This document shows, one piece after another, positions 1-64,000 of a stretch of 64,000 nt of DNA. A program made the translations under genes and the position numbers. This stretch comes from Acidobacteriota bacterium (lineage in GTDB: Bacteria > Acidobacteriota > Vicinamibacteria > Vicinamibacterales > Fen-181): contig JADGOB010000005.1 of assembly GCA_017883185.1 (NCBI GenBank), positions 1,644-65,643 of the forward strand, in the 5' to 3' direction. Within the stretch, counting starts at the first letter, position 1. Every line of letters begins with the position of its first letter. Below the pieces are notes generated by a model that worked only from the letters and a program-made list of their open reading frames with translations, searched no databases and had not been told where the DNA came from.

Positions 1-797
1 ATGTAGGGGCATTCGTTGCACGCGCACCCGTTGTCGGGCGGCGCCGGGATGAACAGCTTGTCCGGGCGCGCCTTCTTCATCTGGTGGATGATCCCCGGCT
101 CGGTCACGACGATGAAGCTGGCGGCCGGGCTCGTGATCGCGTAGTTCAGGATCGACGTCGTCGATCCGATATGATCCGCCAGCCGCAGCACGCGTTCCTC
201 GCACTCCGGGTGCGCGAGCACGAGCGCGTCGGGATGCTCCGCCTTCAGCCTGATGATCCGGCGCTCGGAGAAGGTGACGTGGACCGAGCACGACCCGGGC
301 CACAGCACCATGTCGCGCCCGGTCTTCTTGATGACGAAGCGCCCGAGATGTTGATCGGGCGCAAACAGGATGGGGCGGTCCGCCGGAACCTGGCGCACGA
401 TCCGTTCGGCGTTGCTCGACGTGCAGATGATGTCGCTCAGCGCCTTCACGCCGGCGCTCGAGTTGATGTAGGTAATCACGGTGTGGCCGGGATGCGCGCG
501 CACGAACTGTTCGAACTGCGGGGCCGGGCACCCGTCGGACAGCGAGCACCCCGCCGCGAGATCCGGGAGCAACACGAGTTTGTCGGGATTGAGGATCTTC
601 GCCGTTTCGGCCATGAAGTGCACGCCACAGAAGACGATCACCGACGCCTCGGTCTTCGCCGCCGCCTGTGCGAGGGCCAGGCTGTCGCCGATGACATCCG
701 CGATGTCCTGGATGTCCGGTTCCTGGTAGTAGTGCGCCAGGATGATGGCGTTCATCTCCTGTTTGAGGCGGGCGATTTCGGCAAAGAGATCGATCAT
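1..797 (-). CDS. nadA: quinolinate synthase NadA (N-terminal part; the gene runs off the left edge of the window)
   Basis: Absent from the ORF track because it is open at the window edge. My minus-strand translation from ATG (complement of 795-797) reads [44 protein letters not shown]...[15 protein letters not shown], a canonical NadA N-terminus. The listed + ORF 84..818 is its Arg/Asp-rich antisense shadow. Confidence 0.85.
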
Positions 798-933
798 GGG
801 GTCCCTGCCTGGGGTTGAAAAACGCTGTTGTTCCGTCTCCGGCTAGTTTAACGTAGATGACGGATTGCCGCCGCCACGAGCGAAGGACCGAAATCCCGTG
901 CGGACGGGCGGCCTGCGGTTGCGCCTGCTGTGG

Positions 934-2100
934 ATGATGTTTTCAACTCGTGTACCAACCGACCTTGCTCCCAATCGCCTCACCACGGCCGAGCTGACGC
1001 TTCGAGCGCGCGGTCTCAGGCCGATCGACCTGACCGAAACGAACCCGACCCGTGTGGGCCTCGCCTACCCGGATGAGTTCCTGACGGCGCTCTCCGCGCC
1101 CGCCGGGCTGGCCTACGATCCGCACCCTTTCGGTCTCCAGGGCGCCCGGCTGGCCGTTGCGGAGGAGCTCGGCGCCGGCGGCCAATCCGTAGACCCCTCG
1201 CGCGTGATCCTCACGGCCAGCACGAGCGAGGCCTATTCGTTCCTCTTCAAGTTGTTGTGCAATCCCGGCGACCAGGTGCTGGTGCCGGTTCCCAGTTACC
1301 CGCTATTCGACCATCTTACGCGCCTCGAACTGGTCGAGGTGCGCCAGTATCCGCTCGAGTATCACGGCACGTGGTCGATCGACGTGGACGCGCTCGAGGC
1401 GGCCGTGACGCCCCTCACGAGGGCGGTGCTCGTGGTCAGCCCGAACAACCCGACCGGGTCGACGCTCGGCCGTCGTGACCTGGCGGCGCTCGCGCGGCTC
1501 TGCGCCTCACGCCAGCTCGCGCTGATTGGAGACGAGGTGTTTGCCGACTACCTGCTCGACGCCCGAGCGGACGCCGCGCGGGTTCTGGACCAGGCCGAGG
1601 CGCTGACCTTCAGCCTCGGCGGGCTCTCGAAGTCGGCCGGCATGCCGCAGATGAAGCTCGGGTGGATCGTGGCTGGCGGACCCGCGACGCTGGTCGAGGC
1701 GGCGCTGGCTCGCCTCGAGATCGTGTGCGACGCGTTCCTCTCCGTCTCCACCCCGGTCCAGCAGGCGGCGGGCGACCTCCTTGCGGCTGGCCGCCAGATC
1801 CGCGCCCTGATCCGAGAGCGGATCGCGGAGAACCTGCGGGACCTGCACGCGCTGATCCTCCAGCATCCGTCGTGCTCGGTCTACCGCGTGGAGGGTGGCT
1901 GGTCGGCCGTCATTCGCGTGCCCGCCATCCGCCCGGAAGAGACCCTGGTGCTCGACCTGCTCGAACAGGACCTAGTGCTCGCTCATCCCGGCTACTTCTT
2001 CGATTTTCCGCACGAGGCGTTCGTCGTGGTCAGCCTGCTGCCGCAACCCGGAGACTTCCGGGCCGGCGTGACTCGGCTGCTGGCCCGCGCCTCCCACTGA
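934..2100 (+). CDS. class I/II PLP-dependent aminotransferase (alanine/aspartate aminotransferase-like)
   Basis: ORF 865..2100. It contains NPTGS, a SKSAGMPQMKLGW PLP-lysine motif and DLTETNPT near the N-terminus. I trimmed the start to the MMFSTRVP Met; the upstream TTG start is unlikely. Confidence 0.8.
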   Translation: MMFSTRVPTDLAPNRLTTAELTLRARGLRPIDLTETNPTRVGLAYPDEFLTALSAPAGLAYDPHPFGLQGARLAVAEELGAGGQSVDPSRVILTASTSEAYSFLFKLLCNPGDQVLVPVPSYPLFDHLTRLELVEVRQYPLEYHGTWSIDVDALEAAVTPLTRAVLVVSPNNPTGSTLGRRDLAALARLCASRQLALIGDEVFADYLLDARADAARVLDQAEALTFSLGGLSKSAGMPQMKLGWIVAGGPATLVEAALARLEIVCDAFLSVSTPVQQAAGDLLAAGRQIRALIRERIAENLRDLHALILQHPSCSVYRVEGGWSAVIRVPAIRPEETLVLDLLEQDLVLAHPGYFFDFPHEAFVVVSLLPQPGDFRAGVTRLLARASH

Positions 2101-2108
2101 GGGAACGG

Positions 2109-3686
2109 ATGTCGCTTGCCGCCGGCCGACACGCAGGGCTTCTCATCCCGTTGTTCTCCATGCCGTCGCGCGCGAGCTGGGGCATCGGCGAGATCGGTGA
2201 CATCCCGTTCATCGCCTCCTGGCTGCGCGGCGCCCGGCAAGACTTGCTGCAGCTGCTGCCCATCAACGAAATGGCGATCGGTCAGCGTTCGCCCTATTCG
2301 GCGATGACGGCGATGGCGATCGATCCGATCTTCATCAGCGTGCATGAGGTGGCCGACTTCCAGCAACTCGGTGGGGAATCGGCGATGGACCGCGACTGGC
2401 AGCAACGCCTGGCGGATGCCCGTCGTTCGCCCGCGATCGACCATGCACTTGTGCGCAGCGTGAAGGAGCCCGCCCTCCGCGCGGCCTTCGACGAGTTCGT
2501 TCGCCGGCATCGGGAGCCGGCCACCACCAGGGCGCGCGCGTTCGACGCCTGGTCGCGCGAGCAGTCCTGGTGGCTGGACGATTACGCGCTGTTCCGCGCG
2601 CTGCACGCGCATCAGCAGGATCGCGCGTGGAGCGAGTGGCCCGCGCCGCTGCGCGACCGCGACCCGGACGCGTTGGCAGGCGCCCGCCGGGAGCTGGCGC
2701 GAGAGATCCTCTACCGAGCGTGGCTCCAGTGGATCGCCGACACGCAGTGGCACGACGCGAAGGCGCAGGCGCGGCCGGTGTCCCTGATGGGCGACCTCGC
2801 GTTCATGGTTGACGGCGACAGCGCCGACGTGTGGGCCCAGGCTGCGTCGTTCATGCTCGACGCCTCGGTGGGCGCCCCACCCGATGCATTCAGCGAAACA
2901 GGACAGAACTGGGGCGTGCCGGCCTACCGCTGGGGCCTGCTGGCCGAGCGCGATTTCGCCTGGCTTCGCGAACGCGCGCGCCGGACCGCGTCGCTGTTCG
3001 ACGGCTACCGCGTCGACCACGTCGTCGGTTTCTACCGCACGTACGTGTTTCCGGACGACGGCTCGCCCGCCTTCTTCACGCCCGCCGGGGAAGCGGCCCA
3101 ACTCGAGCTTGGCGAGACCGTGCTCGCCATCTTCGGCCAGGCTGGGTCGCGTATCACCGCCGAGGATCTTGGCACGGTGCCAGATTTCGTGCGTCGGTCG
3201 CTCGCGCGGCTGGGCGTTCCTGGGTACAAGGTTTTCCGGTGGGAACGGCACTGGGAGACCAAGGGCCAGCCCTACCGTGACCCGTCCGCCTACCCCGCCG
3301 TGTCCGTGGCGACGTCGGGCACGCACGACAACGAGCCGACGGCTGCCTGGTGGGACAGCCTCGACGCTGACGAACGCGCCGCGGTCCTCGCGACGCCCGG
3401 CGTGGCCGAGCGCGTTGGAGTTCTCGACGAGGCGGCAGACGCCTTTTCCCCGGCCCTGCGCGACGCCATGATCGAGGTTCTGTTTGCGTCGGGGTCCGAC
3501 TTCCTCCTGCTCCCGGTCCAGGACGTGTTCGGGTGGCGCGACCGCATCAACATCCCGGCGAGCCGGGGTGATCACAATTGGACGTGGCGCCTTCCCTGGC
3601 CGGTCGATACCTTGGCCTTGCAGTCGGAGGCCGTGGATCGTGCCATCGCGTTGCGGGCCTGGAGCGAACAGTACCGGCGGGGATGA
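2109..3686 (+). CDS. malQ: 4-alpha-glucanotransferase (amylomaltase)
   Basis: Real part of ORF 1662..3686, from MSLAAGRHAGLLIPLFSMPSRASWGIGEIGDIPF...LLQLLPINEM, with YRVDHVVGF and TSGTHDNEP motifs typical of MalQ/GH77. The upstream 149 codons overlap the aminotransferase and are Arg/Pro-rich junk. Confidence 0.9.
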   Translation: MSLAAGRHAGLLIPLFSMPSRASWGIGEIGDIPFIASWLRGARQDLLQLLPINEMAIGQRSPYSAMTAMAIDPIFISVHEVADFQQLGGESAMDRDWQQRLADARRSPAIDHALVRSVKEPALRAAFDEFVRRHREPATTRARAFDAWSREQSWWLDDYALFRALHAHQQDRAWSEWPAPLRDRDPDALAGARRELAREILYRAWLQWIADTQWHDAKAQARPVSLMGDLAFMVDGDSADVWAQAASFMLDASVGAPPDAFSETGQNWGVPAYRWGLLAERDFAWLRERARRTASLFDGYRVDHVVGFYRTYVFPDDGSPAFFTPAGEAAQLELGETVLAIFGQAGSRITAEDLGTVPDFVRRSLARLGVPGYKVFRWERHWETKGQPYRDPSAYPAVSVATSGTHDNEPTAAWWDSLDADERAAVLATPGVAERVGVLDEAADAFSPALRDAMIEVLFASGSDFLLLPVQDVFGWRDRINIPASRGDHNWTWRLPWPVDTLALQSEAVDRAIALRAWSEQYRRG

Positions 3687-3905
3687 CGCCTTCCTGACGA
3701 CCCCACGCAAGATGCCGTCAGTCTTGGTGGGGCGTTTGACCAAGCCCATTTCGCGATCACAGCTTTTGCTCGGGTCCGCCGGAATCGTTAACGGTCCAGA
3801 GCGCCGGCCTTTCGCGATCCGCCCGCATTTCTTCGAAAATCCACGATATTTCGATAGGACGCTGGCACCGGCCTGTGGTTCTACTCTTGCAAGACATTTT
3901 GTCGC

Positions 3906-5537
3906 TTGTCACATTCCGGGACGTGGCATGACGAGAGACACGAAGAGATAGCGAGGCCTGACGTGCAGACATCAACCTTCGTGGACGGACTTGGACGCCG
4001 ATCGCGGACGCTGGAGCCGACCGGTGAGGAGGTCGAGACGCTCCGCTTGTGCAGGGAGCTATCCGAGTCGGCCGCCACTGAAGCCGCGCTCATCGAGTGC
4101 GCTGGTCGTCTCGCCGCCTTCTCCCATCCCTCCTTCGCCCAAGTGCGCAAAGTCGAGCGCCTGGGCGGGCCGCTCGGCGGACTCGCGGTCATCTCGACCG
4201 CCGTCCCCGGGGTCCGACTCTCCGAGGTTCTGCGGCACGCCCAGCGCAAGTGGGTGACGCCGGACCTCGATGCCGCAGCGTGCCTGCTCGACCAGATCAC
4301 CGGCGCGCTGGCCGATTTCCACCGCCACTCCGTGGATTTCGCCCACGGCGCCCTTGGCCCGGAACGGATCGTTGTCCGGCCCGACGGCCGCGTGGTGATC
4401 GTCGAACACGCGCTGGCCCCGGCGATCGAGCGGCTGCAGCTGGGAAGGACGCCGCTCTGGACGCAATTCCGCGTTGCGGTGCCCGCCGTCGCCGGCACGG
4501 CACGCTTCGACCAGCTGACCGATGTCGTGCAGCTCGGGGTACTCGCCCTCGCCCTGGCGCTTGGGAGGCCGATCCGCCGCGACGAATACCCCCACCGGCT
4601 ACAGGACCTGATTGCCGAGGCTTCGACCCCCGATCCGCTCGGCGAGCGGCCGACCCTCTCGAGGTCGCTCCGCACCTGGATCCTGCGGACGCTCCAGCTC
4701 GAAACGCGCTCCTCTTTCCGGACGGCAGCAGATGCCGAGACCGCGCTCGACGCCGTACTGGCCGAAGAACCGCGCCCGAAACCCGGGTTCGCGGCCGTAG
4801 CCAGGTACCTCGCCGCGTGCGCCCCGGGGCCGGACGCCGAACAACCGGCTCCATCAATCGTGGCGGTGCCTGCCGCCGGCGACGTCGTGCCGGCGACTGC
4901 TACCGAAGCCGAATGCGCGGTCGGAACGATCACGGCCACGGACCGGTTTGCGACCGTTCGCGTGTTCCGCCCGGCGACCCCCGTCCCGGAACCGCTGTCC
5001 GCTGATTCACCCGCGCCCGTTGAAACAGTCGAGCTGTCATCCGCATCCCGCGGTCACCAGGTGGTGCGGGTCATGACGGATGCCGCGCTCGCATCGCTTC
5101 GATACGCGCGGGCGTTCGACCGGACGTTCTCGCGCTCCGCCCTGCGCGTGACGATGGTGTCGATCGGCCTCGTGGCTCTCTACGGCGTCACCTACCTGGG
5201 CGCCCGCGGATATCTTGGCCTACCCGGCTTGATCAGCGGTCGAGGCACTCTCGTCGTCGAATCGCGCCCCGCCGGCGCCGACCTCTACGTGGACGGGTTC
5301 CCGAGCGGGCAGACGCCAGCGACGCTGGAGTTGCCCGCCGGCGAGCATACGCTCGCGCTCCGTACAGGCACGGGCACGACCCTTGTTCCCGTGATGGTCG
5401 TGGCCGGCGCGCGAAGGGTCGAGCAGATCACGGTCCGTCAGCGCCGACGGGCGCCGCGCTCCGTCGCACCGCCGCGCCCCGTCGTCATCTTGCCAGGCGG
5501 AACGACCCCGTTGCCGGCGGAGCGCCTTCAGCAGTAG
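3906..5537 (+). CDS. membrane protein with a degenerate Ser/Thr-kinase-like (pseudokinase) domain and a C-terminal PEGA domain
   Basis: HGALGPERIVVRPDGRVVIVEH occupies the HRDLKPxN...DFG position, so the catalytic Asp and the DFG motif are missing. There is a TM segment (VTMVSIGLVALYGVTYLGA) followed by a PEGA-like motif (LVVESRPAGADLYVDGFPSGQTPATLELPAGEHTLAL). The start is uncertain: TTG at 3906 or in-frame GTG at 3963 preceded by GCGAGG. Confidence 0.6.
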   Translation: MSHSGTWHDERHEEIARPDVQTSTFVDGLGRRSRTLEPTGEEVETLRLCRELSESAATEAALIECAGRLAAFSHPSFAQVRKVERLGGPLGGLAVISTAVPGVRLSEVLRHAQRKWVTPDLDAAACLLDQITGALADFHRHSVDFAHGALGPERIVVRPDGRVVIVEHALAPAIERLQLGRTPLWTQFRVAVPAVAGTARFDQLTDVVQLGVLALALALGRPIRRDEYPHRLQDLIAEASTPDPLGERPTLSRSLRTWILRTLQLETRSSFRTAADAETALDAVLAEEPRPKPGFAAVARYLAACAPGPDAEQPAPSIVAVPAAGDVVPATATEAECAVGTITATDRFATVRVFRPATPVPEPLSADSPAPVETVELSSASRGHQVVRVMTDAALASLRYARAFDRTFSRSALRVTMVSIGLVALYGVTYLGARGYLGLPGLISGRGTLVVESRPAGADLYVDGFPSGQTPATLELPAGEHTLALRTGTGTTLVPVMVVAGARRVEQITVRQRRRAPRSVAPPRPVVILPGGTTPLPAERLQQ

Positions 5538-5549
5538 ACTAGCACCGAG

Positions 5550-6809
5550 ATGCTCAGATGGGCGGTGGTGGTGGGGCTTACGCTGTGCGTGGTCCCTGGA
5601 TCGGCGTGTGCTCGGAAGAGCGAGCCGGTGCGGAACACGCGCCAAGCCGACATCCATCTCGTACCCGAGAGCGAGTTGATCAACGGCCGCGTTCCCCGCA
5701 ACGCCACCCTGGCCAGCCTGCTGCAGTCCTCCCGGCTTCGCCCCGATTTGATTCCGGCAATTGTGTCGATGACCGGAAAGGTCTTCGATCCGCGGCGGAT
5801 GAAGGCCGACCACACCTACCGGCTGGAACGAACGCCAGGTGGCCTGGTCCGCTGCTTCGAATATGAGATCGACGCCGACCGATTCCTCCGGATCCTCGGC
5901 CCATCCGACCGCCAACCGGACGAGTTGACCGTCGAACTGGTGCCTTACCAGAAGCAACGGGCACTCTCTTCGGTGCGAGGGGAGATCTCGAAGGCGTCAC
6001 CGTCGCTGTTTGCCGCGATGCACGATGCGGGTGAAGGGCCGGACCTGTCGGTGGAACTCGCGGATATTTTTGGCGGCGAGATCGATTTCAACTCGGACCT
6101 GCAGCCTGGCGATAGCTTCAGCCTCACGTTCGAGAAGGTGTACCGCGAAGGAGCGTTCTTGTCATACGGGGCGGTACTGGCGGCCGAGTTCTCGAACGAC
6201 GGGCGCGTGCTGAAAGCGGTGCGGTACACGATCCCGGGCGGCAAGCCGGCCTACTACGACGACCAGGGGCGGTCGCTGAGACGGTTCTTTTTGAAGTCGC
6301 CTCTCGAGTTTGCCGCACCGGTCAGCTCCCGATTCTCGAACGCCCGCATGCACCCGGTACTGCGCATCGTGCGACCGCACCTGGGGGTGGACTACCGAGC
6401 CCCGTCGGGCAGTCCGGTCGTGGCCGTGTCGAACGGCACCGTGGTGTCGGCGGGATGGAGTGGAGAGGCGGGCCGGCTGGTCCACATCCGGCACTCGAGC
6501 GGCTACGACACGCTCTACATGCACCTGTCGTCGATCGCGGTGCGAGCCGGACAGCACGTGGCGCAGGGCGAGTTGGTCGGCCGGGTCGGCATGACCGGGC
6601 TCGCCACCGGTCCGCACCTCGACTACCGGGTGAAGAAAGACGGTCGATACGTCAACCCGCTTGTCGTGCTCCGCTCTCTTCCACCCGGAGAACCGATCCC
6701 GGCGTCATCCCTCGCGCAGTTCCAGGCCGAGCGTGCCCGCGTGATGTCGCTGCTCGTCCGCCCGTCCGCCGACGCGGTCAACGCCGGGGGACAGACCTCC
6801 AGTCCTTGA
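5550..6809 (+). CDS. M23 family metallopeptidase (LytM/NlpD-like), lipoprotein-type signal
   Basis: N-terminal MLRWAVVVGLTLCVVPGSAC. The C-terminal part has HLGVDYRAPSGSPV...LYMHLSS...GMTGLATGPHLDYRV, matching the HxxxD and HxH M23 signatures. Confidence 0.85.
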   Translation: MLRWAVVVGLTLCVVPGSACARKSEPVRNTRQADIHLVPESELINGRVPRNATLASLLQSSRLRPDLIPAIVSMTGKVFDPRRMKADHTYRLERTPGGLVRCFEYEIDADRFLRILGPSDRQPDELTVELVPYQKQRALSSVRGEISKASPSLFAAMHDAGEGPDLSVELADIFGGEIDFNSDLQPGDSFSLTFEKVYREGAFLSYGAVLAAEFSNDGRVLKAVRYTIPGGKPAYYDDQGRSLRRFFLKSPLEFAAPVSSRFSNARMHPVLRIVRPHLGVDYRAPSGSPVVAVSNGTVVSAGWSGEAGRLVHIRHSSGYDTLYMHLSSIAVRAGQHVAQGELVGRVGMTGLATGPHLDYRVKKDGRYVNPLVVLRSLPPGEPIPASSLAQFQAERARVMSLLVRPSADAVNAGGQTSSP

Positions 6810-6846
6810 CACCCATTCAGGCTTCAGGTAATTAAAGGTTACTTGG

Positions 6847-6875
6847 TGGCCTTCTGGCCTCCAGCCTCCAGCCAT
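6847..6875 (+). repeat. imperfect tandem heptamers (TGGCCTTC TGGCCTC CAGCCTC CAGCCAT)
   Basis: Read directly from the sequence. Lies in the 117-nt gap between the M23 stop and the DUF1015 start. Confidence 0.6.
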
Positions 6876-6926
6876 CGTAACCCTCTGCGCTGCCCGGCAA
6901 GCGGGCGGCCCGCCGCGAGTCATCAG

Positions 6927-8150
6927 ATGTCTACTATTCGTCCGTTCGCCGCACTCAGACCATCGCCCTCGAACGTCGACCGTGTGTCCGCCGTCCCCTA
7001 CGACGTCGTCAATGCCGAAGAAGCGAGGGCCATGGCCGCTGGCAACCCCCTCAGCTTCCTGCACATCTCGCGCGCGGAGATCGATCTCCCGCCCGCGACC
7101 GACCCGTACTCGGACGCTGTCTACAACAAGGCGCTCGAGAACTTCACCAACCTCCGCCAGGCGGCGCCGCTGGTGGTCGAGGATGTGCCCGCCGTGTATT
7201 TCTACCGGCTGAAGATGGGGAATCACAGCCAGACCGGCCTGGCCGCCTGCTACTCGGTGGGCGAGTACGACATTGACCTGATCAAGAAGCACGAGAAGAC
7301 GCGGCGCGACAAGGAAGACGACCGCACGCGGCACATCAGCACGCTTCGCGCGCAGACCGGGCCCGTCTTCCTGATCTATCGCGCGTCGAAGGCGATTGAC
7401 GCGGTCGCGGACACGGTGACAGGCGGTGCGCCACTCTTCGATTTCGAATCTGCCGACCAGGTTCGCCACACCGTGTGGAAGGTGACGGGGGCGGACCTCG
7501 CCGCGGTCGTCAAGGCGTTTGGCGAGCTGCCGTGCGTCTACATTGCGGACGGGCATCACCGGGCCGCCAGCGCGGGCCGCACGCGGAAGTACCTGGCCGA
7601 GAAGTCGCCGAACACCGACAACAGCGAGGCCAACTGGATGCTGGCCGTCGCGTTCCCGGACAACCAGACCCAGATCCTGCCCTACAACCGGGTGGTCAAG
7701 GATCTGGCCGGCAAGACCCCCGAGGCATTCCTCGCCGAACTGAAGATGCGCGTCAAGGTGGCGGACGGGACGCCGAACCCGACGAAGAAGGGCGAAGTGG
7801 GGATGTACCTGGCCGGCAGCTGGTATACGCTGTCTCTCGAGGCGGCTGCCCGCGCGACCGATGTCGGCAGCACGCTGGACGTGAGCCTGCTGCAGGACCA
7901 GGTGCTCTCGCCGCTGCTCGGCGTCGGCGACCCGCGGACCGACAAGCGGATCGACTTCGTCGGCGGCATCCGCGGAACCTCGGAGCTCGAGAAGCTGGTG
8001 AATGGGCGCAAGGCGGCGGTGGCGTTCTCGATGTTCCCCGTGGGCGTCAACGACCTGATTCGAATCGCGGATGCCGGCGAGATCATGCCTCCCAAGTCCA
8101 CCTGGTTCGAGCCGAAGCTTCGTGATGGCCTTCTCACTCATCTCATCTAA
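6927..8150 (+). CDS. DUF1015 family protein
   Basis: Real part of ORF 6843..8150, from MSTIRPFAALRP. It has the AVPYDVV and YIADGHHRAASA (DGHHR) motifs characteristic of DUF1015. Confidence 0.8.
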   Translation: MSTIRPFAALRPSPSNVDRVSAVPYDVVNAEEARAMAAGNPLSFLHISRAEIDLPPATDPYSDAVYNKALENFTNLRQAAPLVVEDVPAVYFYRLKMGNHSQTGLAACYSVGEYDIDLIKKHEKTRRDKEDDRTRHISTLRAQTGPVFLIYRASKAIDAVADTVTGGAPLFDFESADQVRHTVWKVTGADLAAVVKAFGELPCVYIADGHHRAASAGRTRKYLAEKSPNTDNSEANWMLAVAFPDNQTQILPYNRVVKDLAGKTPEAFLAELKMRVKVADGTPNPTKKGEVGMYLAGSWYTLSLEAAARATDVGSTLDVSLLQDQVLSPLLGVGDPRTDKRIDFVGGIRGTSELEKLVNGRKAAVAFSMFPVGVNDLIRIADAGEIMPPKSTWFEPKLRDGLLTHLI

Positions 8151-8152
8151 CC

Positions 8153-8172
8153 GGACGCGGGTAGCCGCGTCC
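8153..8172 (+). other. intercistronic GC hairpin between DUF1015 and serA
   Basis: GGACGCGG-GTAG-CCGCGTCC, a perfect 8-bp stem. It starts 3 nt after the DUF1015 stop and ends 14 nt before the serA ATG, with AAGGATGG as the SD. Confidence 0.5.
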
Positions 8173-8186
8173 AAGGATGGACAGCC

Positions 8187-9452
8187 ATGAAAGTGCTTGT
8201 TGCTGACAAGTTCGAAAAGAGCGGGATCGAGGGGTTGACGACGGCGGGGTGCGAGGTCATCTTCGAGCCAGACCTGAAGGACGCCACGCTCACGGAAGCC
8301 ATCGGGAAGACCGGAGCCGACGTGCTCGTCGTGCGCTCCACGCAGGTGACCGAGCCGATGATGGACGCGGGCAAGCTCGCGTTGATCGTCCGCGCGGGGG
8401 CCGGCTACAACACGATTGACGTGAAGGCGGCCAGCAAGCGCGGCATCTACGTGTCGAACTGCCCGGGGAAGAACTCGATCGCGGTGGCGGAGCTGGCCTT
8501 CGGCCTGATCCTGGCCCTCGACCGCCGTATCCCGGACAACGTCGTCGAGTCGTTGCGCGGCAAGTGGAACAAGAAGGAGTACTCGAAGGCGAGGGGGTTG
8601 TATGGCGCCACGCTCGGTATCCTCGGCTTCGGAAAGATCGGGCAGGAGCTGGCCAAGCGCGCGATGGCGTTCGGCATGAACCTGGTGATCTGGAGCGAGC
8701 TCGGCGTGCGCGTGGACCGCGATTCCATCCCCGTGGACCTGCCGCTGCTGTTGCAGGTCAGGCCTGGTTCTGGCGCGCTCATCGAAGAGCGCATCACCGT
8801 CGTCGAGACGCCGGGCGAGGTCGCGGAGAAGTGCGACATCCTGAGCATCCATCTCGCGTCGAGCGCGGCGACGAAGAACATCGTCAACGCTGACGTAATC
8901 GGCAAGCTGAAACCGGGTGCGTTCGTCATCAACACGGCGCGCGCGGACGTGATGGACTACAAGGCGCTGGCGAAGGCCGTGAAGGAGAAGGGCGTCCGCG
9001 CGGGGCTGGACGTCTATCCGGGCGAGCCGACGAGCGCAACCGGCGACTTCGCCCAGGAACTGCTGGGGCTGCCCGGCGTGTACGGCACGCACCATATCGG
9101 CGCCTCGACCGACCAGGCGCAGGAAGCGATTGCGGCCGAAACCGTGCGGATCGTGAAGACCTTCAAGGAGACCGGCCGCGTCCCGAACGTCGTCAATCTT
9201 GCCAAGAAGACGCCGGCGAAGTACTCGATGATCGTCCGCCACAAGGACCAGCCGGGGGTGCTCGCCTGCGTGTTCGGGAAGCTTGGAAGCGCCAAGATCA
9301 ACGCGCACGAGACCGAGAACATCGTCTTCGAGAACGCCGAAGCGGCCATCGTCCGTATCAACGTGGACAAGCAGCCGCCCGCCGAGCTGGTGAAGTCGCT
9401 CGAGACGTGCGACGGCATCCTCGAGGTGACCGTGGTCGAGCTGGTCGGGTAA
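8187..9452 (+). CDS. serA: D-3-phosphoglycerate dehydrogenase with C-terminal ACT domain
   Basis: GILGFGKIGQELAKRA NAD-binding motif, INTARADVMD, and HHIGAST catalytic His region. The C-terminal ~70 aa are ACT-like (MIVRHKDQPGVLACVFGKLG...). Confidence 0.9.
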   Translation: MKVLVADKFEKSGIEGLTTAGCEVIFEPDLKDATLTEAIGKTGADVLVVRSTQVTEPMMDAGKLALIVRAGAGYNTIDVKAASKRGIYVSNCPGKNSIAVAELAFGLILALDRRIPDNVVESLRGKWNKKEYSKARGLYGATLGILGFGKIGQELAKRAMAFGMNLVIWSELGVRVDRDSIPVDLPLLLQVRPGSGALIEERITVVETPGEVAEKCDILSIHLASSAATKNIVNADVIGKLKPGAFVINTARADVMDYKALAKAVKEKGVRAGLDVYPGEPTSATGDFAQELLGLPGVYGTHHIGASTDQAQEAIAAETVRIVKTFKETGRVPNVVNLAKKTPAKYSMIVRHKDQPGVLACVFGKLGSAKINAHETENIVFENAEAAIVRINVDKQPPAELVKSLETCDGILEVTVVELVG

Positions 9453-9508
9453 GGTATCCTGTAAGGGCTTTTGGCCATTAATCGATTTTTCTTGAGGAGA
9501 TCATCCCA

Positions 9509-10615
9509 ATGGTGACGACCACCCGAGTCTTCAACTTCGCGGCCGGACCTGCCGTCCTGCCGCTTCCCGTGCTCGAGGAGGCGCAACGCGACCTGGTGGC
9601 GCTGCCCGGCGTCGGGATGTCGGTGCTCGAGATCAGCCACAGGTCGAAGGCGTTCGAGGCGATTATCGGCGAGTGCGAGGCCAACACGCGCAAGTTGGCC
9701 GGCATTCCCGACAACTATCACGTGCTGTTCCTGCAGGGGGGCGCGACCACCCAGTTCTCGATGGTGCCGATGAACCTGCTGCCAGCCGGTTCGTGGGCGG
9801 ACTATATCGTGACCGGCGCCTGGTCGTCGAAGGCGGTCAAGGAAGCGAAGAAGGTGGGCGCCGTCAACGTGGCGTTCGACAACAAGGCCGAGAACTACCT
9901 CCGGCTCCCGAAGAAGGGAGAGCTGCAGCTGACGCCGGGTGCCGCCTACGTGCACGTCACGACCAACGAGACGATCCACGGCGTCGAGTTCCACCAATTG
10001 CCCGACTTCGGCGACGCGACGGTGGTGGCGGACACTTCGTCGCACATGTTCAGCCGCCCGATCGACGTCACGAAGTACGGGTTGATCTACGCGGGCGCGC
10101 AGAAGAACATCGGCCCAGCGGGTGCGACGCTCGTCATCGTCCGCGACGACCTGGTGAAGAAGGCCGCCGAGCGGCCGTCGTACGCGAACCTCCCGGTCAT
10201 GCTGCAGTACGGCACGCACGTCTCCGAGAAGTCGCTCTACAACACGCCGCCCTGCTTCACGATCTACACGATCGGGCTGGTGATGAAGTGGCTGGTTGCA
10301 ATCGGCGGCCTCGAGGGAATCGACAAGATCAACGAGCGCAAGGCCGGGAAGCTGTACGCGGAGATCGACCGCACCGGTTTCTACCGCGGCCACGCGGCGA
10401 AGGACTGCCGCTCGCGGATGAACGTCACCTTCCGGCTGCCGAACGAGGAACTCGAGGCGAAGTTCGTGAAGGAATCGAAGGCGGCGGGCCTCGACGGCCT
10501 GAAGGGCCATCGCTCGGTGGGCGGCCTGCGCGCGTCGATCTACAACGCGTTCCCGGAGGAAGGCGTGGACGTCCTCGTGTCGTTCATGCAGGATTTTGAA
10601 CGCAAGAACGGATAA
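9509..10615 (+). CDS. serC: phosphoserine aminotransferase
   Basis: VFNFAAGPAVLP...EISHRSKAFEAII...AGAQKNIGPAG...GHRSVGGLRASIYNA; this is a textbook SerC. Confidence 0.95.
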   Translation: MVTTTRVFNFAAGPAVLPLPVLEEAQRDLVALPGVGMSVLEISHRSKAFEAIIGECEANTRKLAGIPDNYHVLFLQGGATTQFSMVPMNLLPAGSWADYIVTGAWSSKAVKEAKKVGAVNVAFDNKAENYLRLPKKGELQLTPGAAYVHVTTNETIHGVEFHQLPDFGDATVVADTSSHMFSRPIDVTKYGLIYAGAQKNIGPAGATLVIVRDDLVKKAAERPSYANLPVMLQYGTHVSEKSLYNTPPCFTIYTIGLVMKWLVAIGGLEGIDKINERKAGKLYAEIDRTGFYRGHAAKDCRSRMNVTFRLPNEELEAKFVKESKAAGLDGLKGHRSVGGLRASIYNAFPEEGVDVLVSFMQDFERKNG

Positions 10616-10617
10616 GC

Positions 10618-10680
10618 GGCAGACAGCCGGCAGCCGGCAGCCGACTCCCGACAGCGGGCAGCTGTCAGCGGGCAGCCTGC
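10618..10680 (+). repeat. nine imperfect tandem heptamers, consensus AGCNGNC
   Basis: GGCAGAC AGCCGGC AGCCGGC AGCCGAC TCCCGAC AGCGGGC AGCTGTC AGCGGGC AGCCTGC. The tract starts 3 nt after the serC stop. Confidence 0.75.
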
Positions 10681-10733
10681 CGCGCGATGCCCAGGGCGGC
10701 GCGGGACTTCCATCCCGTGCCGTGACGACGATC

Positions 10734-10772
10734 CGGGCCGCCCGATGCCTATCGGGCGGCCCGTCGCTTTTC
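10734..10772 (+). terminator. Rho-independent terminator downstream of serC
   Basis: Perfect 13-bp stem CGGGCCGCCCGAT / ATCGGGCGGCCCG with loop GCCT, followed by TCGCTTTTC. Confidence 0.7.
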
Positions 10773-11065
10773 GCGGTGAGTATCTCCGCTGGCCGCCTTC
10801 CCTCGATCAACTGGCCGGTGAGGCGGCGGACGCGGCCCGGTCTGTCCTGCCGGGCTCCGCTCGGCAGACCTCGCAAGTCGCCCGTCACGCCAACCCGGGC
10901 CACGTCCGCCTCTCTCGTCTGGCCGGCGGCTGTGGGGCGACAGCGGCGGACGGGGGTGGGATGGCTCGCGACCCCCGCGGCGCCTTCGGGGCCGTGATCT
11001 TGCAGCGCGGCGCCAAGCCCGGCAGAATGGGGGCCTCCCATGCCGGGAATCGGGGGCCAATCGCC

Positions 11066-12943
11066 ATGCCACCAGACACACAGACCGTTCGCGAACGCGC
11101 CGAGCAGTTCCTGAAGGCCGCGGCCGACTTTCACCTGGGCAGCCTCCTCACGGAGTCGTCGCACCCACGCACGGTCGACTTGAGCGACGTGGCTCGCGGG
11201 AGCGCCGAGGCGGGCCTGGCCGCGCTCTTCGACGTGGACCGCGACGTCGTCGCGAAGTACGTCGCCTGGTCGCAGACCAAGCAGCCCGGACGGATGGCTC
11301 GGGCCGCTCTTGAGACACTGAGACGAGGGGGGCGCATCTTTTTCACCGGCTGCGGCGCCACCGGGCGACTCAGCATCCAGCTCGATTCCATCTGGCGCGC
11401 CTTCTGGCAGGACCGGCGGGCGGGCGGGAACGCCGCGCCCTCTCCCGATGGGTGGGAAGACCGCACGCGAAGCGTGATGGCGGGCGGCGACTACGCGCTG
11501 ATCAAGTCGGTCGAAGGCTTCGAGGATTTCGCGCCTTTCGGCCGCAAGCAGATTGCAGACATGGGCCTCGCAGCAGGCGACGTGGTCTTTGCGATTACGG
11601 AGGGCGGAGAGACGTCCTTCGTGATCGGCACCGCCTGGCAGGGCGTCGAAACCGGTGCGCGCGTCTTCTTCGTCTATAACAACCCGGACGATGTCCTCCG
11701 CGACGTGCGGCGCAGCCGCGAGGTGCTGGACGATCCACGCATCGAGAAGATCAACCTGACGTCCGGTCCCATGGCGGTCACGGGCTCGACGCGGATGCAG
11801 GCGACGAGCATCGAGTTGCTGGCCATGCTGACCGTCCTCGAGGTGGTGCTGCGCGATCTCCTGGGCGCGAACGGCCGGCTCGGCGCCGGGGTCGGGAGGG
11901 CCGAGGACGTGGTGGCCGAGATGAGGACCGCGATCGAAGAGGTTCACGCCGAACTCTCGAGTTCACGCGTCCTGCAGCCGCTCGCGCGGATCGTGGAGAC
12001 TGAGGAGCGGGCCTACCGCGGCGGCGCACGGACGTCCTACTTTGCCCATTCGCTGGGCATCGACGTGCTCACAGACACGACCGAGCGCAGCCCCACGTTC
12101 TGCACGCCGTCGTTCAGGAAATGGGACGACACCGAGGCGTCGGAGTCGTGGGCCTTCCTCTTCACCCCGGAGGCGACGACCGAGGCGGCGTGGCCCGGCC
12201 TGCTGCGCCGTGCCCCGCAGACCATCGAATGGACCGAGGAGGACCTCCGCGCGCTCCTCGACGACGAGGCGGCGGCCCGGCAGGCGGCAGTGCTCCGCGA
12301 TATCGGGCATCGCGATCTGATGCGGTTCCGCATCGGGTTGGACGGCCTTGCATACAGGCCGATCCGAAAGGGCGACGCCGTCACCCTCGTCGTGTCCGAG
12401 GCCGACTTGCTCCTGCTGGCCGCCCCCGGCGCGACCTTCGCGAGTTGCCTGATGACCGCGTCCGAACGCGGGGCGGACGGGATGCTGATCGCGGTCGGCC
12501 GGCGGGAAGCCATCGACGGCCTGGCCTCGTCAGCCGGGCGCCGGCTGGCCAGCCGGTTCGTGGCATTGACCGTTCCCGACACGCCATTCCTGCTGAATCC
12601 GATGACCAGGATCGGCGTGAAGATGCTGCTGAACGCGCTGTCCACCTGCACGATGGTGCGCCTGGGGCGGGTGCTGGGCAACCGGATGATCTGGGTGGTC
12701 CCGAGCAACCTGAAGCTGATCGACCGGTCCACCCGATACGTCCGGGACCTGGCGAAGGTGTCGTACGAGCAGGCGTGCCACACGCTGTTCGAGGTCATCG
12801 ACTACGTCGAGCCTCGCCGCAGCGCGGGAAAGGCCTATCCGCCGCCGGTCGGCGTGGCCATGATGCGCCTGCGTCATCAGATCGGATTGGAAGAAGCGGA
12901 GGCCAGGATTCTCGAGGAGCTGTCGATCGCACCCGGCCCCTGA
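11066..12943 (+). CDS. double-SIS protein of the MurQ / glucokinase-regulatory-protein (GKRP) family
   Basis: Real part of ORF 10745..12943, from MPPDTQT. SIS1 has FFTGCGATGRLS...ITEGGETSFV...GSTRMQATS. A second SIS-like half ends with the MurQ-type C-terminus KMLLNALSTCTMVRLGRVLGNRMIWVVPSNLKLIDRSTRYV. At 625 aa it is about twice the size of MurQ. Confidence 0.7.
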   Translation: MPPDTQTVRERAEQFLKAAADFHLGSLLTESSHPRTVDLSDVARGSAEAGLAALFDVDRDVVAKYVAWSQTKQPGRMARAALETLRRGGRIFFTGCGATGRLSIQLDSIWRAFWQDRRAGGNAAPSPDGWEDRTRSVMAGGDYALIKSVEGFEDFAPFGRKQIADMGLAAGDVVFAITEGGETSFVIGTAWQGVETGARVFFVYNNPDDVLRDVRRSREVLDDPRIEKINLTSGPMAVTGSTRMQATSIELLAMLTVLEVVLRDLLGANGRLGAGVGRAEDVVAEMRTAIEEVHAELSSSRVLQPLARIVETEERAYRGGARTSYFAHSLGIDVLTDTTERSPTFCTPSFRKWDDTEASESWAFLFTPEATTEAAWPGLLRRAPQTIEWTEEDLRALLDDEAAARQAAVLRDIGHRDLMRFRIGLDGLAYRPIRKGDAVTLVVSEADLLLLAAPGATFASCLMTASERGADGMLIAVGRREAIDGLASSAGRRLASRFVALTVPDTPFLLNPMTRIGVKMLLNALSTCTMVRLGRVLGNRMIWVVPSNLKLIDRSTRYVRDLAKVSYEQACHTLFEVIDYVEPRRSAGKAYPPPVGVAMMRLRHQIGLEEAEARILEELSIAPGP

Positions 12944-12976
12944 ACGGAGAGCTCCCCGAAATCCGTCTGCCGTCGG

Positions 12977-14308
12977 CTATTTCTTCACGAACTTCTTCAC
13001 GAACTGCCCGACCAGCTGTTCCAGGTTCGGCGTGCCGATTTCCTGCAGCTGGTAGGTCACGCGCACGGTCGGCTTCTTGATCTTGACGATGCGGTTGAGG
13101 TCGATTGGCGTGCCGATGACGACGACATCGCACGGCACCTTGTTGATCGTCGCCTCGAGGTCTTTCACCTGTTCGGTGCCGTAACCCATCGCGGGCAGCA
13201 GCATCCCGATTCCCGGGTACTTCTTGTAGGTCTCGGTGATCGACCGCACGGTGTAGGGCCTCGGGTCCACCAGCTCGCTCGCGCCGTACTTCTGCGCGGC
13301 GACCACGCCGGCGCCGATCTTCATCTCACCGTGCGTGAGCGTCGGCCCGTCCTCGACCACTAGCGCCCGCTTGCCGGTCAGCCGCTCCGGGTGGTCGATG
13401 AAGATGGGCGATGCGGCATCGACCACCACCGCCTTCGCGTTCACCGTCCGGATGTTCGCGCGCAACTGGTCAACGGCCTTCGGATCGGCGCTGTCGATCT
13501 TGTTGATGATGACGATGTCCGCCATGCGGAGGTTGGCCTCGGCCGGGTAGTAGGACAGCTCGTTGCCGACGCGCAGCGGGTCGGCCACGACGATCGCCAG
13601 GTCGGGCTTGTAGAACGGCATGTCGTTGTTGCCGCCGTCCCACAGGATGACGTCTGCTTCGGCCTGAGCCTGCTCGAGGATGGCGCCGTAGTCCACGCCG
13701 GCGTAGATGATGATCCCCTCGACGATGTGCGGCTCGTACTCCTCCATCTCCTCGATGGTGCACTTGTGCTTCTTGAGGTCGGCCAGGCTCCCGTAGCGCT
13801 GCACCTTCTGCTTCTCGAGGTCGCCGTACGGCATCGGGTGGCGGATGGCGGCAACCTTCAGCCCGTGCTGCTGCAGCAGGTGCGCGACGCGGCGGCTGGT
13901 CTGGCTCTTGCCCGACCCGGTGCGCACGGCGCAAACGGAGATCACCGGCTTCGTGCTCTGAATCATCGTCGGCTGCGCGCCGAGCAGCTTGAAGTGGGCC
14001 CCGCACGCGTTGGCGATCGAGCTCCGGCTCATCACGTAGTTGTAGCGCACATCGCTGTAGGCGAAGACCACCTCTTCGACCTTGTGCTTGCGGATCAGCG
14101 ACTCGAGCTGCAACTCGGCCACGATCGGGATCCCCTTTGGGTAGAGGCGGCCGGCGAGCGATGCCGGGTACTTCCGCCCGTCGATGTTGGGGATCTGGGT
14201 GGCGGTGAACGCCACGACCTCGTAGCGCTCGTTGTCACGATAGACGGTGTTGAAATTGTGGAAGTCGCGCCCGGCGGCTCCCATGATGATGGTCTTGATC
14301 CGGTGCAT
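12977..14308 (-). CDS. P-loop GTPase of the cyclic 2,3-diphosphoglycerate synthetase (cPGS)-like family
   Basis: Real part of ORF 12977..14557, from MHRIKTIIMGAAGRDFHNF. Walker A is AVRTGSGKSQTS, there is a WDGGNND segment, and IINKID gives an NKxD guanine-specificity motif. Confidence 0.7.
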   Translation of the reverse strand: MHRIKTIIMGAAGRDFHNFNTVYRDNERYEVVAFTATQIPNIDGRKYPASLAGRLYPKGIPIVAELQLESLIRKHKVEEVVFAYSDVRYNYVMSRSSIANACGAHFKLLGAQPTMIQSTKPVISVCAVRTGSGKSQTSRRVAHLLQQHGLKVAAIRHPMPYGDLEKQKVQRYGSLADLKKHKCTIEEMEEYEPHIVEGIIIYAGVDYGAILEQAQAEADVILWDGGNNDMPFYKPDLAIVVADPLRVGNELSYYPAEANLRMADIVIINKIDSADPKAVDQLRANIRTVNAKAVVVDAASPIFIDHPERLTGKRALVVEDGPTLTHGEMKIGAGVVAAQKYGASELVDPRPYTVRSITETYKKYPGIGMLLPAMGYGTEQVKDLEATINKVPCDVVVIGTPIDLNRIVKIKKPTVRVTYQLQEIGTPNLEQLVGQFVKKFVKK

Positions 14309-14349
14309 GTAGTCCTCGCTGCCTTTGATGATTGATGGAGGGGTGATCC

Positions 14350-15540
14350 CTATCCTTCGATGACCTTCTTGATCCGCTCGACCGCCCAGTCGATCTCGTC
14401 CTTCGTGATGACGAGCGGCGGGGCGAACCTGATGACATGCTCGTGGGTTTCCTTGCAGAGGATGCCCTCTTCCTTCAGCCTTTCGCAGTAGGGGCGGGCC
14501 GCGCCGGTCATCTCGACGCCAATCCACAGCCCGAGGCCGCGCACCTGCTTCAGGCACGGGCTCTTGATCTCCTGCAGCCGTCCGAGGAAGTACAGCCCGA
14601 GTTCCGCCGACCGCTCCACCATCTTCTCGTCCACCAGCGCCCGCAGGGACGCCCGCGCGATCGCGCAGGCCAGCGGGTTGCCGCCGAAGGTGCTGCCGTG
14701 ATCACCCGGCTTGAAGACGCCGAGCACCTCCTTGGACGACAGGACGGCGGACACCGGGTAGAAGCCGCCTGACAACGCCTTGCCGATGATCACCATGTCG
14801 GGCTTGATGCCCTCGTGCATGTAGGTGAACAGCTTGCCGGTCCGCCCAAGCCCCGACTGGATCTCGTCGGCCAGGAACAGCACGTTGTTCCGGCGGCACG
14901 CGTCCCAGGCCTCGCGCAGGAAGCCGGCCCGAGGGATGACGATCCCCGCCTCTCCCTGAATCGGTTCGACGAGGAACGCGCAGGTATTCGGTGTGATCGC
15001 CTCGATCAGCGCCTTCGTGTCGCCGTAGGGGATGATCGTGAAGCCCGGCGTGAACGGGCCGAAGCCGTCGCGGTACTGCGCATCGGTCGAGAAGCTGACG
15101 ATGGTGATCGTGCGGCCGTGGAAGTTGTTCGAGCAGGCGATGATGTCCGCCTGGCCGTCTGGGATGCCCTTGACCGTGTAGCCCCATTTCCGCGCGGCCT
15201 TCACCGCGGTCTCGACCGCCTCGGCGCCGGAGTTCATCGGCAGCGCCACCTCGAAGCCGGTGAGGTCGTGCAGTTCCTTGTAGAGCAGCGGCAACTGGTC
15301 GTTGCGGAAGGCGCGCGAGGTCAACGTGACCTTGCGCGCCTGGTCCAGCATCGCCTGCATGATCTTCGGGTGGCAGTGTCCCTGGTTCACCGCCGAGTAC
15401 GCCGCCAGGCAGTCCAGGTACTTCTTGCCATCCACGTCGTAGACCCACACCCCCTCGGCGCGCTCGATCACGACATCGAGCGGGTGGTAGTTGTGGGCGC
15501 CGTACTCGTCCTCGAGCCTGATGAAATCCTCTGTCTGCAT
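14350..15540 (-). CDS. rocD: ornithine--oxo-acid aminotransferase
   Basis: Starts at [43 protein letters not shown], with [24 protein letters not shown] and STFGGNPLA. Confidence 0.9.
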
Positions 15541-15567
15541 CTGTCTCTCCTCGTCACCCGATCTCAA

Positions 15568-15594
15568 CCACAAAGGCCACAAAGGACACAAAGA
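15568..15594. repeat. three tandem nonamers CCACAAAGG CCACAAAGG ACACAAAGA
   Basis: Read directly from the sequence. Lies in the 212-nt gap between the ATCase-like stop and the rocD start. Confidence 0.7.
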
Positions 15595-15675
15595 CGATGC
15601 GTGCCCAGCGACCGCACAATGCAGTGGTCGCGCGGTGGCGCCACCCGGTCGAAGCCCTCAGCGGGTAGCCGCGGC

Positions 15676-15706
15676 GATCTCCGTGATCTCCGTGGTTGTC
15701 TCCCGT
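15676..15706. repeat. tandem nonamers GATCTCCGT GATCTCCGT GGTTGTCTCCCGT (reverse complement ACGGAGATC x2)
   Basis: Read directly from the sequence; same intergenic gap as the previous tract. Confidence 0.7.
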
Positions 15707-15752
15707 CGTCGTCAGCTGGCCTTCTGCCCGAGCAGGGCTTCGGCCCTGCTCT

Positions 15753-16664
15753 CTACTGTTCGTCCCACAACATCGTCAGCAGCGCCATGCGGACGTACAG
15801 CCCGTTGGTCGCCTGGCGGAAGTACAGCGCCCGGGGGTCTTCGTCCACCGACTTGTCGATCTCGACCGTCCGCGGCAGCGGGTGCAGGATCAACGCATCC
15901 CGCTTCATCGTCTGGAGCACCGACGCGTTGATCGTGTAGCGGCCATGGCTGCCCCGGTCCGTCAGTCGCTCCGGGCGGATGCGCGTCTGGTAGACGACGT
16001 CCACCTCGCGAAGCACCTTCGCCGTATCCTGTTCGAGGGCAAACCAGACGTCGTGCTCCTCGAGGTGCTCGAGGATGTCCGCCTTCATCTGCATTTCGGG
16101 CGGGCTGACGAAATAGATCTTCACCCGCTCGAACTTGCTGAGCAGGTAGGCGAGCGACCGCACGGTCCGCCCGCGGTCGAGCTCGCCGATGAACGCGATG
16201 CTCAGCCCCTCGATCGGCCGCTCCCGGGAGATCGTGTAGAGGTCGAGGAGTGCCTGCGTCGGGTGCTGCCCACCGTTGCCGTCGCCGGCGTTGATCACCG
16301 GTACCTTCGACACCTGCGCCGCGCGCTTGGCCCCGCCCGCCTGCGTGTGGCGGATGACGATGACGTCCGAGTAGCCGCCGAGGATCCGGATCGTGTCTTC
16401 GAGCTGCTCGCCTTCGACCTCGGACGAGAAGAACCCGGCCTGCTCGGTGGAGAGCACGCGGCCGCCGAGGCGGTACATCGCCGCCTCGAACGAGAACCGG
16501 GTCCTGGTGGACGGCTGGTAGAACAGCGTCGCCATGATCCGGTTGTGATAGTCGTTGGTGCCGCCACGCGCGGCGATCTTCTCCATCTGTCGCGTGCGGC
16601 CGAACAGCTCCATCAGGAGCGGCACGGTGAACTGCTGCGACTCGACGACATGCTGTAGCTTCAT
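15753..16664 (-). CDS. aspartate carbamoyltransferase-family protein (non-canonical active-site residues)
   Basis: Has STRTR, HPTQ, GRTVRS and HPLPR motifs, i.e. the ATCase type rather than OTC. However, SSEVEGEQLEDTIR replaces the SxxKGETLxDTIR loop, and TRIRPER replaces TR(V/I)QxER. Confidence 0.8.
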   Translation of the reverse strand: MKLQHVVESQQFTVPLLMELFGRTRQMEKIAARGGTNDYHNRIMATLFYQPSTRTRFSFEAAMYRLGGRVLSTEQAGFFSSEVEGEQLEDTIRILGGYSDVIVIRHTQAGGAKRAAQVSKVPVINAGDGNGGQHPTQALLDLYTISRERPIEGLSIAFIGELDRGRTVRSLAYLLSKFERVKIYFVSPPEMQMKADILEHLEEHDVWFALEQDTAKVLREVDVVYQTRIRPERLTDRGSHGRYTINASVLQTMKRDALILHPLPRTVEIDKSVDEDPRALYFRQATNGLYVRMALLTMLWDEQ

Positions 16665-16713
16665 AACAATCCGAAGGATTCGGGAGCCGGGATTCAGGTT
16701 CCTCCTGACTCCA

Positions 16714-17655
16714 CTATTCTCGTACTATGTGCGTGCCCGCCTCGCCGTGCGCGGCCGCGCGGAGGTGCTCGTACGACGTGACGATCACCTCCTTGCCGCC
16801 GTTCTTCAGGAATCTCAGCGCCGATTCGACCTTGGGCCCCATGTTGCCGGGCGGGAATTGTCCCGCCGCGTAGTGGGCCTGTAGTTCCGACGCGGTCACC
16901 CGCGCGAGCGGCCGTTGCGTCGGCTTGCGGTAGTCCACGTAGACCCGGTCGGCGTCCGTGGAAATGATGAAGCAGTCGACGCCCAAGCGGGTTGCGAGCA
17001 GCGCGGAGACGCGGTCCTTGTCGATGACCGCTTCCACGCCCCTCAGGCCTTCCGGTGTTCGCACGACCGGGATGCCTCCGCCGCCAGCCGCAATGACGAG
17101 CACGCCGTGCGCGAGCAGCGTGCGGATCACCTGTTCCTCGACGACCTCGGTCGGCTCGGGCGACGGCACCACGCGGCGGTACCCGCGCGCGGCATCCTCC
17201 ACGACCTGCCACCCGAGCAGGCGAGCCCGCTGCTCGGCGTCGCCCCTCGAGTAGAACGGCCCGATCGGCTTGGTGGGGTGACGCATGGCCGGGTCGTCTG
17301 CGCACACCACCGCCTGCGTGAGAACCGTGGCCACCGGCACCTGGAGCCGTGCGGCCTGCAGTTCGTTGTAAAGCGATTGCTGGAGGAGATACCCGATTTC
17401 CCCCTGCGTGGTGGCGTCGCAGACGTCCAGCGATTGCCCGTATACCTGGTCGGACGCGCGTTCGGACCGCAGGAGCGCGGCGCCCACCTGCGGCCCGTTC
17501 CCGTGCGTGAGCACGAGGCTGAAGCCGTCCTGGATCAGGCCGACGACCGCCCGGGCGGTGCGGCGGGTGTTGGCCAACTGCTCGTCGATCGTGCCCTTCT
17601 CGCCGGCACGGATGAGCGAGTTGCCGCCGATGGCTATCAGTGCGGTCCGGGACAT
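16714..17655 (-). CDS. arcC: carbamate kinase
   Basis: Real part of ORF 16714..18624, from MSRTALIAIGGNSL, with THGNGPQVG, IAAGGGGIPV and VIDKD motifs. The rest of the listed ORF runs out of frame through argF. Confidence 0.9.
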   Translation of the reverse strand: MSRTALIAIGGNSLIRAGEKGTIDEQLANTRRTARAVVGLIQDGFSLVLTHGNGPQVGAALLRSERASDQVYGQSLDVCDATTQGEIGYLLQQSLYNELQAARLQVPVATVLTQAVVCADDPAMRHPTKPIGPFYSRGDAEQRARLLGWQVVEDAARGYRRVVPSPEPTEVVEEQVIRTLLAHGVLVIAAGGGGIPVVRTPEGLRGVEAVIDKDRVSALLATRLGVDCFIISTDADRVYVDYRKPTQRPLARVTASELQAHYAAGQFPPGNMGPKVESALRFLKNGGKEVIVTSYEHLRAAAHGEAGTHIVRE

Positions 17656-17657
17656 GT

Positions 17658-18575
17658 CTAGCACATCAGTTCGAGCATGATCGCCTTCTGCGCGTGGAGG
17701 CGGTTCTCCGCTTCCTGGAAGACGACCGAGCGCGGCGAGTCGATCACGCCCGCCGTCACTTCCTCCCCGCGATGCGCCGGCAGGCAGTGCATGAAGGACG
17801 CGTCCGCCGCGGCGTGCGCGAACATCGCCTCGTTCACCTGGTACGGCATGAACAGCGTCTTGCGCGCGTCGGCCTCCGCTTCCTGGCCCATGCTCGCCCA
17901 CACGTCGGCGTAGATCACGTCGGCACCACGCACGCCTTCCACCGGGTCGTTCGTGATCACGCAGCTGCCGCCGGTGTTCGCCGCCTGCGCCGTCGCCCAC
18001 GCGGTCGCGTCCCGCTTCGGCTCGTATCCGGGCGGCGTCACGATCGAGACGTGCGCGCCGAGCAGCGCGCCGGCGAACATCAGCGAGTGCGCCACGTTGT
18101 TGCCGTCGCCCACAAACGCCAGCTTGAGCCCGTCCAGGCGCCCCTTCACTTCCTTGATCGTCAGGAAGTCGGCCATCGCCTGGCAGGGATGGCTGTAGTC
18201 GGTCAGGCCGTTGATGATCGGGACCGAGGCTTCCTTGGCCATCTCCTCGACGATCTGGTGCGCGAAGGTGCGGATCATGATGCCCTGGACCATCCGCTCC
18301 AGGTTCTTCGCGACATCGTGGATCGACTCGCGCTTGCCGAGGTTGATCTCCGCGGGCGACAGGTACAACGAGAACCCGCCCAGTTGCTGGATGCCGACAT
18401 CGAACGTCACGCGGGTGCGGAGCGACGGCTTCTCGAAGATCATCGCCAGCGTCTTGCCCTTCAGCGCGGTCGAGAACTCGGCGGGTCTCGCCTTGATGTC
18501 GGCGGCCAGCTCGAGCAGGTGGTGGATCTGGGTCGGCGTGAAGTCGCGGAGAGAGAGGAAGTCGTTGGCGAACAT
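17658..18575 (-). CDS. argF: ornithine carbamoyltransferase
   Basis: Starts at MFANDFLSLRDF, with SLRTR, HPCQ, DVWASMG and HCLPAHRGEEV, the canonical OTC signatures. Its stop lies 2 nt from the arcC start. Confidence 0.9.
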   Translation of the reverse strand: MFANDFLSLRDFTPTQIHHLLELAADIKARPAEFSTALKGKTLAMIFEKPSLRTRVTFDVGIQQLGGFSLYLSPAEINLGKRESIHDVAKNLERMVQGIMIRTFAHQIVEEMAKEASVPIINGLTDYSHPCQAMADFLTIKEVKGRLDGLKLAFVGDGNNVAHSLMFAGALLGAHVSIVTPPGYEPKRDATAWATAQAANTGGSCVITNDPVEGVRGADVIYADVWASMGQEAEADARKTLFMPYQVNEAMFAHAAADASFMHCLPAHRGEEVTAGVIDSPRSVVFQEAENRLHAQKAIMLELMC

Positions 18576-18705
18576 AGGCGCTCCATGAATTGGCAAAGGC
18601 CGGCGCGGGCGAACGACCCGCCACGGCGGTCCCCCGTGCAAGCCGCGATTACACTCCAGGCGCTTGCGGCAGGTCAAGCGAACGGAAGGTTATGCAGAGG
18701 GGGGT

Positions 18706-18784
18706 AGGCAGTATGCAGCGGCCAGCAGGCAGTGTGTCAGGCGTGATTGACTGGCAACCGACCACTGGCAACTGACCACTACAA
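18706..18784 (-). repeat. heptad-phased imperfect repeats downstream of pcnB, including GTGGTC(A/G)GTTGCCA x2
   Basis: The minus strand reads TAG GGACATTGTAGTGGTCAGTTGCCAGTGGTCGGTTGCCAGTCAATCACGCCTGACACACTGCCTGCTGGCCGCTGCATACTGCCT. Confidence 0.6.
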
Positions 18785-18789
18785 TGTCC

Positions 18790-20070
18790 CTATGGCTGAA
18801 CCGGCCCGCGAGGCCGGCGGCGGCGGCGGCGGCGAGCGGGGAGGCGCGCGGCCGGCGGCTGGAGCGCGCCGCTCTCGGTCAACTCGGCCACGAGTGCGCG
18901 CCAGCGGGCCACGGCCTCTTGCGACCCGCCATGGATCTCGAGCCACGCGAGCGCGTCAGGAAAGGCACCGCGTATGAGCAACGCCCGCGCCGAACGCGGG
19001 GAGATGTTGGGATCGCGCAGCCGGCGTTGAAGCGCGACGACCTGGTACAGGCGTTCGATATCGCGCCGCGCGACCGGCAGCGTGCCAAGCCACGGACCAA
19101 TCGCCTCGCGCGCCGCGTGCCCGCCATCGAGCGAGAAGCCGAGGGGGACGAGCAGGCTGCCAAGCAGCACGGAGTTCGTGAACGCCCCGGGAACCGACGA
19201 GAAGCGCTGCCGGTACGCGTCGAGCCGCTCGAGCGACTGCCACACCGGCTCCGCGCTGGACGGGCGCTGCAACTCGGGCGTGATCGCCTCGAGCAGGCCG
19301 AGGCGCGCCGCGGTGCGAAAGACGGATGCGCTCGCGCCGGTCCGCAGGACCTTGTAGTACTCTTCGATCAGCCGCGCGGGGGCGCTGCGGGCAATCTCGC
19401 CGCGGTTCCCGCGAATCGCCTCCTCGACGGGAGGATCGAGCGCGAACCCCAGCCGCTCGGCAAACGCCACCGCACGCAGCATGCGCACCGGGTCTTCGCA
19501 GAACCGTTCGTCGGGATCCCCGATCGCGCGGATCACGCGCTCGCGGAGATCGCGCAACCCGTCTACGTAGTCGATAATGGAAAAAGTTGCGATATCGTAG
19601 AAGAGGGCGTTGATCGTGAAGTCGCGGCGGAACGCGTCTTCCTCGGGCGTGCCGAAGGTGTTGTCGCGATGGATCAGCAGATCGCGCGCCGCCGCGGACG
19701 CCGAGATGCCCTGCCCGGCGTCGTCGGGCGGCGGCAGCGGATCGTCGATCGCTTCGGCTGGCGGCACGTGCCTGCGAAACGTCGCGACCTCGATAATCTT
19801 CTGTCCGAACTTCACGTGCACCAGCCGGAAGCGACGACCGATCACAAAGCAGTTGCGAAAGAGTCGCTTGACCTGGTACGGATGCGCCGAGGTGACGATA
19901 TCGAAATCTTTCGGCCGGCGACCGAGCAGCAGATCGCGCACGCTTCCACCGACGAGGTACGCGATGAATCCCGCGTCCTTGAGACGGTACAACACCTTCA
20001 GCGCGTCGTGGTCAATGTCGCGACGCGACAAGGGATGTTCGGAGCGCGGGATGACGGTCGGCTCCACCAT
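18790..20070 (-). CDS. pcnB: poly(A) polymerase I / tRNA nucleotidyltransferase family
   Basis: VLYRLKDAGFIAYLVGGSVRDLLLGRRPKDFDIVTSAHPYQVKRLFRNCFVIGRRFRLVHVKFGQKIIEVATFR matches the PcnB head domain closely. The C-terminus is Arg-rich. Confidence 0.8.
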   Translation of the reverse strand: MVEPTVIPRSEHPLSRRDIDHDALKVLYRLKDAGFIAYLVGGSVRDLLLGRRPKDFDIVTSAHPYQVKRLFRNCFVIGRRFRLVHVKFGQKIIEVATFRRHVPPAEAIDDPLPPPDDAGQGISASAAARDLLIHRDNTFGTPEEDAFRRDFTINALFYDIATFSIIDYVDGLRDLRERVIRAIGDPDERFCEDPVRMLRAVAFAERLGFALDPPVEEAIRGNRGEIARSAPARLIEEYYKVLRTGASASVFRTAARLGLLEAITPELQRPSSAEPVWQSLERLDAYRQRFSSVPGAFTNSVLLGSLLVPLGFSLDGGHAAREAIGPWLGTLPVARRDIERLYQVVALQRRLRDPNISPRSARALLIRGAFPDALAWLEIHGGSQEAVARWRALVAELTESGALQPPAARLPARRRRRRRPRGPVQP

Positions 20071-20089
20071 GGCGAGAGGATTATATCAA

Positions 20090-20947
20090 ATGCCGGGCTA
20101 TCAACACACACAAGTCCCTGCTCTGCAAAGGGTTAGCGCACGCATCCTCCAGGCGGCGCTTCTGGCCGCCCTCTCCGGCCTGCCGGCGCAGGCCCAGGGA
20201 GGCCTCGAGTTCGCCCGCCAGCTCTACAATCAGGGACGCTACGATCAGGCGATCACAGCCGCCGCGCGCCTGCGCTCAACCCCGGTAGCCGACGCGGCCT
20301 ACCTCGTCCTCGGGCGTTCGTACCTGGAACGGTTTCGGAAAAGCACCGATCACGCCGACCTGGTCGCCGCTCGCGAGGCGCTGAACCAGATTCGCACGGC
20401 GCGGCTGGCCTCGCGAGATCGTATCGACTACCTGGTGGGCCTAGGCGAGTCGCTCTATCTCGGGGAATCCTACGGACCGGCCGCCGAATTGTTCCAGGGA
20501 GCCCTGGAGCGAAGCCAGGACATGGGACCCCGCGCGTTTGAACGGGTGTTCGACTGGTGGGCCACCTCGCTCGACCGCCAGGCGCAATCGGGAGAGGCGG
20601 AAGACCGGGATGCGGTCTACATCATGGTTCGCGACCGAGCCAGGGTCGAGTTAGGGCGAATGCCCTGCTCGGCCGCGGCCGCCTACTGGCTGGTCTCGGC
20701 ATATCGCAGTTTAGGGGAACTGACCAAGGCATGGGACGCGGCAGTGGCTGGATGGGTTCGGGCACCGCTCGGCGAGGACCAGGGACGTGCGCTGCGGGCT
20801 GACCTCGATCAACTTGTCCTGCAGGCGATCATCCCCGAACGCGTTCGCGTCATGGCCTCGAGCGACCGCGACCGCGACCGCGCTGCTACCTCCATGCGGG
20901 CGGAGTGGGACGGAATCAAGAAAGACTGGGCGACGAAGCGGCCATAG
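20090..20947 (+). CDS. secreted TPR-like hypothetical protein
   Basis: Real part of ORF 19610..20947. It has a signal-like LQAALLAALSGLPAQAQG and a TPR-like ARQLYNQGRYDQAITAAARL. The start is ATG at 20090 (or 20069); everything upstream is antisense to pcnB. Confidence 0.5.
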   Translation: MPGYQHTQVPALQRVSARILQAALLAALSGLPAQAQGGLEFARQLYNQGRYDQAITAAARLRSTPVADAAYLVLGRSYLERFRKSTDHADLVAAREALNQIRTARLASRDRIDYLVGLGESLYLGESYGPAAELFQGALERSQDMGPRAFERVFDWWATSLDRQAQSGEAEDRDAVYIMVRDRARVELGRMPCSAAAAYWLVSAYRSLGELTKAWDAAVAGWVRAPLGEDQGRALRADLDQLVLQAIIPERVRVMASSDRDRDRAATSMRAEWDGIKKDWATKRP

Positions 20948-21031
20948 ACCCGGCCGGTTGCGGCAGCGGGGGGAACGTGGATGCGGCAGGGCAACGCGCG
21001 CTCCTCCTCTCCATTTTTGGGGTTCGGCAAA

Positions 21032-23743
21032 TCACTTTTTGGCTTCCCGCCAGTTCCTCCCGACGCCGATATCGACCGTCAAAGGAACAGATAGGGCAAC
21101 TGCCCCTTCCATCCCGGACCGAACCAGCGCTGCCACTTCATCTGTCTCGTTCTGAGGCGCCTCGAAGAGCAGTTCGTCGTGGACGGTGAGGATCATCCGC
21201 GCCCGCCCTCCCGCCGTCCGCCGAACCTCGAGCGCACGGTGGACGTCGATCATGGCCCGCTTGAGGATGTCTGCCGCCGTCCCCTGGATCGGGAGGTTCA
21301 CCGCTACCCGCTCGGCTGCCGACCTGACCTGGCCGTTCCGACTGGTCAACTCAGGCACCAGGCGGCGTCGGCCGAACAGCGTGTTGACCACTCCGGTCCG
21401 CCGTGCCTCCTCCAGGAGGTGATCGATGAACCGGCGCACTCCGGGGAAGCCGGCGAAGTAGGCGTCGATCAACGCCTGGGCCGCCTGTTGCGACACGCCG
21501 ATGTCACGGGCCAGCGTGAACGCCGTCTTCCCGTACAGCAACGCGTAGTTGATGATCTTCGCCCGCCGCCGCAGTTCGTGCGGGCCGAGGCCGCTGTCTG
21601 GGCCAAACACCCTGAGCGCCGTCTGATCGTGGATGTCGTCGCCCCGGCGGAACGCCTCGGTGAGCGTGGCGTCGCCTGAGAGGTGGGCCAGCACCCGCAG
21701 TTCGATCTGCGAGTAATCGGCCGAGATCAAGACGCTCCCGGGTTCCGCGACGAACGCTGCCCGGATCTCGCGTCCAAGCTCGGACCGAATCGGGATGTTC
21801 TGCAGGTTCGGATCGCTGCTGCTCAACCGGCCCGTGGCCGCCACTGCCTGGTTGAAGCAGGTGTGAACCCGCCCGGTCGCCGGGTTGACGAGTTGCGGCA
21901 GCGCGTCGATGTAGGTGCCCTTCAGCTTCTGCACGCTGCGCCAGTCGAGGACCAGGCGCGGCAACTCGTGCATGAGCGCGAGTTCCTCGAGCACCTCGAC
22001 CGCCGTGGAGGCCACGCGTGTCTTTCCGGTCCGCTTGCCCGCCGGCAGTTTCAGCTTGTCGAAGAGGATCTCGGACAACTGCTTGGGCGAGTTGATGTTG
22101 AACGACTCGCCCGCCAGTTCGAAGATCTTCGCGCTCCGAACGGCCAGGTCGCGTTCCAGGCGTTCCGACAGGCGCCCGAGCACGGCGGAATCCACCTTGA
22201 CCCCCGCTCGCTCGATGTCGGCGAGCACGGGAAAGAGCGGCAACTCGAGCTCGCGGTACACCTGGTCGAGGTGCTCGGCAGCAAGCAGGGGTGCCACGCG
22301 TCCGGCAATCTGTAAGGCCAGGTCCACGCGCTCGCCCGCGAAATCGATCAAGGCCGCGGGAGGCAGGTCCGCCGTCCCCAGCGCCTTCGCGCCTCGCCCG
22401 AAGACGTCTTCCTCGGTCAGCGCCTTGTAGCGAAGATGCTCGAGCGCGTTGTTTTCCAGGGAATGCGACGACCGCGTCGCGTCGAGCAGGTAGCTGGCCA
22501 GCATCGTGTCGAACGCCATCCCGCGCAGCTCGATCCCGTAGCGCGCGAGCGTGATGGCGTCGAGCTTCAGGTCGTGGCCCACCTTCTCGACCGCCGCATC
22601 TTCCAGGACATCCTTCAACGCCTCGAGCGCCGCCCGGCGGTCAGCCTGCGGTCCGGCGTCGAGGGCGTGGTGCGCCATCGGGACGTACCTCGCCTGCCGG
22701 TCACTCGTCGCGAAGGCGATGCCGACGAGGTCGGCCTGCACCACCGGGCCCATCGTGGTCAGGGTGCGGAGGGCGAAGCGGCCGGCGCCCCTCAACTCGG
22801 ACGCGAGCGCGTTCACCCCCTCGAGGGTCTCGACGATCGCGTAGTCCTTGGTCACCGTCTCCGCTGTGGGCGCAAACTCGCTCAGCAGCGACCTGAACCC
22901 GAGCTCGCCGAACAGCTCGAAGCACGCCTGCCTGTTCGGCCCCCGGTAGCGGAACGCCTCCACCTCGAAGGTGATCGGCGCGTCACGCCGGATCCGCGCG
23001 AGTTCGCGGCTCTGCTTCGCGAGGTCGGCGTGAGCCAGCAGGGCTTCCCGGTACCTCTTCTGCGGCACCTCGCCGGCACGCTCGAGCAGTGCGTCGAGCG
23101 ACCCGAACGTCGTCATCAGCTCTCGTGCGCCCTTCTCTCCGACGCCCGGCACCCCCCTGATGTTGTCGACCGCGTCCCCGGTCAGCGCCAGCACGTCCAC
23201 CACCTGGTGCGGCGGGACGCCGAACTTCTCTTTCACCGCGACCTCGTCGTACCAGGTACCCTCGTCGCGCGGGTTGAACACGCGCACGCCGTCGTGCACG
23301 AGCTGGAACATGTCCTTGTCGCCCGTGACGATGACGACGTGATACCCCTCGTGGATGGCCCTCTCGGTCACCGTGCCGATGACATCGTCGGCCTCGAACC
23401 CCACGCACGAAAGGATCGGGACGCCCAGCGCTTCGCAGGAGCGGTGGACGTACGGAATCTGTTCGGCAAGATCGTCGGGCATCGCGGGCCGGTTCGCCTT
23501 GTAGTCGGCGGCGAGCGCGGATCTGAAGGTGGGGCCGGCCAGGTCGAACGCGCACGCGATCAACTCGGGGCGCTGGTCGGCCACGAGCTTGCGCAGCATG
23601 GCCACGAATCCGTAGACGGCGTTGGTCGAACGGCCGTCCGGCCCGGTCAACTCGCGGATCGCGTGGTAGGCGCGATACATCTGCGAGTTGCCGTCGATGA
23701 GGAACAGGATCGGATGCGAGACCATTGTGTGTTCGGTGTTCAT
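21032..23743 (-). CDS. polA: DNA polymerase I
   Basis: 903 aa with a 5'-nuclease N-terminus (LIDGNSQMYRAYHA), a 3'-5' exonuclease-like middle, and the polymerase motifs DYSQIELRVLAH and QGTAADI. Confidence 0.97.
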   Translation of the reverse strand: MNTEHTMVSHPILFLIDGNSQMYRAYHAIRELTGPDGRSTNAVYGFVAMLRKLVADQRPELIACAFDLAGPTFRSALAADYKANRPAMPDDLAEQIPYVHRSCEALGVPILSCVGFEADDVIGTVTERAIHEGYHVVIVTGDKDMFQLVHDGVRVFNPRDEGTWYDEVAVKEKFGVPPHQVVDVLALTGDAVDNIRGVPGVGEKGARELMTTFGSLDALLERAGEVPQKRYREALLAHADLAKQSRELARIRRDAPITFEVEAFRYRGPNRQACFELFGELGFRSLLSEFAPTAETVTKDYAIVETLEGVNALASELRGAGRFALRTLTTMGPVVQADLVGIAFATSDRQARYVPMAHHALDAGPQADRRAALEALKDVLEDAAVEKVGHDLKLDAITLARYGIELRGMAFDTMLASYLLDATRSSHSLENNALEHLRYKALTEEDVFGRGAKALGTADLPPAALIDFAGERVDLALQIAGRVAPLLAAEHLDQVYRELELPLFPVLADIERAGVKVDSAVLGRLSERLERDLAVRSAKIFELAGESFNINSPKQLSEILFDKLKLPAGKRTGKTRVASTAVEVLEELALMHELPRLVLDWRSVQKLKGTYIDALPQLVNPATGRVHTCFNQAVAATGRLSSSDPNLQNIPIRSELGREIRAAFVAEPGSVLISADYSQIELRVLAHLSGDATLTEAFRRGDDIHDQTALRVFGPDSGLGPHELRRRAKIINYALLYGKTAFTLARDIGVSQQAAQALIDAYFAGFPGVRRFIDHLLEEARRTGVVNTLFGRRRLVPELTSRNGQVRSAAERVAVNLPIQGTAADILKRAMIDVHRALEVRRTAGGRARMILTVHDELLFEAPQNETDEVAALVRSGMEGAVALSVPLTVDIGVGRNWREAKK

Positions 23744-23797
23744 GGAAGACGCGGATCAAGAGTGGCGGGTGAAGTCAGTATATTATCATTGCCAGTC

Positions 23798-24574
23798 ATG
23801 CTGAATGTTCGGGTATCGCGCTGGTGGTGTGCGGCCTGGTGCCTGGTCACGGTGGTTGCCGCCGCGCTGCTGACGACCGGGTGCAGGCGCGGGTTCCTCC
23901 GGCAGTACGAGTACGAGTACGACGAGGACATCTACCTGTCGCTGGACGGGTCGGCCACGATCGACGTGAACGCGTCGCTGCCTGCCCTGGTGGCGCTGCG
24001 CGGCGTGGACCTCGACAAGAGTCCCTCCGTGCGTTTCGACCGGGCGAAGGTGGCGGCTATCTTCGAGAACCCTGGCATTCACGTCGTGCGGGTGACCAGT
24101 TCCCGGCAGCGCGGCCGTCGCTTCGCGCACGTCCGCCTGGAAGTGAGCGACATCCGGAAGCTGCCAGCGGCGCGTGTCTTCTCCTGGGCCTCCATCAGGT
24201 TCGACCGGATGGGCGAGCTGTACCGCTTTCGGGAAGACCTCGGGGCGTCCGCGAACAAGCCGGTCGGCGACGTGGGGTGGAAGGGCAGCGAGTTGGTCGG
24301 CTTCCGGCTTCACCTGCCCAGCAAGATCGCGTACCACAACGCGGGGGAAGACAACCTGTTGCGCGGCAACATCCTCGCCTGGGAACAGCCGCTGGCCGAT
24401 CGACTCGCCGGTCAGCCGCTCGAGATGGAAGCGCGGATGGAGCCGACCTCGATCCTCTATCGGACGCTCTGGCTCTTCGTCGGCAGCATGGCTGCGGCCT
24501 TCACCATGCTCGCGCTGATCATCTGGTGGGTGGTGAAGAAGGGCAAGGACAGGATCGGCGAGGCGACAAAGTAG
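23798..24574 (+). CDS. hypothetical lipoprotein with C-terminal TM anchor
   Basis: Real part of ORF 22436..24574. It has the lipobox LLTTGC and the C-terminal TM LWLFVGSMAAAFTMLALIIWWVV. I recognised no domain. Confidence 0.6.
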   Translation: MLNVRVSRWWCAAWCLVTVVAAALLTTGCRRGFLRQYEYEYDEDIYLSLDGSATIDVNASLPALVALRGVDLDKSPSVRFDRAKVAAIFENPGIHVVRVTSSRQRGRRFAHVRLEVSDIRKLPAARVFSWASIRFDRMGELYRFREDLGASANKPVGDVGWKGSELVGFRLHLPSKIAYHNAGEDNLLRGNILAWEQPLADRLAGQPLEMEARMEPTSILYRTLWLFVGSMAAAFTMLALIIWWVVKKGKDRIGEATK

Positions 24575-24602
24575 TTGCCAGTTGCCAGTTGTCCGTTGTC
24601 AG
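24575..24602 (+). repeat. four tandem heptamers TTGCCAG TTGCCAG TTGTCCG TTGTCAG
   Basis: Starts at the first base after the TAG stop at 24572-24574. Confidence 0.75.
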
Positions 24603-24736
24603 CACCTGCACGCGATTGGGCGCCGAGCGGCCGCCGTTCTGGAGCGACCCCTGCACGACGCCCCGAGCCACGGCGAGATAACCGGCCCGGCGGGACGTTC
24701 GCCACGCTGAACGACCCAGTGGAGCAGACACTGACC

Positions 24737-25471
24737 ATGGCCACCAACGTGCTGGTCGTCGAGGACGAGGCGCACATCCGCGAACTGGTCTGCCTCCACC
24801 TGCAGGTCGAAGGGTATGCCTGCATCCCGGTCGGCGATGGCCGGGAGGCATTGCGGATCGCCGGCGAGCAACCGCTGGACCTGGTTGTGCTCGACCTGAT
24901 GATCCCCGGCGTGGACGGCCTGACCGTGTGTCGCGCGATCCGGCGCGAGGGGCCGAATCGCGACGTCCCGATCCTGATCCTGACCGCGCGACGGGAAGAG
25001 TCGGACAAGGTGCTCGGTCTCGAGAGCGGCGCCGACGATTACCTGGCGAAGCCGTTCAGCGTGCGCGAACTGGTGGCCCGGGCGCACGCGCTCCTGCGTC
25101 GCGTGCGACGGGCGGCCGCGGCGGCCGAGGCCGAGCCGGCCGCGCAGGCGGACGGCAAGGACGCGCCGCGGCCTGTCTCCGCGCACGGGGTGGAGATCGA
25201 TCCGGCCCGCCGGCGGGCCCGCATTCGAGGGCGCGAGGTAGTGTTGACGAACCAGGAGTTCAACCTGCTGCGGCTGTTCACCGGGCACCCGGGGATCGTC
25301 TTCAGCCGCGAAGCGCTCCTGTCGAAGATCTGGAAGGGTGACACGTACGTGACGGTGCGCAGCGTGGACACGCTGGTCAAGCGGCTCCGTCACAAGATCG
25401 AAGCCGACCCAACGCAGCCGACGCTGATCCTCACGCAGTGGGGCGTGGGGTACAAGCTCGCGGACGTGTAG
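24737..25471 (+). CDS. OmpR/PhoB-family response regulator
   Basis: Starts at MATNVLVVEDE and has the receiver segment DLVVLDLMIPGVDG. The winged-helix C-terminus reads LTNQEFNLLRLF...VDTLVKRLRHKIE...GVGYKL. Confidence 0.9.
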   Translation: MATNVLVVEDEAHIRELVCLHLQVEGYACIPVGDGREALRIAGEQPLDLVVLDLMIPGVDGLTVCRAIRREGPNRDVPILILTARREESDKVLGLESGADDYLAKPFSVRELVARAHALLRRVRRAAAAAEAEPAAQADGKDAPRPVSAHGVEIDPARRRARIRGREVVLTNQEFNLLRLFTGHPGIVFSREALLSKIWKGDTYVTVRSVDTLVKRLRHKIEADPTQPTLILTQWGVGYKLADV

Positions 25472-25509
25472 CCACCCTACTCGCTGGGCCGCGGCGAAAG
25501 GCGGCCGGG

Positions 25510-26976
25510 ATGCCACCGATGGCCGAACGCGCCTGGTATCGAAGCCTCTACTGGCGAATCGCGATCGGCTTCGTCGTCTTTCTCGGGGGCACGCTCGTCA
25601 TCCAGGCCAGCCTGTTCCTCTGGATCGTCGTCCGCGGCGAACGCGACGTTCCTGCCCGGTCGCTCGACGGCTTCGCGTCGCTCGTCGCCGCCGACGTCGC
25701 CGCCGAACTCGACAGCAACGGCATCGCCAACATCGAGCAGCACCTCGCTGAGCGGTACGGAAGCCTGCCGCGCCCCATCTGGGTGGTGATGAACGACGGC
25801 TCGGTAATCTCCGGGCGCTGGGGACCGCCACCTCTCGGCCTGGTGCGCCGCCTGCGCCTGCGGTCGCAAATGGGCGGCACGCTGCTCCCGCAAGGGGCCG
25901 ATGGCACCGGTGTCCTGCGGCTGCGGCGGATCGCGGCCGCCTCGATCGTCGTTCGGGGCCGGCCCGTCGGCGTGGTGGTGGTCCAGGCTGGACGCCCATC
26001 CGAGCTGGTGGCGCGCGAGTTCGGGCCAATGCTGCTCCTCATCGCGCTGGGGCTCGTCATCGGGGTCGGGGCGCTGGCCTCTCTCCTCATCTTCCGCCCG
26101 GCCAGTCGTCGCCTCCAGGAACTTTCCGACACCGCCCGGCGGCTCGGCGCCGGCGACACCGCCGCCCGCGCGCCCGACACGGGCGGAGATGAGATTGCCG
26201 GCGTGGCCAGGGCCTTCAACCAGATGGCCGGAGACCTCGTGCAGCGCGCCGAGGCGCTGCAGACCTCGTACCGGGTGCGCCGACAACTGCTCGCTGACGT
26301 GTCGCACGAGCTGATGACGCCGCTCACCGCGATTCTCGGATACATCGAGACGCTCGACATGCCGTCGGTCGCCCTCGACGAGAGATCGCGCAGCCGCTAT
26401 CTCGGGATCGTGCGCGAGGAATCGCTGCGCCTCGAGCGCCTGATTGGCGACCTGCTCGACCTCGCCCGCCTCGAAGCGGGCGGAGGCGCGTTCACGATAG
26501 AGGATGTGTCGGTCGGGCTGATCTTCGCGCGCGTGCTGGCGCGCCACGAGCACGCGGCGCGCGAGAGCGGCGTCCATCTCGACGCGCGCGGCGACCAGGC
26601 CATCCTCGTGCGCGGGGACCGACTGCGCCTCGAGCAGGCGCTGCAGAACCTCGCGGCCAACGCCTTGCGGCACACGCCGGGGGGCGGCCAGGTGATCCTC
26701 GACGTGGCGCGGCGCGACGACGCGGTCGTGCTCTCCGTGAAGGATAGCGGCGCCGGCATTCGCCCCGAACACCTTCCCTACGTCTTCGACCGTTTCTACA
26801 AGGCCGACGAGTCGCGCACGGAAGAGCCAGGCGCAGGCAGCGGCCTCGGCCTCTCGATCGTCAAGGCGATCGTCGAGCGCCACGGCGGCCGTATCAGCGT
26901 CCGCAGTTCGCCCGCCGTCGAGACGGTGTTCGAGATCGTCCTGCCCAACGAAGACGCCGGCCTTGCCGGCGACTGA
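25510..26976 (+). CDS. sensor histidine kinase (2 TM, HAMP, HisKA, HATPase_c)
   Basis: HAMP segment DEIAGVARAFNQMAGDL, H-box VSHELMTPLT, N box NLAANALRHTP, and G boxes DSGAGI and GSGLGLSIV. Confidence 0.9.
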   Translation: MPPMAERAWYRSLYWRIAIGFVVFLGGTLVIQASLFLWIVVRGERDVPARSLDGFASLVAADVAAELDSNGIANIEQHLAERYGSLPRPIWVVMNDGSVISGRWGPPPLGLVRRLRLRSQMGGTLLPQGADGTGVLRLRRIAAASIVVRGRPVGVVVVQAGRPSELVAREFGPMLLLIALGLVIGVGALASLLIFRPASRRLQELSDTARRLGAGDTAARAPDTGGDEIAGVARAFNQMAGDLVQRAEALQTSYRVRRQLLADVSHELMTPLTAILGYIETLDMPSVALDERSRSRYLGIVREESLRLERLIGDLLDLARLEAGGGAFTIEDVSVGLIFARVLARHEHAARESGVHLDARGDQAILVRGDRLRLEQALQNLAANALRHTPGGGQVILDVARRDDAVVLSVKDSGAGIRPEHLPYVFDRFYKADESRTEEPGAGSGLGLSIVKAIVERHGGRISVRSSPAVETVFEIVLPNEDAGLAGD

Positions 26977-26990
26977 GAGGTGATTGCGGC

Positions 26991-27581
26991 CTACTGCCTG
27001 CCGGCTGTTGGCGGTCCGCCGTCGGCTGTCCCCTTCTCCAGCTTTTCCATCATCGCCCGCATCTCCGCGTCGGTCCTCAACTCGTTCCGCACCGAGAACG
27101 CGCCGAAGGCGCTCGCCAGCGAGCGCGCCAGCATTCGTTCGACGTTGTTGTTGACAACGCCAGTCAGCGTGACGCGGCCGTGTTCCACCAGAATGTGGAT
27201 GGGAGGGTTCGCCATGGCCGCGTAGGGCCAGAAGGCCGGGTTTCCATAGATCGACCGCGCAATGCCGTACCGCAGTTCGTCGTCGAAGAACGACACGGGC
27301 AACACTTCAATCTCGTTTCGCACCTGCTTGACGCCCACGACCCTCGACACTCGCCGCTCGATCTCCTTCACCTTGTACGGCATCGTCACCTTGCCCTTGA
27401 GCGTGACCACCCCCTGGTCCACGCTCCCGGTCACGTCGTCGAAGACGGTGAACCGGGGATAGGTGACGACTTCCTGTGCGATGTCGTTGAATACCTGGAG
27501 GTTCTTCCGCTCACCCTGCGCCATCACCGCGCCAGGCAGCACGAGCACTGTCACGGCACAAACCGCGAGTTCTCCGAACAT
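26991..27581 (-). CDS. periplasmic protein with two BON domains
   Basis: Signal peptide MFGELAVCAVTVLVLPGAVMAQG. The two BON-like units are VTLKGKV...VKQVRNEIEV and VTLTGVV...FSVRNELR. Confidence 0.8.
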   Translation of the reverse strand: MFGELAVCAVTVLVLPGAVMAQGERKNLQVFNDIAQEVVTYPRFTVFDDVTGSVDQGVVTLKGKVTMPYKVKEIERRVSRVVGVKQVRNEIEVLPVSFFDDELRYGIARSIYGNPAFWPYAAMANPPIHILVEHGRVTLTGVVNNNVERMLARSLASAFGAFSVRNELRTDAEMRAMMEKLEKGTADGGPPTAGRQ

Positions 27582-27693
27582 GGGATGCCCCTCTCTCTCA
27601 CTGACTGATGGCCGGTTTCAGATTCCCATGCCGGCGCTGGCAGTCGATCAGCGAGAAGGCAAAGCACATGCCAGAGGCATGCGCCCAAAAGCA

Positions 27694-27720
27694 CGCGGAG
27701 ATCGCGGAAAACTCGGAAAG
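27694..27720. repeat. three tandem nonamers CGCGGAGAT CGCGGAAAA CTCGGAAAG
   Basis: Read directly from the sequence. Lies in the ZIP/BON intergenic gap, next to the hairpin at 27725-27750. Confidence 0.6.
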
Positions 27721-27724
27721 TCGT

Positions 27725-27750
27725 TCCTTTCAACTGTGCTCCTGAAAGGA
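27725..27750 (-). terminator. possible terminator hairpin after the ZIP transporter gene
   Basis: TCCTTTCA / TGAAAGGA forms an 8-bp stem with a 10-nt loop. On the minus strand it is followed by ACGACTTTCCGAGTTTTCC. The stem is AT-rich, so this is only moderate evidence. Confidence 0.4.
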
Positions 27751-27799
27751 CAGCCCGGACACGATCCGAATGGAAATGAAGAAGTGTCAGCCGCCGTGG

Positions 27800-28537
27800 C
27801 TACTCACGCAACCAGAAGGCCGTCGCCATGCCCCCAACCAGCAGCAGGAGTTGCTTGAAGGCGCCCCCGTCCACCTTGCCCTTGTGAAGATCGGGCATGA
27901 GGTCGGCCATGGCGATGTAGAGGAAGCTCGCGGCGGCGAATGTCAGCGCGTAGGGCAGGAACCCCGGCATGCGGTCGAACGCCAGGAACGCGGCGACGGT
28001 TCCCGCGACGGCGCCCGCGGCCGACAGGACGCTCAGCCCGAGCGCGGGAGCCCGCCGGTAGCCGGCGTTGAGCAGAATGGCGAAGTCGCCCACCTGCTGA
28101 GGCACCTCGTGGAGCGCGACCGCGATCGCGGTGCTGACACCAAGAGGCATAGATGTCTGGACCGCCGCCCCGATGGCGACGCCGTCCACAAAACTGTGGA
28201 ACCCGTGGCCGATCAGCACCAGCGCGCCAGGACGGCTGTGCGCTTCGCAATCCTCGCTGTGGCAATGGCGCCAGAGTACGAGCTTCTCCAGGATGAAGAA
28301 GCTCATGATGCCGGCGAGCAGCACCATCCCTGTGCTGGTCGGGCTGAGATCCTCCAGCACTTCCGGCAGGATCGAGAGCAGCGCCACGCCAAGCAGGGTG
28401 CCCACGGCGTAACTGACGAGATGCGGCACCAGCGCCATCCGGGTCTTGGGTTTGACGGCCAGAAGGCCGGACGCGAGGAACAGGCTGCCGAAACTGCCGA
28501 GCACGCTCAGGGCGAGAGCCGATGCGAATAGATGCAC
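27800..28537 (-). CDS. ZIP family divalent metal transporter (ZupT-like)
   Basis: Has the HEVPQQVGDFAILL ZIP signature, multiple TMs, and a His-rich loop WRHCHSEDCEAH. I placed the start at the in-frame GTG (VHLFASALAL); the 74 upstream codons of ORF 27800..28759 look non-coding. Confidence 0.75.
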   Translation of the reverse strand: MHLFASALALSVLGSFGSLFLASGLLAVKPKTRMALVPHLVSYAVGTLLGVALLSILPEVLEDLSPTSTGMVLLAGIMSFFILEKLVLWRHCHSEDCEAHSRPGALVLIGHGFHSFVDGVAIGAAVQTSMPLGVSTAIAVALHEVPQQVGDFAILLNAGYRRAPALGLSVLSAAGAVAGTVAAFLAFDRMPGFLPYALTFAAASFLYIAMADLMPDLHKGKVDGGAFKQLLLLVGGMATAFWLRE

Positions 28538-28782
28538 CCGGGCATCATAAGTCAGCCACTGGTCGCCAGTCGACCTCTCCTCACGGACGCCCAGACCCCG
28601 AAGCGCGATGGACCGCCGAACCGTATGCTGTACGGGCCTGGTCCTGGCCACGGAGATTGGCAAGCGCGGTAGGATAAGAATTCCGGTGCCGCTCTTGACC
28701 AAAGAGGAGAGCGTCGCAGAGATTCTCGAGGAAGAGAAGCTATGGACGCCCCCGGGCATCGGCGGCGAGTAGAGGAGTAGAC

Positions 28783-29892
28783 ATGAACCGCGTTCGTCTC
28801 GTGATGGTGGCCGCCCTCGCCGGCGGCATGGCCCTGGTGCTGTCGGTTCAGCCGGCAGCCGCGCAGTGGCAGATAGACAGCAAGGACGGGAAGAGCAACA
28901 TCAAGATCGGGTTCCTCGCGCAGCCGCAGTTCGAGCTGCTCGAGACGCCCGACACCACCGGCCAGTCGAAGAATGTGTCTCTCCGCCGGATCCGCGTCAT
29001 GTTCGGTGGGAAGATTTCGGATAAGTGGACGTTTTTCTTCGAGACCGACAGCCCGAACATCGGGAAGGCCTCGCCTGAGAAGACGGGCAACCCGACCGGG
29101 GCGAAGGAAGCAGGGAACATCTACATCCAGGACGCGTACTTCACCTACAACGAGGGAGACGGGTTCAAGGTGGACGCCGGGATGATCCTCATCCCGCTCG
29201 GCCACAATCACAACCAGTCGGCGGCGACGCTGCTGCCGGTCGATTACAGCCCCTACTCGTGCACCGAGGGGGCATCGCTCGGTTCGAGGATGGGGCGCGA
29301 CTATGGTGTGCAGGTGCGCGGCTATCCGCTGAAACAGCACCTCGAGTACCGACTCGGCGTGTTCCAGGGCGCGCGCGGTGCCGAGGCGCGCAACGGGATG
29401 AGGGTGGCCGGGCGCGCGGTGTGGTATCCGTTCGCCGCAGACACCGGGTTTTTCTACAGCGGCACGTTCCAGGGCAGCAAGCGCGTGGTCGGCGTTGGCG
29501 CCGGGTTCGACACCCAGAAGGAGTACCACTCCTATGCTGCCGACGTGTTCATCGAGCAGCCCGTCAACGAGGGGGAGCAGGGACTCACCGCGCAGTTCAA
29601 CTGGATGAGGTTCGATGGCGGGACGTTCCTCCCGGCGCTGGCCAGAAACGACGCCATCCTGGTGGAGGCCGCGTTCCACGTCAAGAAGGGGAAGGTGTCG
29701 CCGCTGGTGCAGTACTCGCGGAAGACGTTCGACAACGCGCTGACCCCGGAGCAGAGCATGTGGCAGGCGGGCGTCGCCTACTGGATGGCCGGCCACCAGC
29801 GGAACATCAAGGTGACGGTTGGCCGCCAGCACATCGACCGGCAGCCGGACCGCACGCAGCTACTGGTGCAGATGCAGATATTCCACTTCTGA
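28783..29892 (+). CDS. outer-membrane beta-barrel porin (porin O/P-like)
   Basis: Signal peptide ending in AAAQ, alternating beta-strand pattern, and a C-terminal QIFHF ending in aromatic Phe. Confidence 0.6.
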   Translation: MNRVRLVMVAALAGGMALVLSVQPAAAQWQIDSKDGKSNIKIGFLAQPQFELLETPDTTGQSKNVSLRRIRVMFGGKISDKWTFFFETDSPNIGKASPEKTGNPTGAKEAGNIYIQDAYFTYNEGDGFKVDAGMILIPLGHNHNQSAATLLPVDYSPYSCTEGASLGSRMGRDYGVQVRGYPLKQHLEYRLGVFQGARGAEARNGMRVAGRAVWYPFAADTGFFYSGTFQGSKRVVGVGAGFDTQKEYHSYAADVFIEQPVNEGEQGLTAQFNWMRFDGGTFLPALARNDAILVEAAFHVKKGKVSPLVQYSRKTFDNALTPEQSMWQAGVAYWMAGHQRNIKVTVGRQHIDRQPDRTQLLVQMQIFHF

Positions 29893-29916
29893 TCGGGTCG
29901 TCCTGGCGGCGGACCA

Positions 29917-30510
29917 CTAAGGCTCGAGCCCTTGTGTCTTGAGCCCCTCGGTGAACCGTTGTCCTTCCCGGTCCGCCAGGATCCGGACGGGATGGAACCC
30001 GGCTGCCTCGAGCAGTTTCGCCGACCCTCCCTCCGCCCGGAAGGCATCCAGGCCCGCGGGCCGGGTGCGAACCAGGCCGAAGAACTTCGGGGCCTGGCCC
30101 TCCACGATCACGACCCGCCCGCCAACCCGGAGGGCGCGGTGCACCGACCTGAGGAGGTTGGCGCGCCCGGTCGCGTCGAGGCCCGACAGGAGGGTGGGCC
30201 CGGCATCCAGGACGGCAACGTCGAACTCGCCATCCCCTACTGGGAGGGTGGGGAGCGCACCACGCTCCACGTCCATCAGCACGCCGCCGCTGGCCGCCGC
30301 CGCCTCAACCCGGGCAGCGGCCGCCTCCGAGCCCACGACGGCGCAGCTCCGGCCTGTCAGGCCTGCCTCGGCCGCCAGTTGCGCGAACAGCTCGACGTCA
30401 TCGCCAACGAGCAGTTGTCGTTCGCCCATCCGAACGGCGGTCATCGCGACGGCCAGCGCGTGAGGTCCCGAGCGGTCGCGGTCGAAGAGGAAGTCGCGGA
30501 AGCTGGACAT
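29917..30510 (-). CDS. class I SAM-methyltransferase-like protein (degenerate motif I)
   Basis: Real part of ORF 29917..30654, from MSSFRDF. The segment FDVAVLDAGPTLL...LRSVHRALRVGGRVVIVEG resembles the Methyltransf_11 post-I/II region. Confidence 0.5.
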   Translation of the reverse strand: MSSFRDFLFDRDRSGPHALAVAMTAVRMGERQLLVGDDVELFAQLAAEAGLTGRSCAVVGSEAAAARVEAAAASGGVLMDVERGALPTLPVGDGEFDVAVLDAGPTLLSGLDATGRANLLRSVHRALRVGGRVVIVEGQAPKFFGLVRTRPAGLDAFRAEGGSAKLLEAAGFHPVRILADREGQRFTEGLKTQGLEP

Positions 30511-30580
30511 AAGCCCCTGTTGGATGATTGGACACCGGAGCGGCTCTGACGGCCGCGCGCCCTTCGAGAGGAAACCAGCG

Positions 30581-30648
30581 AGACAGATTCCAGGGGGGCT
30601 TACAGAAACGTGCTTCAAAGATGACGATCTCAGCCCTGGAAGATGTCT
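30581..30648 (+). promoter_or_regulatory. 68-nt inverted-repeat-bounded conserved element, copy A
   Basis: 57 of 69 hand-aligned columns are identical to 41781-41848. The ends AGACAGATTCCAGGG / CCCTGGAAGATGTCT pair at 13 of 15 positions. It ends 30 nt before the GTG start at 30679. Confidence 0.6.
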
Positions 30649-30678
30649 AGACAACCGCTCATGATATAGTTCTTACCC

Positions 30679-31992
30679 GTGAAACAACCAGCCGAAATCG
30701 CCCCGTCTCAGGGAAAACTCGGAATCCTGCTCGTCGGCCTCGGGGCCGTCAGCACGACGTTCATTGCAGGCGTCATGGCGGTTCGCAAGGGGATCGCGCG
30801 CCCAATCGGCTCGCTGACGCAGATGGGCACGATCCGTCTGGGCAAGCGCACCGACGGGCGCACGCCCCTCATCAAGGATCTCATGCCGCTGGCCTCGCTC
30901 GACGACATCGTGTTCGGCGGGTGGGACATCTTCGACGACAACTGCTACGAGGCCGCGACGACCGCGGGCGTCCTCGAGCCGTCGCTGCTCACGCAGATCA
31001 AGCCGGAGCTCGAGGCCATCAAGCCAATGTCGGCGGTGTTCGACCGCCACTACGTCAAGCGCCTGGACGGACCGAACGTCAAGACGGGCGCCAATAAGAT
31101 GGAATTGGCCGAGCAGGTGCGCGCCGATATCCGCCGGTTCAAGCAGGAGAACATGCTGGATCGCCTCGTCATGATCTGGTGCGGCAGCACCGAGATCTTC
31201 ATGGTCGAGAACGAGGCGCACCAGTCGATCGAGGCGTTCGAGAAGGCGCTGCAGCGCAGCGACGTGAGCATCCCGTCGAGCATGGTCTATGCCTACGCCG
31301 CGCTGAAGGAAGGCATCCCGTACGCCAACGGCGCGCCGAACCTCACCGTGGATATCCCGGCCCTGATGGAGTTGGCTCAGCAGAACGGATCGCCGGTTAC
31401 CGGCAAGGACTTCAAGACCGGCCAGACCCTGATCAAGACGGTCATCGCGCCCGGTCTGAAGGCGCGCCTGATCGGCATCAAGGGCTGGTACTCGACCAAC
31501 ATCCTGGGCAACCGCGACGGCGAGGTGCTCGACGATCCCGAGTCGTTCAAGACGAAGGAAGAGAGCAAGAAGTCGGTTCTCGACTACATCCTGCAGCCTG
31601 ACCTGTACCCCGAACTCTACAAGGACCTTTGTCACATCGTGCGGATCAACTACTACCCGCCGCGGGGTGACAACAAGGAAGGCTGGGACAATATCGACCT
31701 CGTCGGGTGGCTCGGCTACCCGATGCAGTTGAAGATCAACTTCCTTTGCCGCGACTCGATTCTCGCGGCGCCGATCGTGCTGGACGTGGTGCTGTTCCTC
31801 GACATGGCGGCGCGCGCGGGCCTGAGTGGCATCCAGGAGTGGCTGTCGTTCTACTTCAAGAGCCCGATGCACGCGCGCGGCCTCTACCCGGAGCACGACC
31901 TGTTCATTCAGATGATGAAGCTGAAGAACACGTTGCGATTCCTCAGGGGCGAGGAACTGATCACGCACCTCGGACACGAGTACTACGACTAG
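30679..31992 (+). CDS. ino1: inositol-3-phosphate synthase (MIPS)
   Basis: 437 aa. It has LGILLVGLGAVSTTFIAG (NAD-binding N-terminus), ANGAPN, TGKDFKTGQT and WYSTNILGNRDG, as in bacterial/archaeal MIPS. Confidence 0.9.
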   Translation: MKQPAEIAPSQGKLGILLVGLGAVSTTFIAGVMAVRKGIARPIGSLTQMGTIRLGKRTDGRTPLIKDLMPLASLDDIVFGGWDIFDDNCYEAATTAGVLEPSLLTQIKPELEAIKPMSAVFDRHYVKRLDGPNVKTGANKMELAEQVRADIRRFKQENMLDRLVMIWCGSTEIFMVENEAHQSIEAFEKALQRSDVSIPSSMVYAYAALKEGIPYANGAPNLTVDIPALMELAQQNGSPVTGKDFKTGQTLIKTVIAPGLKARLIGIKGWYSTNILGNRDGEVLDDPESFKTKEESKKSVLDYILQPDLYPELYKDLCHIVRINYYPPRGDNKEGWDNIDLVGWLGYPMQLKINFLCRDSILAAPIVLDVVLFLDMAARAGLSGIQEWLSFYFKSPMHARGLYPEHDLFIQMMKLKNTLRFLRGEELITHLGHEYYD

Positions 31993-32052
31993 GTTCGAGG
32001 CAGTGTCGCCGTAGGGGCGAGGCAGGCCTCGCCCCTTCCCGCTCGGTCAATC

Positions 32053-32571
32053 ATGGTGATCCCCATGACTTCCTCCAAGTTCCAGCCGGCCCTGCTCGGT
32101 GGACTCCTGATCGGGGTGCTCTCGGCCCTGCCCATCGTCAGCATGGGCAACGCCTGCTGCTGCCTGTGGGTCATCGCGGGTGGCGCCGTGGCCGCCTACC
32201 TGCTCCAGAACAGCCAGCAGGCACCGATCACCGCGGGCGACGGCGTGGCCGTTGGCTTTCTGGCCGGTCTGATCGGCGCCATCGTCTGGCAGGTGCTCGC
32301 GGTCCCCCTGACGATTCTGATGGGGCCGATCCAGGCCCGCATCACAGAACGCCTCCTGAGCGCCGGCGATCTCCCCGACAACGTCCGGTCGATCTTCGAG
32401 ACGCTCCGCCAGAACGCCGGGTTCAGCGTCATCCGCTTCATCATCGGCGGCTTCTTCACGCTGATCGTGAGCGTCTTCTTCTCTACGATCGGCGGTCTGA
32501 TCGGCGCCGCGCTGTTCCGCGCGAAGACGCCGCCGCCTGGCCCCGATTCCCAGGATATCGTCGCGTCGTGA
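32053..32571 (+). CDS. hypothetical integral membrane protein
   Basis: About four hydrophobic segments and a Cys cluster NACCCLW. I recognised no family. Confidence 0.5.
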
Positions 32572-32671
32572 TTCACCGGGAGTCGTCACCCCCTCACCCC
32601 ACACTGGAGGAACATCTGGCCCCGCGGCGTCGTATCTTCCGGGTAGAATTGTCGAGAGGACGTCTGTACCG

Positions 32672-33358
32672 ATGGCACTGATTGAAACGCGCGACCTCTG
32701 GAAGTCCTACGTCATGGGCAGCGAGGAAATCCATGCCCTGAGCGGCGTCACGCTCGAGATCGAGCGCGGCGAGTATGTGGCTATCATGGGTCCGTCCGGA
32801 TCCGGCAAGTCCACGCTGATGAACCTGATCGGGTGCCTCGACACGCCGAGCAAGGGCAGCTACCTGCTGAACGGCAAGCAGGTGAGCCAGATGAACGACG
32901 ACGAGCTGGCGAGGATCCGGAACGAGGAAATCGGCTTCGTCTTTCAGACGTTCAACCTGCTGCCTCGCGCCACGGCGCTGCACAACGTCGAGTTGCCGCT
33001 CGTCTACGCGGGTGTGCCGGCGAGCGTTCGGCTGGAGCGGGCGCGTGGGGCGCTCCAGCGAGTGGAGCTGGCCGATCGCATGACGCATCGTCCCAACCAG
33101 TTGTCGGGCGGACAGCGTCAGCGCGTCGCCGTGGCCAGGGCGCTGGTCAACAACCCCTCGATCCTGCTCGCCGACGAACCGACCGGCAACCTCGACTCGA
33201 AGACCGGCATCGAGATCATGGCCCTCTTCGACCGGCTGCACCACGCCGGCAACACCATCGTCCTCGTCACCCACGAAGCGGACATTGCCGCCCACGCCCA
33301 CCGCGTGCTCCACATCCGGGACGGGAAGATCGAAGACGACGTGCGCCGCGCCGCGTGA
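32672..33358 (+). CDS. ABC transporter ATP-binding protein, MacB/LolD type
   Basis: Walker [25 protein letters not shown], Walker [12 protein letters not shown], and [10 protein letters not shown], which is typical of the MacB/FtsE/LolD class. Confidence 0.9.
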
Positions 33359-33416
33359 CACGCAGCGCGAATGCGGAGTTGAGAATGCTCAATTCCCCGT
33401 TCTCAATCCTCCATGT

Positions 33417-34295
33417 TCAGATGGCCGCCCAATGCCCTTGGTCTACCTGCCTGAGCGGCAGGCGGAGATCGACACTGCTCGCGTCCCACTCGATGCGCGT
33501 CGGCCGCGTGTCGGGATCGGGGATCGGGATGGCAGACAGCAGGGCGCGCGTGTAGGCGTGCGCCGGGCTCCGGAACAAGGCCGCCGTATGGCCCATCTCG
33601 AGGATCCGCCCGCGATACATCACCGCCACCCGATCGCAGATGTGTTCGACCAGCCGCAGGTCGTGCGCGATGAACAGGTAGGTGAGCTTCAGGCGTTCCT
33701 GCAGGTCGATCAGCAGGTTGATCACCTGGGCCTGCACCGACACATCGAGCGCGGACACCGGCTCGTCGGCCACGATGAGCGACGGGTTGAGGGCGAGCGC
33801 GCGTGCCAGCCCGATCCGCTGACGCTGGCCGCCGCTGAACTCGTGAGGATACCGGTCGAGATGCGCCGGGTCGAGACCGACCAGCCGGAACAGCTCCGCC
33901 ACCCGTTCCCGCCTCTCCGTCTTCGTCCCCAGCTTGTGGATGACCAGCGGCTCCTCGACGATGGTCCGGGCCCGCATCCTGGGATTCAGTGACGAGTAGG
34001 GGTCCTGGAAAACGATCTGCATGTCGCGCCGGGTGCGGCGGAGTTCCTCGCGCGACAGTGCCAGCACGTCCCGATCCTGGAAACGCACCTCGCCCGATGT
34101 CGGCTCGACCAGGCGGAGGATGCACCGCCCCGTCGTCGTCTTCCCGCTGCCGGACTCTCCCACCAGGCCGAATGTCTCGCCGGGCTCGATCGAAAAGCTC
34201 ACGGAATCAACCGCGCGGACGACGGACGGACGTCCCCACCAGCCGCGGCTGCGACTGAACTCCTTCACGAGATTTCGGACGGTAAGTAGCGGCAT
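33417..34295 (-). CDS. oligopeptide/dipeptide ABC transporter ATP-binding protein (OppF/DppF-like)
   Basis: Starts at MPLLTVRNL, with [24 protein letters not shown], and the C-terminal oligopeptide-type extension [12 protein letters not shown]. Confidence 0.85.
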
Positions 34296-34309
34296 GACGG
34301 AACGGAAAC

Positions 34310-34337
34310 GATCAACGAAGAACGGAGAACGGAGAAC
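34310..34337. repeat. tandem heptamers GATCAAC GAAGAAC GGAGAAC GGAGAAC
   Basis: Spans the last ~9 codons and the stop of the oppD-like gene (minus strand ...SPFSVLR*) and continues towards the oppF-like start. Confidence 0.6.
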
Positions 34338-35316
34338 AGGCGAAGCATCGCACCACGCGACCCGGCCCGATGTCGGCGATCGGGGGCGGCTCCAGCTGAC
34401 ATTGCGGGAGGGCGTCCGGGCAACGGGGCGCGAAGGCGCATCCTCGGGGCAACTCGGTGAGCGGGGGCACGCTGCCCTCAATCGCTTTCAGCCGCCGCCC
34501 GGTCGCCCCGCTCGGGATCGACGCCAGCAGCGCCTTCGTGTACGGGTGAGCTGGCGAACGGAACACATCACGAACAGGGCCTTGTTCAACGAGGCGCCCG
34601 GCGTACATGACGGCGATGCGGTCGGCGCTGCCGGCGATGATCCCGAGGTCGTGCGAGATGAGCAGCATCGAGAGGTCGAACGCCTCGCGCATCTCGCGGA
34701 GCAGGTCGAGGATCTGCGCCTGGATTGTCACGTCGAGGGCGGTGGTCGGCTCGTCGGCGATCACCAGTGATGGTCGGCAGGCGATCGCCATGGCGATCAG
34801 CACGCGCTGCCGCATCCCGCCGGAGAGCTGGTGCGGGTAGTCGCGAACGCGGCGATCGGGCTCGGCTACCCGCACGGCGTCGAGCAGTTCCACGGCCCGT
34901 CGTTTCGCCTCGGCCCGGGTCGCCAGGCCATGCACGAGCATCGCCTCCGCGATCTGATCGCCGACCGTGAAGACCGGGTTGAGCGCGGTCATCGGCTCCT
35001 GGAAGATCAGCGCAATCCCGGCGCCACGGACCTTCCGCATCTCGCGTTCGGGAAGCGCCAGCAGGTCGCGCCCCTGGAACAGCACGCGGCCGGAGGCGAT
35101 GCGGCCGGGAGGCTGGACCAGCCGGAGAATCGAGTAGGCGGTGAGCGACTTGCCGCTCCCTGATTCGCCCACCAGTCCCAGCGTCTCTCCCTTCCTCACC
35201 TCGAAGCTCACATCGTCCACGGCGCGCAGGGCGCGGCCCGCCACGTCGAACACGGTGGTCAGGTGCTGGACGTCGAGCAGCGGGGAAACCGATGGGTCCA
35301 TGGTCTGCGAGGACAA
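34312..35316 (-). CDS. oligopeptide/dipeptide ABC transporter ATP-binding protein (OppD/DppD-like)
   Basis: [36 protein letters not shown] and a CAFAPRC C-terminal Cys motif. The start is ATG at 35316 or at 35301. Confidence 0.85.
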
Positions 35317-35328
35317 CGCCCCATTCTA

Positions 35329-35393
35329 CCCGCCTTCGCCGCGGGGCGGCTACGGCGTGGCCCGCCCGCCTTCGCCACGGGGCGGCGACGGCG
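35329..35393. repeat. two 29-bp direct repeats (period 36) in the oppD-like/padR divergent region
   Basis: CCCGCCTTCGCCGCGGGGCGGCTACGGCG (35329-35357) and CCCGCCTTCGCCACGGGGCGGCGACGGCG (35365-35393) differ at 2 positions. Confidence 0.7.
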
Positions 35394-35443
35394 CGGCGTT
35401 CGCAGGCTGGCGGCAGTGAGGCGCGTGTCGCTGAAGAGGTAGA

Positions 35444-35480
35444 CATCCTACAGCCCTGGATGTAGGATGCCTACATCCTA
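35444..35480. promoter_or_regulatory. candidate PadR operator (three 9-bp half-sites)
   Basis: CATCCTACA (35444-52), its perfect inverted copy TGTAGGATG (35461-69), and TACATCCTA (35472-80), which abuts the padR ATG. It contains an ATGT...ACAT arrangement. Confidence 0.45.
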
Positions 35481-35845
35481 TGGCCAAGAGCGACCGCTAT
35501 CAGAACCGCATCGAGTTGCTCCAGGGGACGCTCGACTTCCTCGTCCTCCAGACGCTCCAGTGGGGGCGACAACACGGATACGGCATCAGCCAGGTGATCC
35601 GGATCAACTCGGGCGACGTCCTGCACGTCGACACCGGCTCGCTGTACCCCGCGCTGCATCGGCTCGAGCGGCGAGGCTGGATTGCCGCCGAGTGGCGGTT
35701 GTCGGAGAACAACCAGCGGGTCAGGACTTACGGCCTGACGGCTGCGGGCAAGAAGCAGCTCGTTCACGAGCGGTCCCGGTGGCGGCAGTTGACCCAGGCG
35801 GTCGCGGGCGTGATGAATCCCGACGCGACGGAGAGCGGAGTATGA
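35480..35845 (+). CDS. PadR family transcriptional regulator
   Basis: LLQGTLDFLVLQTLQWGRQHGYGISQVI...GSLYPALHRLERRGWI is a classic PadR winged helix. Confidence 0.9.
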   Translation: MAKSDRYQNRIELLQGTLDFLVLQTLQWGRQHGYGISQVIRINSGDVLHVDTGSLYPALHRLERRGWIAAEWRLSENNQRVRTYGLTAAGKKQLVHERSRWRQLTQAVAGVMNPDATESGV

Positions 35846-36312
35846 CGCGCCCGTCCTGGCGTCGGCGGAGGCGCGACGAGGAGTTGAGCGAGGAGCTCCA
35901 GGGCCACCTGCGGATGGCGATTCGCGATCGGATTGCCCGGGGCGAATCACCCGAGGAGGCTGCTGATTCAGCCCGCCGCGAGTTCGGCAACGTCGACCTG
36001 GTTGCCGAGGTCACGCGGGACATGTGGGGATGGCGGTGGCTCGACCAGTTCGCGCGCGATGTGCGGCATACCCTGCGGACGATGCGCCGCAGCCCGGGGT
36101 ACACCGCGATCGTGCCGACCACAATCATTGGCGTGGTCGGGGACGTCAGGCAGTCGGACCTGGTGACCGAGATTCGGCCAATGGCGTACTGGCCGCACCC
36201 GCAGCTGCCATACTCGGCGATGACACTGGCCGTGCGCACCTCGGGTGAGCGACTCGCGATGGTGCCGCTCGTCGAACATGAGATTCGCGGCCTCGACCCG
36301 GACCAGCAGTAA
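35842..36312 (+). pseudogene. remnant of an ADOP-family (MacB/FtsX-like duplicated) permease gene
   Basis: ATGA-coupled to padR. The N-terminus (RRDEELSEELQGHLRMAIRDRIARGESPEEAADSARREFGNV...RDVRHTLRTMRRSPGYTAIV) is the typical ADOP leader. It then jumps directly to IIGVVGDVRQ...YWPHPQLPYSAMTLAVRTSG and stops (TAA TGA). No TM segment remains. Confidence 0.6.
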
Positions 36313-36513
36313 TGACGCTCCTCCGCCGCAGGGGCCGTCACTGTCGGTTCCTTGACACCCCGGGATCCCGCCCGTAGAATGCGGAGCACGAGCGGCCGCT
36401 TGCGAGGCGACGCCCGATTCACCCCGCAATCATTCACATCGTGCGTTCCGTCGGGTTCAGCCAGAAAGTGTCAGGGGGCCAGACCAGGCCGGCGGCCAGA
36501 TAGGGGAGCAGCT

Positions 36514-36822
36514 GTGGACGAAGCTGTGAACCGGTACGCTCGAGAACTTGTCGATGCGATCAATGCCGCCGTGGCGCAGGACCCTGCGGTGCAGGCATGC
36601 CGTGATCGGGTGCGCGCGGCGGGTTTCGAACTCGAAGTGTCGCTCGAAGCGGTCGTGGGCTTCGTCGATCGCAGCCAGCCGGTTGCCCGGACTGGCACGG
36701 CTACCATCCCTCCCGCGCGCCGGCTGATGCCGGCGCAGCGGTCCCATGAAGTCACCGCGGCGGACCGGAGATTCCTGCGGTCCCTTCGCATCGCCGCGGC
36801 CGAAACCACCGAAGAAGTGTAG
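36514..36822 (+). CDS. small hypothetical protein
   Basis: In-frame GTG preceded by AGGGGAG. The GC3-rich frame persists for 102 codons. I recognised no similarity. Confidence 0.35.
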   Translation: MDEAVNRYARELVDAINAAVAQDPAVQACRDRVRAAGFELEVSLEAVVGFVDRSQPVARTGTATIPPARRLMPAQRSHEVTAADRRFLRSLRIAAAETTEEV

Positions 36823-36866
36823 GGCGGGGCTCTGGCTCCCCCGGACGGCGGGCCTGAAGGCCCGCC

Positions 36867-38165
36867 CTACATCTCCTGTCCTGCCGTCTCCACCGTGGCG
36901 CGCTGGTCGGCCTCGGCTTCCAGTTGCAGCGCCTCGGGCTCGATCTCGCGGACGGCCGGTTTGTCATCGCGCGTCACCACCACGATGCCCTGGTCGGTCA
37001 CCGTGTGGCGGCGGCGGTCGTCTTCCAGGTTGTATCCGACCAGCGCGCCGCGCGGGATGAACACGTCGCGGTCCACGATGACGCGTCGCAACCGCGCATG
37101 ACGCCCGACCCGGACGCCGGGCATCAGGATGCCCTGGTCGATGTCAGAGAAGCTGTGCACCCGGACGTTCGGGCACAGGATGCTTCCCGAGATCCGGCTT
37201 CCGGACACGATGCAGCCAGGCGAGATGATCGAGTCGAGCGCGTGCCCGCAGCGTCCTCCCTTTTCCGCGAACACGAACTTGGCGGGAGGCGCCTGAGGTT
37301 GGTAGGTCCGCAGCGGCCACTCGGGATCGTACAGGTTGAAATCCGGGCTGACGCGGACGAGGTCCATGCTGGCCTCGAAGTACGCGTCCAGTGTCCCGAT
37401 GTCGCGCCAGTACTTCGCGGTCTTCTTGTTCTCGTCGTAGAACCGGTAGGAGAAGACGGGCACGGCGCCGATGAGCGCCGGGATGATGTCGTTCCCGAAA
37501 TCGTGCGTCGTGTCGCGTCCCGCGTCCGCCTCGAGCGCGCGGATCAGCACGTCCCCTTCGAAGATGTAGATCCCCATCGACGCGAGCGCGAGGTGCGGGG
37601 CGCCCGGGATCGGCATCGGGTTCTTCGGCTTTTCCTGGAACCCGATCACGCGGTCGTCCTCGTCCACCTGCGCGATGCCGAACCGCTGCGACTCCTCGAG
37701 GGGCATCTCAATGGTCGAGATCGTCACCGCCGCCTGCCGGTCGCGGTGGAACCGCAGCATCTTGGCGTAGTCCATCTTGTACACGTGATCGCCAGCGAGG
37801 ACGATCACCTGGCGCGGATTCTCGCGCACGATGGAGTAGAGGTTCTGGTACACCGCGTCCGCCGTCCCCAGGTACCAGTTCTCGCCCACGCGCTTCTGCG
37901 GCGGCAGGATCTCGATGAACTCCCCGAGTTCCTCCGACACGATGCTCCAGCCCATGCGGATATGGCGATTGAGCGAGAGCGACTTGTACTGGGTGGCGAT
38001 GAAGATGCGGCGGAGCCCCGAGTTGAGGCAGTTGCTCAGGACGAAATCGATGATCCGGTAGGGGCCGCCGAAGTAGATCGCCGGCTTCGCGCGTTCCTGC
38101 GTCAGCGGGTGCAGCCGCTCGCCCGCGCCGCCGGCCAGAATGATGACCATTGCTTCATCAAGCAT
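36867..38165 (-). CDS. glgC: glucose-1-phosphate adenylyltransferase
   Basis: Starts at MLDEAMVIILAGGAGERLHPLTQERAKPAIYFGGPYRIIDFVLSNCLNSG, which is a textbook GlgC. Confidence 0.95.
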   Translation of the reverse strand: MLDEAMVIILAGGAGERLHPLTQERAKPAIYFGGPYRIIDFVLSNCLNSGLRRIFIATQYKSLSLNRHIRMGWSIVSEELGEFIEILPPQKRVGENWYLGTADAVYQNLYSIVRENPRQVIVLAGDHVYKMDYAKMLRFHRDRQAAVTISTIEMPLEESQRFGIAQVDEDDRVIGFQEKPKNPMPIPGAPHLALASMGIYIFEGDVLIRALEADAGRDTTHDFGNDIIPALIGAVPVFSYRFYDENKKTAKYWRDIGTLDAYFEASMDLVRVSPDFNLYDPEWPLRTYQPQAPPAKFVFAEKGGRCGHALDSIISPGCIVSGSRISGSILCPNVRVHSFSDIDQGILMPGVRVGRHARLRRVIVDRDVFIPRGALVGYNLEDDRRRHTVTDQGIVVVTRDDKPAVREIEPEALQLEAEADQRATVETAGQEM

Positions 38166-38311
38166 GGGCACTCCCCAGGAAACTGCCATCATAGCACGCG
38201 CCCCGGGGACAGGCCTACTGACGAGCTGGCTGATTTTTGACTTTCCGGCCGGCGGGCGACTATGATCTTAAAGATTCGTCATTTTCGACGCACATTGGGA
38301 GTAGAGTCGTC

Positions 38312-39451
38312 ATGCATATCCGTACCCGGGTGCTGGCTGTATCCAGCGCCTTCGCCGTCGCGCTGTTGGTGACCGCCCTCGCTATCTCCGCGCAGGACAA
38401 GAAACCCGCCGCGAAACCTGACAAGGCCCTCCAGGCCGAGACCGCCGCGGTCGTGAAGATCGTGGACGATGTCGTCGCCGGTCAGCCGGCGCCGGCGGAT
38501 TTCAAGTTCACCTGGACCAACCACTCGATGAAGAGCCGGGATGGCAAGGCGTATGTGCCGTTCATGCTGACGTTTGAGAAGGGGCAGGTGCTTCCGACCG
38601 GCGTCACCTACTATCTTCGCGCGGTCAGCCGGGCCACCGTCGGGGATACGCAGAAGGCGATGGCCGCGCACAAGGCGGCCGTTGACAAGGCGGCCAACGC
38701 TGCGAGGTTGGACCCGGAGAACACCGAACTCGCAGAGGCCGAGGCCAGGGCCCGCGCCTCGGCTCCCAAGGTGGAGTACGCGTTCGAGGACCTGAAGTTC
38801 GTGGATTTCAACGCGCAGGGTGGCTCGTTCTTCCGGATGCCCGCGGCCATGGGCGTCGCGGCTGGTGACTACGACGTCTACGTGCTGGTCAAGGAACGCG
38901 TGGCCAACCAGAAGGACAAGAAGGCGCAGCCGCGTGCCGGCATGCTCAAGGTCGCCCTGACGGTCCCAAACTACTGGAGCGAGGAGTTGATGATCAGCTC
39001 GGTGATTGTCACCAACAGCATCCAGCAGTTGACGGCTCAGCCGACCGATGCCGAGTTGGCGAAAGACCCGTACATCTTTGGCCTCACCAAGGCCACGCCG
39101 CCGGTCGAGGCGAAGTTCTCCAAGAAGGACGAGTTGTCGATCCTCTTCTACATCTACAACTCGGGACTCGACAAGACGACGGGTAAACCCGACCTGACGG
39201 TGGACTACAACTTCTACAACAAGGTTGAGGGGGCCGAGAAGTTCTTCAACAAGACGAGTCCGCAGGCGATGAATGCGTCAACGCTCGGTCCGCAGTTCGA
39301 CGTGAAGGCGGGCCACCAGTTGCTCGGCGGCCAGGGGATCCCGCTCGCGAGCTTCCCCGAAGGCGACTATCGGCTCGAGATCAAGATCGTCGACAAGGTG
39401 ACGGGTAAGACGAAGATCGAGAACTCGCTGTTCACCGTCACGGCGGGGTGA
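38312..39451 (+). CDS. secreted hypothetical protein
   Basis: Real part of ORF 38237..39451. It has the signal peptide MHIRTRVLAVSSAFAVALLVTALAISAQ and a Lys-rich beta-rich C-terminal half. I recognised no family. Confidence 0.55.
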   Translation: MHIRTRVLAVSSAFAVALLVTALAISAQDKKPAAKPDKALQAETAAVVKIVDDVVAGQPAPADFKFTWTNHSMKSRDGKAYVPFMLTFEKGQVLPTGVTYYLRAVSRATVGDTQKAMAAHKAAVDKAANAARLDPENTELAEAEARARASAPKVEYAFEDLKFVDFNAQGGSFFRMPAAMGVAAGDYDVYVLVKERVANQKDKKAQPRAGMLKVALTVPNYWSEELMISSVIVTNSIQQLTAQPTDAELAKDPYIFGLTKATPPVEAKFSKKDELSILFYIYNSGLDKTTGKPDLTVDYNFYNKVEGAEKFFNKTSPQAMNASTLGPQFDVKAGHQLLGGQGIPLASFPEGDYRLEIKIVDKVTGKTKIENSLFTVTAG

Positions 39452-39455
39452 CGGA

Positions 39456-39538
39456 CAGGCCGTTCGCGGTGCGGCCTGCCCGGACGGGTACCGCCGGGCG
39501 CGAACGCCCGGCAGAGCGGGCCCGGGATCACTCCCGGG
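39456..39538 (+). other. three consecutive 7-bp GC hairpins
   Basis: CAGGCCG-N9-CGGCCTG (39456-78), CCGGGCG-CGAA-CGCCCGG (39494-511) and CCCGGGA-TCAC-TCCCGGG (39521-38). Confidence 0.5.
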
Positions 39539-39554
39539 TCGCGAAGGCCATGTT

Positions 39555-41495
39555 ATGAACCGCCTCTTCGCACTCGTCGGGTCTGCGGTCGTCGTCGGCC
39601 TGGTGGAGTGGTCCCCCGCCGCGCTGGCCCAGTCCGGCGCTCCTCGCCTCGTCGCTGACGGGCAGGTGCGGCGCGTCGCTTTTGCGCTGTCCGGCACTAT
39701 CGAAGGGATCGTCGTAGACGAGCGCGGGAATCCCCTCGCCGGGGCGATGGTTTCCGCGCTCGGCTCGACCAGCGCCCTGGCGGTGACAGACCGCGGTGGG
39801 GCGTTCGTGCTCCGCGCCCTTCCGGCCGGAGCCTACATGGTGCGGGCGCACCTCTCCGGCTTCGCCCCGTCGCGGCGCCAGTTCGTCGAAGTGCGTTCCA
39901 CCGCGCCCGCTCGCTTCACGGCCACGCTGCAGCGCTCGACAGCGCTCGCGTCGGCGCCTCAACCCAAGACACCGCCGCCGCCGCCCAAGGTCCTGTCTGC
40001 AGGCCTCGTGCCCCTCGGTTCCGAGTTTGGTCCTCTCCGGCTCGACCCGCTTGACCTCAAGGAAGATCCGGCGACCGCGTCGGAGGATCGCTCGGAGAAA
40101 GCCTGGCGGATTCGCCACCTGCCGCGCAGCGTCCTCAAGGAAACCACCGAGCGCGTGGCACGGGCCCCCGGCAACGCCGGAGCGGTTCAGAAGGGACAAC
40201 CGGGCACGGCCGCGGCTATCGCTCGGGCGATGGGGGCCCCGGCACGGCTCCTGGCCGACCTGCCGCTGACCGGCCAGGTCAACTTCCTGACCTCCGGGTC
40301 GTTCGACGGCGGTCCGAGCCTGGCATCGTCTGACAGCACGGTCCGCGGCACCGCGTACCTCGCGGTGGCGGGGCCTGCCTGGCGCTACGGCGACTGGTCG
40401 GCGCGGCTCGTCACCCAGGCCGACTTCGGGTCGTGGTTCCTGGCCGGCGCATTCCGGAACCGCGCGCCGTCACGCCATCTCTACGACGTCGGCTTCTCGT
40501 ACAGCACGCAGAGAATGCCGGCGACGACGACGCTCGCCCGATGGGCGCTCGCGCGCACTGAGGAGGCTGGTCGCGCAGCGGGTTCGATCTACGGCGTCGG
40601 TCGGCTGGTGTTGTCGCCGCGGTTGGTGGTGGACTACGGTGGCCGCTACTCCCGCTACGACTACCTCGGCGGAGCCGGCCTTTTCAGCCCGAGCGTGACC
40701 GTCACCCTGGTGCCGCTCGACCGGTTCCGCATCCGGGCGGGCGCGTCCCGCAGGATGCTGGCGCCCGGCGCCGAGGAGTTCCTGGAACCGTTGACGGCAG
40801 GGCTGTGGGTGCCGCCCGAGCGGACATTCGTCGGGTTCTCCCCGATGGTCCCCGAACGGACGACGCAGTACGAGGTGGCCATCGAGCACGACCTCACGCC
40901 GCGCGTGATACTGGCGTTCCGATCGTTCCAACAGAACACCACCGACCAGCTGGTGGCCTTTTTCAGCGGCGTGCCGTCGGGCCAGGAACAGCGTCACTAC
41001 GGCATCGGCAACGCCGGCGACCTGGTGGCTCGCGGCTGGAGCATCGGGGTGACGCATCGTCTCCTCTCCCGGTTGCGCGGTTCCATCGCCTACGGGATCA
41101 CCGAGGCCAGGTGGCTGCCTGGCTCCGCGTCAGGGCGGGAACTCCTGCTGCTCGGCTTCGCGCCGCGCGCCGAGGGCGAGCGCCTGCACGACGTGACGAC
41201 GTCGGTTGAAACGGACATTCCGATCATCGCGACACACGTCTACCTGACCTACAAGATCAACACGGGATTTGCGCGACGTGAATCCGACTGGACCAGGGCG
41301 GGCCTCGACTCCCGCTTCGACCTCCAGGTGACTCAGCGCCTGCCGTTCCTCGACTTCACGTCTGCCCAGTGGCAGGTCCTGGTGGCGGTCAAGAACCTGT
41401 TCCGCGATACCACCCGTGACAGTTCCGTCTACGACGAACTGCTCGTCGTCAGGCCGCCAACCCGCGTGCTGGGAGGCGTGGTGGTGAGGTTCTGA
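39555..41495 (+). CDS. outer-membrane protein with N-terminal carboxypeptidase-regulatory-like domain and beta-barrel
   Basis: Signal peptide ...PAALAQS. The CarboxypepD_reg-like segment is GTIEGIVVDERGNPLAGAMVSALG...AGAYMVRAHLSGF. The C-terminus ends in VVVRF. Confidence 0.7.
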   Translation: MNRLFALVGSAVVVGLVEWSPAALAQSGAPRLVADGQVRRVAFALSGTIEGIVVDERGNPLAGAMVSALGSTSALAVTDRGGAFVLRALPAGAYMVRAHLSGFAPSRRQFVEVRSTAPARFTATLQRSTALASAPQPKTPPPPPKVLSAGLVPLGSEFGPLRLDPLDLKEDPATASEDRSEKAWRIRHLPRSVLKETTERVARAPGNAGAVQKGQPGTAAAIARAMGAPARLLADLPLTGQVNFLTSGSFDGGPSLASSDSTVRGTAYLAVAGPAWRYGDWSARLVTQADFGSWFLAGAFRNRAPSRHLYDVGFSYSTQRMPATTTLARWALARTEEAGRAAGSIYGVGRLVLSPRLVVDYGGRYSRYDYLGGAGLFSPSVTVTLVPLDRFRIRAGASRRMLAPGAEEFLEPLTAGLWVPPERTFVGFSPMVPERTTQYEVAIEHDLTPRVILAFRSFQQNTTDQLVAFFSGVPSGQEQRHYGIGNAGDLVARGWSIGVTHRLLSRLRGSIAYGITEARWLPGSASGRELLLLGFAPRAEGERLHDVTTSVETDIPIIATHVYLTYKINTGFARRESDWTRAGLDSRFDLQVTQRLPFLDFTSAQWQVLVAVKNLFRDTTRDSSVYDELLVVRPPTRVLGGVVVRF

Positions 41496-41502
41496 GACGC
41501 TG

Positions 41503-41534
41503 GAATCCGGGAATCTGTGAATTCGGGAATAGCG
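41503..41534 (+). repeat. four tandem octamers GAATCCGG GAATCTGT GAATTCGG GAATAGCG
   Basis: Starts 8 nt after the TGA at 41493-41495 and abuts the hairpin at 41534-41566. Confidence 0.7.
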
Positions 41535-41566
41535 ATGACGAGGCGGGCTTGGGGCCCGCCTTCATC
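41534..41566 (+). terminator. possible terminator hairpin after the OM protein gene
   Basis: GATGA(CG)AGGCGGGC-TTGGG-GCCCGCCTTCATC forms a 13-bp stem with a 2-nt bulge. The only T-run (TTTTTT at 41587-92) is 20 nt downstream, so the terminator call is uncertain. Confidence 0.4.
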
Positions 41567-41780
41567 GTCTCCAAAGAGAGATCCACTTTTTTGGAGCACC
41601 GCTCCATCGAGTTGGAGCAGGGCTGAATCTTTCTTTCGCTAGTTGACGATAAATGGCTTATCGCCGATATCTTGCAGGCACCTCGGAGGACGGAAGCCGT
41701 GGTACGCCGATTGCTACCTCGACGACCTGACCCGGCCGAGCGGAACCAAAGAGGCGTGGCCGGTCAACCGGCCGCGTCTA

Positions 41781-41848
41781 AGACAGATTCCAGGGACCCC
41801 ACAGAAAATTGCTTCAACCGTGAAGATCTCAGCCCTGGAAGGATGTCT
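41781..41848 (+). promoter_or_regulatory. 68-nt inverted-repeat-bounded conserved element, copy B
   Basis: AGACAGATTCCAGGG ACCCCACAGAAAATTGCTTCAACCGTGAAGATCTCAG CCCTGGAAGGATGTCT. It ends 17 nt before the ATG at 41866. Confidence 0.6.
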
Positions 41849-41865
41849 CGTGTAGCGATTCGGCG

Positions 41866-44799
41866 ATGAACAAGCAGTGGAACACGGCAGCCGCCAAGTC
41901 CGGACTCCGGTGGCGCTGGCCCGGTTGGGCGGCGGTCACGCCGGCGTTGCTGACCGTTGCCATTACGGCCATCCTTCTCTCCCTCGGCCTGGCCAACATC
42001 GTCATCCGGGCCACCTGGCACGAGGCCGACGACGGGGTGTTGTGGGTGAGCCGCGTGGAGGGCGTGACGGCGTTCGACGTGGCGCCGGGGACGCCCGCGG
42101 ATCGGGCCGGAATCAGGGCGGGCGACCTCCTCGAGGCGATTGACGGGCAGTACGTCGAGCGGCCGTCGGACGTCGCGGACCTGCTCCACCGCGCAAAGGA
42201 AGGGCAGCCGGTCAATTACCGGGTGCTGCGGCTTGGTACCGCCGAAGCCTTCGATTTCCGTCTCGCATCCGTGCCCCGCGGCAACACCAGCCTCTACCTC
42301 GTGCTCGCGCCGGTGGGCCTGTTCACCCTGCTCGTCGGCGCGGCCGTCCGGTTGCGTCGGCCCAGCCACCCGGCCACGCTGCACTTCCTCTGGCTTGCCG
42401 GGGCGTTCTTCGGGTGGACCGTGTTCTCGTTCAGTGGTCGCCTGGACCGGCTCGACTGGCTGTTCTACTGGTGTGACGCCGGGGCGGTCCTGCTGTTGCC
42501 GCCGCTGTTCCTGCACTTCACGTTTTTCTTTCCGGAACGCCCCCGCACCTGGGTGATCACGCCGCTCGGAAGCCGCTTCTGGCCGCTGATCTACCTGCCG
42601 GCGTTGCTGCTGGGCGCGACACGGGTCATCGCGATTGGCAGGGCGGCGCAGGACGAGCAGTTCTACATTAACGGCATCGTCGAGGCGCTGGACCGGTTCG
42701 AGCCGCTCTACCTGTCCATCTACCTGGCGGCCGGTCTCGTGGTCATGGCTACCGCCTTCCGCGAGGTGCGCACCGTGACCGCGCGGCGCCAGTTGCGCTG
42801 GATCGCGTGGGGCACGGCGCTCGGCGGCCTTCCGTTCGTGTTCGGGTACGCGCTGCCGTACGCGGTTGGCATCAACGGGTCGCTGCCGATGGACCTGTCG
42901 GCCATCCCGCTCAGCCTGATCCCGCTGACGTTCGCCTGCGCCATCGTGCGATACCGGCTGGCGGACGTCGAGGTGATCGTCAAGCGGGCGATGGTGTGGG
43001 CGGCGGCGTTGACGGCGATCGCGGCGATCTACGCGGTGCTGCTGCGTGTGGCCGGCTGGATCTTCCTCGAGGACTCGCACCAGCACAACTCGGTGATCGC
43101 GGTGCTGGCGACGCTCGTCGTGGTGCTGGTCGCACGGCCGCTGAAGAACGCCATCCAGGCCACATTCGACCGCGCGTTCTATCGCGACCGCTACGACTAC
43201 CGCCGGGCGCTCGTGGGTTTCGCGCGCGACCTCAGCTCGGACCTCGATCTCTACCGCCTCGGCGATCGGATTGTTGCGCGGGTCACCGAGACGCTGCTCG
43301 TGGACCGCATGTCCCTCCTCCTTGCCGAGGAGCGGACGGCCGAGTTCGTGGCCATCAGGTCGGCAGGGCTCTCGGGCGAGCCGGCGCGGCTCGGCCGCAA
43401 CTCCGCGCTTGGCGCGCGGGTGTCGGCGGGGGTCGCGGTGGCGATGGACGACCCGACGACTACGCACGGCATCCCGGTCGGGGAGCTCGAGCCGTGGCGC
43501 GACCGGGAGTTGTATTACTTCGTCCCGTGCGTCTCGAAGGAGACGACGATTGCGGTGCTGGCCCTCGGGCGCAAGCCGCACGACGAGCCGCTCAACTCAG
43601 AGGACCTGGCGCTGCTGGCAGCGGTCGCCGGCCAGGCGGCGACGGCGCTGGAGAACGGTCGCCTCTATCGACAGCTCCACGTGAAGGCTGAAGAGTTAGG
43701 GCGGATGCGCGAGTTCAACGAGAGCATCCTGGAATCGCTGGACGCCGGCCTGGCCGTGGTGGACGTGCACGACCGGGTGATCCGGTGGAACCGCGCGCTG
43801 GAGACGACCCATGGCGCCGCGCGGGCTGAGGCCGTGGGCCGGACCCTGGGCGAGTTGTTCGGCGCGGCGTTCGTGACAGCGGTGAGGGCCGCGCGCCAGC
43901 AGTCGCTGCGGGGCGGCACGTTCTACCGCTTTCCGCTGGCCACCCGGACGCCGGGCGATAACCGCACGCTCGTCAACATCACCACCGTTCCGCTCCAGTC
44001 GCTCGCCGGCAGCGGCGCGGCGGACACCGGCACGGTCATCATCGTGGACGATGTGACGGCGCGGGCGCAGCTCGAAGAGCAGCTGCAGATCTCGGACAAG
44101 ATGGCGTCGATCGGGCTGCTCGCCGCTGGCGTGGCGCACGAGGTGAACACGCCGCTGACCGGCATCTCGAGCTTCACGCAGATGCTGCTCGACGGGGCCG
44201 ACCCGCAGGATCCGAAGACACGCCTCCTCGAGAAGATCGAGCGCCAGACGTTCCGCGCGGCCAAGATCGTCAACGGTCTCTTGAACCTGTCGCGCCCGGC
44301 GACCGCGGCGCCCGAGCGCGCGCCCGTGGATCTGAACGTCGTCGTCAACGACGTCCTGTCGCTCCTCGAGCACCAGTTCAAGATCTCGCGGATCCAGATT
44401 CGTCGCGAGATGGCCTCCCCTGGTCCCGTGGTGATGGGCGCCGAGTTCAAGCTGCAGCAGGTGTTCCTGAACCTGTTCATCAACGCGCGCGACGCGATGC
44501 CGAAGGGCGGCTGGCTGTCGATCGCGACGCGGGTGGTGGACGGCACCGCCGTCGTCGAGGTGGGCGATACCGGGGGTGGCATCCCGAGTGAGTGTCTCGC
44601 CCGCATCTACGACCCGTTCTTCACGACCAAGACGATAGGCCAGGGCACGGGGCTCGGCCTGTCGATCACCTACGGCATCGTGCGGGAGCACGATGGTACG
44701 ATTGCGTGCGACAGCGAGGTGGGGATCGGCACCCGCTTCACGCTGTCGTTCCAGGTGGCGGCCGTCTCGGCGGTCCCACGGTCGGGCCGCGCCGGCTGA
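41866..44799 (+). CDS. hybrid-architecture sensor histidine kinase: TM-PDZ-multiTM-GAF-PAS-HisKA-HATPase_c
   Basis: PDZ-like segment GTPADRAGIRAGDLLEAIDG, followed by about 8 hydrophobic helices. GAF-like region around VDRMSLLLAEE and PAS-like ILESLDAGLAVVDVHDRVIRWN. H-box is GVAHEVNTPLT (NtrB/AtoS type), with DTGGGIP and GTGLGLSI. Confidence 0.9.
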   Translation: MNKQWNTAAAKSGLRWRWPGWAAVTPALLTVAITAILLSLGLANIVIRATWHEADDGVLWVSRVEGVTAFDVAPGTPADRAGIRAGDLLEAIDGQYVERPSDVADLLHRAKEGQPVNYRVLRLGTAEAFDFRLASVPRGNTSLYLVLAPVGLFTLLVGAAVRLRRPSHPATLHFLWLAGAFFGWTVFSFSGRLDRLDWLFYWCDAGAVLLLPPLFLHFTFFFPERPRTWVITPLGSRFWPLIYLPALLLGATRVIAIGRAAQDEQFYINGIVEALDRFEPLYLSIYLAAGLVVMATAFREVRTVTARRQLRWIAWGTALGGLPFVFGYALPYAVGINGSLPMDLSAIPLSLIPLTFACAIVRYRLADVEVIVKRAMVWAAALTAIAAIYAVLLRVAGWIFLEDSHQHNSVIAVLATLVVVLVARPLKNAIQATFDRAFYRDRYDYRRALVGFARDLSSDLDLYRLGDRIVARVTETLLVDRMSLLLAEERTAEFVAIRSAGLSGEPARLGRNSALGARVSAGVAVAMDDPTTTHGIPVGELEPWRDRELYYFVPCVSKETTIAVLALGRKPHDEPLNSEDLALLAAVAGQAATALENGRLYRQLHVKAEELGRMREFNESILESLDAGLAVVDVHDRVIRWNRALETTHGAARAEAVGRTLGELFGAAFVTAVRAARQQSLRGGTFYRFPLATRTPGDNRTLVNITTVPLQSLAGSGAADTGTVIIVDDVTARAQLEEQLQISDKMASIGLLAAGVAHEVNTPLTGISSFTQMLLDGADPQDPKTRLLEKIERQTFRAAKIVNGLLNLSRPATAAPERAPVDLNVVVNDVLSLLEHQFKISRIQIRREMASPGPVVMGAEFKLQQVFLNLFINARDAMPKGGWLSIATRVVDGTAVVEVGDTGGGIPSECLARIYDPFFTTKTIGQGTGLGLSITYGIVREHDGTIACDSEVGIGTRFTLSFQVAAVSAVPRSGRAG

Positions 44800-44870
44800 G
44801 ACGGTGACGGCACTCGATTCCGCCGCTGCGATCGCGGAGACGTCTCCCGATCCACTGTCTGTTCACACCT

Positions 44871-46304
<1,434 letters not shown>

Positions 46305-46307
<3 letters not shown>

Positions 46308-46330
46308 GGGTGACCGGCCGGTCGCCCCTA
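46305..46330. terminator. palindromic hairpin embedding both convergent stop codons
   Basis: TAGGGGTGACCGG/CCGGTCGCCCCTA is a 13-nt-arm palindrome with one mismatch. The TAG of the response regulator (46305-07) and the CTA (= TAG) of the last glycosyltransferase (46328-30) are its two ends. There is no T-tract. Confidence 0.45.
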
Positions 46331-47632
46331 CCGCTTGGCGAGCCTCCCCATCATCCTGTCGTACTTCGACAGGATGACATCCCACCGGTAGCTCTTGCGG
46401 ACGTAGTCGCGGCCGTTCTGTCCGAGGGCGGCACGCAGCCGTTCGTCCGACACCAGCAGGCTCAGGCACTCGACGAACTCGTGGCGGTCGGCGTAGAACA
46501 GGCCCGCGTTGCTGGTGAGGCAGTGGTCGACGAGCACCTCGCTCCTGGCATTCGCGAGCACCGGCGTGCCCACCGAGAACGCTTCGAGGGCGAGCAGCGA
46601 CAGGCTCTCGTACGGTGACGGGACGACGACGACCGTGGCCGCCTCGAGGGCCTGGCCTCGCTCGGTGTCGGAGAGCAGGCCGGCGAAGTTGATGAACCGC
46701 TCCTCGGGGAGTGGCATCAGCTTCACGCCCATGAGCACGAGCGACGCGTCGCCTCCCTCGCCGACGTAGGTGCTGAAGTACTCGATCAGTTCCTCGCACC
46801 CCTTGCCCTTTTCGATGCGGCCCCCGTAGAGCACGAAGGGACCGTGCAGCCGGTGGCGGCGGCGAAACATCGCCCCGCGCGAGGTGAGGTGCGATCGGAA
46901 TTGCCGCCTGTCCTGCGCCTCACCCGCGGGCGGAGCCTCGACGTCGCCCTCGGTCGCGTCGCCCGCTCCCGGCGAATGCCGGGGGTAGGCGTGATGCTGC
47001 GGCAGGTCCACGCCGCACCCAACTGTCTCCTCGGAGACGGCGTGGACCGAGAACTGCGTGGTGAGGAATCGTCGCTCGGCCTCAGTGTTGTAGGCGATGG
47101 CCGCCGGCAGGCTGAAGACCTCCTTGTAGATCGACAGGCGAATCGCCGGCTCATCGTGGGCGGTCGGCACCAGGATACTGCGAGACGGCGCGACCTTCAG
47201 GCCGAGGACGGTGGGTGCGTAGAGGTAGGTGAAGAAGATCAGCGCATCGTAGGACGCGTGATGCTGCTGCAGGTAGTCGAGCAGCGCCGGGCACCACGGG
47301 CCCTGTTGCTGCAGCCACTCCATCTCGTCGGCCTCGGTGTGCGGGTTCGAGAAGATCCAGTCGGAGTACCGGTTGAACGATGCGAGATCGCGCGTGCGCG
47401 CGTTCGGGAACCGGCGGACCGTGACGCCGCGGATCCGGTCGGGCGCCTCCGGGTACTCGTTCTGCCACGTGATGTAGTCGCGGGCGCAGGTGGTCAGCAC
47501 CTCGACCTGGTGGCGCTGCGCCAGGCGCTCGGCGATCAGCCGGCAGTGGTACTCGGACCCGCCGAGAATCTCGGTGCCGTAGCGTTGAATGATGAACGCA
47601 ATCTTCACGCTTCCCCCGAATCGATCCGACAA
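46328..47632 (-). CDS. GT4-family glycosyltransferase, type A (paralogue of 49908..51203)
   Basis: VKIAFIIQRYGTEILGGSEYHCRLIAERL...VEVLTTCARDYITWQNEYP, with a C-terminal PSPYESLSLLALEAFSVGTPVLAN (E-x7-E region). Confidence 0.85.
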   Translation of the reverse strand: MSDRFGGSVKIAFIIQRYGTEILGGSEYHCRLIAERLAQRHQVEVLTTCARDYITWQNEYPEAPDRIRGVTVRRFPNARTRDLASFNRYSDWIFSNPHTEADEMEWLQQQGPWCPALLDYLQQHHASYDALIFFTYLYAPTVLGLKVAPSRSILVPTAHDEPAIRLSIYKEVFSLPAAIAYNTEAERRFLTTQFSVHAVSEETVGCGVDLPQHHAYPRHSPGAGDATEGDVEAPPAGEAQDRRQFRSHLTSRGAMFRRRHRLHGPFVLYGGRIEKGKGCEELIEYFSTYVGEGGDASLVLMGVKLMPLPEERFINFAGLLSDTERGQALEAATVVVVPSPYESLSLLALEAFSVGTPVLANARSEVLVDHCLTSNAGLFYADRHEFVECLSLLVSDERLRAALGQNGRDYVRKSYRWDVILSKYDRMMGRLAKR

Positions 47633-47635
47633 GAC

Positions 47636-48706
47636 CTACGCCACGCGCGCGATGACGGACTGCAGTTCGCGGCAAACGCGCGCGTCGCCGAAATCTGCCA
47701 GCCGCCGCCGCTGTCCCTCGATCACCGATCGCCTCACCTCGTCGTCGAAGGTCAGCACGCCGAGGAGTTCCGCGGCGTACTCGAGATCCTTCGGCGAGAA
47801 CTGCATGCCAGCGCCGCCAAGCGTGTCGGGCACGGCGGCCGCCGCGTAGGCCAGCACCGGCACGTCCGCGGCCATCGCCTCGAGCAGGGGGACGCAGAAC
47901 CCCTCGTGCTCGCTCAACGACACGTACACGCTCGCCATCCTGAAGTACGTCGCGAGATCCTCGTTCGGCGCCGGGCCGGTGAAGATGAACCGGTCCGGCG
48001 GCAGGTCGTACTCGCGGATGAGCGCGCGTATCGTTGAATAGTAGCGCGGGACGCCGTCGTACCGCCCGACGAAGATGAACCGGTAGTCGGTGTTGACGTA
48101 GCGCTTGTACTGCTCGGCCAGCCGGATGTAGTCCTCGATCTTCTTGTTCGGGACGATCCGGCCGACGAAGAGGAAGTTCTCCAGGCCGTCGTCCAGGATC
48201 TCCTCGAGCGCAGGGCGACGCGGGGCGCGCGTGATGCGATCGGTGTCGATCGCTATCGGCATCACGCCCGTCGGTCCGAATCCCATGCGCTCGAGCTCGG
48301 CGCGGTTGTACTCCGAGTCGCCGAGCGCGAGGTCCACTCGGCCCACGAGGGTGGACAGGTCCTGCCGGCCGAGCCGCGCGAGGCGAAACAGGTTCGTGTC
48401 GTACGGCGCGAAGAAGTGGGCCGGCGTGATGTTGTGATACTGGAGCACCCGCCCGCGCGGAAGGTCGCCGAACAGGCTTGTCATCGGCGAGGGCAGCGCG
48501 AAGTGGAAGATGGTGACGTCGCCGCCGCGGGTCTCGGGGTGGTCGAACGATCGCGCGACGCCCTTCAGGTCGTCGTCGATCGTCATCGCGTAGAGCTCAG
48601 ACGCGTGGCCCATCCCGCGCAGCAGCGCCTGCACTCGGCGGGCGCTGTCGCCGATCGCGTCGCCGCGATGGGCCGCCGGCACCCACTGGTTGACGGTCAA
48701 CGCCAT
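47636..48706 (-). CDS. GT4-family glycosyltransferase, type B (paralogue of 48706..49911)
   Basis: Real part of ORF 47636..49579, from MALTVNQWVPAAHRGDAIGD, with YHNITPAHFF, FVGRIVPNKKIED and EHEGFCVPLLEAMAADVPVLAY. Confidence 0.85.
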   Translation of the reverse strand: MALTVNQWVPAAHRGDAIGDSARRVQALLRGMGHASELYAMTIDDDLKGVARSFDHPETRGGDVTIFHFALPSPMTSLFGDLPRGRVLQYHNITPAHFFAPYDTNLFRLARLGRQDLSTLVGRVDLALGDSEYNRAELERMGFGPTGVMPIAIDTDRITRAPRRPALEEILDDGLENFLFVGRIVPNKKIEDYIRLAEQYKRYVNTDYRFIFVGRYDGVPRYYSTIRALIREYDLPPDRFIFTGPAPNEDLATYFRMASVYVSLSEHEGFCVPLLEAMAADVPVLAYAAAAVPDTLGGAGMQFSPKDLEYAAELLGVLTFDDEVRRSVIEGQRRRLADFGDARVCRELQSVIARVA

Positions 48707-49911
48707 CAGACAATCCTCGATGGCGCCTTCGGCAGCGCGCAGTACAGAGCCGGACGGAACTGCGTGAGCTCCTCGAACTGCTCGAATGACGCCACCTGGT
48801 CCCAGAAATCGTCCGTGACCGCCCGCTTCGTCTGACGCGGCGAGGCCACGACCCGATCGATGAAACCGAGGAGCGTCCTCGGGAAGTTCTTCGCGAGCAG
48901 CCGGTCGAGCGCCGCGTCCTGGCCCGCCACGATCTGGTCGCGAAGAGCGGCGTTCGACACCACCTGGTCGATCAGCGCGCCCACGTGCGCGGGATCCTTG
49001 GCCGAATAGAGCACGCCGGCGCCGTCCATCGTGGCCGGCACCGCTGTCGCCGCGTAGGCCACCACGGGAATGCCCTCGAAGAACGCCTCGACCAGCGGCA
49101 CGCAGAACCCCTCGTGTTCGCTGGCGCAGAGGAACACGTCCGCCACGTCGTAGCACGCGGCCAGCTCGGCGTTGCTCACGTGGCCGAGGAAGCGGACGCC
49201 ATTCGTCCCGAGCCGGGCGACGAGTTCCTGCAGCATCGCGTGGTAGCGATCGAAGCCCGAGTAGCTGCCGACGAGGAGCAGGCGCGACCGCGGGTTGAAC
49301 AGCCACTGGTAGGCGTGGAACAGCCGGATGACGTCGTCGATCCGCTTGTTCGGAATGACTCGGCCCACGAAGATCACGTTCGTCCACGCATCGTCGAACT
49401 CCGCGGCGACGCGGCGGTCGGGGGCGACATCGAGATGCGAGAAGCCGGGGACGACGGGGAGCACCGCGGTGCGGGGGAAGTTCATCGCCTCGAGCTCCTT
49501 CCGGTTGAACTCGGAGTCGCCGAGGGCCAGGTCGCAGCGCTCGGCGTACGCGGAGAGTTCGCGGCGCCCGCGGTAGCACTGGCGGACCAGGAGCGGGTGG
49601 ACGTCCACGAAGTACTCGGGCGGCGTGATGTTGTGATAGACCAGCACCATCCGATCCGGCAACGCGTACGCGATGCGCGAGGCGCGCGAGCCGATCGAGA
49701 AGTGATGGATCAGGATGTTGTCGGGCCTGCTGAACGACGCCAGGTCGCGGTAGTCGCGGGTGAGGTGCTCGAGGCGCGAATCGGCCGTCTCGACGAAGAT
49801 CTCCGACGCGTAGCCGGCCTCGCGAAGGACCCGGCGGATGCCGAGCACCTCGTGCCCGATCGCATCCCCATAGCCGAGCGTCGCCAGCACCTGGTGAACC
49901 TGAGGCTTCAT
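48706..49911 (-). CDS. GT4-family glycosyltransferase, type B
   Basis: Real part of ORF 48706..50505, from MKPQVHQVLATLGYGDAIGHE, with YHNITPPEYF, FVGRVIPNKRIDD and EHEGFCVPLVEAFFEGIPVVAY. It shares an ATGA overlap with the next gene. Confidence 0.85.
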   Translation of the reverse strand: MKPQVHQVLATLGYGDAIGHEVLGIRRVLREAGYASEIFVETADSRLEHLTRDYRDLASFSRPDNILIHHFSIGSRASRIAYALPDRMVLVYHNITPPEYFVDVHPLLVRQCYRGRRELSAYAERCDLALGDSEFNRKELEAMNFPRTAVLPVVPGFSHLDVAPDRRVAAEFDDAWTNVIFVGRVIPNKRIDDVIRLFHAYQWLFNPRSRLLLVGSYSGFDRYHAMLQELVARLGTNGVRFLGHVSNAELAACYDVADVFLCASEHEGFCVPLVEAFFEGIPVVAYAATAVPATMDGAGVLYSAKDPAHVGALIDQVVSNAALRDQIVAGQDAALDRLLAKNFPRTLLGFIDRVVASPRQTKRAVTDDFWDQVASFEQFEELTQFRPALYCALPKAPSRIV

Positions 49912-51203
49912 GATCGTCGGGACGGTCCCTTGGGTAGTCTTTCCAGCACGTACTCCGCCGGGGGCAGCGTCAGCTTCCGCCGCTGCCACCAGCCTGGAAG
50001 GGGTTCGGATAACGGTCCGCCGCCGGACGGCTTCTCGCGCGCGAGATCGTCGAGCAGGTCCATGTACTGCTTTTCGACCACCGGCCAGGCGTAGTGCCGC
50101 CGGAAGTAGGCGCACCCGTTCGCGCCCAGCGCCCGCGCCTGCTCGGGTCGGCGCGCGAACCACGACAGCGCCTCGGCAAACTCGTCCCAGGTCTCGTAGA
50201 AGAGGCCGGCGTTGCTCCGGAGGCACTGTCCCTTCAGCACGTCGCACTTCGCGTTGGCGAGGACCGGCTTGCCCGTCGCCCACGCCTCGAGCGCCACGAT
50301 CGACAGGCTCTCGTAGTACGACGGCATGACCAGGAGCTCCGACGCCGCGATCCCGTCGAACTTGTCCTCGTCCGGGACGAACCCCAGGTGCCGGATGCGC
50401 GGGTTGTCCGGGATGGGCAGGATCGAGTTGCCGCACAGGACGAGCTGCATCGGGCTCCGCTCGCTTCGCGTGAAGCGCACGAAGAAGTCGAACAGCTCGT
50501 CGCACCCCTTGTTCTGATCGATCCGGCCCACGTAGATCGCGAACGGTCCCTCGATCCCGTACTTCTGGCGGAACCGTCCCGGCTCCACGCGCTCGGGAAC
50601 CTCCGACCCGCTGCCGGCGACGATGGACGGGATACTGTCGTTGCCTGACGCGCCGTTCACGAGATCCCGCTCTTCGGGCGTCAGGTAGACGACGCCGCGA
50701 ACACCGTTCAGCAGGGGCCTGAACAGCGACACGCCGATGGCCGGTTCCCGTTCCGCGGTCGGCACGAGCACCGCCCGGTCCGGCACGGCTCTCGCGCCGT
50801 AGTACGCCTGGTAGTAGCGGAAGCTCCAGAACAGGAAGAAATCGTACGCGTCGCGGTTCGAACGGATGTACTCGATCAGCCCGGGGCTCGTGGGCCCTTC
50901 GGCGTCCAGCCAGGCCAGTTCGTCGGCCACCGAGTGTGTCTGCTGGAACACGGTGGCCGACAACCGCCCGAAGCGTTCCACGCTGCGGCGATGGCGCACC
51001 GGGAAGCGCCTGACCATCAACCCGTTCACGACGTCACGTCCGGCCGGCAGCTCGTTCCGCCACGTGACGTAGTCCCGCGCGCACGAGGTCAGCACCTCGA
51101 CTTCGGCGTACTTCGACAGGTGCTCCGCCACGTGGCGGGCGTGCAACTCCGCGCCGCCCGCGATGGCGGTCCCGTAGCGCTGAACGACGACGGCGAGTTT
51201 CAC
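49908..51203 (-). CDS. GT4-family glycosyltransferase, type A
   Basis: MKLAVVVQRYGTAIAGGAELHARHVAEHL...VEVLTSCARDYVTWRNELP and PSYYESLSIVALEAWATGKPVLAN. There are ATGA overlaps at both ends. Confidence 0.85.
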   Translation of the reverse strand: MKLAVVVQRYGTAIAGGAELHARHVAEHLSKYAEVEVLTSCARDYVTWRNELPAGRDVVNGLMVRRFPVRHRRSVERFGRLSATVFQQTHSVADELAWLDAEGPTSPGLIEYIRSNRDAYDFFLFWSFRYYQAYYGARAVPDRAVLVPTAEREPAIGVSLFRPLLNGVRGVVYLTPEERDLVNGASGNDSIPSIVAGSGSEVPERVEPGRFRQKYGIEGPFAIYVGRIDQNKGCDELFDFFVRFTRSERSPMQLVLCGNSILPIPDNPRIRHLGFVPDEDKFDGIAASELLVMPSYYESLSIVALEAWATGKPVLANAKCDVLKGQCLRSNAGLFYETWDEFAEALSWFARRPEQARALGANGCAYFRRHYAWPVVEKQYMDLLDDLAREKPSGGGPLSEPLPGWWQRRKLTLPPAEYVLERLPKGPSRRS

Positions 51204-52087
51204 TGGTCTTCGCGGTCTGGGGCCGTGGGCGCGTCCGTCCCCGCCGCCCGTTCCCTTCCCTCGTCATCGCGGCCGCCAGACTTGGGTGCCTGGTCGTCGG
51301 GGCCCGATGACACGGCTTCGTCGCCTGTCCCGTTCGCGCCCGCAGCCGCGCCTTCGCCCGGCACGCGGCTCGTCGGGCCACCCCGCCGTCCGCGGCGCCT
51401 CCTTCGGCGTCGCCGCGCCTCGATGCCGGCCGCCTGGTCGGCGTCGGGCGCAGGCGCCTGTGCCGACGGCCCAGGCTGCGCCGGCGGGGCCTGCGGGGCC
51501 TGCGCGTGAGGAGCGCGCCCGCGAGCCGGCGCCTCGGCGGTCTTCTCCTCGGAGCGGTACTGCACGATGCCCTCGAGCGCCCGCGCGCGCCGTTCCGCGA
51601 AGTCGAAGCGGCTCGACATCGACTCCACCCGCATCTTGAGATTCTTCACCTCGATGCTCAGGCGCGTCGTTTCGAGGACGAGGTTGTGGAGCAGTTCGTA
51701 CGAGATCTCGGTGTACTGCGTCTGTCGGGTGTTGATGTCAGCCTGCATGTGCAGGACGTGAATCAACGGGTTCGGGTTGAATTGCAGCTTGAGGATCGGG
51801 CGGAGCAGGCGCCGGATCCACCGCAGCGGCGCGCGGTGGGACTCGAACAGCGTCGTGTCCTCGAAGGAGTAGTTCTCGAGCGGCGAGATGCCGCCCTTCC
51901 GGAACTGCTCCAGCAGCCCGGAGCGCACTTTCTGCGGATCGAGGAACCGTTCGAGCTTGACTGCCGCCAGTTCCCGAATCTGCTGCTCGGTGTAGTCCAC
52001 GCCACGCTTCTCGCGGATCTTGGCGCGGATCTGCTGCATGATCTGTTCGACGTTCACCGAGTCGGACCGGATGTTGAAGTCGGCCAT
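51200..52087 (-). CDS. hypothetical protein: conserved helical N-terminal ~190 aa plus a disordered Ala/Pro/Arg-rich tail
   Basis: MADFNIRSDSVNVEQIMQQIRAKIREKRG... with a predicted coiled segment LVLETTRLSIEVKNLKMRVESMSSRFDFAERRARALE. The tail contains RRRRRRRRGRRGG. It is translationally coupled to the downstream GT. Confidence 0.6.
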   Translation of the reverse strand: MADFNIRSDSVNVEQIMQQIRAKIREKRGVDYTEQQIRELAAVKLERFLDPQKVRSGLLEQFRKGGISPLENYSFEDTTLFESHRAPLRWIRRLLRPILKLQFNPNPLIHVLHMQADINTRQTQYTEISYELLHNLVLETTRLSIEVKNLKMRVESMSSRFDFAERRARALEGIVQYRSEEKTAEAPARGRAPHAQAPQAPPAQPGPSAQAPAPDADQAAGIEARRRRRRRRGRRGGPTSRVPGEGAAAGANGTGDEAVSSGPDDQAPKSGGRDDEGRERAAGTDAPTAPDREDQ

Positions 52088-52159
52088 CAGTTATCGAATC
52101 CGAGTTCGTGCCAGTTGTCGGTCGCCGGCGGGGGCACGTCCGGCGCCGGCCACTTATCT

Positions 52160-53137
52160 CTAGTATCTCCGCCCGAAGACGCTGCCCGGTTCCCCGGACC
52201 CGTACACGATGACGACGACCGCCGCGGCCCAGAGGGCCACGCACACCAGCAGGGGCCGGTCGGTCAGCAGCATCTCGGCCGGGCTTCCCCCACCCTCTTT
52301 CTGGTGAACCAGGTAGAGGTACCGGAAGATGCCGTAGAGGGGGAATGGGATGGTCAGCGCGAGGTACTCCGTGTTGAAGTTCTGCACGGTCTCCGGGCTA
52401 ATCGTGTAGAAGATGTACGCGATCAGCGTTGACGCCGCGACGACGCCGATCATCTGGTCGAGCAGGTAGGGGCTGTACTCGCCGAGGATCCGCCGGTGCT
52501 CGGTCGCTCCCGACGCGAGCAGCGTCAACTCGTGCCGCCGCTTGCTGAGCCCCAGGAACAGCGCGAGCAGCACCGTGCACACCAGCAGCCAGTGGCTAAT
52601 CGCCACGTTGATCACCACCGCGCCCGCGACCGCCCGCAGCACGAACCCGATCGCGATCGTCAGCACGTCGATGATCACGATGTGTTTGAGCCGCGCAGAA
52701 TAGCCGGCGAACAGCACGACGTAGGCGACGGCGACGAGGCCGAAGACCGGGCGCAGCCAGAACGCCAGCGACAGGAACACGACGCCCAGGACGATCGCCG
52801 CCGCGAGCGCCACGCCAGGCGACAACTGCCCGGACGCGATCGGCCGCCGTGATTTCAAGGGATGACGACGGTCCGCGTCACGATCGGCGATGTCGTTCAG
52901 GAGATAGACCACGCCCGACAGGGCGCAGAACACCACGAAGGCGGCACAGGTGACCGCCAGGGCCCTCGGCTCGAACAGTTGCTTGCCGAACAACAGCCCC
53001 GCGAAGACGAACAGGTTCTTGGTCCACTGGCCGGGTCGAAGCGAAACGACCAAGCTGGCAAACCTTGAACGAGCCGGGGCGCCTCCGACAGCAGAGGCGT
53101 CCCTGGTCACGGCATCCACGAGTGGCTGGCGCGCCAT
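52160..53137 (-). CDS. UbiA-superfamily polyprenyl-phosphate phosphoribosyltransferase (DPPR synthase, Rv3806c-like)
   Basis: LRPGQWTKN, YLLNDIADRDADRRHPLKSRRPIASG, SKRRHEL, IFRY and PAEMLLTDRPL are co-linear, as I recall them, with the M. tuberculosis Rv3806c motifs MRPRQWVKN / YLVNDVRDVEADREHPTKRFRPIAAG / GKRYAEL / ILRY. Confidence 0.85.
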   Translation of the reverse strand: MARQPLVDAVTRDASAVGGAPARSRFASLVVSLRPGQWTKNLFVFAGLLFGKQLFEPRALAVTCAAFVVFCALSGVVYLLNDIADRDADRRHPLKSRRPIASGQLSPGVALAAAIVLGVVFLSLAFWLRPVFGLVAVAYVVLFAGYSARLKHIVIIDVLTIAIGFVLRAVAGAVVINVAISHWLLVCTVLLALFLGLSKRRHELTLLASGATEHRRILGEYSPYLLDQMIGVVAASTLIAYIFYTISPETVQNFNTEYLALTIPFPLYGIFRYLYLVHQKEGGGSPAEMLLTDRPLLVCVALWAAAVVVIVYGSGEPGSVFGRRY

Positions 53138-53158
53138 GCAAGCGCGGGATGGGGAGGG

Positions 53159-53509
53159 TTAGACACCCGTCGAGCTGAAGCTCTTGACGGCATCAGCCTC
53201 GGTGTCGAACGTCTCAAAAATTGTGAGCAGCTTCGTGATCGCCAGCAGGTCCTGGATTCGCTTGGTCAGGCTGAGGAGCTTCAGCGCGCCCCCCTGACGG
53301 CTGACGGTCGTATAGGTCCGGACGATCTCGCCCAGGCCCGCGCTGTCGATGTACGGCACTCCCGCGAGGTTGAGCACGAGCTTCTTGTGGCCCTGCTGAA
53401 CCAGGCTGTTCACCTTGTCCCGCAGCAACTCGTCGCCTTCACCCAAGGTCAACTTCCCGCTGAGGTCGATGATCGTTACGTCCCCGGCCGATCTCTGATG
53501 AATCTGCAT
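53159..53509 (-). CDS. STAS-domain anti-sigma-factor antagonist (SpoIIAA-like)
   Basis: 116 aa. VTIIDLSGKLTLGEG...LVLNLAGVPYIDSAGLGEIV contains the conserved phosphorylatable DSAG Ser context. Confidence 0.85.
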   Translation of the reverse strand: MQIHQRSAGDVTIIDLSGKLTLGEGDELLRDKVNSLVQQGHKKLVLNLAGVPYIDSAGLGEIVRTYTTVSRQGGALKLLSLTKRIQDLLAITKLLTIFETFDTEADAVKSFSSTGV

Positions 53510-53641
53510 GCCGCCAACTCCTCCCGCCTTCTGGCGCGCAGCCGAACCGCCACCGTGGCGATCGACGGTCGCAATTTGCCATTCAGAGGCGCTTCATCTT
53601 ATCGTAGCGCCGAAAACAGCGTCAACCTCGCCAGTACGGAC

Positions 53642-53678
53642 AAAAAAGAAGAGGGGCCGCACTGGCGTGCGGCCCCTC
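53642..53678 (-). terminator. Rho-independent terminator after the zinc-ribbon gene
   Basis: The minus strand reads GAGGGGCCGCAC-GCCA-GTGCGGCCCCTC (12-bp perfect stem) followed by TTCTTTTTT. Confidence 0.85.
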
Positions 53679-53701
53679 CCGTTTCTCCGATGAGAATTCC
53701 C

Positions 53702-54016
53702 CTACACACCGGCTCCGCCGGCCCCCGCGAACTTCCTCTGCTGGAAGCACTCGCGGCAGTAGACCGGGCGACCCTGGGTTGGCTTGAACGGAACCGTGGT
53801 GACTTTTCCACATTCCGAACAGGCCGTCTGGGTTTCGACACGCTCCCGGGCCGGACCCGCCCCTGCCGGCCGACTGGCCCGCTTGGTCTTGCACGACTTG
53901 CACCGCTTGGGTTCGTTCTTGAAGTTCTTGTCGGCGAAGAACAGTTGCTCACCCGCCGTCCAGACGAACTCCGTCCCGCAGTCCACGCAGTGCAGGTTCC
54001 TGTCTTGGAATTCCAT
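53702..54016 (-). CDS. double CxxC zinc-ribbon protein (zf-trcl-like)
   Basis: CVDCGTEFVWTAGEQLFFADKNFKNEPKRCKSCK and CSECGKVTTVPFKPTQGRPVYCRECF are two CxxC...CxxC ribbons. Confidence 0.75.
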   Translation of the reverse strand: MEFQDRNLHCVDCGTEFVWTAGEQLFFADKNFKNEPKRCKSCKTKRASRPAGAGPARERVETQTACSECGKVTTVPFKPTQGRPVYCRECFQQRKFAGAGGAGV

Positions 54017-54037
54017 CGGTGGATCCCCCCGTTCTCG

Positions 54038-54247
54038 CTATTCCAACTCGCGCCGGAGCTTCTTACGGCTCCGCTTTCGCGCCAGCGCCTGCTTGGCCCG
54101 AAGCTTGTCCCCGGGTTTCAGGTAGAAGGAGTGCTTCTTGATATCCTTGATGATATCTTCCTGCTGAACCTTCCGCTTGAATCGCCGCAGGGCGCTCTCG
54201 ACCGACTCGCCATCCTGAACTTTGACTTCAGCCACGCCCTCGAACAC
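54038..54247 (-). CDS. rpsU: 30S ribosomal protein S21
   Basis: VKVQDGESVESALRRFKRKVQQEDIIKDIKKHSFYLKPGDKLRAKQ. The start may be the internal GTG (VAEVKV). Confidence 0.9.
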   Translation of the reverse strand: MFEGVAEVKVQDGESVESALRRFKRKVQQEDIIKDIKKHSFYLKPGDKLRAKQALARKRSRKKLRRELE

Positions 54248-54410
54248 CCCCTCACCGGCCCGGCTGGCACGTATCGTCTTCCGTCAACGTAACCGGAATA
54301 TGCTAGGCTATCACAGGTAGGGGCGGATTCTAGGCTTAAAGATGACGTGGAGTCAACCAAAATACTGACGAGCTTCAAGGCCAGTTCCACGCGGGCAAGT
54401 CATCGCTCCC

Positions 54411-55694
54411 ATGAAACTCCTGGTGATTGGTTCGGGCGCCCGTGAGCACGCGTTGGTGTGGCGGCTCGCTCGGGATGGCGGCGTCCGTGATGTCGTCTGC
54501 GCCCCGGGCAACGCCGGCATCGAATCGATAGCCCGAGTGGCGGCCGTGGATCAGGGCGACCCCGACTCGATGCTCGCGCTGGCGGAGCACGAGCAGGCGG
54601 ACCTCACCATCATCGGGCCCGAACTGCCTTTGACGCGTGGGGTGGCCGACCTGTTCGCCTCACGCGGCCGCCTGCTGCTCGGCCCGTCGCGGCTGGCCGC
54701 GGAGCTCGAGTCGAGCAAGGCGTTTGCGAAAGATTTCATGGCCCGGCACTTCGTGCCGACCGCGCGATACCAGGTGTGCGAATCGCCGGACATCGCGCTG
54801 GCCGTGCTCGCGACCCGCGAGTTCGGCTACCCGATCGTGATCAAGGCAGACGGGCTCGCCGCGGGCAAGGGTGTCGTCATCGCCACCGACCAACTGAACG
54901 CGAGCCTCGCCATCCGCGGCATGATGGTCGAGCGGCGCTTTGGCGACGCGGGCGCGCGGATCGTGATCGAGGAATTCATGCAGGGGCAGGAGGTGTCGGT
55001 CTTTGCGCTGACCGACGGCCAGCGCGCGGTGCTGCTGCCCACCGCCCAGGACCACAAGCGCGCGTTCGACGGGGACAAGGGGCCGAACACCGGCGGGATG
55101 GGGGCGTTCGCGCCAAGCCCGCTCGTGGACGACACGCTCCTCGACCACATCCGCGACACGATCATTCTCCCGGTCATCGAGGGACTCCGCGCCGAGGGTC
55201 GCGAGTTCCGCGGCTTCCTCTACGCCGGGCTGATGCTGACCGCGGACGGTCCGAGGGTTGTGGAGTTCAACGTGCGCCTGGGCGACCCGGAGGCGCAGGT
55301 GGTACTCCCGATGATCGACGGGGAGCTCGCGCCGCTGCTCCGGGACGCGGCGGCGGGCCGTCTCGGCCAGGACTCCTGCCGCGTGCGCGACTGGCCGCGC
55401 GTGGGCGTGGTGCTGGCCTCGGCGGGCTACCCGGAAAAGTACGAGACGGGCAAGGTCATCAACGGATTCGGGGCGGCGGCCTCGGTCCCGGGCGTGGTCG
55501 TCTTCCACGCCGGCACCGCGCGGCGCGGCCACGAGATCGTCACCGCCGGTGGCCGCGTCCTGACCGTCGTCGCCGAGGGGCAGGACTACCGGCAGGCGAT
55601 GTCCCGCGCCTACGAAGGCGCGCACCGGATCTCGTTCGACGGCGCCTTCATGCGCAAGGACATCGGGCGGAAAGCGATCGGCTGTCGACCGTAG
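54411..55694 (+). CDS. purD: phosphoribosylamine--glycine ligase
   Basis: MKLLVIGSGAREHALVWRL...CAPGNAGI...VIKADGLAAGKGV...GPNTGGMGA. Confidence 0.95.
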   Translation: MKLLVIGSGAREHALVWRLARDGGVRDVVCAPGNAGIESIARVAAVDQGDPDSMLALAEHEQADLTIIGPELPLTRGVADLFASRGRLLLGPSRLAAELESSKAFAKDFMARHFVPTARYQVCESPDIALAVLATREFGYPIVIKADGLAAGKGVVIATDQLNASLAIRGMMVERRFGDAGARIVIEEFMQGQEVSVFALTDGQRAVLLPTAQDHKRAFDGDKGPNTGGMGAFAPSPLVDDTLLDHIRDTIILPVIEGLRAEGREFRGFLYAGLMLTADGPRVVEFNVRLGDPEAQVVLPMIDGELAPLLRDAAAGRLGQDSCRVRDWPRVGVVLASAGYPEKYETGKVINGFGAAASVPGVVVFHAGTARRGHEIVTAGGRVLTVVAEGQDYRQAMSRAYEGAHRISFDGAFMRKDIGRKAIGCRP

Positions 55695-55755
55695 TGGCCA
55701 GTTGCAAGCCGCACCCGGAGCGTGCCCCAGTCACAGGAAATCGCGCGATTCGAAT

Positions 55756-56256
55756 ATGAGTATGTCGATGATCTCCGTCCTGGTCCTGATGGGTTCAGGT
55801 TCCGACGCGCCCGTGATGCAGCCGGCCGTGGACCTGTTGCGGGAGTTCGGGATCCCGTGCGAGATGACCGTGGCGTCCGCCCACCGCTCGCCCGCGCGCG
55901 TGCAACGGTTGCTTGACGAGGCTCCCGCGCGAGGCGTGAAGGTCTTCATCGTCGGCGCGGGTGCCGCCGCGCACCTGGCCGGGATGGTGGCCGCGCACAC
56001 CACCTGCCCCGTGATTGGCGTGCCCATCGATTCGTCCGCCCTCAAGGGGCTCGACGCGCTGCTGTCCACCGTGCAGATGCCGCCGGGCGTGCCGGTGGCC
56101 ACCGTCTCGATCGGCAAGCCCGGCGCGATCAACGCCGCCGTTCTTGCCGCTCAGATTCTCGCGGTCGGCGACGTCACCCTTTCATGCCGGCTGGAGAAGT
56201 ACAAGGCCCAGCTGGCCGAAGAGGTGGACAGGGCCGCTGAGAAACTGAAGATCTAG
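55756..56256 (+). CDS. purE: 5-(carboxyamino)imidazole ribonucleotide mutase
   Basis: VLMGSGSDAPVM...SAHRSP...AGAAAHLAGMVAAHT..PVIGVP. I trimmed the start to MSMSMISV. Confidence 0.93.
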   Translation: MSMSMISVLVLMGSGSDAPVMQPAVDLLREFGIPCEMTVASAHRSPARVQRLLDEAPARGVKVFIVGAGAAAHLAGMVAAHTTCPVIGVPIDSSALKGLDALLSTVQMPPGVPVATVSIGKPGAINAAVLAAQILAVGDVTLSCRLEKYKAQLAEEVDRAAEKLKI

Positions 56257-56273
56257 CCTGTTTCGACAAATCC

Positions 56274-56301
56274 GACTGGCGACTGGCGACCTGCGGCCTG
56301 G
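56274..56301. repeat. tandem heptamers GACTGGC GACTGGC GACCTGC GGCCTGG
   Basis: Reverse-complement orientation of the GCCAGT-type tracts. Starts 18 nt after the purE stop. Confidence 0.7.
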
Positions 56302-56321
56302 CTCACGAGAACACCGTGCTG

Positions 56322-56349
56322 GCCGCCAGCCGCCAGCCGCCAGCCGATC
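56322..56349. repeat. tandem heptamers GCCGCCA x3 + GCCGATC
   Basis: Ends 6 nt before the mtaB-like ATG at 56355. Confidence 0.7.
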
Positions 56350-56354
56350 GCAAG

Positions 56355-57605
56355 ATGAAGTACTCGGTCCTGACCTTTGGATGCCGCACCAACCAGGCAG
56401 ACTCGTGCCAGATCGAACACGAGCTGCAGGCAGGCGGAGGTGTGCCGGCGCCGTCCGAGTCGGCGGACGTCGTAGTGGTCAACACCTGCACGGTGACCGC
56501 GGCGGCCGATCAGGCGGCCCGCCACGCGATTCGACGGGTCGCCAGGATCAATCCGGCGGCGCGAATCGTCGCGACCGGCTGTTACGCGACACGCCGGCCA
56601 GGCGAGGTGGGCGCGCTGCCCGGGGTCATCCGCCTGCTGCGGAACGACCAGAAGGGCGAGATTGGAGAGTGGCTGTCGGGGGAGATCGGGTCTCGGGCCC
56701 AGGCCGGCCTCCCTCCAGGCCTGCGCCCGGGCGACAGGGGACGCACCGCGTATCCGCTCCGTGTTCAGACCGGGTGCGACGAGCGGTGCTCCTACTGCAT
56801 TGTCCCGAGCACGCGCGGGGCGAGCCGGAGCCGTCCGGTGTCGCACGTGCTCGAGGATGTGCGGCGCCTTTCGTCAGCCGGCTTCAAGGAGCTGTGGCTG
56901 ACCGGCGTGCACCTGGGTTCATACGGCAGGGACCTGCAGCCGCCCTGCTCGCTGCTGGACCTGCTCGGCGCGCTCGGTCGCGAGGTCGAGTCGCGGGACG
57001 TGACGTTTCGCCTCAGTTCGCTCGAGCCGATGGACTGCGGCGAAGCGGTCGTCGATCTCCTGGCGCGTTCGCCCCGATTCGCTCCACATCTTCACCTGCC
57101 GCTTCAGCACGCAAGCGACCGGGTGCTCGCGGCCATGCGGCGGCCGTACACGCTGGGCAGCTACCGGGCGCTCGTTGACCTCGTCCGCGCGCGCATGCCC
57201 GAGGCGGCGATCGGCAGCGACGTGATGGTCGGGTTTCCAGGGGAGACGGATCGCGAGTTCGAGGAGCAGGTCACCTACCTGAGCGGGTCTCCGCTGACCC
57301 ATCTGCACGTGTTTCCGTATTCCGACCGCCCGGGCACCCAGGCATCGCAACTGGCGGGGAAGGTCCCGGGCGCGGTGATCCGCGACCGGGCCGAGCGAGT
57401 GCGCACGGTCGGGCGCGAGCTGAACCAGCGCTTCGTCGAACGCCAGGTTGGTCGGCAGCGGCCGGCGCTCACGCTGGAGGACGGGTCGCTGGCGTTGACG
57501 GACAACTACTTGAAGCTGCGGATCGCCCCGGGACACGCCCGAAATGAGCGGGTGCGGGTCCGGGTTGTCTCGATCAGCCCGCTCCGGGGGGAGGTGGTGC
57601 AGTGA
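56355..57605 (+). CDS. mtaB: radical-SAM methylthiotransferase, MtaB-like (MiaB/RimO family)
   Basis: UPF0004 N-terminus (TFGCRTNQADS...VVVNTCTVT), a radical-SAM cluster motif (GCDERCSYCIVP), and a C-terminal TRAM-like segment. Confidence 0.75.
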   Translation: MKYSVLTFGCRTNQADSCQIEHELQAGGGVPAPSESADVVVVNTCTVTAAADQAARHAIRRVARINPAARIVATGCYATRRPGEVGALPGVIRLLRNDQKGEIGEWLSGEIGSRAQAGLPPGLRPGDRGRTAYPLRVQTGCDERCSYCIVPSTRGASRSRPVSHVLEDVRRLSSAGFKELWLTGVHLGSYGRDLQPPCSLLDLLGALGREVESRDVTFRLSSLEPMDCGEAVVDLLARSPRFAPHLHLPLQHASDRVLAAMRRPYTLGSYRALVDLVRARMPEAAIGSDVMVGFPGETDREFEEQVTYLSGSPLTHLHVFPYSDRPGTQASQLAGKVPGAVIRDRAERVRTVGRELNQRFVERQVGRQRPALTLEDGSLALTDNYLKLRIAPGHARNERVRVRVVSISPLRGEVVQ

Positions 57606-58210
57606 AGACGCTCGCGCTGCTCGGCACTACCCTCGGCTTCGCCTTCGCGGCGGGGCTCAACCTCTACGCGACGATCGTCGTCATCGGCCTGTCGATCCGG
57701 CTCGGCTGGGTGGCGCCACCACCGCAACTGGCGGGTCTGTTCGTGCTCGCGCACCCGGTGGTGCTCGGCGCCGCCGGCGTGATGTACCTGGTCGAGTTCC
57801 TCACCGACAAGATTCCCGTCGTGGATCACGTCTGGGACGCGATTCACACCGTGGTCCGCCCGGCGGGAGCGGCATGGATCGCGTGGAGGACGATCGGCGG
57901 CGCGGGGTTGCCCGAACCGATCGAGGTGGCGCTGCTGTTGATCGCCGGCGGCGTGGCGCTGTCGGCCCACGCCGGGAAGGCCGGAACCCGCCTGGCCGCC
58001 GCGTCGGTGGGCGGTCACTTTTTCGGCATCGGCATCTGGCTGAGCCTGCTCGAAGACGCGATCGCGGTCGTCATGGCGCCGCTGGCGCTCCTGCAACCGC
58101 TGCTGGCCCTCGGGGTGGTGCTGGTCGCGCTGGCCGGCCTGGCCGTCATGATCCCGCTGGGCATCCGCGCCATCCGCGGGCGGCGAAAGCCGGCTGCACC
58201 GGCGACCTGA
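57602..58210 (+). CDS. DUF4126-like integral membrane protein
   Basis: GTGA overlap with the mtaB-like gene. Contains GLNLYATIVVIGL...YLVEFLTDKIPVVDHVWD and several TMs. Confidence 0.65.
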   Translation: MKTLALLGTTLGFAFAAGLNLYATIVVIGLSIRLGWVAPPPQLAGLFVLAHPVVLGAAGVMYLVEFLTDKIPVVDHVWDAIHTVVRPAGAAWIAWRTIGGAGLPEPIEVALLLIAGGVALSAHAGKAGTRLAAASVGGHFFGIGIWLSLLEDAIAVVMAPLALLQPLLALGVVLVALAGLAVMIPLGIRAIRGRRKPAAPAT

Positions 58211-58232
58211 AGGGGATCCGATCCGGATTCAA

Positions 58233-58268
58233 CCACGAAGCTCACAAAGACCACGGAGACGTGCGAGC
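58233..58268. repeat. tandem nonamers CCACGAAGC TCACAAAGA CCACGGAGA CGTGCGAGC
   Basis: Lies in the convergent gap between DUF4126 and rlmN. It combines the CACAAAG and CACGGAGA units seen at 15568-15706. Confidence 0.65.
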
Positions 58269-58285
58269 GAAGGCTCCGACCGGGG

Positions 58286-59452
58286 CTACGTCGGCATGGC
58301 CGCCGCGAGCTTCTGGCCCGCTGACTTCTCGGTCTCTTCCACGATCAGTTGTCCGCACGCCGCGCGGATGTCGCGACCGCGGCTCTTGCGGACGGAAACG
58401 GTCAGGTGCCGGTCCGCGAGGATCTGCGCAAATTCGTCCACGCGCTCGTCGGTGGGACGCGAGAACGGGATGCCGGCGGCCTCGTTCAGCGGGATCAGGT
58501 TCACTTTCGACCGGATGCCGTTCAGCAGCGAGACCAGGCGCTTGGCGTCCTCCCGGCTGTCGTTCACCCCGGCCAGCATTACGTACTCGAACGTGATCCG
58601 GCTCCGGCGCTTGATTGGGAACCGCCGGCACGCCTCGATGACCTCGGCGATGTTGTACTTCTTGTTGAGCGGGACCAGCAGGTCGCGCTGCGCCTCGGTC
58701 GTGGCGTGGAGGGACACGGCGAGGTTCGGCATGTACGGCTCCTGCGCAAGCCGCTCGAGCGCCGGCACCAGCCCCACCGTCGAGATCGTGACGCGGCGCG
58801 GCGACACGGCCAGGCCGTCTTGGTCGCCGAGGATCCGCAGCGCCTTCATCGTCTCGTCGTAGTTGTGGAGGGGCTCGCCCATCCCCATCAACACGATGTT
58901 GAAGCGCGCGTCGAGGAGTCCGATCTCTTCGGCCAGCACGCGCACCTGCCCGACGATTTCGCCGGCCGCCAGGTGGCGGGCGAGACCCATCTTGCCGGTC
59001 AGACAGAAGGCGCACCTCATCGCGCACCCGACCTGCGTCGAGATACAGAACGTCTGCCCCGGCGAGTCCGGGATGAACACCGACTCGACCCGCCGGTGGT
59101 CGTCGAGTTCCAGCAGGAGCTTCGCCGTGCCGTCGGCGGAGTGTTCGCGGCCGACTACGGCCGGGCGGGAAACGCGGAAGAGCTCCGGGAGGCGCGCGCG
59201 GAGCGACTTCGACAGGTCGGTCATCTCCGCGAAGTCCGTCACGCCGCGTTTGAACACCCAGCGGAAGAGCTGGCGGGCGCGATAGGCCTCGATCTCCCTT
59301 TCCCGTAGCAGGGATTCGAGTTCTTGTCGTTCGAGCCCGGCGATATCGGGCAGGAGGCTGGTCTGCGGCACGGTCACCTGGCTTTCGTGGAGGGTTCCTG
59401 GAGCTATTATGCCCGATCCGCGGGGGAACCTTCCCGTTGAAGGGCGGGCCAC
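58286..59452 (-). CDS. rlmN: 23S rRNA/tRNA (adenine-C2)-methyltransferase RlmN
   Basis: YRARQLFRWVF, CISTQVGCAMRCAFCLTG, GMGEPL and ACGQL. The start is uncertain: GTG at 59452 or in-frame GTG at 59377. Confidence 0.9.
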   Translation of the reverse strand: MARPSTGRFPRGSGIIAPGTLHESQVTVPQTSLLPDIAGLERQELESLLREREIEAYRARQLFRWVFKRGVTDFAEMTDLSKSLRARLPELFRVSRPAVVGREHSADGTAKLLLELDDHRRVESVFIPDSPGQTFCISTQVGCAMRCAFCLTGKMGLARHLAAGEIVGQVRVLAEEIGLLDARFNIVLMGMGEPLHNYDETMKALRILGDQDGLAVSPRRVTISTVGLVPALERLAQEPYMPNLAVSLHATTEAQRDLLVPLNKKYNIAEVIEACRRFPIKRRSRITFEYVMLAGVNDSREDAKRLVSLLNGIRSKVNLIPLNEAAGIPFSRPTDERVDEFAQILADRHLTVSVRKSRGRDIRAACGQLIVEETEKSAGQKLAAAMPT

Positions 59453-59581
59453 GGCATGCTATGATGGCCCTGTGTTGGTTGGTCATAATTCGTTGTCCTT
59501 CAAGTACTTGCAGCCATTCATCCAGACGGATCACAATCACGTGCGCACGCTCCGATTCCCGGAGCCTGTCGTCACCCTACG

Positions 59582-60862
59582 GTGAAAGGACCGAACCGCC
59601 CCATGATTGTCCGTGAGGTCCTTGGCAACGGTCTTCGCCTGCTCACCGAGTCGATGCCCCACGTGCGCTCGATCAGCGTCGGGGTGTGGCTGACGCGGGG
59701 TTCCCGGCACGAACCCGAGGACCGGAGCGGCATCGCCCATTTTGTCGAGCACATGTTGTTCAAGGGCACCGCGACGCGGAGCGCCGAGGACATCGCGCAG
59801 GCGATCGACTCGATCGGCGGCCAACTCGATGCGTTCACCTCCAAGGAGTACGCCAGCTATTACATCAAGGTGCTCGACGAGCACCTGCCCCGCGCCCTCG
59901 ACGTCCTGTCGGACATCGTCTTGCACCCGGCTCTCGACGCGGACGACATCGAGCGCGAGAAGAAGGTGGTCCTCGAAGAAATCAAGATGGTCGAGGACAC
60001 GCCGGACGACCTCGTCCACGAACTGTTCACCCAGAGCTTCTGGGAAGGGCATCCCCTCGGCCGGCCGATCCTGGGCACGCGGGAGACCGTGGAGGCGCTG
60101 ACCCAGGAGTCGCTGCGCGAGTATTTCCGCCGGGTCTACACGGCGAACAACTTCGTGATTTCCGCGGCCGGCAACCTCGAACACGCGTACGTGCGGGCGC
60201 TGGTGGAGAAGGCGTTCGCCGACATCGAGCCGAGGGGCGACGTGGCCGCCGACCGGGCGCCCATTGTCGCGCCGAAGTTCGCGGTTCGGAACAAGGACCT
60301 GGAGCAGAGCCACATCTGTCTCGGCACGGCCAGCTATGCCCAGAGCCACGGCGACCGGTACGTCACCTATGTGCTGAACACCCTGCTGGGCGGCTCGATG
60401 AGTTCTCGTTTGTTCCAGAACGTGCGGGAGAAACGCGGCCTGGCCTACGCGGTGTTCAGCGGCCTCAGCGCCTACCGCGATGCGGGCTCCCTGACGATTT
60501 ATGCCGGTTGCGCCAGCGAGGCGGTGGGCGAGGTGATCGACCTGACGGTCGAGGAACTGCGCGGCATCAAGAACACGGAGGTTCCCGAGGCGGAACTGCG
60601 GCGGGCGAGAGACCATATCAAGGGCAGCCTGGTGCTGAGCCTCGAGAACACGGCCAGCCGCATGTCGCACGTCGCGCGCCAGGAAATCTACTTCGACCGG
60701 CAGTTCAGCCTGGACGAAACGCTCGAGGGCATCGAGCGGGTGACGGCCGAGGGCCTGCAGCGCGTCGCGGCCGACCTGTTCTCGGACGTGGTGCTCGCGG
60801 GAACCGTCCTCGGCCCGTTGGACGGCTGGAAGTACCCCGCGGAACGGTTGCACCTGGGCTGA
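59582..60862 (+). CDS. M16 family zinc peptidase (insulinase/pitrilysin-like)
   Basis: GIAHFVEHMLFKGT (HxxEH) plus the downstream EE..MVEDTPDD region. The start is GTG at 59582 or ATG at 59603. Confidence 0.85.
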   Translation: MKGPNRPMIVREVLGNGLRLLTESMPHVRSISVGVWLTRGSRHEPEDRSGIAHFVEHMLFKGTATRSAEDIAQAIDSIGGQLDAFTSKEYASYYIKVLDEHLPRALDVLSDIVLHPALDADDIEREKKVVLEEIKMVEDTPDDLVHELFTQSFWEGHPLGRPILGTRETVEALTQESLREYFRRVYTANNFVISAAGNLEHAYVRALVEKAFADIEPRGDVAADRAPIVAPKFAVRNKDLEQSHICLGTASYAQSHGDRYVTYVLNTLLGGSMSSRLFQNVREKRGLAYAVFSGLSAYRDAGSLTIYAGCASEAVGEVIDLTVEELRGIKNTEVPEAELRRARDHIKGSLVLSLENTASRMSHVARQEIYFDRQFSLDETLEGIERVTAEGLQRVAADLFSDVVLAGTVLGPLDGWKYPAERLHLG

Positions 60863-60982
60863 AACTCCACCGGCGGGTGGCCTGTGTGCGACGAAACCAC
60901 TCCGGGAGTGATTTTCTCGCACGGTCGTCGACGGAAGCGACGTGGACGAGATTGCTCCCGGGGTGATGTGCGGCGAGGACGT

Positions 60983-62296
60983 ATGATTGCGCGATACACC
61001 GGCGCGGCGATGGGCCGGATCTGGAGTGAGCAGCGGCGGTTCGAAAGCTGGCTGCAGGTCGAGATGGCGGCGGCCGAGGCCATGGCCGAGGCCGGCATCA
61101 TTCCCGAGGCTGCGGCACGGGCCATCCGTGAGCGGGGCGGCTTCGACGTCGCGCGTATCGAGGAGATCGAGGCGAAGACCAAGCACGACGTCATCGCCTT
61201 CACGACGGCCGTGGCGGAGCGCGTCGGCGAGGAAGCCCGCTGGCTCCACTTCGGCCTGACCTCCTCGGACGTCATCGACACCGCGCAGGCGCTGCAGATG
61301 CGCGAGGCGTGCGACCTCATCCTCGACGGCCTGGCGAAGCTCGGGGACGCCATCCGGGCCAGGGCCGACGAGCATCGCCACACGCCGATGATCGGCCGGA
61401 CGCACGGCGTGCACGCGGAGCCGATGACGCTCGGCCTGAAGCTCGCGCTCTGGTACGCGGAGAATCAGCGGAACATCGAACGGGTGCGGCGTGCCCGCGC
61501 GGTGATCAGCGTCGGCAAGCTGTCGGGAGCGGTCGGCACCTTCGCGCACCTCGATCCGTCGATCGAAGCCTCCGTCTGCGAACGTCTCGGCCTGGACCCG
61601 GCGCCGGTGTCCTCGCAGATCATCCAGCGGGATCGCCACGCGGAGCTGCTGGCCGCGCTTGCCATTGCCGCCGCCTCGCTGGAGAAGTTCGCGCTCGAGA
61701 TTCGGGGCTTGCAGAAGACCGAGATCGGCGAGATCGAGGAGCCATTCGAAACGGGCCAGAAGGGGTCGTCGGCCATGCCGCACAAGCGCAACCCGATCGG
61801 CTGCGAGCAGGTCGTCGGGCTCTCGCGCCTGCTGCGCGGCAACGCGATGGTGGCGATGGAGAACGTCGCGCTCTGGCACGAGCGCGACATCTCGCACTCG
61901 TCGGTCGAGCGGGTGATCCTGCCCGACAGCTTCATCGCCCTCGACCACGTGCTCCGACGGTTCACGAAGATCGTGCGGAACATGGTGGTCTATCCCGACC
62001 GCATGCGGGAAAACCTCGAGCGCTCCCGCGGTGTTGTCTTTTCCGGGACGATCCTGCTCGAGCTGGCGCGTCGGGGCGCCTCCCGCGAACAGGCCTACGA
62101 GTGGGTGCAGCGCAACGCGATGCGCTCGTTCAACGAGGCGCGGCCGTTCAAGCCGCTGCTGCTCGACGATGCGGATGTGCGCCGCGTGCTGTCGGCCGAG
62201 GAGATCGAGCGCGCCTTCGACCTGGCCGTGCACCTGCGCCACGTCGATCGGATCTTCGGGCGCGTGTTCGGGGAAGTGAGCGCGGGACGATCATGA
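60983..62296 (+). CDS. purB: adenylosuccinate lyase
   Basis: Starts at [27 protein letters not shown], with [18 protein letters not shown] (signature loop) and [10 protein letters not shown]. Confidence 0.95.
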
Positions 62297-63744
62297 TTCG
62301 ACGCATCAGCCAGTCCTGCATGTTCGACAAGCTCCACGAAGAGTGCGGCGTCTTCGGCATCTTCGGTCACCCCGAAGCCTCGAAGATGGCCTATCTGGGC
62401 CTCTACGCGCTGCAGCACCGCGGCCAGGAGAGCGCCGGCATCGCCGCGTCGGACGGTGAGCGGCTGATCGCATACCGTGCCATGGGGCACGTTGCCGACG
62501 TGTTCACCGAGGCCGAACTCGCGCGCCTCCAGGGCCGCCTCGCCGTCGGCCACGTCCGCTACTCGACGGCCGGCGCCAGCAAGTTGATCAACGCGCAGCC
62601 GATGCTCATCGACTGCCAGCACGGCCAGATCGCGCTCTGCCACAACGGGAACCTGGTCAACGCGTCCGAGTTGCGCGAGGCGCTGAGCCGCGGCGGCGCG
62701 ATCTTCCAGACCAGCAGCGACTCCGAGGTCATCCTTCACCTGTACGCCCGGTCGCAGGCGGCCCATGTCGAAGAGGCCATCATCGAATCGCTGTCGCAGA
62801 TCCGCGGCGCGTTCTCGCTGGTGCTGGCCACCGCGGACCGCCTGATTGCCGTCCGAGACCCGCACGGGTTCCGCCCGCTGGCGATCGGCCGCCTGGGAGA
62901 GGCGACGGTCGTGGCGTCGGAAACGTGCGCGATGGATCTGATCGACGCCACGTGGGTGCGCGACGTCGAGCCTGGAGAGATTGTCGTGATCGATGCCTCG
63001 GGCCTGCGATCGATCAAGCCGTTCGCCCCGGCGGCGATCTCGCAGTGCGTGTTCGAGCACGTCTACTTCGCGCGTCCCGACAGCTACGTCTTTGGCGAGA
63101 GCGTGAATGCGGTCCGCATGACCTTCGGCCGCCTCCTTGCGCGCGAGTCGCCCGCAGAGGCCGACGTCGTCGTCCCCGTGCCCGACTCGGGTGTCTGCGC
63201 GGCAACCGGCTACGCCGAGGAAGCGGGCCTCCCGCTTCGCATGGGTCTCATCCGCAATCACTACGTGGGGCGGACCTTCATCGAGCCGCAGCAGTCGATC
63301 CGCCACTTCGGCGTGAAGGTGAAGCTCAACCCCGTCCGCAGCGTCCTCGACGGCCAGCGCGTCGTCCTCGTCGATGACTCGATCGTGCGCGGCACGACAT
63401 CGAAGAAGATCGTCAGGATGATCAAGGCGGCCGGGGCGCGCGAGGTGCACGTGCGCATCAGCTGCCCGCCGACGATCTCGCCGTGCTACTACGGTGTGGA
63501 CACGCCGCGGCGGTCAGAGCTGATTGCGGCCACGCACACGCTCGAGGAGATCCGGAAGTACCTGGAGGCGGACTCGCTCTGCTACCTGAGCCTCGAGGGG
63601 CTGCTCGTCGGCGTGAACTCGCACCGATCGCAGTACTGCACGTCGTGCTACACGGGCCACTACCCGGTGCCGTTCCCGAAGGACCAGGCGTCACAGTTGC
63701 CGTTGCCGCTGAAACTCGTGCCGCCCTCGAGCCACGAGCCGTGA
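62293..63744 (+). CDS. purF: amidophosphoribosyltransferase
   Basis: Real part of ORF 61309..63744. It has an ATGA overlap with pur[18 protein letters not shown] is the Ntn Cys motif, followed by [17 protein letters not shown] and a C-terminal Cys cluster CYYGVD...CTSCYTG. Confidence 0.95.
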
Positions 63745-63777
63745 TCGCCACCCTTCGCTCCCTGATCCCTGGCCCCT

Positions 63778-64000
63778 ATGGACTACAAATCCTCCGGCGT
63801 TGACATCGATGCGGGCCACGAGGTGGTCCGTCGCATCAAGAGGCTCGCCCGCTCGACGTTCACCCCCGGAGTCCTGTCCGACATCGGATCGTTCGGCGGG
63901 TTGTTCCGCCTGGAGCCCGGCCGCTTCGCCGACCCGGTGATGGTCGCGAGCGCCGACGGCGTGGGGACCAAGCTCGAGGTGGCGTTCATGGCCAATCGCC
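63778..64000 (+). CDS. purM: phosphoribosylformylglycinamidine cyclo-ligase (N-terminal part; runs off the right edge)
   Basis: My translation reads MDYKSSGVDIDAGHEVVRRIKRLARSTFTPGVLSDIGSFGGLF...ASADGVGTKLEVAF. It is absent from the ORF track because it is open at the window edge. Confidence 0.85.
   Translation, partial: MDYKSSGVDIDAGHEVVRRIKRLARSTFTPGVLSDIGSFGGLFRLEPGRFADPVMVASADGVGTKLEVAFMANR

Follow-up and report, generated by a model that had tools for sequence, protein, structure and literature searches.

Does a gene that public databases label "aspartate carbamoyltransferase" make the pyrimidine enzyme when it lies in a cluster of arginine-breakdown genes? This question is raised by a gene, here termed ATCL (ATC-like transcarbamylase), in a 64,000-nucleotide stretch of Acidobacteriota DNA (the window), and it extends to the whole ATCL clade, which is uniformly annotated pyrB. 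The protein has lost residues that aspartate carbamoyltransferases (ATCases) use for aspartate, it has kept the carbamoyl phosphate (CP) site, and its gene is preceded by one for carbamate kinase in the arginine-breakdown cluster. Because of these features, ATCL is probably an undescribed transcarbamylase rather than an enzyme of pyrimidine synthesis.

Gene cluster and family assignment

ATCL lies between the genes for carbamate kinase and an ornithine aminotransferase (Table 1), as a first-pass annotation of the window had reported. That annotation did not mention the ornithine carbamoyltransferase (OTCase) gene upstream of carbamate kinase or the arcE-like gene downstream. The stop codon of OTCase adjoins the start codon of carbamate kinase, whose own stop lies 49 nt ahead of the ATCL start. 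The hairpin that follows ATCL lies in the 212 nt that separate ATCL from the aminotransferase gene. A terminator or riboswitch in this gap was considered and rejected: the hairpin has no T tract and received no terminator call in a consensus scan, and the fold z-score is -0.87.

Table 1. Features of the ATCL locus in the window (residue numbers are those of ATCL unless stated otherwise)
Feature	Position	Strand	Remarks
443-aa P-loop protein, probable arginine synthetase (ArcE) homologue	12977..14308	-	fold matches
Ornithine-oxo-acid aminotransferase (rocD-like), 396 aa	14350..15540	-	TIGR01885, 547 bits (cutoff 378)
9-bp GC-rich hairpin	15730..15751	-	directly after ATCL stop; no T tract
ATC-like transcarbamylase gene (ATCL), 303 aa	15753..16664	-	full-length ORF; Pfam and NCBIfam matches; AF2 model
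HPLPR motif	15870..15884	-	intact
T-R228-I-R230-P-E-R233	15966..15986	-	RxQxER in ATCases; Arg230 codon (15975..15977) replaces E. coli Gln231
GRTVRS with Arg167 equivalent	16155..16172	-	'GELD' just before replaces D162 and K164 equivalents
HPTQ CP motif	16254..16265	-	one-residue insertion before it (GDG-NGGQ-H)
80s (CP) loop, S80-S-E82-V-E84-G-E-Q87	16404..16427	-	Glu84 codon (16413..16415) in place of Lys84
Codons Q50-P-S52-T-R-T-R56	16497..16517	-	CP motif STRTR intact; Glu of 'FxExSTR' is Gln
Carbamate kinase (arcC), 313 aa	16714..17655	-	TIGR00746, 365 bits (cutoff 358)
Ornithine carbamoyltransferase (arcB/argF), 305 aa	17658..18575	-	NF001986, 428.7 bits, and TIGR00658, 403 bits; both above cutoffs

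Two Pfam matches, to OTCace_N (PF02729, 5e-40) and OTCace (PF00185, 1.5e-30), together with CP motifs of the types SxRT, HPxQ and HxLP, place ATCL in the transcarbamylase superfamily. It scored 290.5 bits against TIGR00670 asp_carb_tr (equivalog cutoff, 236.95) and 263.7 bits against NF002032 (cutoff, 263). Passing these curated ATCase cutoffs shows that the model does not separate the clade from true ATCases. By the yardsticks of DxxxSMG (OTCase) or the PTCase loop, HCLP and family score, ATCL is neither an OTCase nor a putrescine carbamoyltransferase: OTCase models gave ATCL 130-154 bits against cutoffs of 281-306, and the putrescine carbamoyltransferase model gave 99.6 bits against a cutoff of 500; the HCLP motif of both enzymes is absent from ATCL, which has HPLP instead. 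An AF2 model of the monomer (pLDDT 94.3) had ATCases as its top Foldseek matches, with TM values of 0.9-0.95, and a HMMER comparison with Arabidopsis ATC (6ypo) gave an E value of 1e-92. The nearest canonical relative (P0122) is 59% identical, comes from Candidatus Dormibacterota and adjoins pyrR. ATCL is intact, is under strong constraint and belongs to the ATC II branch of the superfamily.

The main alternative to a new activity is that ATCL is a genuine ATCase with a rewired aspartate site that uses arginine-derived CP. The 59% identity to a canonical pyrB product, the E value to Arabidopsis ATC and the TIGR00670 equivalog score speak for this alternative and count against a substrate other than aspartate. 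That no second ATCase came to light in the window and the related loci also favors a rewired ATCase. However, the genomic setting points the other way. The first-pass annotation had described ATCL as standing apart from pyrimidine genes, and this was borne out: no pyrI, pyrC, pyrR or other pyrimidine gene was found in the 64-kb window, where tblastn detected ATCL and OTCase as the only transcarbamylases, with no second, canonical pyrB, and where Pfam annotation of 30 further genes yielded no pyr or arg genes. A search of 160 related loci likewise found neither pyr genes nor a canonical ATCase. This absence, set against the pyrR neighbour of the nearest canonical relative, supports a non-aspartate substrate. 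Never found with pyr genes in the loci examined, ATCL has a distribution that follows carbamate kinase. We regard a rewired ATCase as possible but rather unlikely.

Active-site residues and their conservation

ATCL was aligned globally with E. coli PyrB, whose landmark residues were checked. The alignment indicates that S52, T53, R54, T55, R105, H134, Q137, R167, R229, R234 and P266-L267-P268 are kept, and that seven residues are changed (E. coli residue given first): E50 to Q50, K84 to E84, T87 to Q87, D162 to E161, K164 to D163, Q231 to R230 and K232 to P231. The motifs STRTR, HPTQ, HPLPR and GRTVRS were located in the translation where the first-pass annotation had put them. Its alignment by eye, in which Lys84 corresponds to Glu and Gln231 to Arg, agrees with both the global alignment and the HMMER alignment to 6ypo, which is gap-free at both motifs ('ffssevegeqledtir' against 'efssaakgetledtir' in the 80s loop, and 'yqtrirperl' against 'yqtriqrerf' at the aspartate site). 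Changes at positions 50, 82, 87, 162 and 164, and the insertion before HPTQ, had gone unremarked there.

With regard to the signatures of ATCases, ATCL has the carboxylate-binding Arg167 and Arg229 and the HPLP loop. It reads R-I-R-P-E-R in place of RxQxER, Glu in place of Lys84 and F-Y-Q-P-S-T-R in place of FxExSTR, which contains Glu50; Glu82 and Gln87 of its 80s loop are specific to the clade. In ATCases, Lys84 belongs to the 80s loop of the neighbouring chain and contacts both CP and the alpha-carboxylate of aspartate. The RxQxER sequence of the 240s region is an ATCase motif in which Gln231 binds the beta-carboxylate (PMC4581275). In comparison with ATC II ATCases (E. coli PyrB, plant ATC 6ypo/6ys6 and archaeal PyrB), ATCL has the same fold and length at 37-59% identity and has STRTR, HPTQ, HPLP, R105, R167, R229 and R234 in common with them; the 'FSS' of its CP-loop is plant-like. 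In contrast to these enzymes, Glu50 is unconserved in the ATCL clade, Lys84 is replaced by Glu, Gln231 by Arg, Leu or His, Asp162 by Glu and Lys164 by Asp, and one extra residue precedes HPTQ. ATCL also lacks pyrI, pyrC and pyrR as neighbours, and carbamate kinase precedes it instead.

Conservation was assessed in 263 distinct members of the clade and in two closer sets (120 close homologues and 78 species-level genomes), with the best 150 representatives of the 50%-identity clusters nearest ATCL as the canonical comparison set. Among these 150 representatives, Lys84 is present in 135 and Gln231 in 132, and the combination of E84 and R231 occurs only in ATCL's own cluster and its fragments. 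Lys84 and RxQxER are regarded as universal among ATCases and were found in essentially every full-length canonical representative, which argues against a rewired ATCase. Mutagenesis of the E. coli enzyme by Robey et al. in 1986 argues the same way, as replacements of Lys84 reportedly abolish activity almost completely.

Within the clade (n=263), position 84 is E in 243 members, D in 8 and K in 6, with five other residues once each (the occasional residues being K, V, S, N or G). Position 231 is R in 205, L in 34, H in 10, K in 9 and Q in 3, and position 50 is Q in 102, E in 64, A in 47, R in 31 and S in 10. R229 is kept in 259 members and is Q or C in 4, and E82 is present in 249. In the 120 close homologues and 78 species-level genomes, Q87 and P232 are fixed, S52, R54, T55, R105, H134, Q137 and HPLP are invariant, and R167, R229 and R234 show little or no variation. 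The substitutions in ATCL exceed chance and are not noise.

Loss of key ATCase residues could also be expected of a decaying, functionless duplicate of pyrB. However, some 260 distinct sequences, drawn from two or more classes, have an uninterrupted reading frame, and the new residues at 82, 87 and 232 have become fixed. Furthermore, purifying selection on ATCL is strong, and its conservation between classes exceeds that of its OTCase and carbamate kinase neighbours: the ATCL proteins of the window and of Terriglobia-type loci share a median identity of 74.6%, compared with medians of 71.7% (OTCase), 70.8% (carbamate kinase) and 56.9% (ArcE). Arg50 is found in 16 of the 34 Leu231 variants and in only 14 of the 205 Arg231 variants, and this enrichment suggests a compensated rather than a decaying site. 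The conservation data effectively refute decay, to which we give a negligible chance.

The covariation of Arg50 with Leu231 also favors a rewired ATCase, as does the retention of R167, R229, R234 and L267. In such an enzyme, Arg231 (or Arg50 in Leu231 variants) would make up for the positive charge of Lys84 and, across the subunit interface, be the partner of Glu84. Nevertheless, positions 50, 84 and 231 vary as an essential aspartate site should not. Variation at residues 231, 84 and 229 is unusual for any tight small-molecule pocket, and it weighs against a new substrate too.

The five-gene module and a probable arginine synthetase pathway

ATCL belongs to a conserved module of five genes (arcE-like, OTCase, carbamate kinase, ATCL and ornithine aminotransferase) that occurs in Vicinamibacterales and Terriglobia (Acidobacteriota). 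Members of its clade are plentiful in soil and peat Acidobacteriota; exact-sequence cluster look-ups for cultured strains with ATCL returned MAG records only. Carbamate kinase is directly upstream on the same strand in all 71 informative metagenome loci retrieved via ATCL, and in genome loci retrieved via carbamate kinase, ATCL is the next gene downstream in about 77 of 80. In one locus (L001), their coding sequences overlap by 4 nt. When ORFs were clustered across 80 loci in a search for neighbours that might reveal the substrate, the five module genes were the only ones conserved across lineages, apart from a DDAH/arginine-dihydrolase-like gene in nine Terriglobia loci. One genome (L065) carries ArcE, OTCase and carbamate kinase at this locus without ATCL, which also speaks against a rewired ATCase. 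A representative of a variant type (P0137) lies beside carbamate kinase and amidohydrolases. A second 442-aa ORF in one locus (L006), considered as a second ArcE paralogue, proved to be unrelated.

The 443-aa protein of the window had no NCBIfam match and a weak Pfam match to cobW, and public databases name it 'predicted GTPase' or 'cyclic 2,3-diphosphoglycerate synthase'. In fold comparisons, its AF2 model matched cDPGS best (8oru/8ork; 8oru, E 4.5e-21), followed by LpxK (4lkv/4ehy; 4ehy, E 4e-10). TK2200/ArcE has been reported to be related to cDPGS and LpxK (PMC11032458), and Acidobacteria (Koribacter) are listed among the carriers of arcE (PMC11032458, PMC13260591). Likened to TK2200 through these common distant relatives and the public names, the protein is a probable ArcE homologue. 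The module resembles the ArcE-ArcB-ArcC system of Thermococcus in having a putative ArcE-like P-loop protein distantly related to cDPGS and LpxK, an OTCase and a carbamate kinase (the latter two above curated cutoffs), with no arginine deiminase. In contrast, the published pathway has no ATCase-like member, whereas the Acidobacteriota cluster has an ATC-like gene built in and usually adds one for ornithine aminotransferase.

Two further observations concern the supply of CP. In Thermococcus kodakarensis, ArcE and ArcB have been shown physiologically to supply the CP for pyrimidine synthesis (PMC13260591), and in Pyrococcus, carbamate kinase reportedly channels CP to both OTCase and ATCase (PMC6022934). 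Both favor a rewired ATCase, for which the locus would reflect a supply of pyrimidine CP by the arginine synthetase pathway or by carbamate kinase, perhaps through channelling.

Even without ATCL, the other four proteins (the probable ArcE, OTCase, carbamate kinase and the aminotransferase) would make up a complete route from arginine to glutamate semialdehyde, and the module contains no enzyme that makes a second ureido compound. Both points count against a new substrate. The completeness of the module is in keeping with another alternative, in which ATCL would be a non-catalytic or solely CP-binding trimer with the ATCase fold that holds labile CP or hands it over between OTCase and carbamate kinase, or regulates these enzymes. 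The inactive dihydroorotase PyrC', a structural subunit of Pseudomonas ATCase, offers an analogy, but we know of no pseudoenzyme with a transcarbamylase fold. An invariant CP site beside a variable second-substrate site and the obligate pairing with carbamate kinase, with coding sequences that sometimes overlap, are consistent with such a role, and protection and channelling of CP are recognised needs (PMC6022934). However, residues for chemistry and domain closure (H134, Q137, the P-L-P backbone loop, R167 and R234) are kept as strictly as the phosphate-binding ones, and a change of Lys84 to Glu should weaken rather than strengthen CP binding. We consider this alternative improbable.

Related transcarbamylases and the possible role of ATCL

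The pseudo-ATCases of Barba et al. (2013) are derived from ATC II, have altered 230-232 motifs and lie adjacent to carbamate kinase (PMC4016543). Their three subgroups combine HPLA with AIA/AIS/SIA, H[ST]LP with GX[SC] and HSLP with VXP; they include the ureidoglycine carbamoyltransferase Rxyl_2847, and phosphorolysis of allantoate has been shown for one of them (PMC4016543). Like ATCL, these paralogues are ATC II-related, are annotated as ATCases, have kept STRT and HPTQ and have lost the RxQ aspartate motif; subgroup 1 adjoins carbamate kinase, as ATCL does, and works phosphorolytically. By analogy, this precedent supports a substrate other than aspartate for ATCL. However, the altered H265-P268 and 230-232 motifs of subgroups 1-3 are not those of ATCL, which has HPLP and R-I-R. 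The clade as a whole has R-I-[R/L/H] and has thus kept Arg229, unlike these subgroups. Moreover, ATCL lies in an arginine cluster instead of a purine or hydantoin cluster, and its clade is much closer to true ATCases.

Catabolic OTCase/ArcB, putrescine carbamoyltransferase and YgeW follow the same logic, with a transcarbamylase gene beside arcC and CP converted to ATP. Unlike ATCL, they belong to the OTC or knotted branch, and in the ATCL module an OTCase gene already flanks the carbamate kinase gene opposite ATCL. The parallel with an oxamate enzyme drawn in the first-pass annotation is dated, the E. coli oxamate transcarbamylase being AllFGH (PMC11326118).

Our preferred reading, held tentatively and with somewhat less than an even chance, is that ATCL is a transcarbamylase that depends on CP, acts on something other than aspartate and is coupled to carbamate kinase; it would add a fourth type to the pseudo-ATCases. 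The enzyme would still bind CP in the usual way, without the aspartate-specific half of the ATCase site. The Lys84 inserted by the neighbouring subunit is Glu here, flanked by the second new Glu at position 82. Being a constant part of the five-gene module, ATCL would be co-produced with carbamate kinase and would interconvert a ureido compound plus Pi with an amine plus CP, the pair being one other than carbamoyl-aspartate and aspartate. CP would be exchanged with the adjacent carbamate kinase, which interconverts CP plus ADP with ATP, NH3 and CO2. Lys84, Lys164 and Lys232 are gone from the site and Glu82, Glu84 and Asp163 are new, an acidification from which we would guess at a substrate with a cationic group and a carboxylate, such as a ureide of the basic amino-acid type. 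The first-pass annotation had proposed a non-aspartate transcarbamylase tied to ArcC, possibly phosphorolytic. The conserved altered residues, the adjacency of carbamate kinase and the pseudo-ATCase precedent strengthen that proposal. The residues, their conservation, the fold and the synteny have been shown directly; catalysis itself, its phosphorolytic direction, a coupling with carbamate kinase and the class of substrate are inferred from them.

Transcarbamylases are a textbook case of few residues switching substrate, and family reviews state that more catabolic members are to be expected (PMC4581275, PMC6022934). Here, a clade is welded to carbamate kinase inside what is probably the recently discovered arginine synthetase pathway. 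On balance, we lean slightly towards the view that this clade represents either a transcarbamylase with a new activity or a pseudoenzyme that handles CP, and that it is an integral, unnoticed fourth component of the bacterial ArcE-ArcB-ArcC pathway in Acidobacteriota. If so, several hundred 'aspartate carbamoyltransferase' entries are mis-annotated, which would be a systematic error. If ATCL is instead a working ATCase without Lys84 and Gln231, the assumed indispensability of both residues would be overturned; a new substrate and a rewired ATCase would both be informative outcomes. As a fourth component, ATCL would open a second ureide to substrate-level phosphorylation or manage CP between OTCase and carbamate kinase. 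Should its substrate prove to be new, an ATP-yielding reaction would be added to the energy metabolism of one dominant soil phylum.

Gene order at the window locus

The five genes at the window locus are arranged head to tail on the (-) strand. The carbamate kinase (CK) gene starts directly 3′ of the OTCase stop codon, and 49 nt separate it from the downstream ATC-like gene (ATCL), which is labelled aspartate carbamoyltransferase in public databases. The first-pass annotation had placed ATCL between CK and ornithine aminotransferase (OAT), and the gene map of the window confirms this. Neither an arginine deiminase gene nor pyr or arg biosynthetic genes were found in the 64-kb window.

Genes of the five-gene module in the window
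Feature	Coordinates	Strand	Remarks
OTCase	17658..18575	(-)	above NCBIfam cutoffs
Carbamate kinase	16714..17655	(-)	TIGR00746, 365 bits vs 358
ATCL ORF	15753..16664	(-)	303 residues
Ornithine aminotransferase	14350..15540	(-)	TIGR01885, 547 bits
443-aa P-loop protein	12977..14308	(-)	no NCBIfam match; last gene of five

The 212-nt gap between ATCL and OAT (15541-15752, (-) strand) contains a 9-bp GC hairpin (15730-15751) right after the ATCL stop. Three CTTTGTG repeats spaced 9 nt apart (15569-15593) lie just upstream of the OAT start and could be a regulator binding site. The module separates pcnB-polA from serC-serA-DUF1015-M23 peptidase (6843-10615 and 18790-23743), a synteny kept in Vicinamibacterales relatives; an additional SIS-domain gene (10745-12943) that lies between the arcE-like gene and serC is peculiar to the window.

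In public records, the P-loop protein is named either ‘predicted GTPase’ or ‘cyclic 2,3-diphosphoglycerate synthase’. The top structural matches of its model were cDPGS (8oru, E 4.5e-21) followed by Aquifex LpxK (4lkv, 4ehy). TK2200, the arginine synthetase ArcE of Thermococcus kodakarensis, is described as distant kin of cDPGS and LpxK and catalyzes the reaction arginine + ADP + Pi <-> citrulline + ATP + NH3; arcE is often located near arcB and arcC and occurs in Acidobacteria (Michimori et al., PMC11032458). Since the P-loop protein has the same two distant relationships as TK2200, and based on this genomic and taxonomic setting, we predict that it is probably ArcE.

Active-site residues of the ATC-like protein

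ATCL matches both Pfam transcarbamylase domains and scores 290.5 bits against TIGR00670, the NCBIfam equivalog for aspartate carbamoyltransferase (curated cutoff, 237). Its top HMMER match among solved structures is the Arabidopsis ATCase 6ypo (E 1e-92). The AlphaFold model, built from 141 sequences (pLDDT 94.3), superposes on ATCases with a TM of 0.9-0.95, the 80s loop being its sole soft region. ATCL belongs to the transcarbamylase superfamily and, within it, to the ATC II lineage.

It had been proposed from a hand alignment that Lys84 and Gln231 (E. coli PyrB numbering) are replaced by Glu and Arg. HMMER aligned both segments to 6ypo without gaps (FFSSEVEGEQLEDTIR over EFSSAAKGETLEDTIR in the 80s loop; YQTRIRPERL over YQTRIQRERF in the 231 region). 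A global alignment against E. coli PyrB, whose sequence was entered by hand and checked at landmark residues, likewise gave Lys84 to Glu84 and Gln231 to Arg230. Together with the AlphaFold model, these results show that the hand alignment was correct. The global alignment also revealed Glu50 to Gln, Thr87 to Gln, Asp162 to Glu, Lys164 to Asp and Lys232 to Pro, while all CP (carbamoyl phosphate) ligands (S52, T53, R54, T55, R105, H134, Q137 and the P-L-P loop), as well as Arg167, Arg229 and Arg234, are present. Judged by these residues, ATCL keeps everything needed for CP binding and stabilization of the tetrahedral intermediate, and has given up those by which the literature defines ATCase; three of the defining features tested are absent. 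In E. coli, mutagenesis reportedly showed Lys84 to be important for catalysis. A review also points to this role of Lys84 and uses FxExSTR as a further ATCase mark (PMC4581275). In plant ATCase, the active loop conformation brings Lys166 onto the transition-state analogue, and in the alternative conformation it is Ala164 that faces the ligand. Because these residues align with Glu84 and Glu82 of ATCL, respectively, this protein would offer a carboxylate in either conformation, in contrast to the lysine or small side chain of ATCases. Further, loss of Lys164 and Lys232 and gain of Asp163 make the ATCL site much more acidic.

Conservation of the ATC-like clade and its module

A search of 1.84 billion cluster representatives indicated that these substitutions go beyond chance. 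Among the best 150 matches, Lys84 occurs in 135 and Gln231 in 132, and the Glu84/Arg231 pair is confined to the window’s own cluster representative (75% identical) and its fragments; the next representative (59% identical to ATCL) is fully canonical. The 120 closest homologues (78-100% identity, from Vicinamibacterales wherever named) have Glu82 in all 120 and Glu84 in 119, with Gln87 and Pro232 fixed. Position 231 is Arg in 93, Leu in 26 and His in one, and position 50, where the ATCase signature FxExSTR has its Glu, can be Q, R, S, A, E, K or L. Pooling the closest homologues with sequences from 160 genomic loci gave 263 distinct proteins, with E243, D8, K6 and five other residues once each at position 84, and R205, L34, H10, K9 and Q3 at position 231; Arg229 is present in 259. 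Identity is at least 63.5% within this clade and at most 61.7% to any outside sequence. Most Leu231 variants carry Arg50, a pattern suggestive of compensation within a functional site. A sub-branch from seven metagenome loci (L114, L123, L124, L129, L132, L141 and L146) has Lys84 again, with FSSEIK[AE]EQ and His or Leu at 231, and SMRTR replaces STRTR in three of its members; an acidic position 84 is therefore preferred, not obligatory. Among canonical ATCases, those closest to the clade are encoded by Candidatus Dormibacterota pyrB genes adjoining pyrR (locus L005, protein P0122), together with plant chloroplast ATCase (6ypo). Common to all of these is the plant-type FSS CP-loop, which in Arabidopsis mediates inhibition by UMP.

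When one genome per species was scanned with the window CK, 80 loci were returned, from Vicinamibacterales, Terriglobales/Terriglobia, Acidobacteriaceae, Sulfotelmatobacter, Korobacteraceae and a few bins that carry labels of other phyla. ATCL lies immediately downstream of CK in approximately 77 of these, and two loci end at a contig edge. The sole clear exception among the 80 genomes, an Acidobacteriaceae MAG (L065, 10900-11200), has ArcE-OTCase-CK with neither ATCL nor OAT at the locus. A metagenome scan with ATCL as the query added 80 loci, where CK is directly upstream in 71/71 informative loci and OAT directly downstream in 63/75. In one relative, the CK and ATCL reading frames overlap by 4 nt. 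No canonical ATCase or pyr gene was found within any of the 160 loci. The CK at L169 (7352-7732) is called as a 126-aa fragment in a 7.04-Mb single-contig MAG, probably reflecting a long-read assembly frameshift rather than real truncation.

Gene order is ArcE-OTCase-CK-ATCL-OAT in Terriglobia and OTCase-CK-ATCL-(OAT)-ArcE in Vicinamibacterales. ATCL is more conserved between the two classes than its module neighbours (median identity 74.6%, versus 71.7% for OTCase, 70.8% for CK and 56.9% for ArcE), indicating strong purifying selection. A decaying duplicate is ruled out by the conservation data. Apart from the module genes, the surroundings show no gene family conserved across lineages, with the exception of a DDAH/arginine-dihydrolase-like gene (275 aa) after OAT in nine Terriglobia loci (L062, 8654-9481 (+), and eight others). 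It scores below cutoff for NF045659 (190 bits) and NF052232 (181 bits), and possibly gives guanidino compounds a second way into the module.

Possible functions of the ATC-like protein

The main rival explanation, that ATCL is a genuine but rewired ATCase, seems less likely to us. It would fit the 59% identity to true ATCases and the two of four aspartate ligands still there, and Arg231 or Arg50 might replace the charge of the lysine. There is also a physiological reason for an ATCase beside arcB and arcC: T. kodakarensis derives CP for pyrimidines from ArcE and ArcB (PMC13260591), and Pyrococcus CK was reported to channel CP to OTCase and ATCase (PMC6022934). However, Lys84 and Gln231 are near-universally conserved elsewhere, positions 50, 84 and 231 vary inside the clade, and the strict tie is to CK, not to pyr genes. 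Still less probable, in our view, is a CP-binding pseudoenzyme or regulator, which would be consistent with a module that is biochemically complete without ATCL and with the CP half of the site being the only invariant half.

Pseudo-ATCases are known that derive from ATC II, are without the RxQ motif and adjoin CK; for one of these, phosphorolysis of allantoate is described (Barba et al., PMC4016543). ATCL, with HPLP and R-I-[R/L/H], fits none of the three published motif sets (HPLA+AIA, H[ST]LP+GX[SC] and HSLP+VXP) (PMC4016543). Full-text literature on pseudo-ATCases, arginine synthetase/arcE, Vicinamibacter and catabolic ATCase paralogues yielded no description of the ATCL clade. Five ATC II-like cluster representatives (P0137, P0144, P0195, P0241 and P0256) are without Lys84 and/or Gln231. 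One of these non-canonical proteins, P0137 (L007, 8001-8942; motifs SSEMAG-N / TQLSKDH), is encoded directly after a CK and between it and amidohydrolases, of which there are two; an amidase and a gene of the AllH family are also neighbours. This appears to be another catabolic ureide cluster, as yet uncharacterised.

The simplest reading, which we put forward tentatively, is that ATCL would be a CP-dependent transcarbamylase that takes a second substrate other than aspartate and operates with CK, the partner that would always be made with it. From electrostatics, our guess is that this substrate may be a ureide or amine with a cationic group.

Follow-up and report, generated by a model that had tools for sequence, protein, structure and literature searches.

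A CTAG-associated family of short hairpin repeats, probably mobile in origin, in Vicinamibacterales-type Acidobacteria

The window (by which we mean the whole 64-kb stretch of DNA that was analysed) contains two copies of a 68-nt hairpin repeat, both on the + strand and both located shortly before the start codon of a gene. The first of these, copy A, sits in the divergent intergenic region between the gene at 29917..30510 and the gene for inositol-3-phosphate synthase (MIPS). The second, copy B, precedes the gene for a sensor histidine kinase, which in the orthologous loci is followed by a sigma-54 activator. The features of the two regions are as follows.

29917..30510, - strand: divergent gene, ~200 aa, no Pfam match; ATG read at 30510
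30581..30648, + strand: copy A of the 68-nt hairpin repeat (subfamily 1); arms 30581-30595 and 30634-30648
30605-30618, + strand: apical motif of copy A, GAAACGTGCTTCAA
30644-30650, + strand: right junction of copy A, ATGTC-TA-G
30658..30672, + strand: block CTCATGATATAGTTC (TGnTATAGT, extended -10-like), kept in all five orthologs
30679..31992, + strand: MIPS, 437 aa, GTG start
41700..41715, + strand: sigma-54-type promoter TGGTACGCCGATTGCT (GG-N10-GC), invariant in four orthologous loci; transcription start predicted
41751..41780, + strand: GC-rich, REP-like hairpin GAGGCGTGGCCGGTCAACCGGCCGCGTCTA, immediately adjoining copy B
41778-41780, + strand: left junction of copy B, C-TA; the right-hand TA has decayed to TC
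41781..41848, + strand: copy B of the same 68-nt repeat; arms 41781-41795 and 41834-41848
41804-41817, + strand: apical motif of copy B, GAAAATTGCTTCAA
41866..44799, + strand: PDZ/GAF/PAS sensor histidine kinase, 977 aa, ATG 41866

The sequences at 30581-30648 and 41781-41848 read as they were quoted in a preliminary description of this DNA, and the similarity that it reported between them is real, although the count of identical columns given there (57 of 69) becomes 56 of 69 when the two copies are aligned with MAFFT. A two-sequence HMM run against the 64-kb window recovered both copies with E ~1e-20, the next-best match having an E value of 0.94. The gap between these values indicates that the window holds exactly two copies, as had been proposed, and that their similarity is far beyond chance. 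In both copies the 15-nt termini, AGACAGATTCCAGGG / CCCTGGAAGATGTCT, are inverted repeats composed of 5 bp, a GA/GA mismatch and 8 bp, just as described previously, and on the + strand both copies fold into the predicted closed hairpin, with energies of -23.5 kcal/mol for copy A (z -2.8) and -21.3 kcal/mol for copy B (z -2.6). The fold of the - strand is less distinctive (z -1.9 and -1.6, respectively). By inspection of the sequences, the G+C content of the element is ~50%, against 66.8% for the window. Copy A ends 30 nt before the GTG at 30679 and copy B ends 17 nt before the ATG at 41866, both distances being those given earlier. The GC-rich hairpin is intact before copy B, and copy A is without an intact one.

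The GTG start of the MIPS gene is supported by the pattern of synonymous changes among its orthologs, and the position of the orthologs' ATG is occupied by CTG in the window. The block CTCATGATATAGTTC lies 8 nt before this GTG, copy A ends 16 nt before its TGnTATAGT motif, and the block may well be a promoter element of MIPS, as judged from its sequence and conservation. Since copy A is located upstream of the -10-like block, it is probably outside the MIPS transcript; it would probably lie upstream of, or overlap the -35 position of, the promoter for a near-leaderless MIPS mRNA. A two-hexamer sigma-70 scan returned nothing in this region. As for the kinase, the sigma-54-type promoter at 41700..41715, which presumably represents a genuine match to the sigma-54 consensus, is conserved upstream of both the GC-rich hairpin and copy B, so that the two fall within the 5' leader of the kinase operon. 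Both are probably transcribed as part of this leader, to which they would add two stable hairpins. A sigma-54 promoter within the element itself was considered and rejected, the spacing between GG and GC being wrong by inspection; the genuine one lies upstream of copy B. An intrinsic terminator was likewise rejected, a search of both strands of the two intergenic regions having returned no terminator-like site.

A pattern derived from the arms of the two copies was scanned over one genome per species and retrieved 26 loci. Sixteen of them share the pattern alone and were taken as chance occurrences, while the other ten agree in the interior as well and are true copies, all of which are found on nine contigs of one MAG, "Acidobacteria bacterium GL140_5_metabinner_95" (JANYLG01). 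An 11th copy, with one mismatch in an arm, was found in the same MAG via the companion hairpin and the HMM, bringing the content of this fragmentary, Vicinamibacterales-like MAG to at least 11 copies. The same kind of scan of metagenome contigs yielded at least 119 loci, and nhmmer searches over all collected DNA produced at least 162 matches and at least 132 distinct full copies, figures which under-sample both the breadth of the family and the variation of its arms because the search patterns prescribed the arms. The family was not matched in viral contigs and plasmids. Judging from the source names of close homologs of the neighbouring proteins, the organisms that carry the repeat are Vicinamibacterales of the phylum Acidobacteriota. 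With a family of well over a hundred copies, the location of the window pair before two start codons appears incidental and does not bespeak a shared regulatory RNA.

The copies fall into two subfamilies, which have the arms and the apical motif GAAACTTGCTTCAA in common and differ in the rest of the interior. The family core is ~66 nt long and consists of AGACAGATTCCAGGG, ~38 nt of interior and CCCTGGAAGATGTC, with terminal inverted repeats of 14–15 nt; it is bounded by TA on either side, within C-TA...TA-G. The conserved family unit is CTA-AGACAG...ATGTC-TAG, and the similarity does not, as had been stated on the basis of the window pair, stop exactly at the ends of the 68-mer. A distant 'cousin' family of the same architecture, in which the arms are altered on both sides (CTTGAAGGGCC / GGCCCTTCAAG), occurs at least 22 times in the collected loci. 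The family has no conserved ORF, and the GTG start of subfamily 1 has no counterpart in subfamily 2. A tiny ORF, GTG ACG ATC TCA GCC CTG GAA GAT GTC TAG, was discarded as a candidate for this reason (the start is GTC in subfamily 2) and also because its TAG is not universal. Searches of Rfam 15 with the window copies, a check that the preliminary description had called for, gave no match at the gathering score and none of relevance at E values up to 10; a match to PYLIS_3 with an E value of 9.6 was treated as noise. A targeted literature search found no description of this hairpin family.

In order to describe the surroundings of the copies, genes were called with a simple GC3-based ORF picker, in which stop codons are reliable and start codons are not, and for this reason the evidence was restricted to distances from stop codons. 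Of the copies listed, 126 of 132 are intergenic. Among the copies listed, 49 share their strand with the right-hand gene and 60 have a right-hand gene on the other strand, and the two neighbours are arranged as (-,-) in 33 cases, (+,+) in 19, (+,-) in 17 and (-,+) in 15; copies on a single contig face both directions. The neighbouring genes are ordinary and unrelated to each other (argG/argH, ScpB-like, TetR-like, isocitrate dehydrogenase and many sigma-54 two-component genes), and the sole large neighbour family to recur is that of the sigma-54 regulators and kinases. Given this mixture of contexts and orientations, a location just upstream of a start codon is not a property of the family.

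Comparison of orthologous loci revealed that the element is present at some and absent from others. At the MIPS locus, copy A is absent from all four orthologous loci compared (L147-L150). The ortholog in the MAG, with 98% protein identity and the same gene order, is without the element, the window carrying an extra 136 nt at this place; three more orthologs (90–94% identity) keep parts of the spacer as well as the block CTCATGATATAGTTC and have no element, and one of these three carries a different palindromic insert at the same place. At the kinase locus, the GC-rich hairpin and copy B are both missing from three orthologous loci (L151-L153; 83–88% identity), which conserve TGGTAYGCCGNTTGCT, a sigma-54-type GG-N10-GC promoter, and the start region; the leader measures ~40 nt in these orthologs and ~150 nt in the window. 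The third locus, that of a PSD1/DUF1553 gene, is filled in the MAG (L021) and empty in orthologs of 96% and 81% identity. In the filled locus the sequence reads ...CAC TAG-ACATC...(element, reverse strand)...CTGTCG-TAG-GCCCGG..., so that the core is bracketed by TAG...TAG, with a TAG at the native stop position. The 96%-identical ortholog has CAC TGA followed by a 20-nt spacer and the 81%-identical one has CAT TAG GGGTC..., neither with the element, and the stop is at the same codon in all three. These filled and empty states at three loci indicate that the element has been gained or lost on short evolutionary timescales and that it is dispensable for the adjacent genes. At all three loci the spacers show further differences, and none of the comparisons is nucleotide-clean; a duplication of TA upon insertion is therefore deduced from the junctions described below rather than read directly from an empty site. 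An all-against-all blastn of the collected loci for clean empty sites returned other indels, which are unrelated to the repeat.

The favoured reading of the window pair in the preliminary description was a cis-regulatory leader RNA, riboswitch-like or a protein-bound hairpin, or else a shared operator. A leader RNA controlling the downstream genes would be in keeping with the location of both window copies on the sense strand shortly before start codons, with the + strand folding better than shuffled controls (z ~ -2.7), with the conserved apical loop and the tandem G-A motif, and with the probable inclusion of copy B in a sigma-54-driven leader. The family at large speaks otherwise: orientation is mixed (49 versus 60 among the copies listed), many copies are found at the 3' ends of genes, the genes next to the copies have unrelated functions, the orthologous MIPS and kinase leaders are without the element, Rfam has no match at either the gathering or a permissive threshold, and copy A itself is located upstream of a conserved -10-like block. 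The absence of an orientation preference, the 3'-end copies, the empty orthologous loci and the Rfam result tell equally against the operator, and the favoured reading is not sustained in either form.

The alignment of the family bears on the same question. The arms are common to all 126 aligned copies, in which 89% of the hairpin cells are paired, compared with 30–45% in slid-partner controls, and the hairpin is therefore real. Compensatory changes are no commoner than in these controls (32 cells changed on both sides versus 19–42), a comparison to which the arms contribute nothing, since they were fixed by the search pattern, and RNAalifold reported no covariation on the family alignment. 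At one inner pair of subfamily 2, T-A is found in 70 copies, C-G in 10 and a mismatch in 3 among the copies listed; the switch from T-A to C-G could be a single inherited event. In the few copies that were found by the HMM only, changes in the arms are mostly uncompensated or lead to wobble pairs. On the + strand, G-T pairs (of the G-U type) outnumber A-C mismatches among copies that are not mutually independent; this excess, which would fit a leader RNA, hints that the + strand hairpin matters, in the form of either RNA or single-stranded DNA. Subfamilies that differ elsewhere have the apical loop and the asymmetric GA/GA mismatch in common, and this conservation of sequence suggests a constraint beyond recognition of the terminal repeats. 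Considering all of the above, we regard a regulatory leader RNA as extremely improbable.

The junctions of the element are more informative. Among the copies listed, the consensus flank CTA is present on the left side of 66 of 131 copies and on the right side of 85 of 131, most departures from it being transitions, and in 70 of the 85 the right-hand CTA is followed by G. Across the family the junctions read C-TA-[AGACAG...ATGTC]-TA-G. When the right-hand gene converges on the element (60 of the copies listed), the TAG of the junction is the gene's own stop codon in 27 cases, and the copy is no more than 30 nt away from the stop in 35. Contacts with stop codons are strongly one-sided, with 27 at the right end and 2 at the left end among the copies listed. 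Simple insertion in random orientation does not predict such an asymmetry, which may reflect the companion modules found on the left side of the element. A variable 3-bp target duplication, considered because of CTC/CTC and CTG/CTG flanks in the MAG, was abandoned for a model with a fixed TA/CTAG target; a permutation test for variable flanking 3-mers found no excess of matches (P = 0.34), a value with which the flanking CTA could equally belong to the element and which is uninformative if the target is fixed. The junctions are those that a duplication of TA at CTAG would leave, which is the known behaviour of IS630-family elements: with reference to Tenzen and Ohtsubo (1991), PMC2577343 (Table 1) gives for IS630 a 2-bp duplication at CTAG.

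The third candidate of the preliminary description, a MITE- or REP-like mobile hairpin, is the one that the evidence supports. Scattered copies without orientation bias, flanked by target-site duplications, had been named there as the pattern that would imply a MITE, and this is largely what was found: the copies are scattered, show no bias in orientation and have flanks that resemble such duplications. We consider it likely that the element is a non-autonomous hairpin-forming MITE and that it represents a new CTAG/TA-associated family in Vicinamibacterales-type Acidobacteria. A transposase supplied in trans would insert the element at the TA of a CTAG sequence and duplicate the TA. In a genome with 67% G+C, CTAG is expected mainly where a codon ending in C precedes a TAG stop, which would explain why the copies pile up exactly at stop codons. 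The stop would survive the insertion, as TA followed by G at one end of the element and as TA followed by A at the other, and the right end would regenerate a CTAG, at which further modules could insert alongside and give rise to mosaics. With regard to the window, copy B and the GC-rich hairpin would have been inserted into the 5' leader of the kinase gene, downstream of the sigma-54 promoter and 17 nt before the ATG, and copy A into the divergent intergenic region just upstream of the -10-like block of MIPS. Any effects on expression, such as those of leader hairpins on mRNA stability or translation, would then be side effects of the insertion, with no regulatory design common to the two copies behind them.

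A partner enzyme was sought in the collected loci. Within ~1.1 Mb of these, no pairs of arms 250–5000 nt apart that could bound a full-length IS were detected, and no transposase gene recurs among the neighbours of the copies. ORFs between oppositely oriented copies were considered as transposase candidates and proved to be ordinary genes; an apparently gene-free gap at one locus (L020) is occupied by argH.

Copies are frequently accompanied by other modules. Most copies of subfamily 1, including copy B, are preceded by the GC-rich hairpin GCGCGGCCGGTCAACCGGCCGCGC, and in a subset of subfamily-1 copies only, GTAG is found immediately 5' of this hairpin. Subfamily-2 copies are preceded by GCCCCGAAGGGGC, often with an extra outer arm, and a ~60-nt hairpin module, 'X', is another frequent companion. 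At one locus (L037) the 68-mer, an X module with the inverted ends GCGAGGC/GCCTCGC and a unit of the cousin family follow in succession, with one TA inside CTAG between each module and the next.

Such arrangements bring to mind REP/REPIN-type elements, that is, tagged stem-loops spread as single-stranded DNA by a RAYT/TIRYT HUH tyrosine transposase without target duplication. For the repeat described here, the tag would be CTAG; in a variant of this reading the GTAG-tagged GC-rich hairpin is the REP proper and the 68-mer a stem-loop attached to it. The GTAG preceding the GC-rich hairpin in part of subfamily 1, the resemblance of the mosaics to BIMEs, the many copies directly downstream of stop codons and the failure to detect a variable target duplication are all compatible with this possibility. 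Precedents exist as well: Di Nocera et al. (2013, PMC3733652) describe REP units adjoined to unrelated stem-loops in Pseudomonas and, in Acidobacteria, tyrosine transposases that are associated with TIRs and form a group of their own. However, the 68-mer exceeds the length of 20–40 nt at which REPs are put, and it is tagged by CTAG rather than GTAG or CGTC. A phmmer search with E. coli RayT against the six-frame ORFs of ~1.1 Mb gave a best E value of 2.2, albeit with a single query and low sensitivity. Moreover, the symmetric C-TA...TA-G junctions and the separation of modules by TA are more simply explained by TA duplication. On balance, we think it unlikely that the repeat spreads in the manner of REPs.

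The MITE reading is compatible with a further possibility, namely that the mobile repeat has been co-opted by the host as a 3'-end stabiliser of mRNA, a terminator or a binding site for a host protein. Twenty-seven copies begin at the stop codon of the converging gene, nearly all of them presenting the same end of the element, and the subfamilies alike retain the loop and the GA/GA mismatch. Effects on mRNA stability are known for both REPs and Correia elements (PMC3733652). On the other hand, the hairpin is not followed by a run of T on either strand, neither window region has a terminator-like site, copies are dispensable at three loci, and CTAG targeting is by itself sufficient to explain the contact with stop codons. 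We therefore hold co-option to be quite improbable. It would take a more specific form, and one that we rate as a long shot, if the invariant loop GAAACUUGCUUCAA, the G-A mismatch and the one-sided stop contacts together marked the hairpin as a host module recognised by a protein or by the ribosome after UAG stops. If so, it would be a post-UAG module acting in 3'-end formation, mRNA stabilisation or the control of termination and readthrough; on occasion it might also act in a 5' leader, for instance that of the sensor kinase.

Two other kinds of repeat were considered and set aside. Integron attC sites are characterised by R''/R' boxes (RYYYAAC / GTTRRRY) and form arrays of one orientation after cassette ORFs, whereas the termini AGACAG / ATGTCT of the present element are without a GTT/AAC core and its copies on one contig face both ways. 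A CRISPR was ruled out on its defining features.

The recognition of this family as a probable MITE has consequences for annotation, because the two look-alike 'leaders' before unrelated genes would be repeat insertions and a false lead to a regulon is removed. It also documents a compact family of hairpin repeats, together with related modules, in a little-studied and mostly uncultured acidobacterial lineage. The family appears to home to CTAG and hence to TAG stops, each insertion regenerating a stop. Elements of this sort can break assemblies, pass for RNA motifs and alter expression when inserted in leaders, and they are useful as markers of strain-level variation.

It is instructive to compare the repeat with known systems. 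The window copies resemble Rfam riboswitches and leader RNAs, being structured elements of ~70 nt that lie on the sense strand a short way before start codons, but differ from them in that orientation, position and orthologous locus are not conserved, covariation is not significant and no Rfam family matches. REPs, REPINs and BIMEs are similar to the present family in that they are extragenic palindromes often found after stop codons, carry a tetranucleotide tag by the stem-loop and form mosaic clusters, and in some copies a GTAG-tagged GC-rich hairpin indeed adjoins the 68-mer. The CTAG tag, the greater length and the lack of a detectable RAYT-like gene in ~1.1 Mb set the repeat apart from this group, and its symmetric TA junctions suggest a cut-and-paste mechanism of the DDE type.

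The Correia elements (CREE/NEMIS) known from Neisseria are small MITEs that form hairpins, have TA ends, are located near the starts and ends of genes and are co-transcribed with them, and their hairpin can alter the fate of the mRNA; they measure 100–155 bp, have 26-bp terminal repeats and possess known IHF and promoter features. The acidobacterial repeat is likewise a small hairpin MITE, in the reading preferred here, with TA at both ends and a location near gene starts and ends, and would likewise be co-transcribed into leaders or 3' regions, but it displays no sequence similarity to Correia elements, and the functions of the latter are not attributed to it. With MITEs of the IS630/Tc1-mariner type it shares short terminal inverted repeats, the lack of coding capacity and the large number of dispersed copies, C-TA-[element]-TA-G junctions, modules split by a single TA inside CTAG, and presence at some orthologous loci combined with absence at others. 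Compared with these MITEs, the element is unusually short (~68 nt) and conserved in its internal loop, no cognate transposase or full-length IS was found in ~1.1 Mb, and the duplication is deduced from the junctions. The closest known kinds are thus MITEs of the IS630/Tc1-mariner type with TA duplication and, in functional terms, the Correia elements.

Two more repeat families directly adjoin copies of the 68-mer; in each case one TA, part of a CTAG, intervenes between the 68-mer and its neighbour. The loci concerned, in relatives or metagenomes, are L037:10760-10816 and L037:10819-10935, together with L118, L124, L046, L034, L047, L114 and L123, and the two units are as follows.

Hairpin module of 57 nt, with ends GCGAGGC/GCCTCGC; 8 hits
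'Cousin' unit of 117 nt, a GC hairpin with arms AGGTCTTGAAGGGCC/GGCCCTTCAAGACCTC; 22 hits, 11 per strand

Further repeats were noted in the window itself. A GC-rich unit, CCCGCCTTCGCCGCGGGGCGGCTACGGCGTGGC, is found at 35329-35397 in two tandem copies 36 nt apart, which also form an inverted repeat, and may be another REP-like intergenic repeat. Three diverged direct-repeat pairs at 46775-51203 (71–75% identity; spacings of 3595, 3706 and 1199 nt) point to paralogous genes arranged in tandem.

The intergenic spacer upstream of the inositol-3-phosphate synthase (MIPS) gene appears to be a hotspot of hairpin insertion. A metagenome contig (L064:1-1676) contains two tandem copies of the MIPS upstream region, the first lacking and the second bearing the 136-nt insert in which the element lies, and this arrangement looks like an assembly join of the empty and the filled allele of one community. 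At the same intergenic position a different relative (L149:2798-3000) carries an unrelated palindromic insert of ∼100 nt (..CCGCCTCCGCGCGCCAGATGTATCTGGCGCGCTACGGCGAGGTCTCGCCGTAGCC..), with a gene for an IS110-family transposase located 3.5 kb from it. In an ortholog lacking the element (L148:2867-3000), GGCTTCAGGGAAGACCTGGACAATCGC stands where the right arm of the element and its flank, CCCTGGAAGATGTCTAGACAACCGC, lie in the window; the two are identical at ∼18 of 24 positions, a resemblance that could reflect the remnant of an old copy or chance.

A conserved block lies close to the MIPS start codon.

Window 30658-30681: conserved block CTCATGATATAGTTC; 8 nt upstream of GTG 30679

The ATG with which the 421-aa MIPS orthologs start is replaced by CTG at the corresponding position of the window. 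Synonymous changes set in at GTG 30679, suggesting that this GTG is the start of MIPS and that its mRNA is nearly leaderless.

Upstream of the gene for the PDZ/GAF/PAS sensor kinase, a putative promoter is conserved across four orthologous loci.

Window 41700-41715: sigma-54-type promoter TGGTACGCCGATTGCT (GG-N10-GC)

In the orthologs the sensor kinase gene is followed by that of a sigma-54 activator. The promoter and this gene order together suggest a sigma-54 two-component operon that is subject to autoregulation.

A 20-nt inverted repeat (GAGGTAGACATCCTACAGCC / GGATGTAGGATGCCTACATC; window 35436-35478), which is unrelated to the 68-mer, overlaps the ATG at 35467. The N-terminus of the ORF starting there, MAKSDRYQNRIELLQGTLDFLVLQTLQ, resembles that of a PadR-type regulator, and the repeat is therefore possibly an auto-operator.
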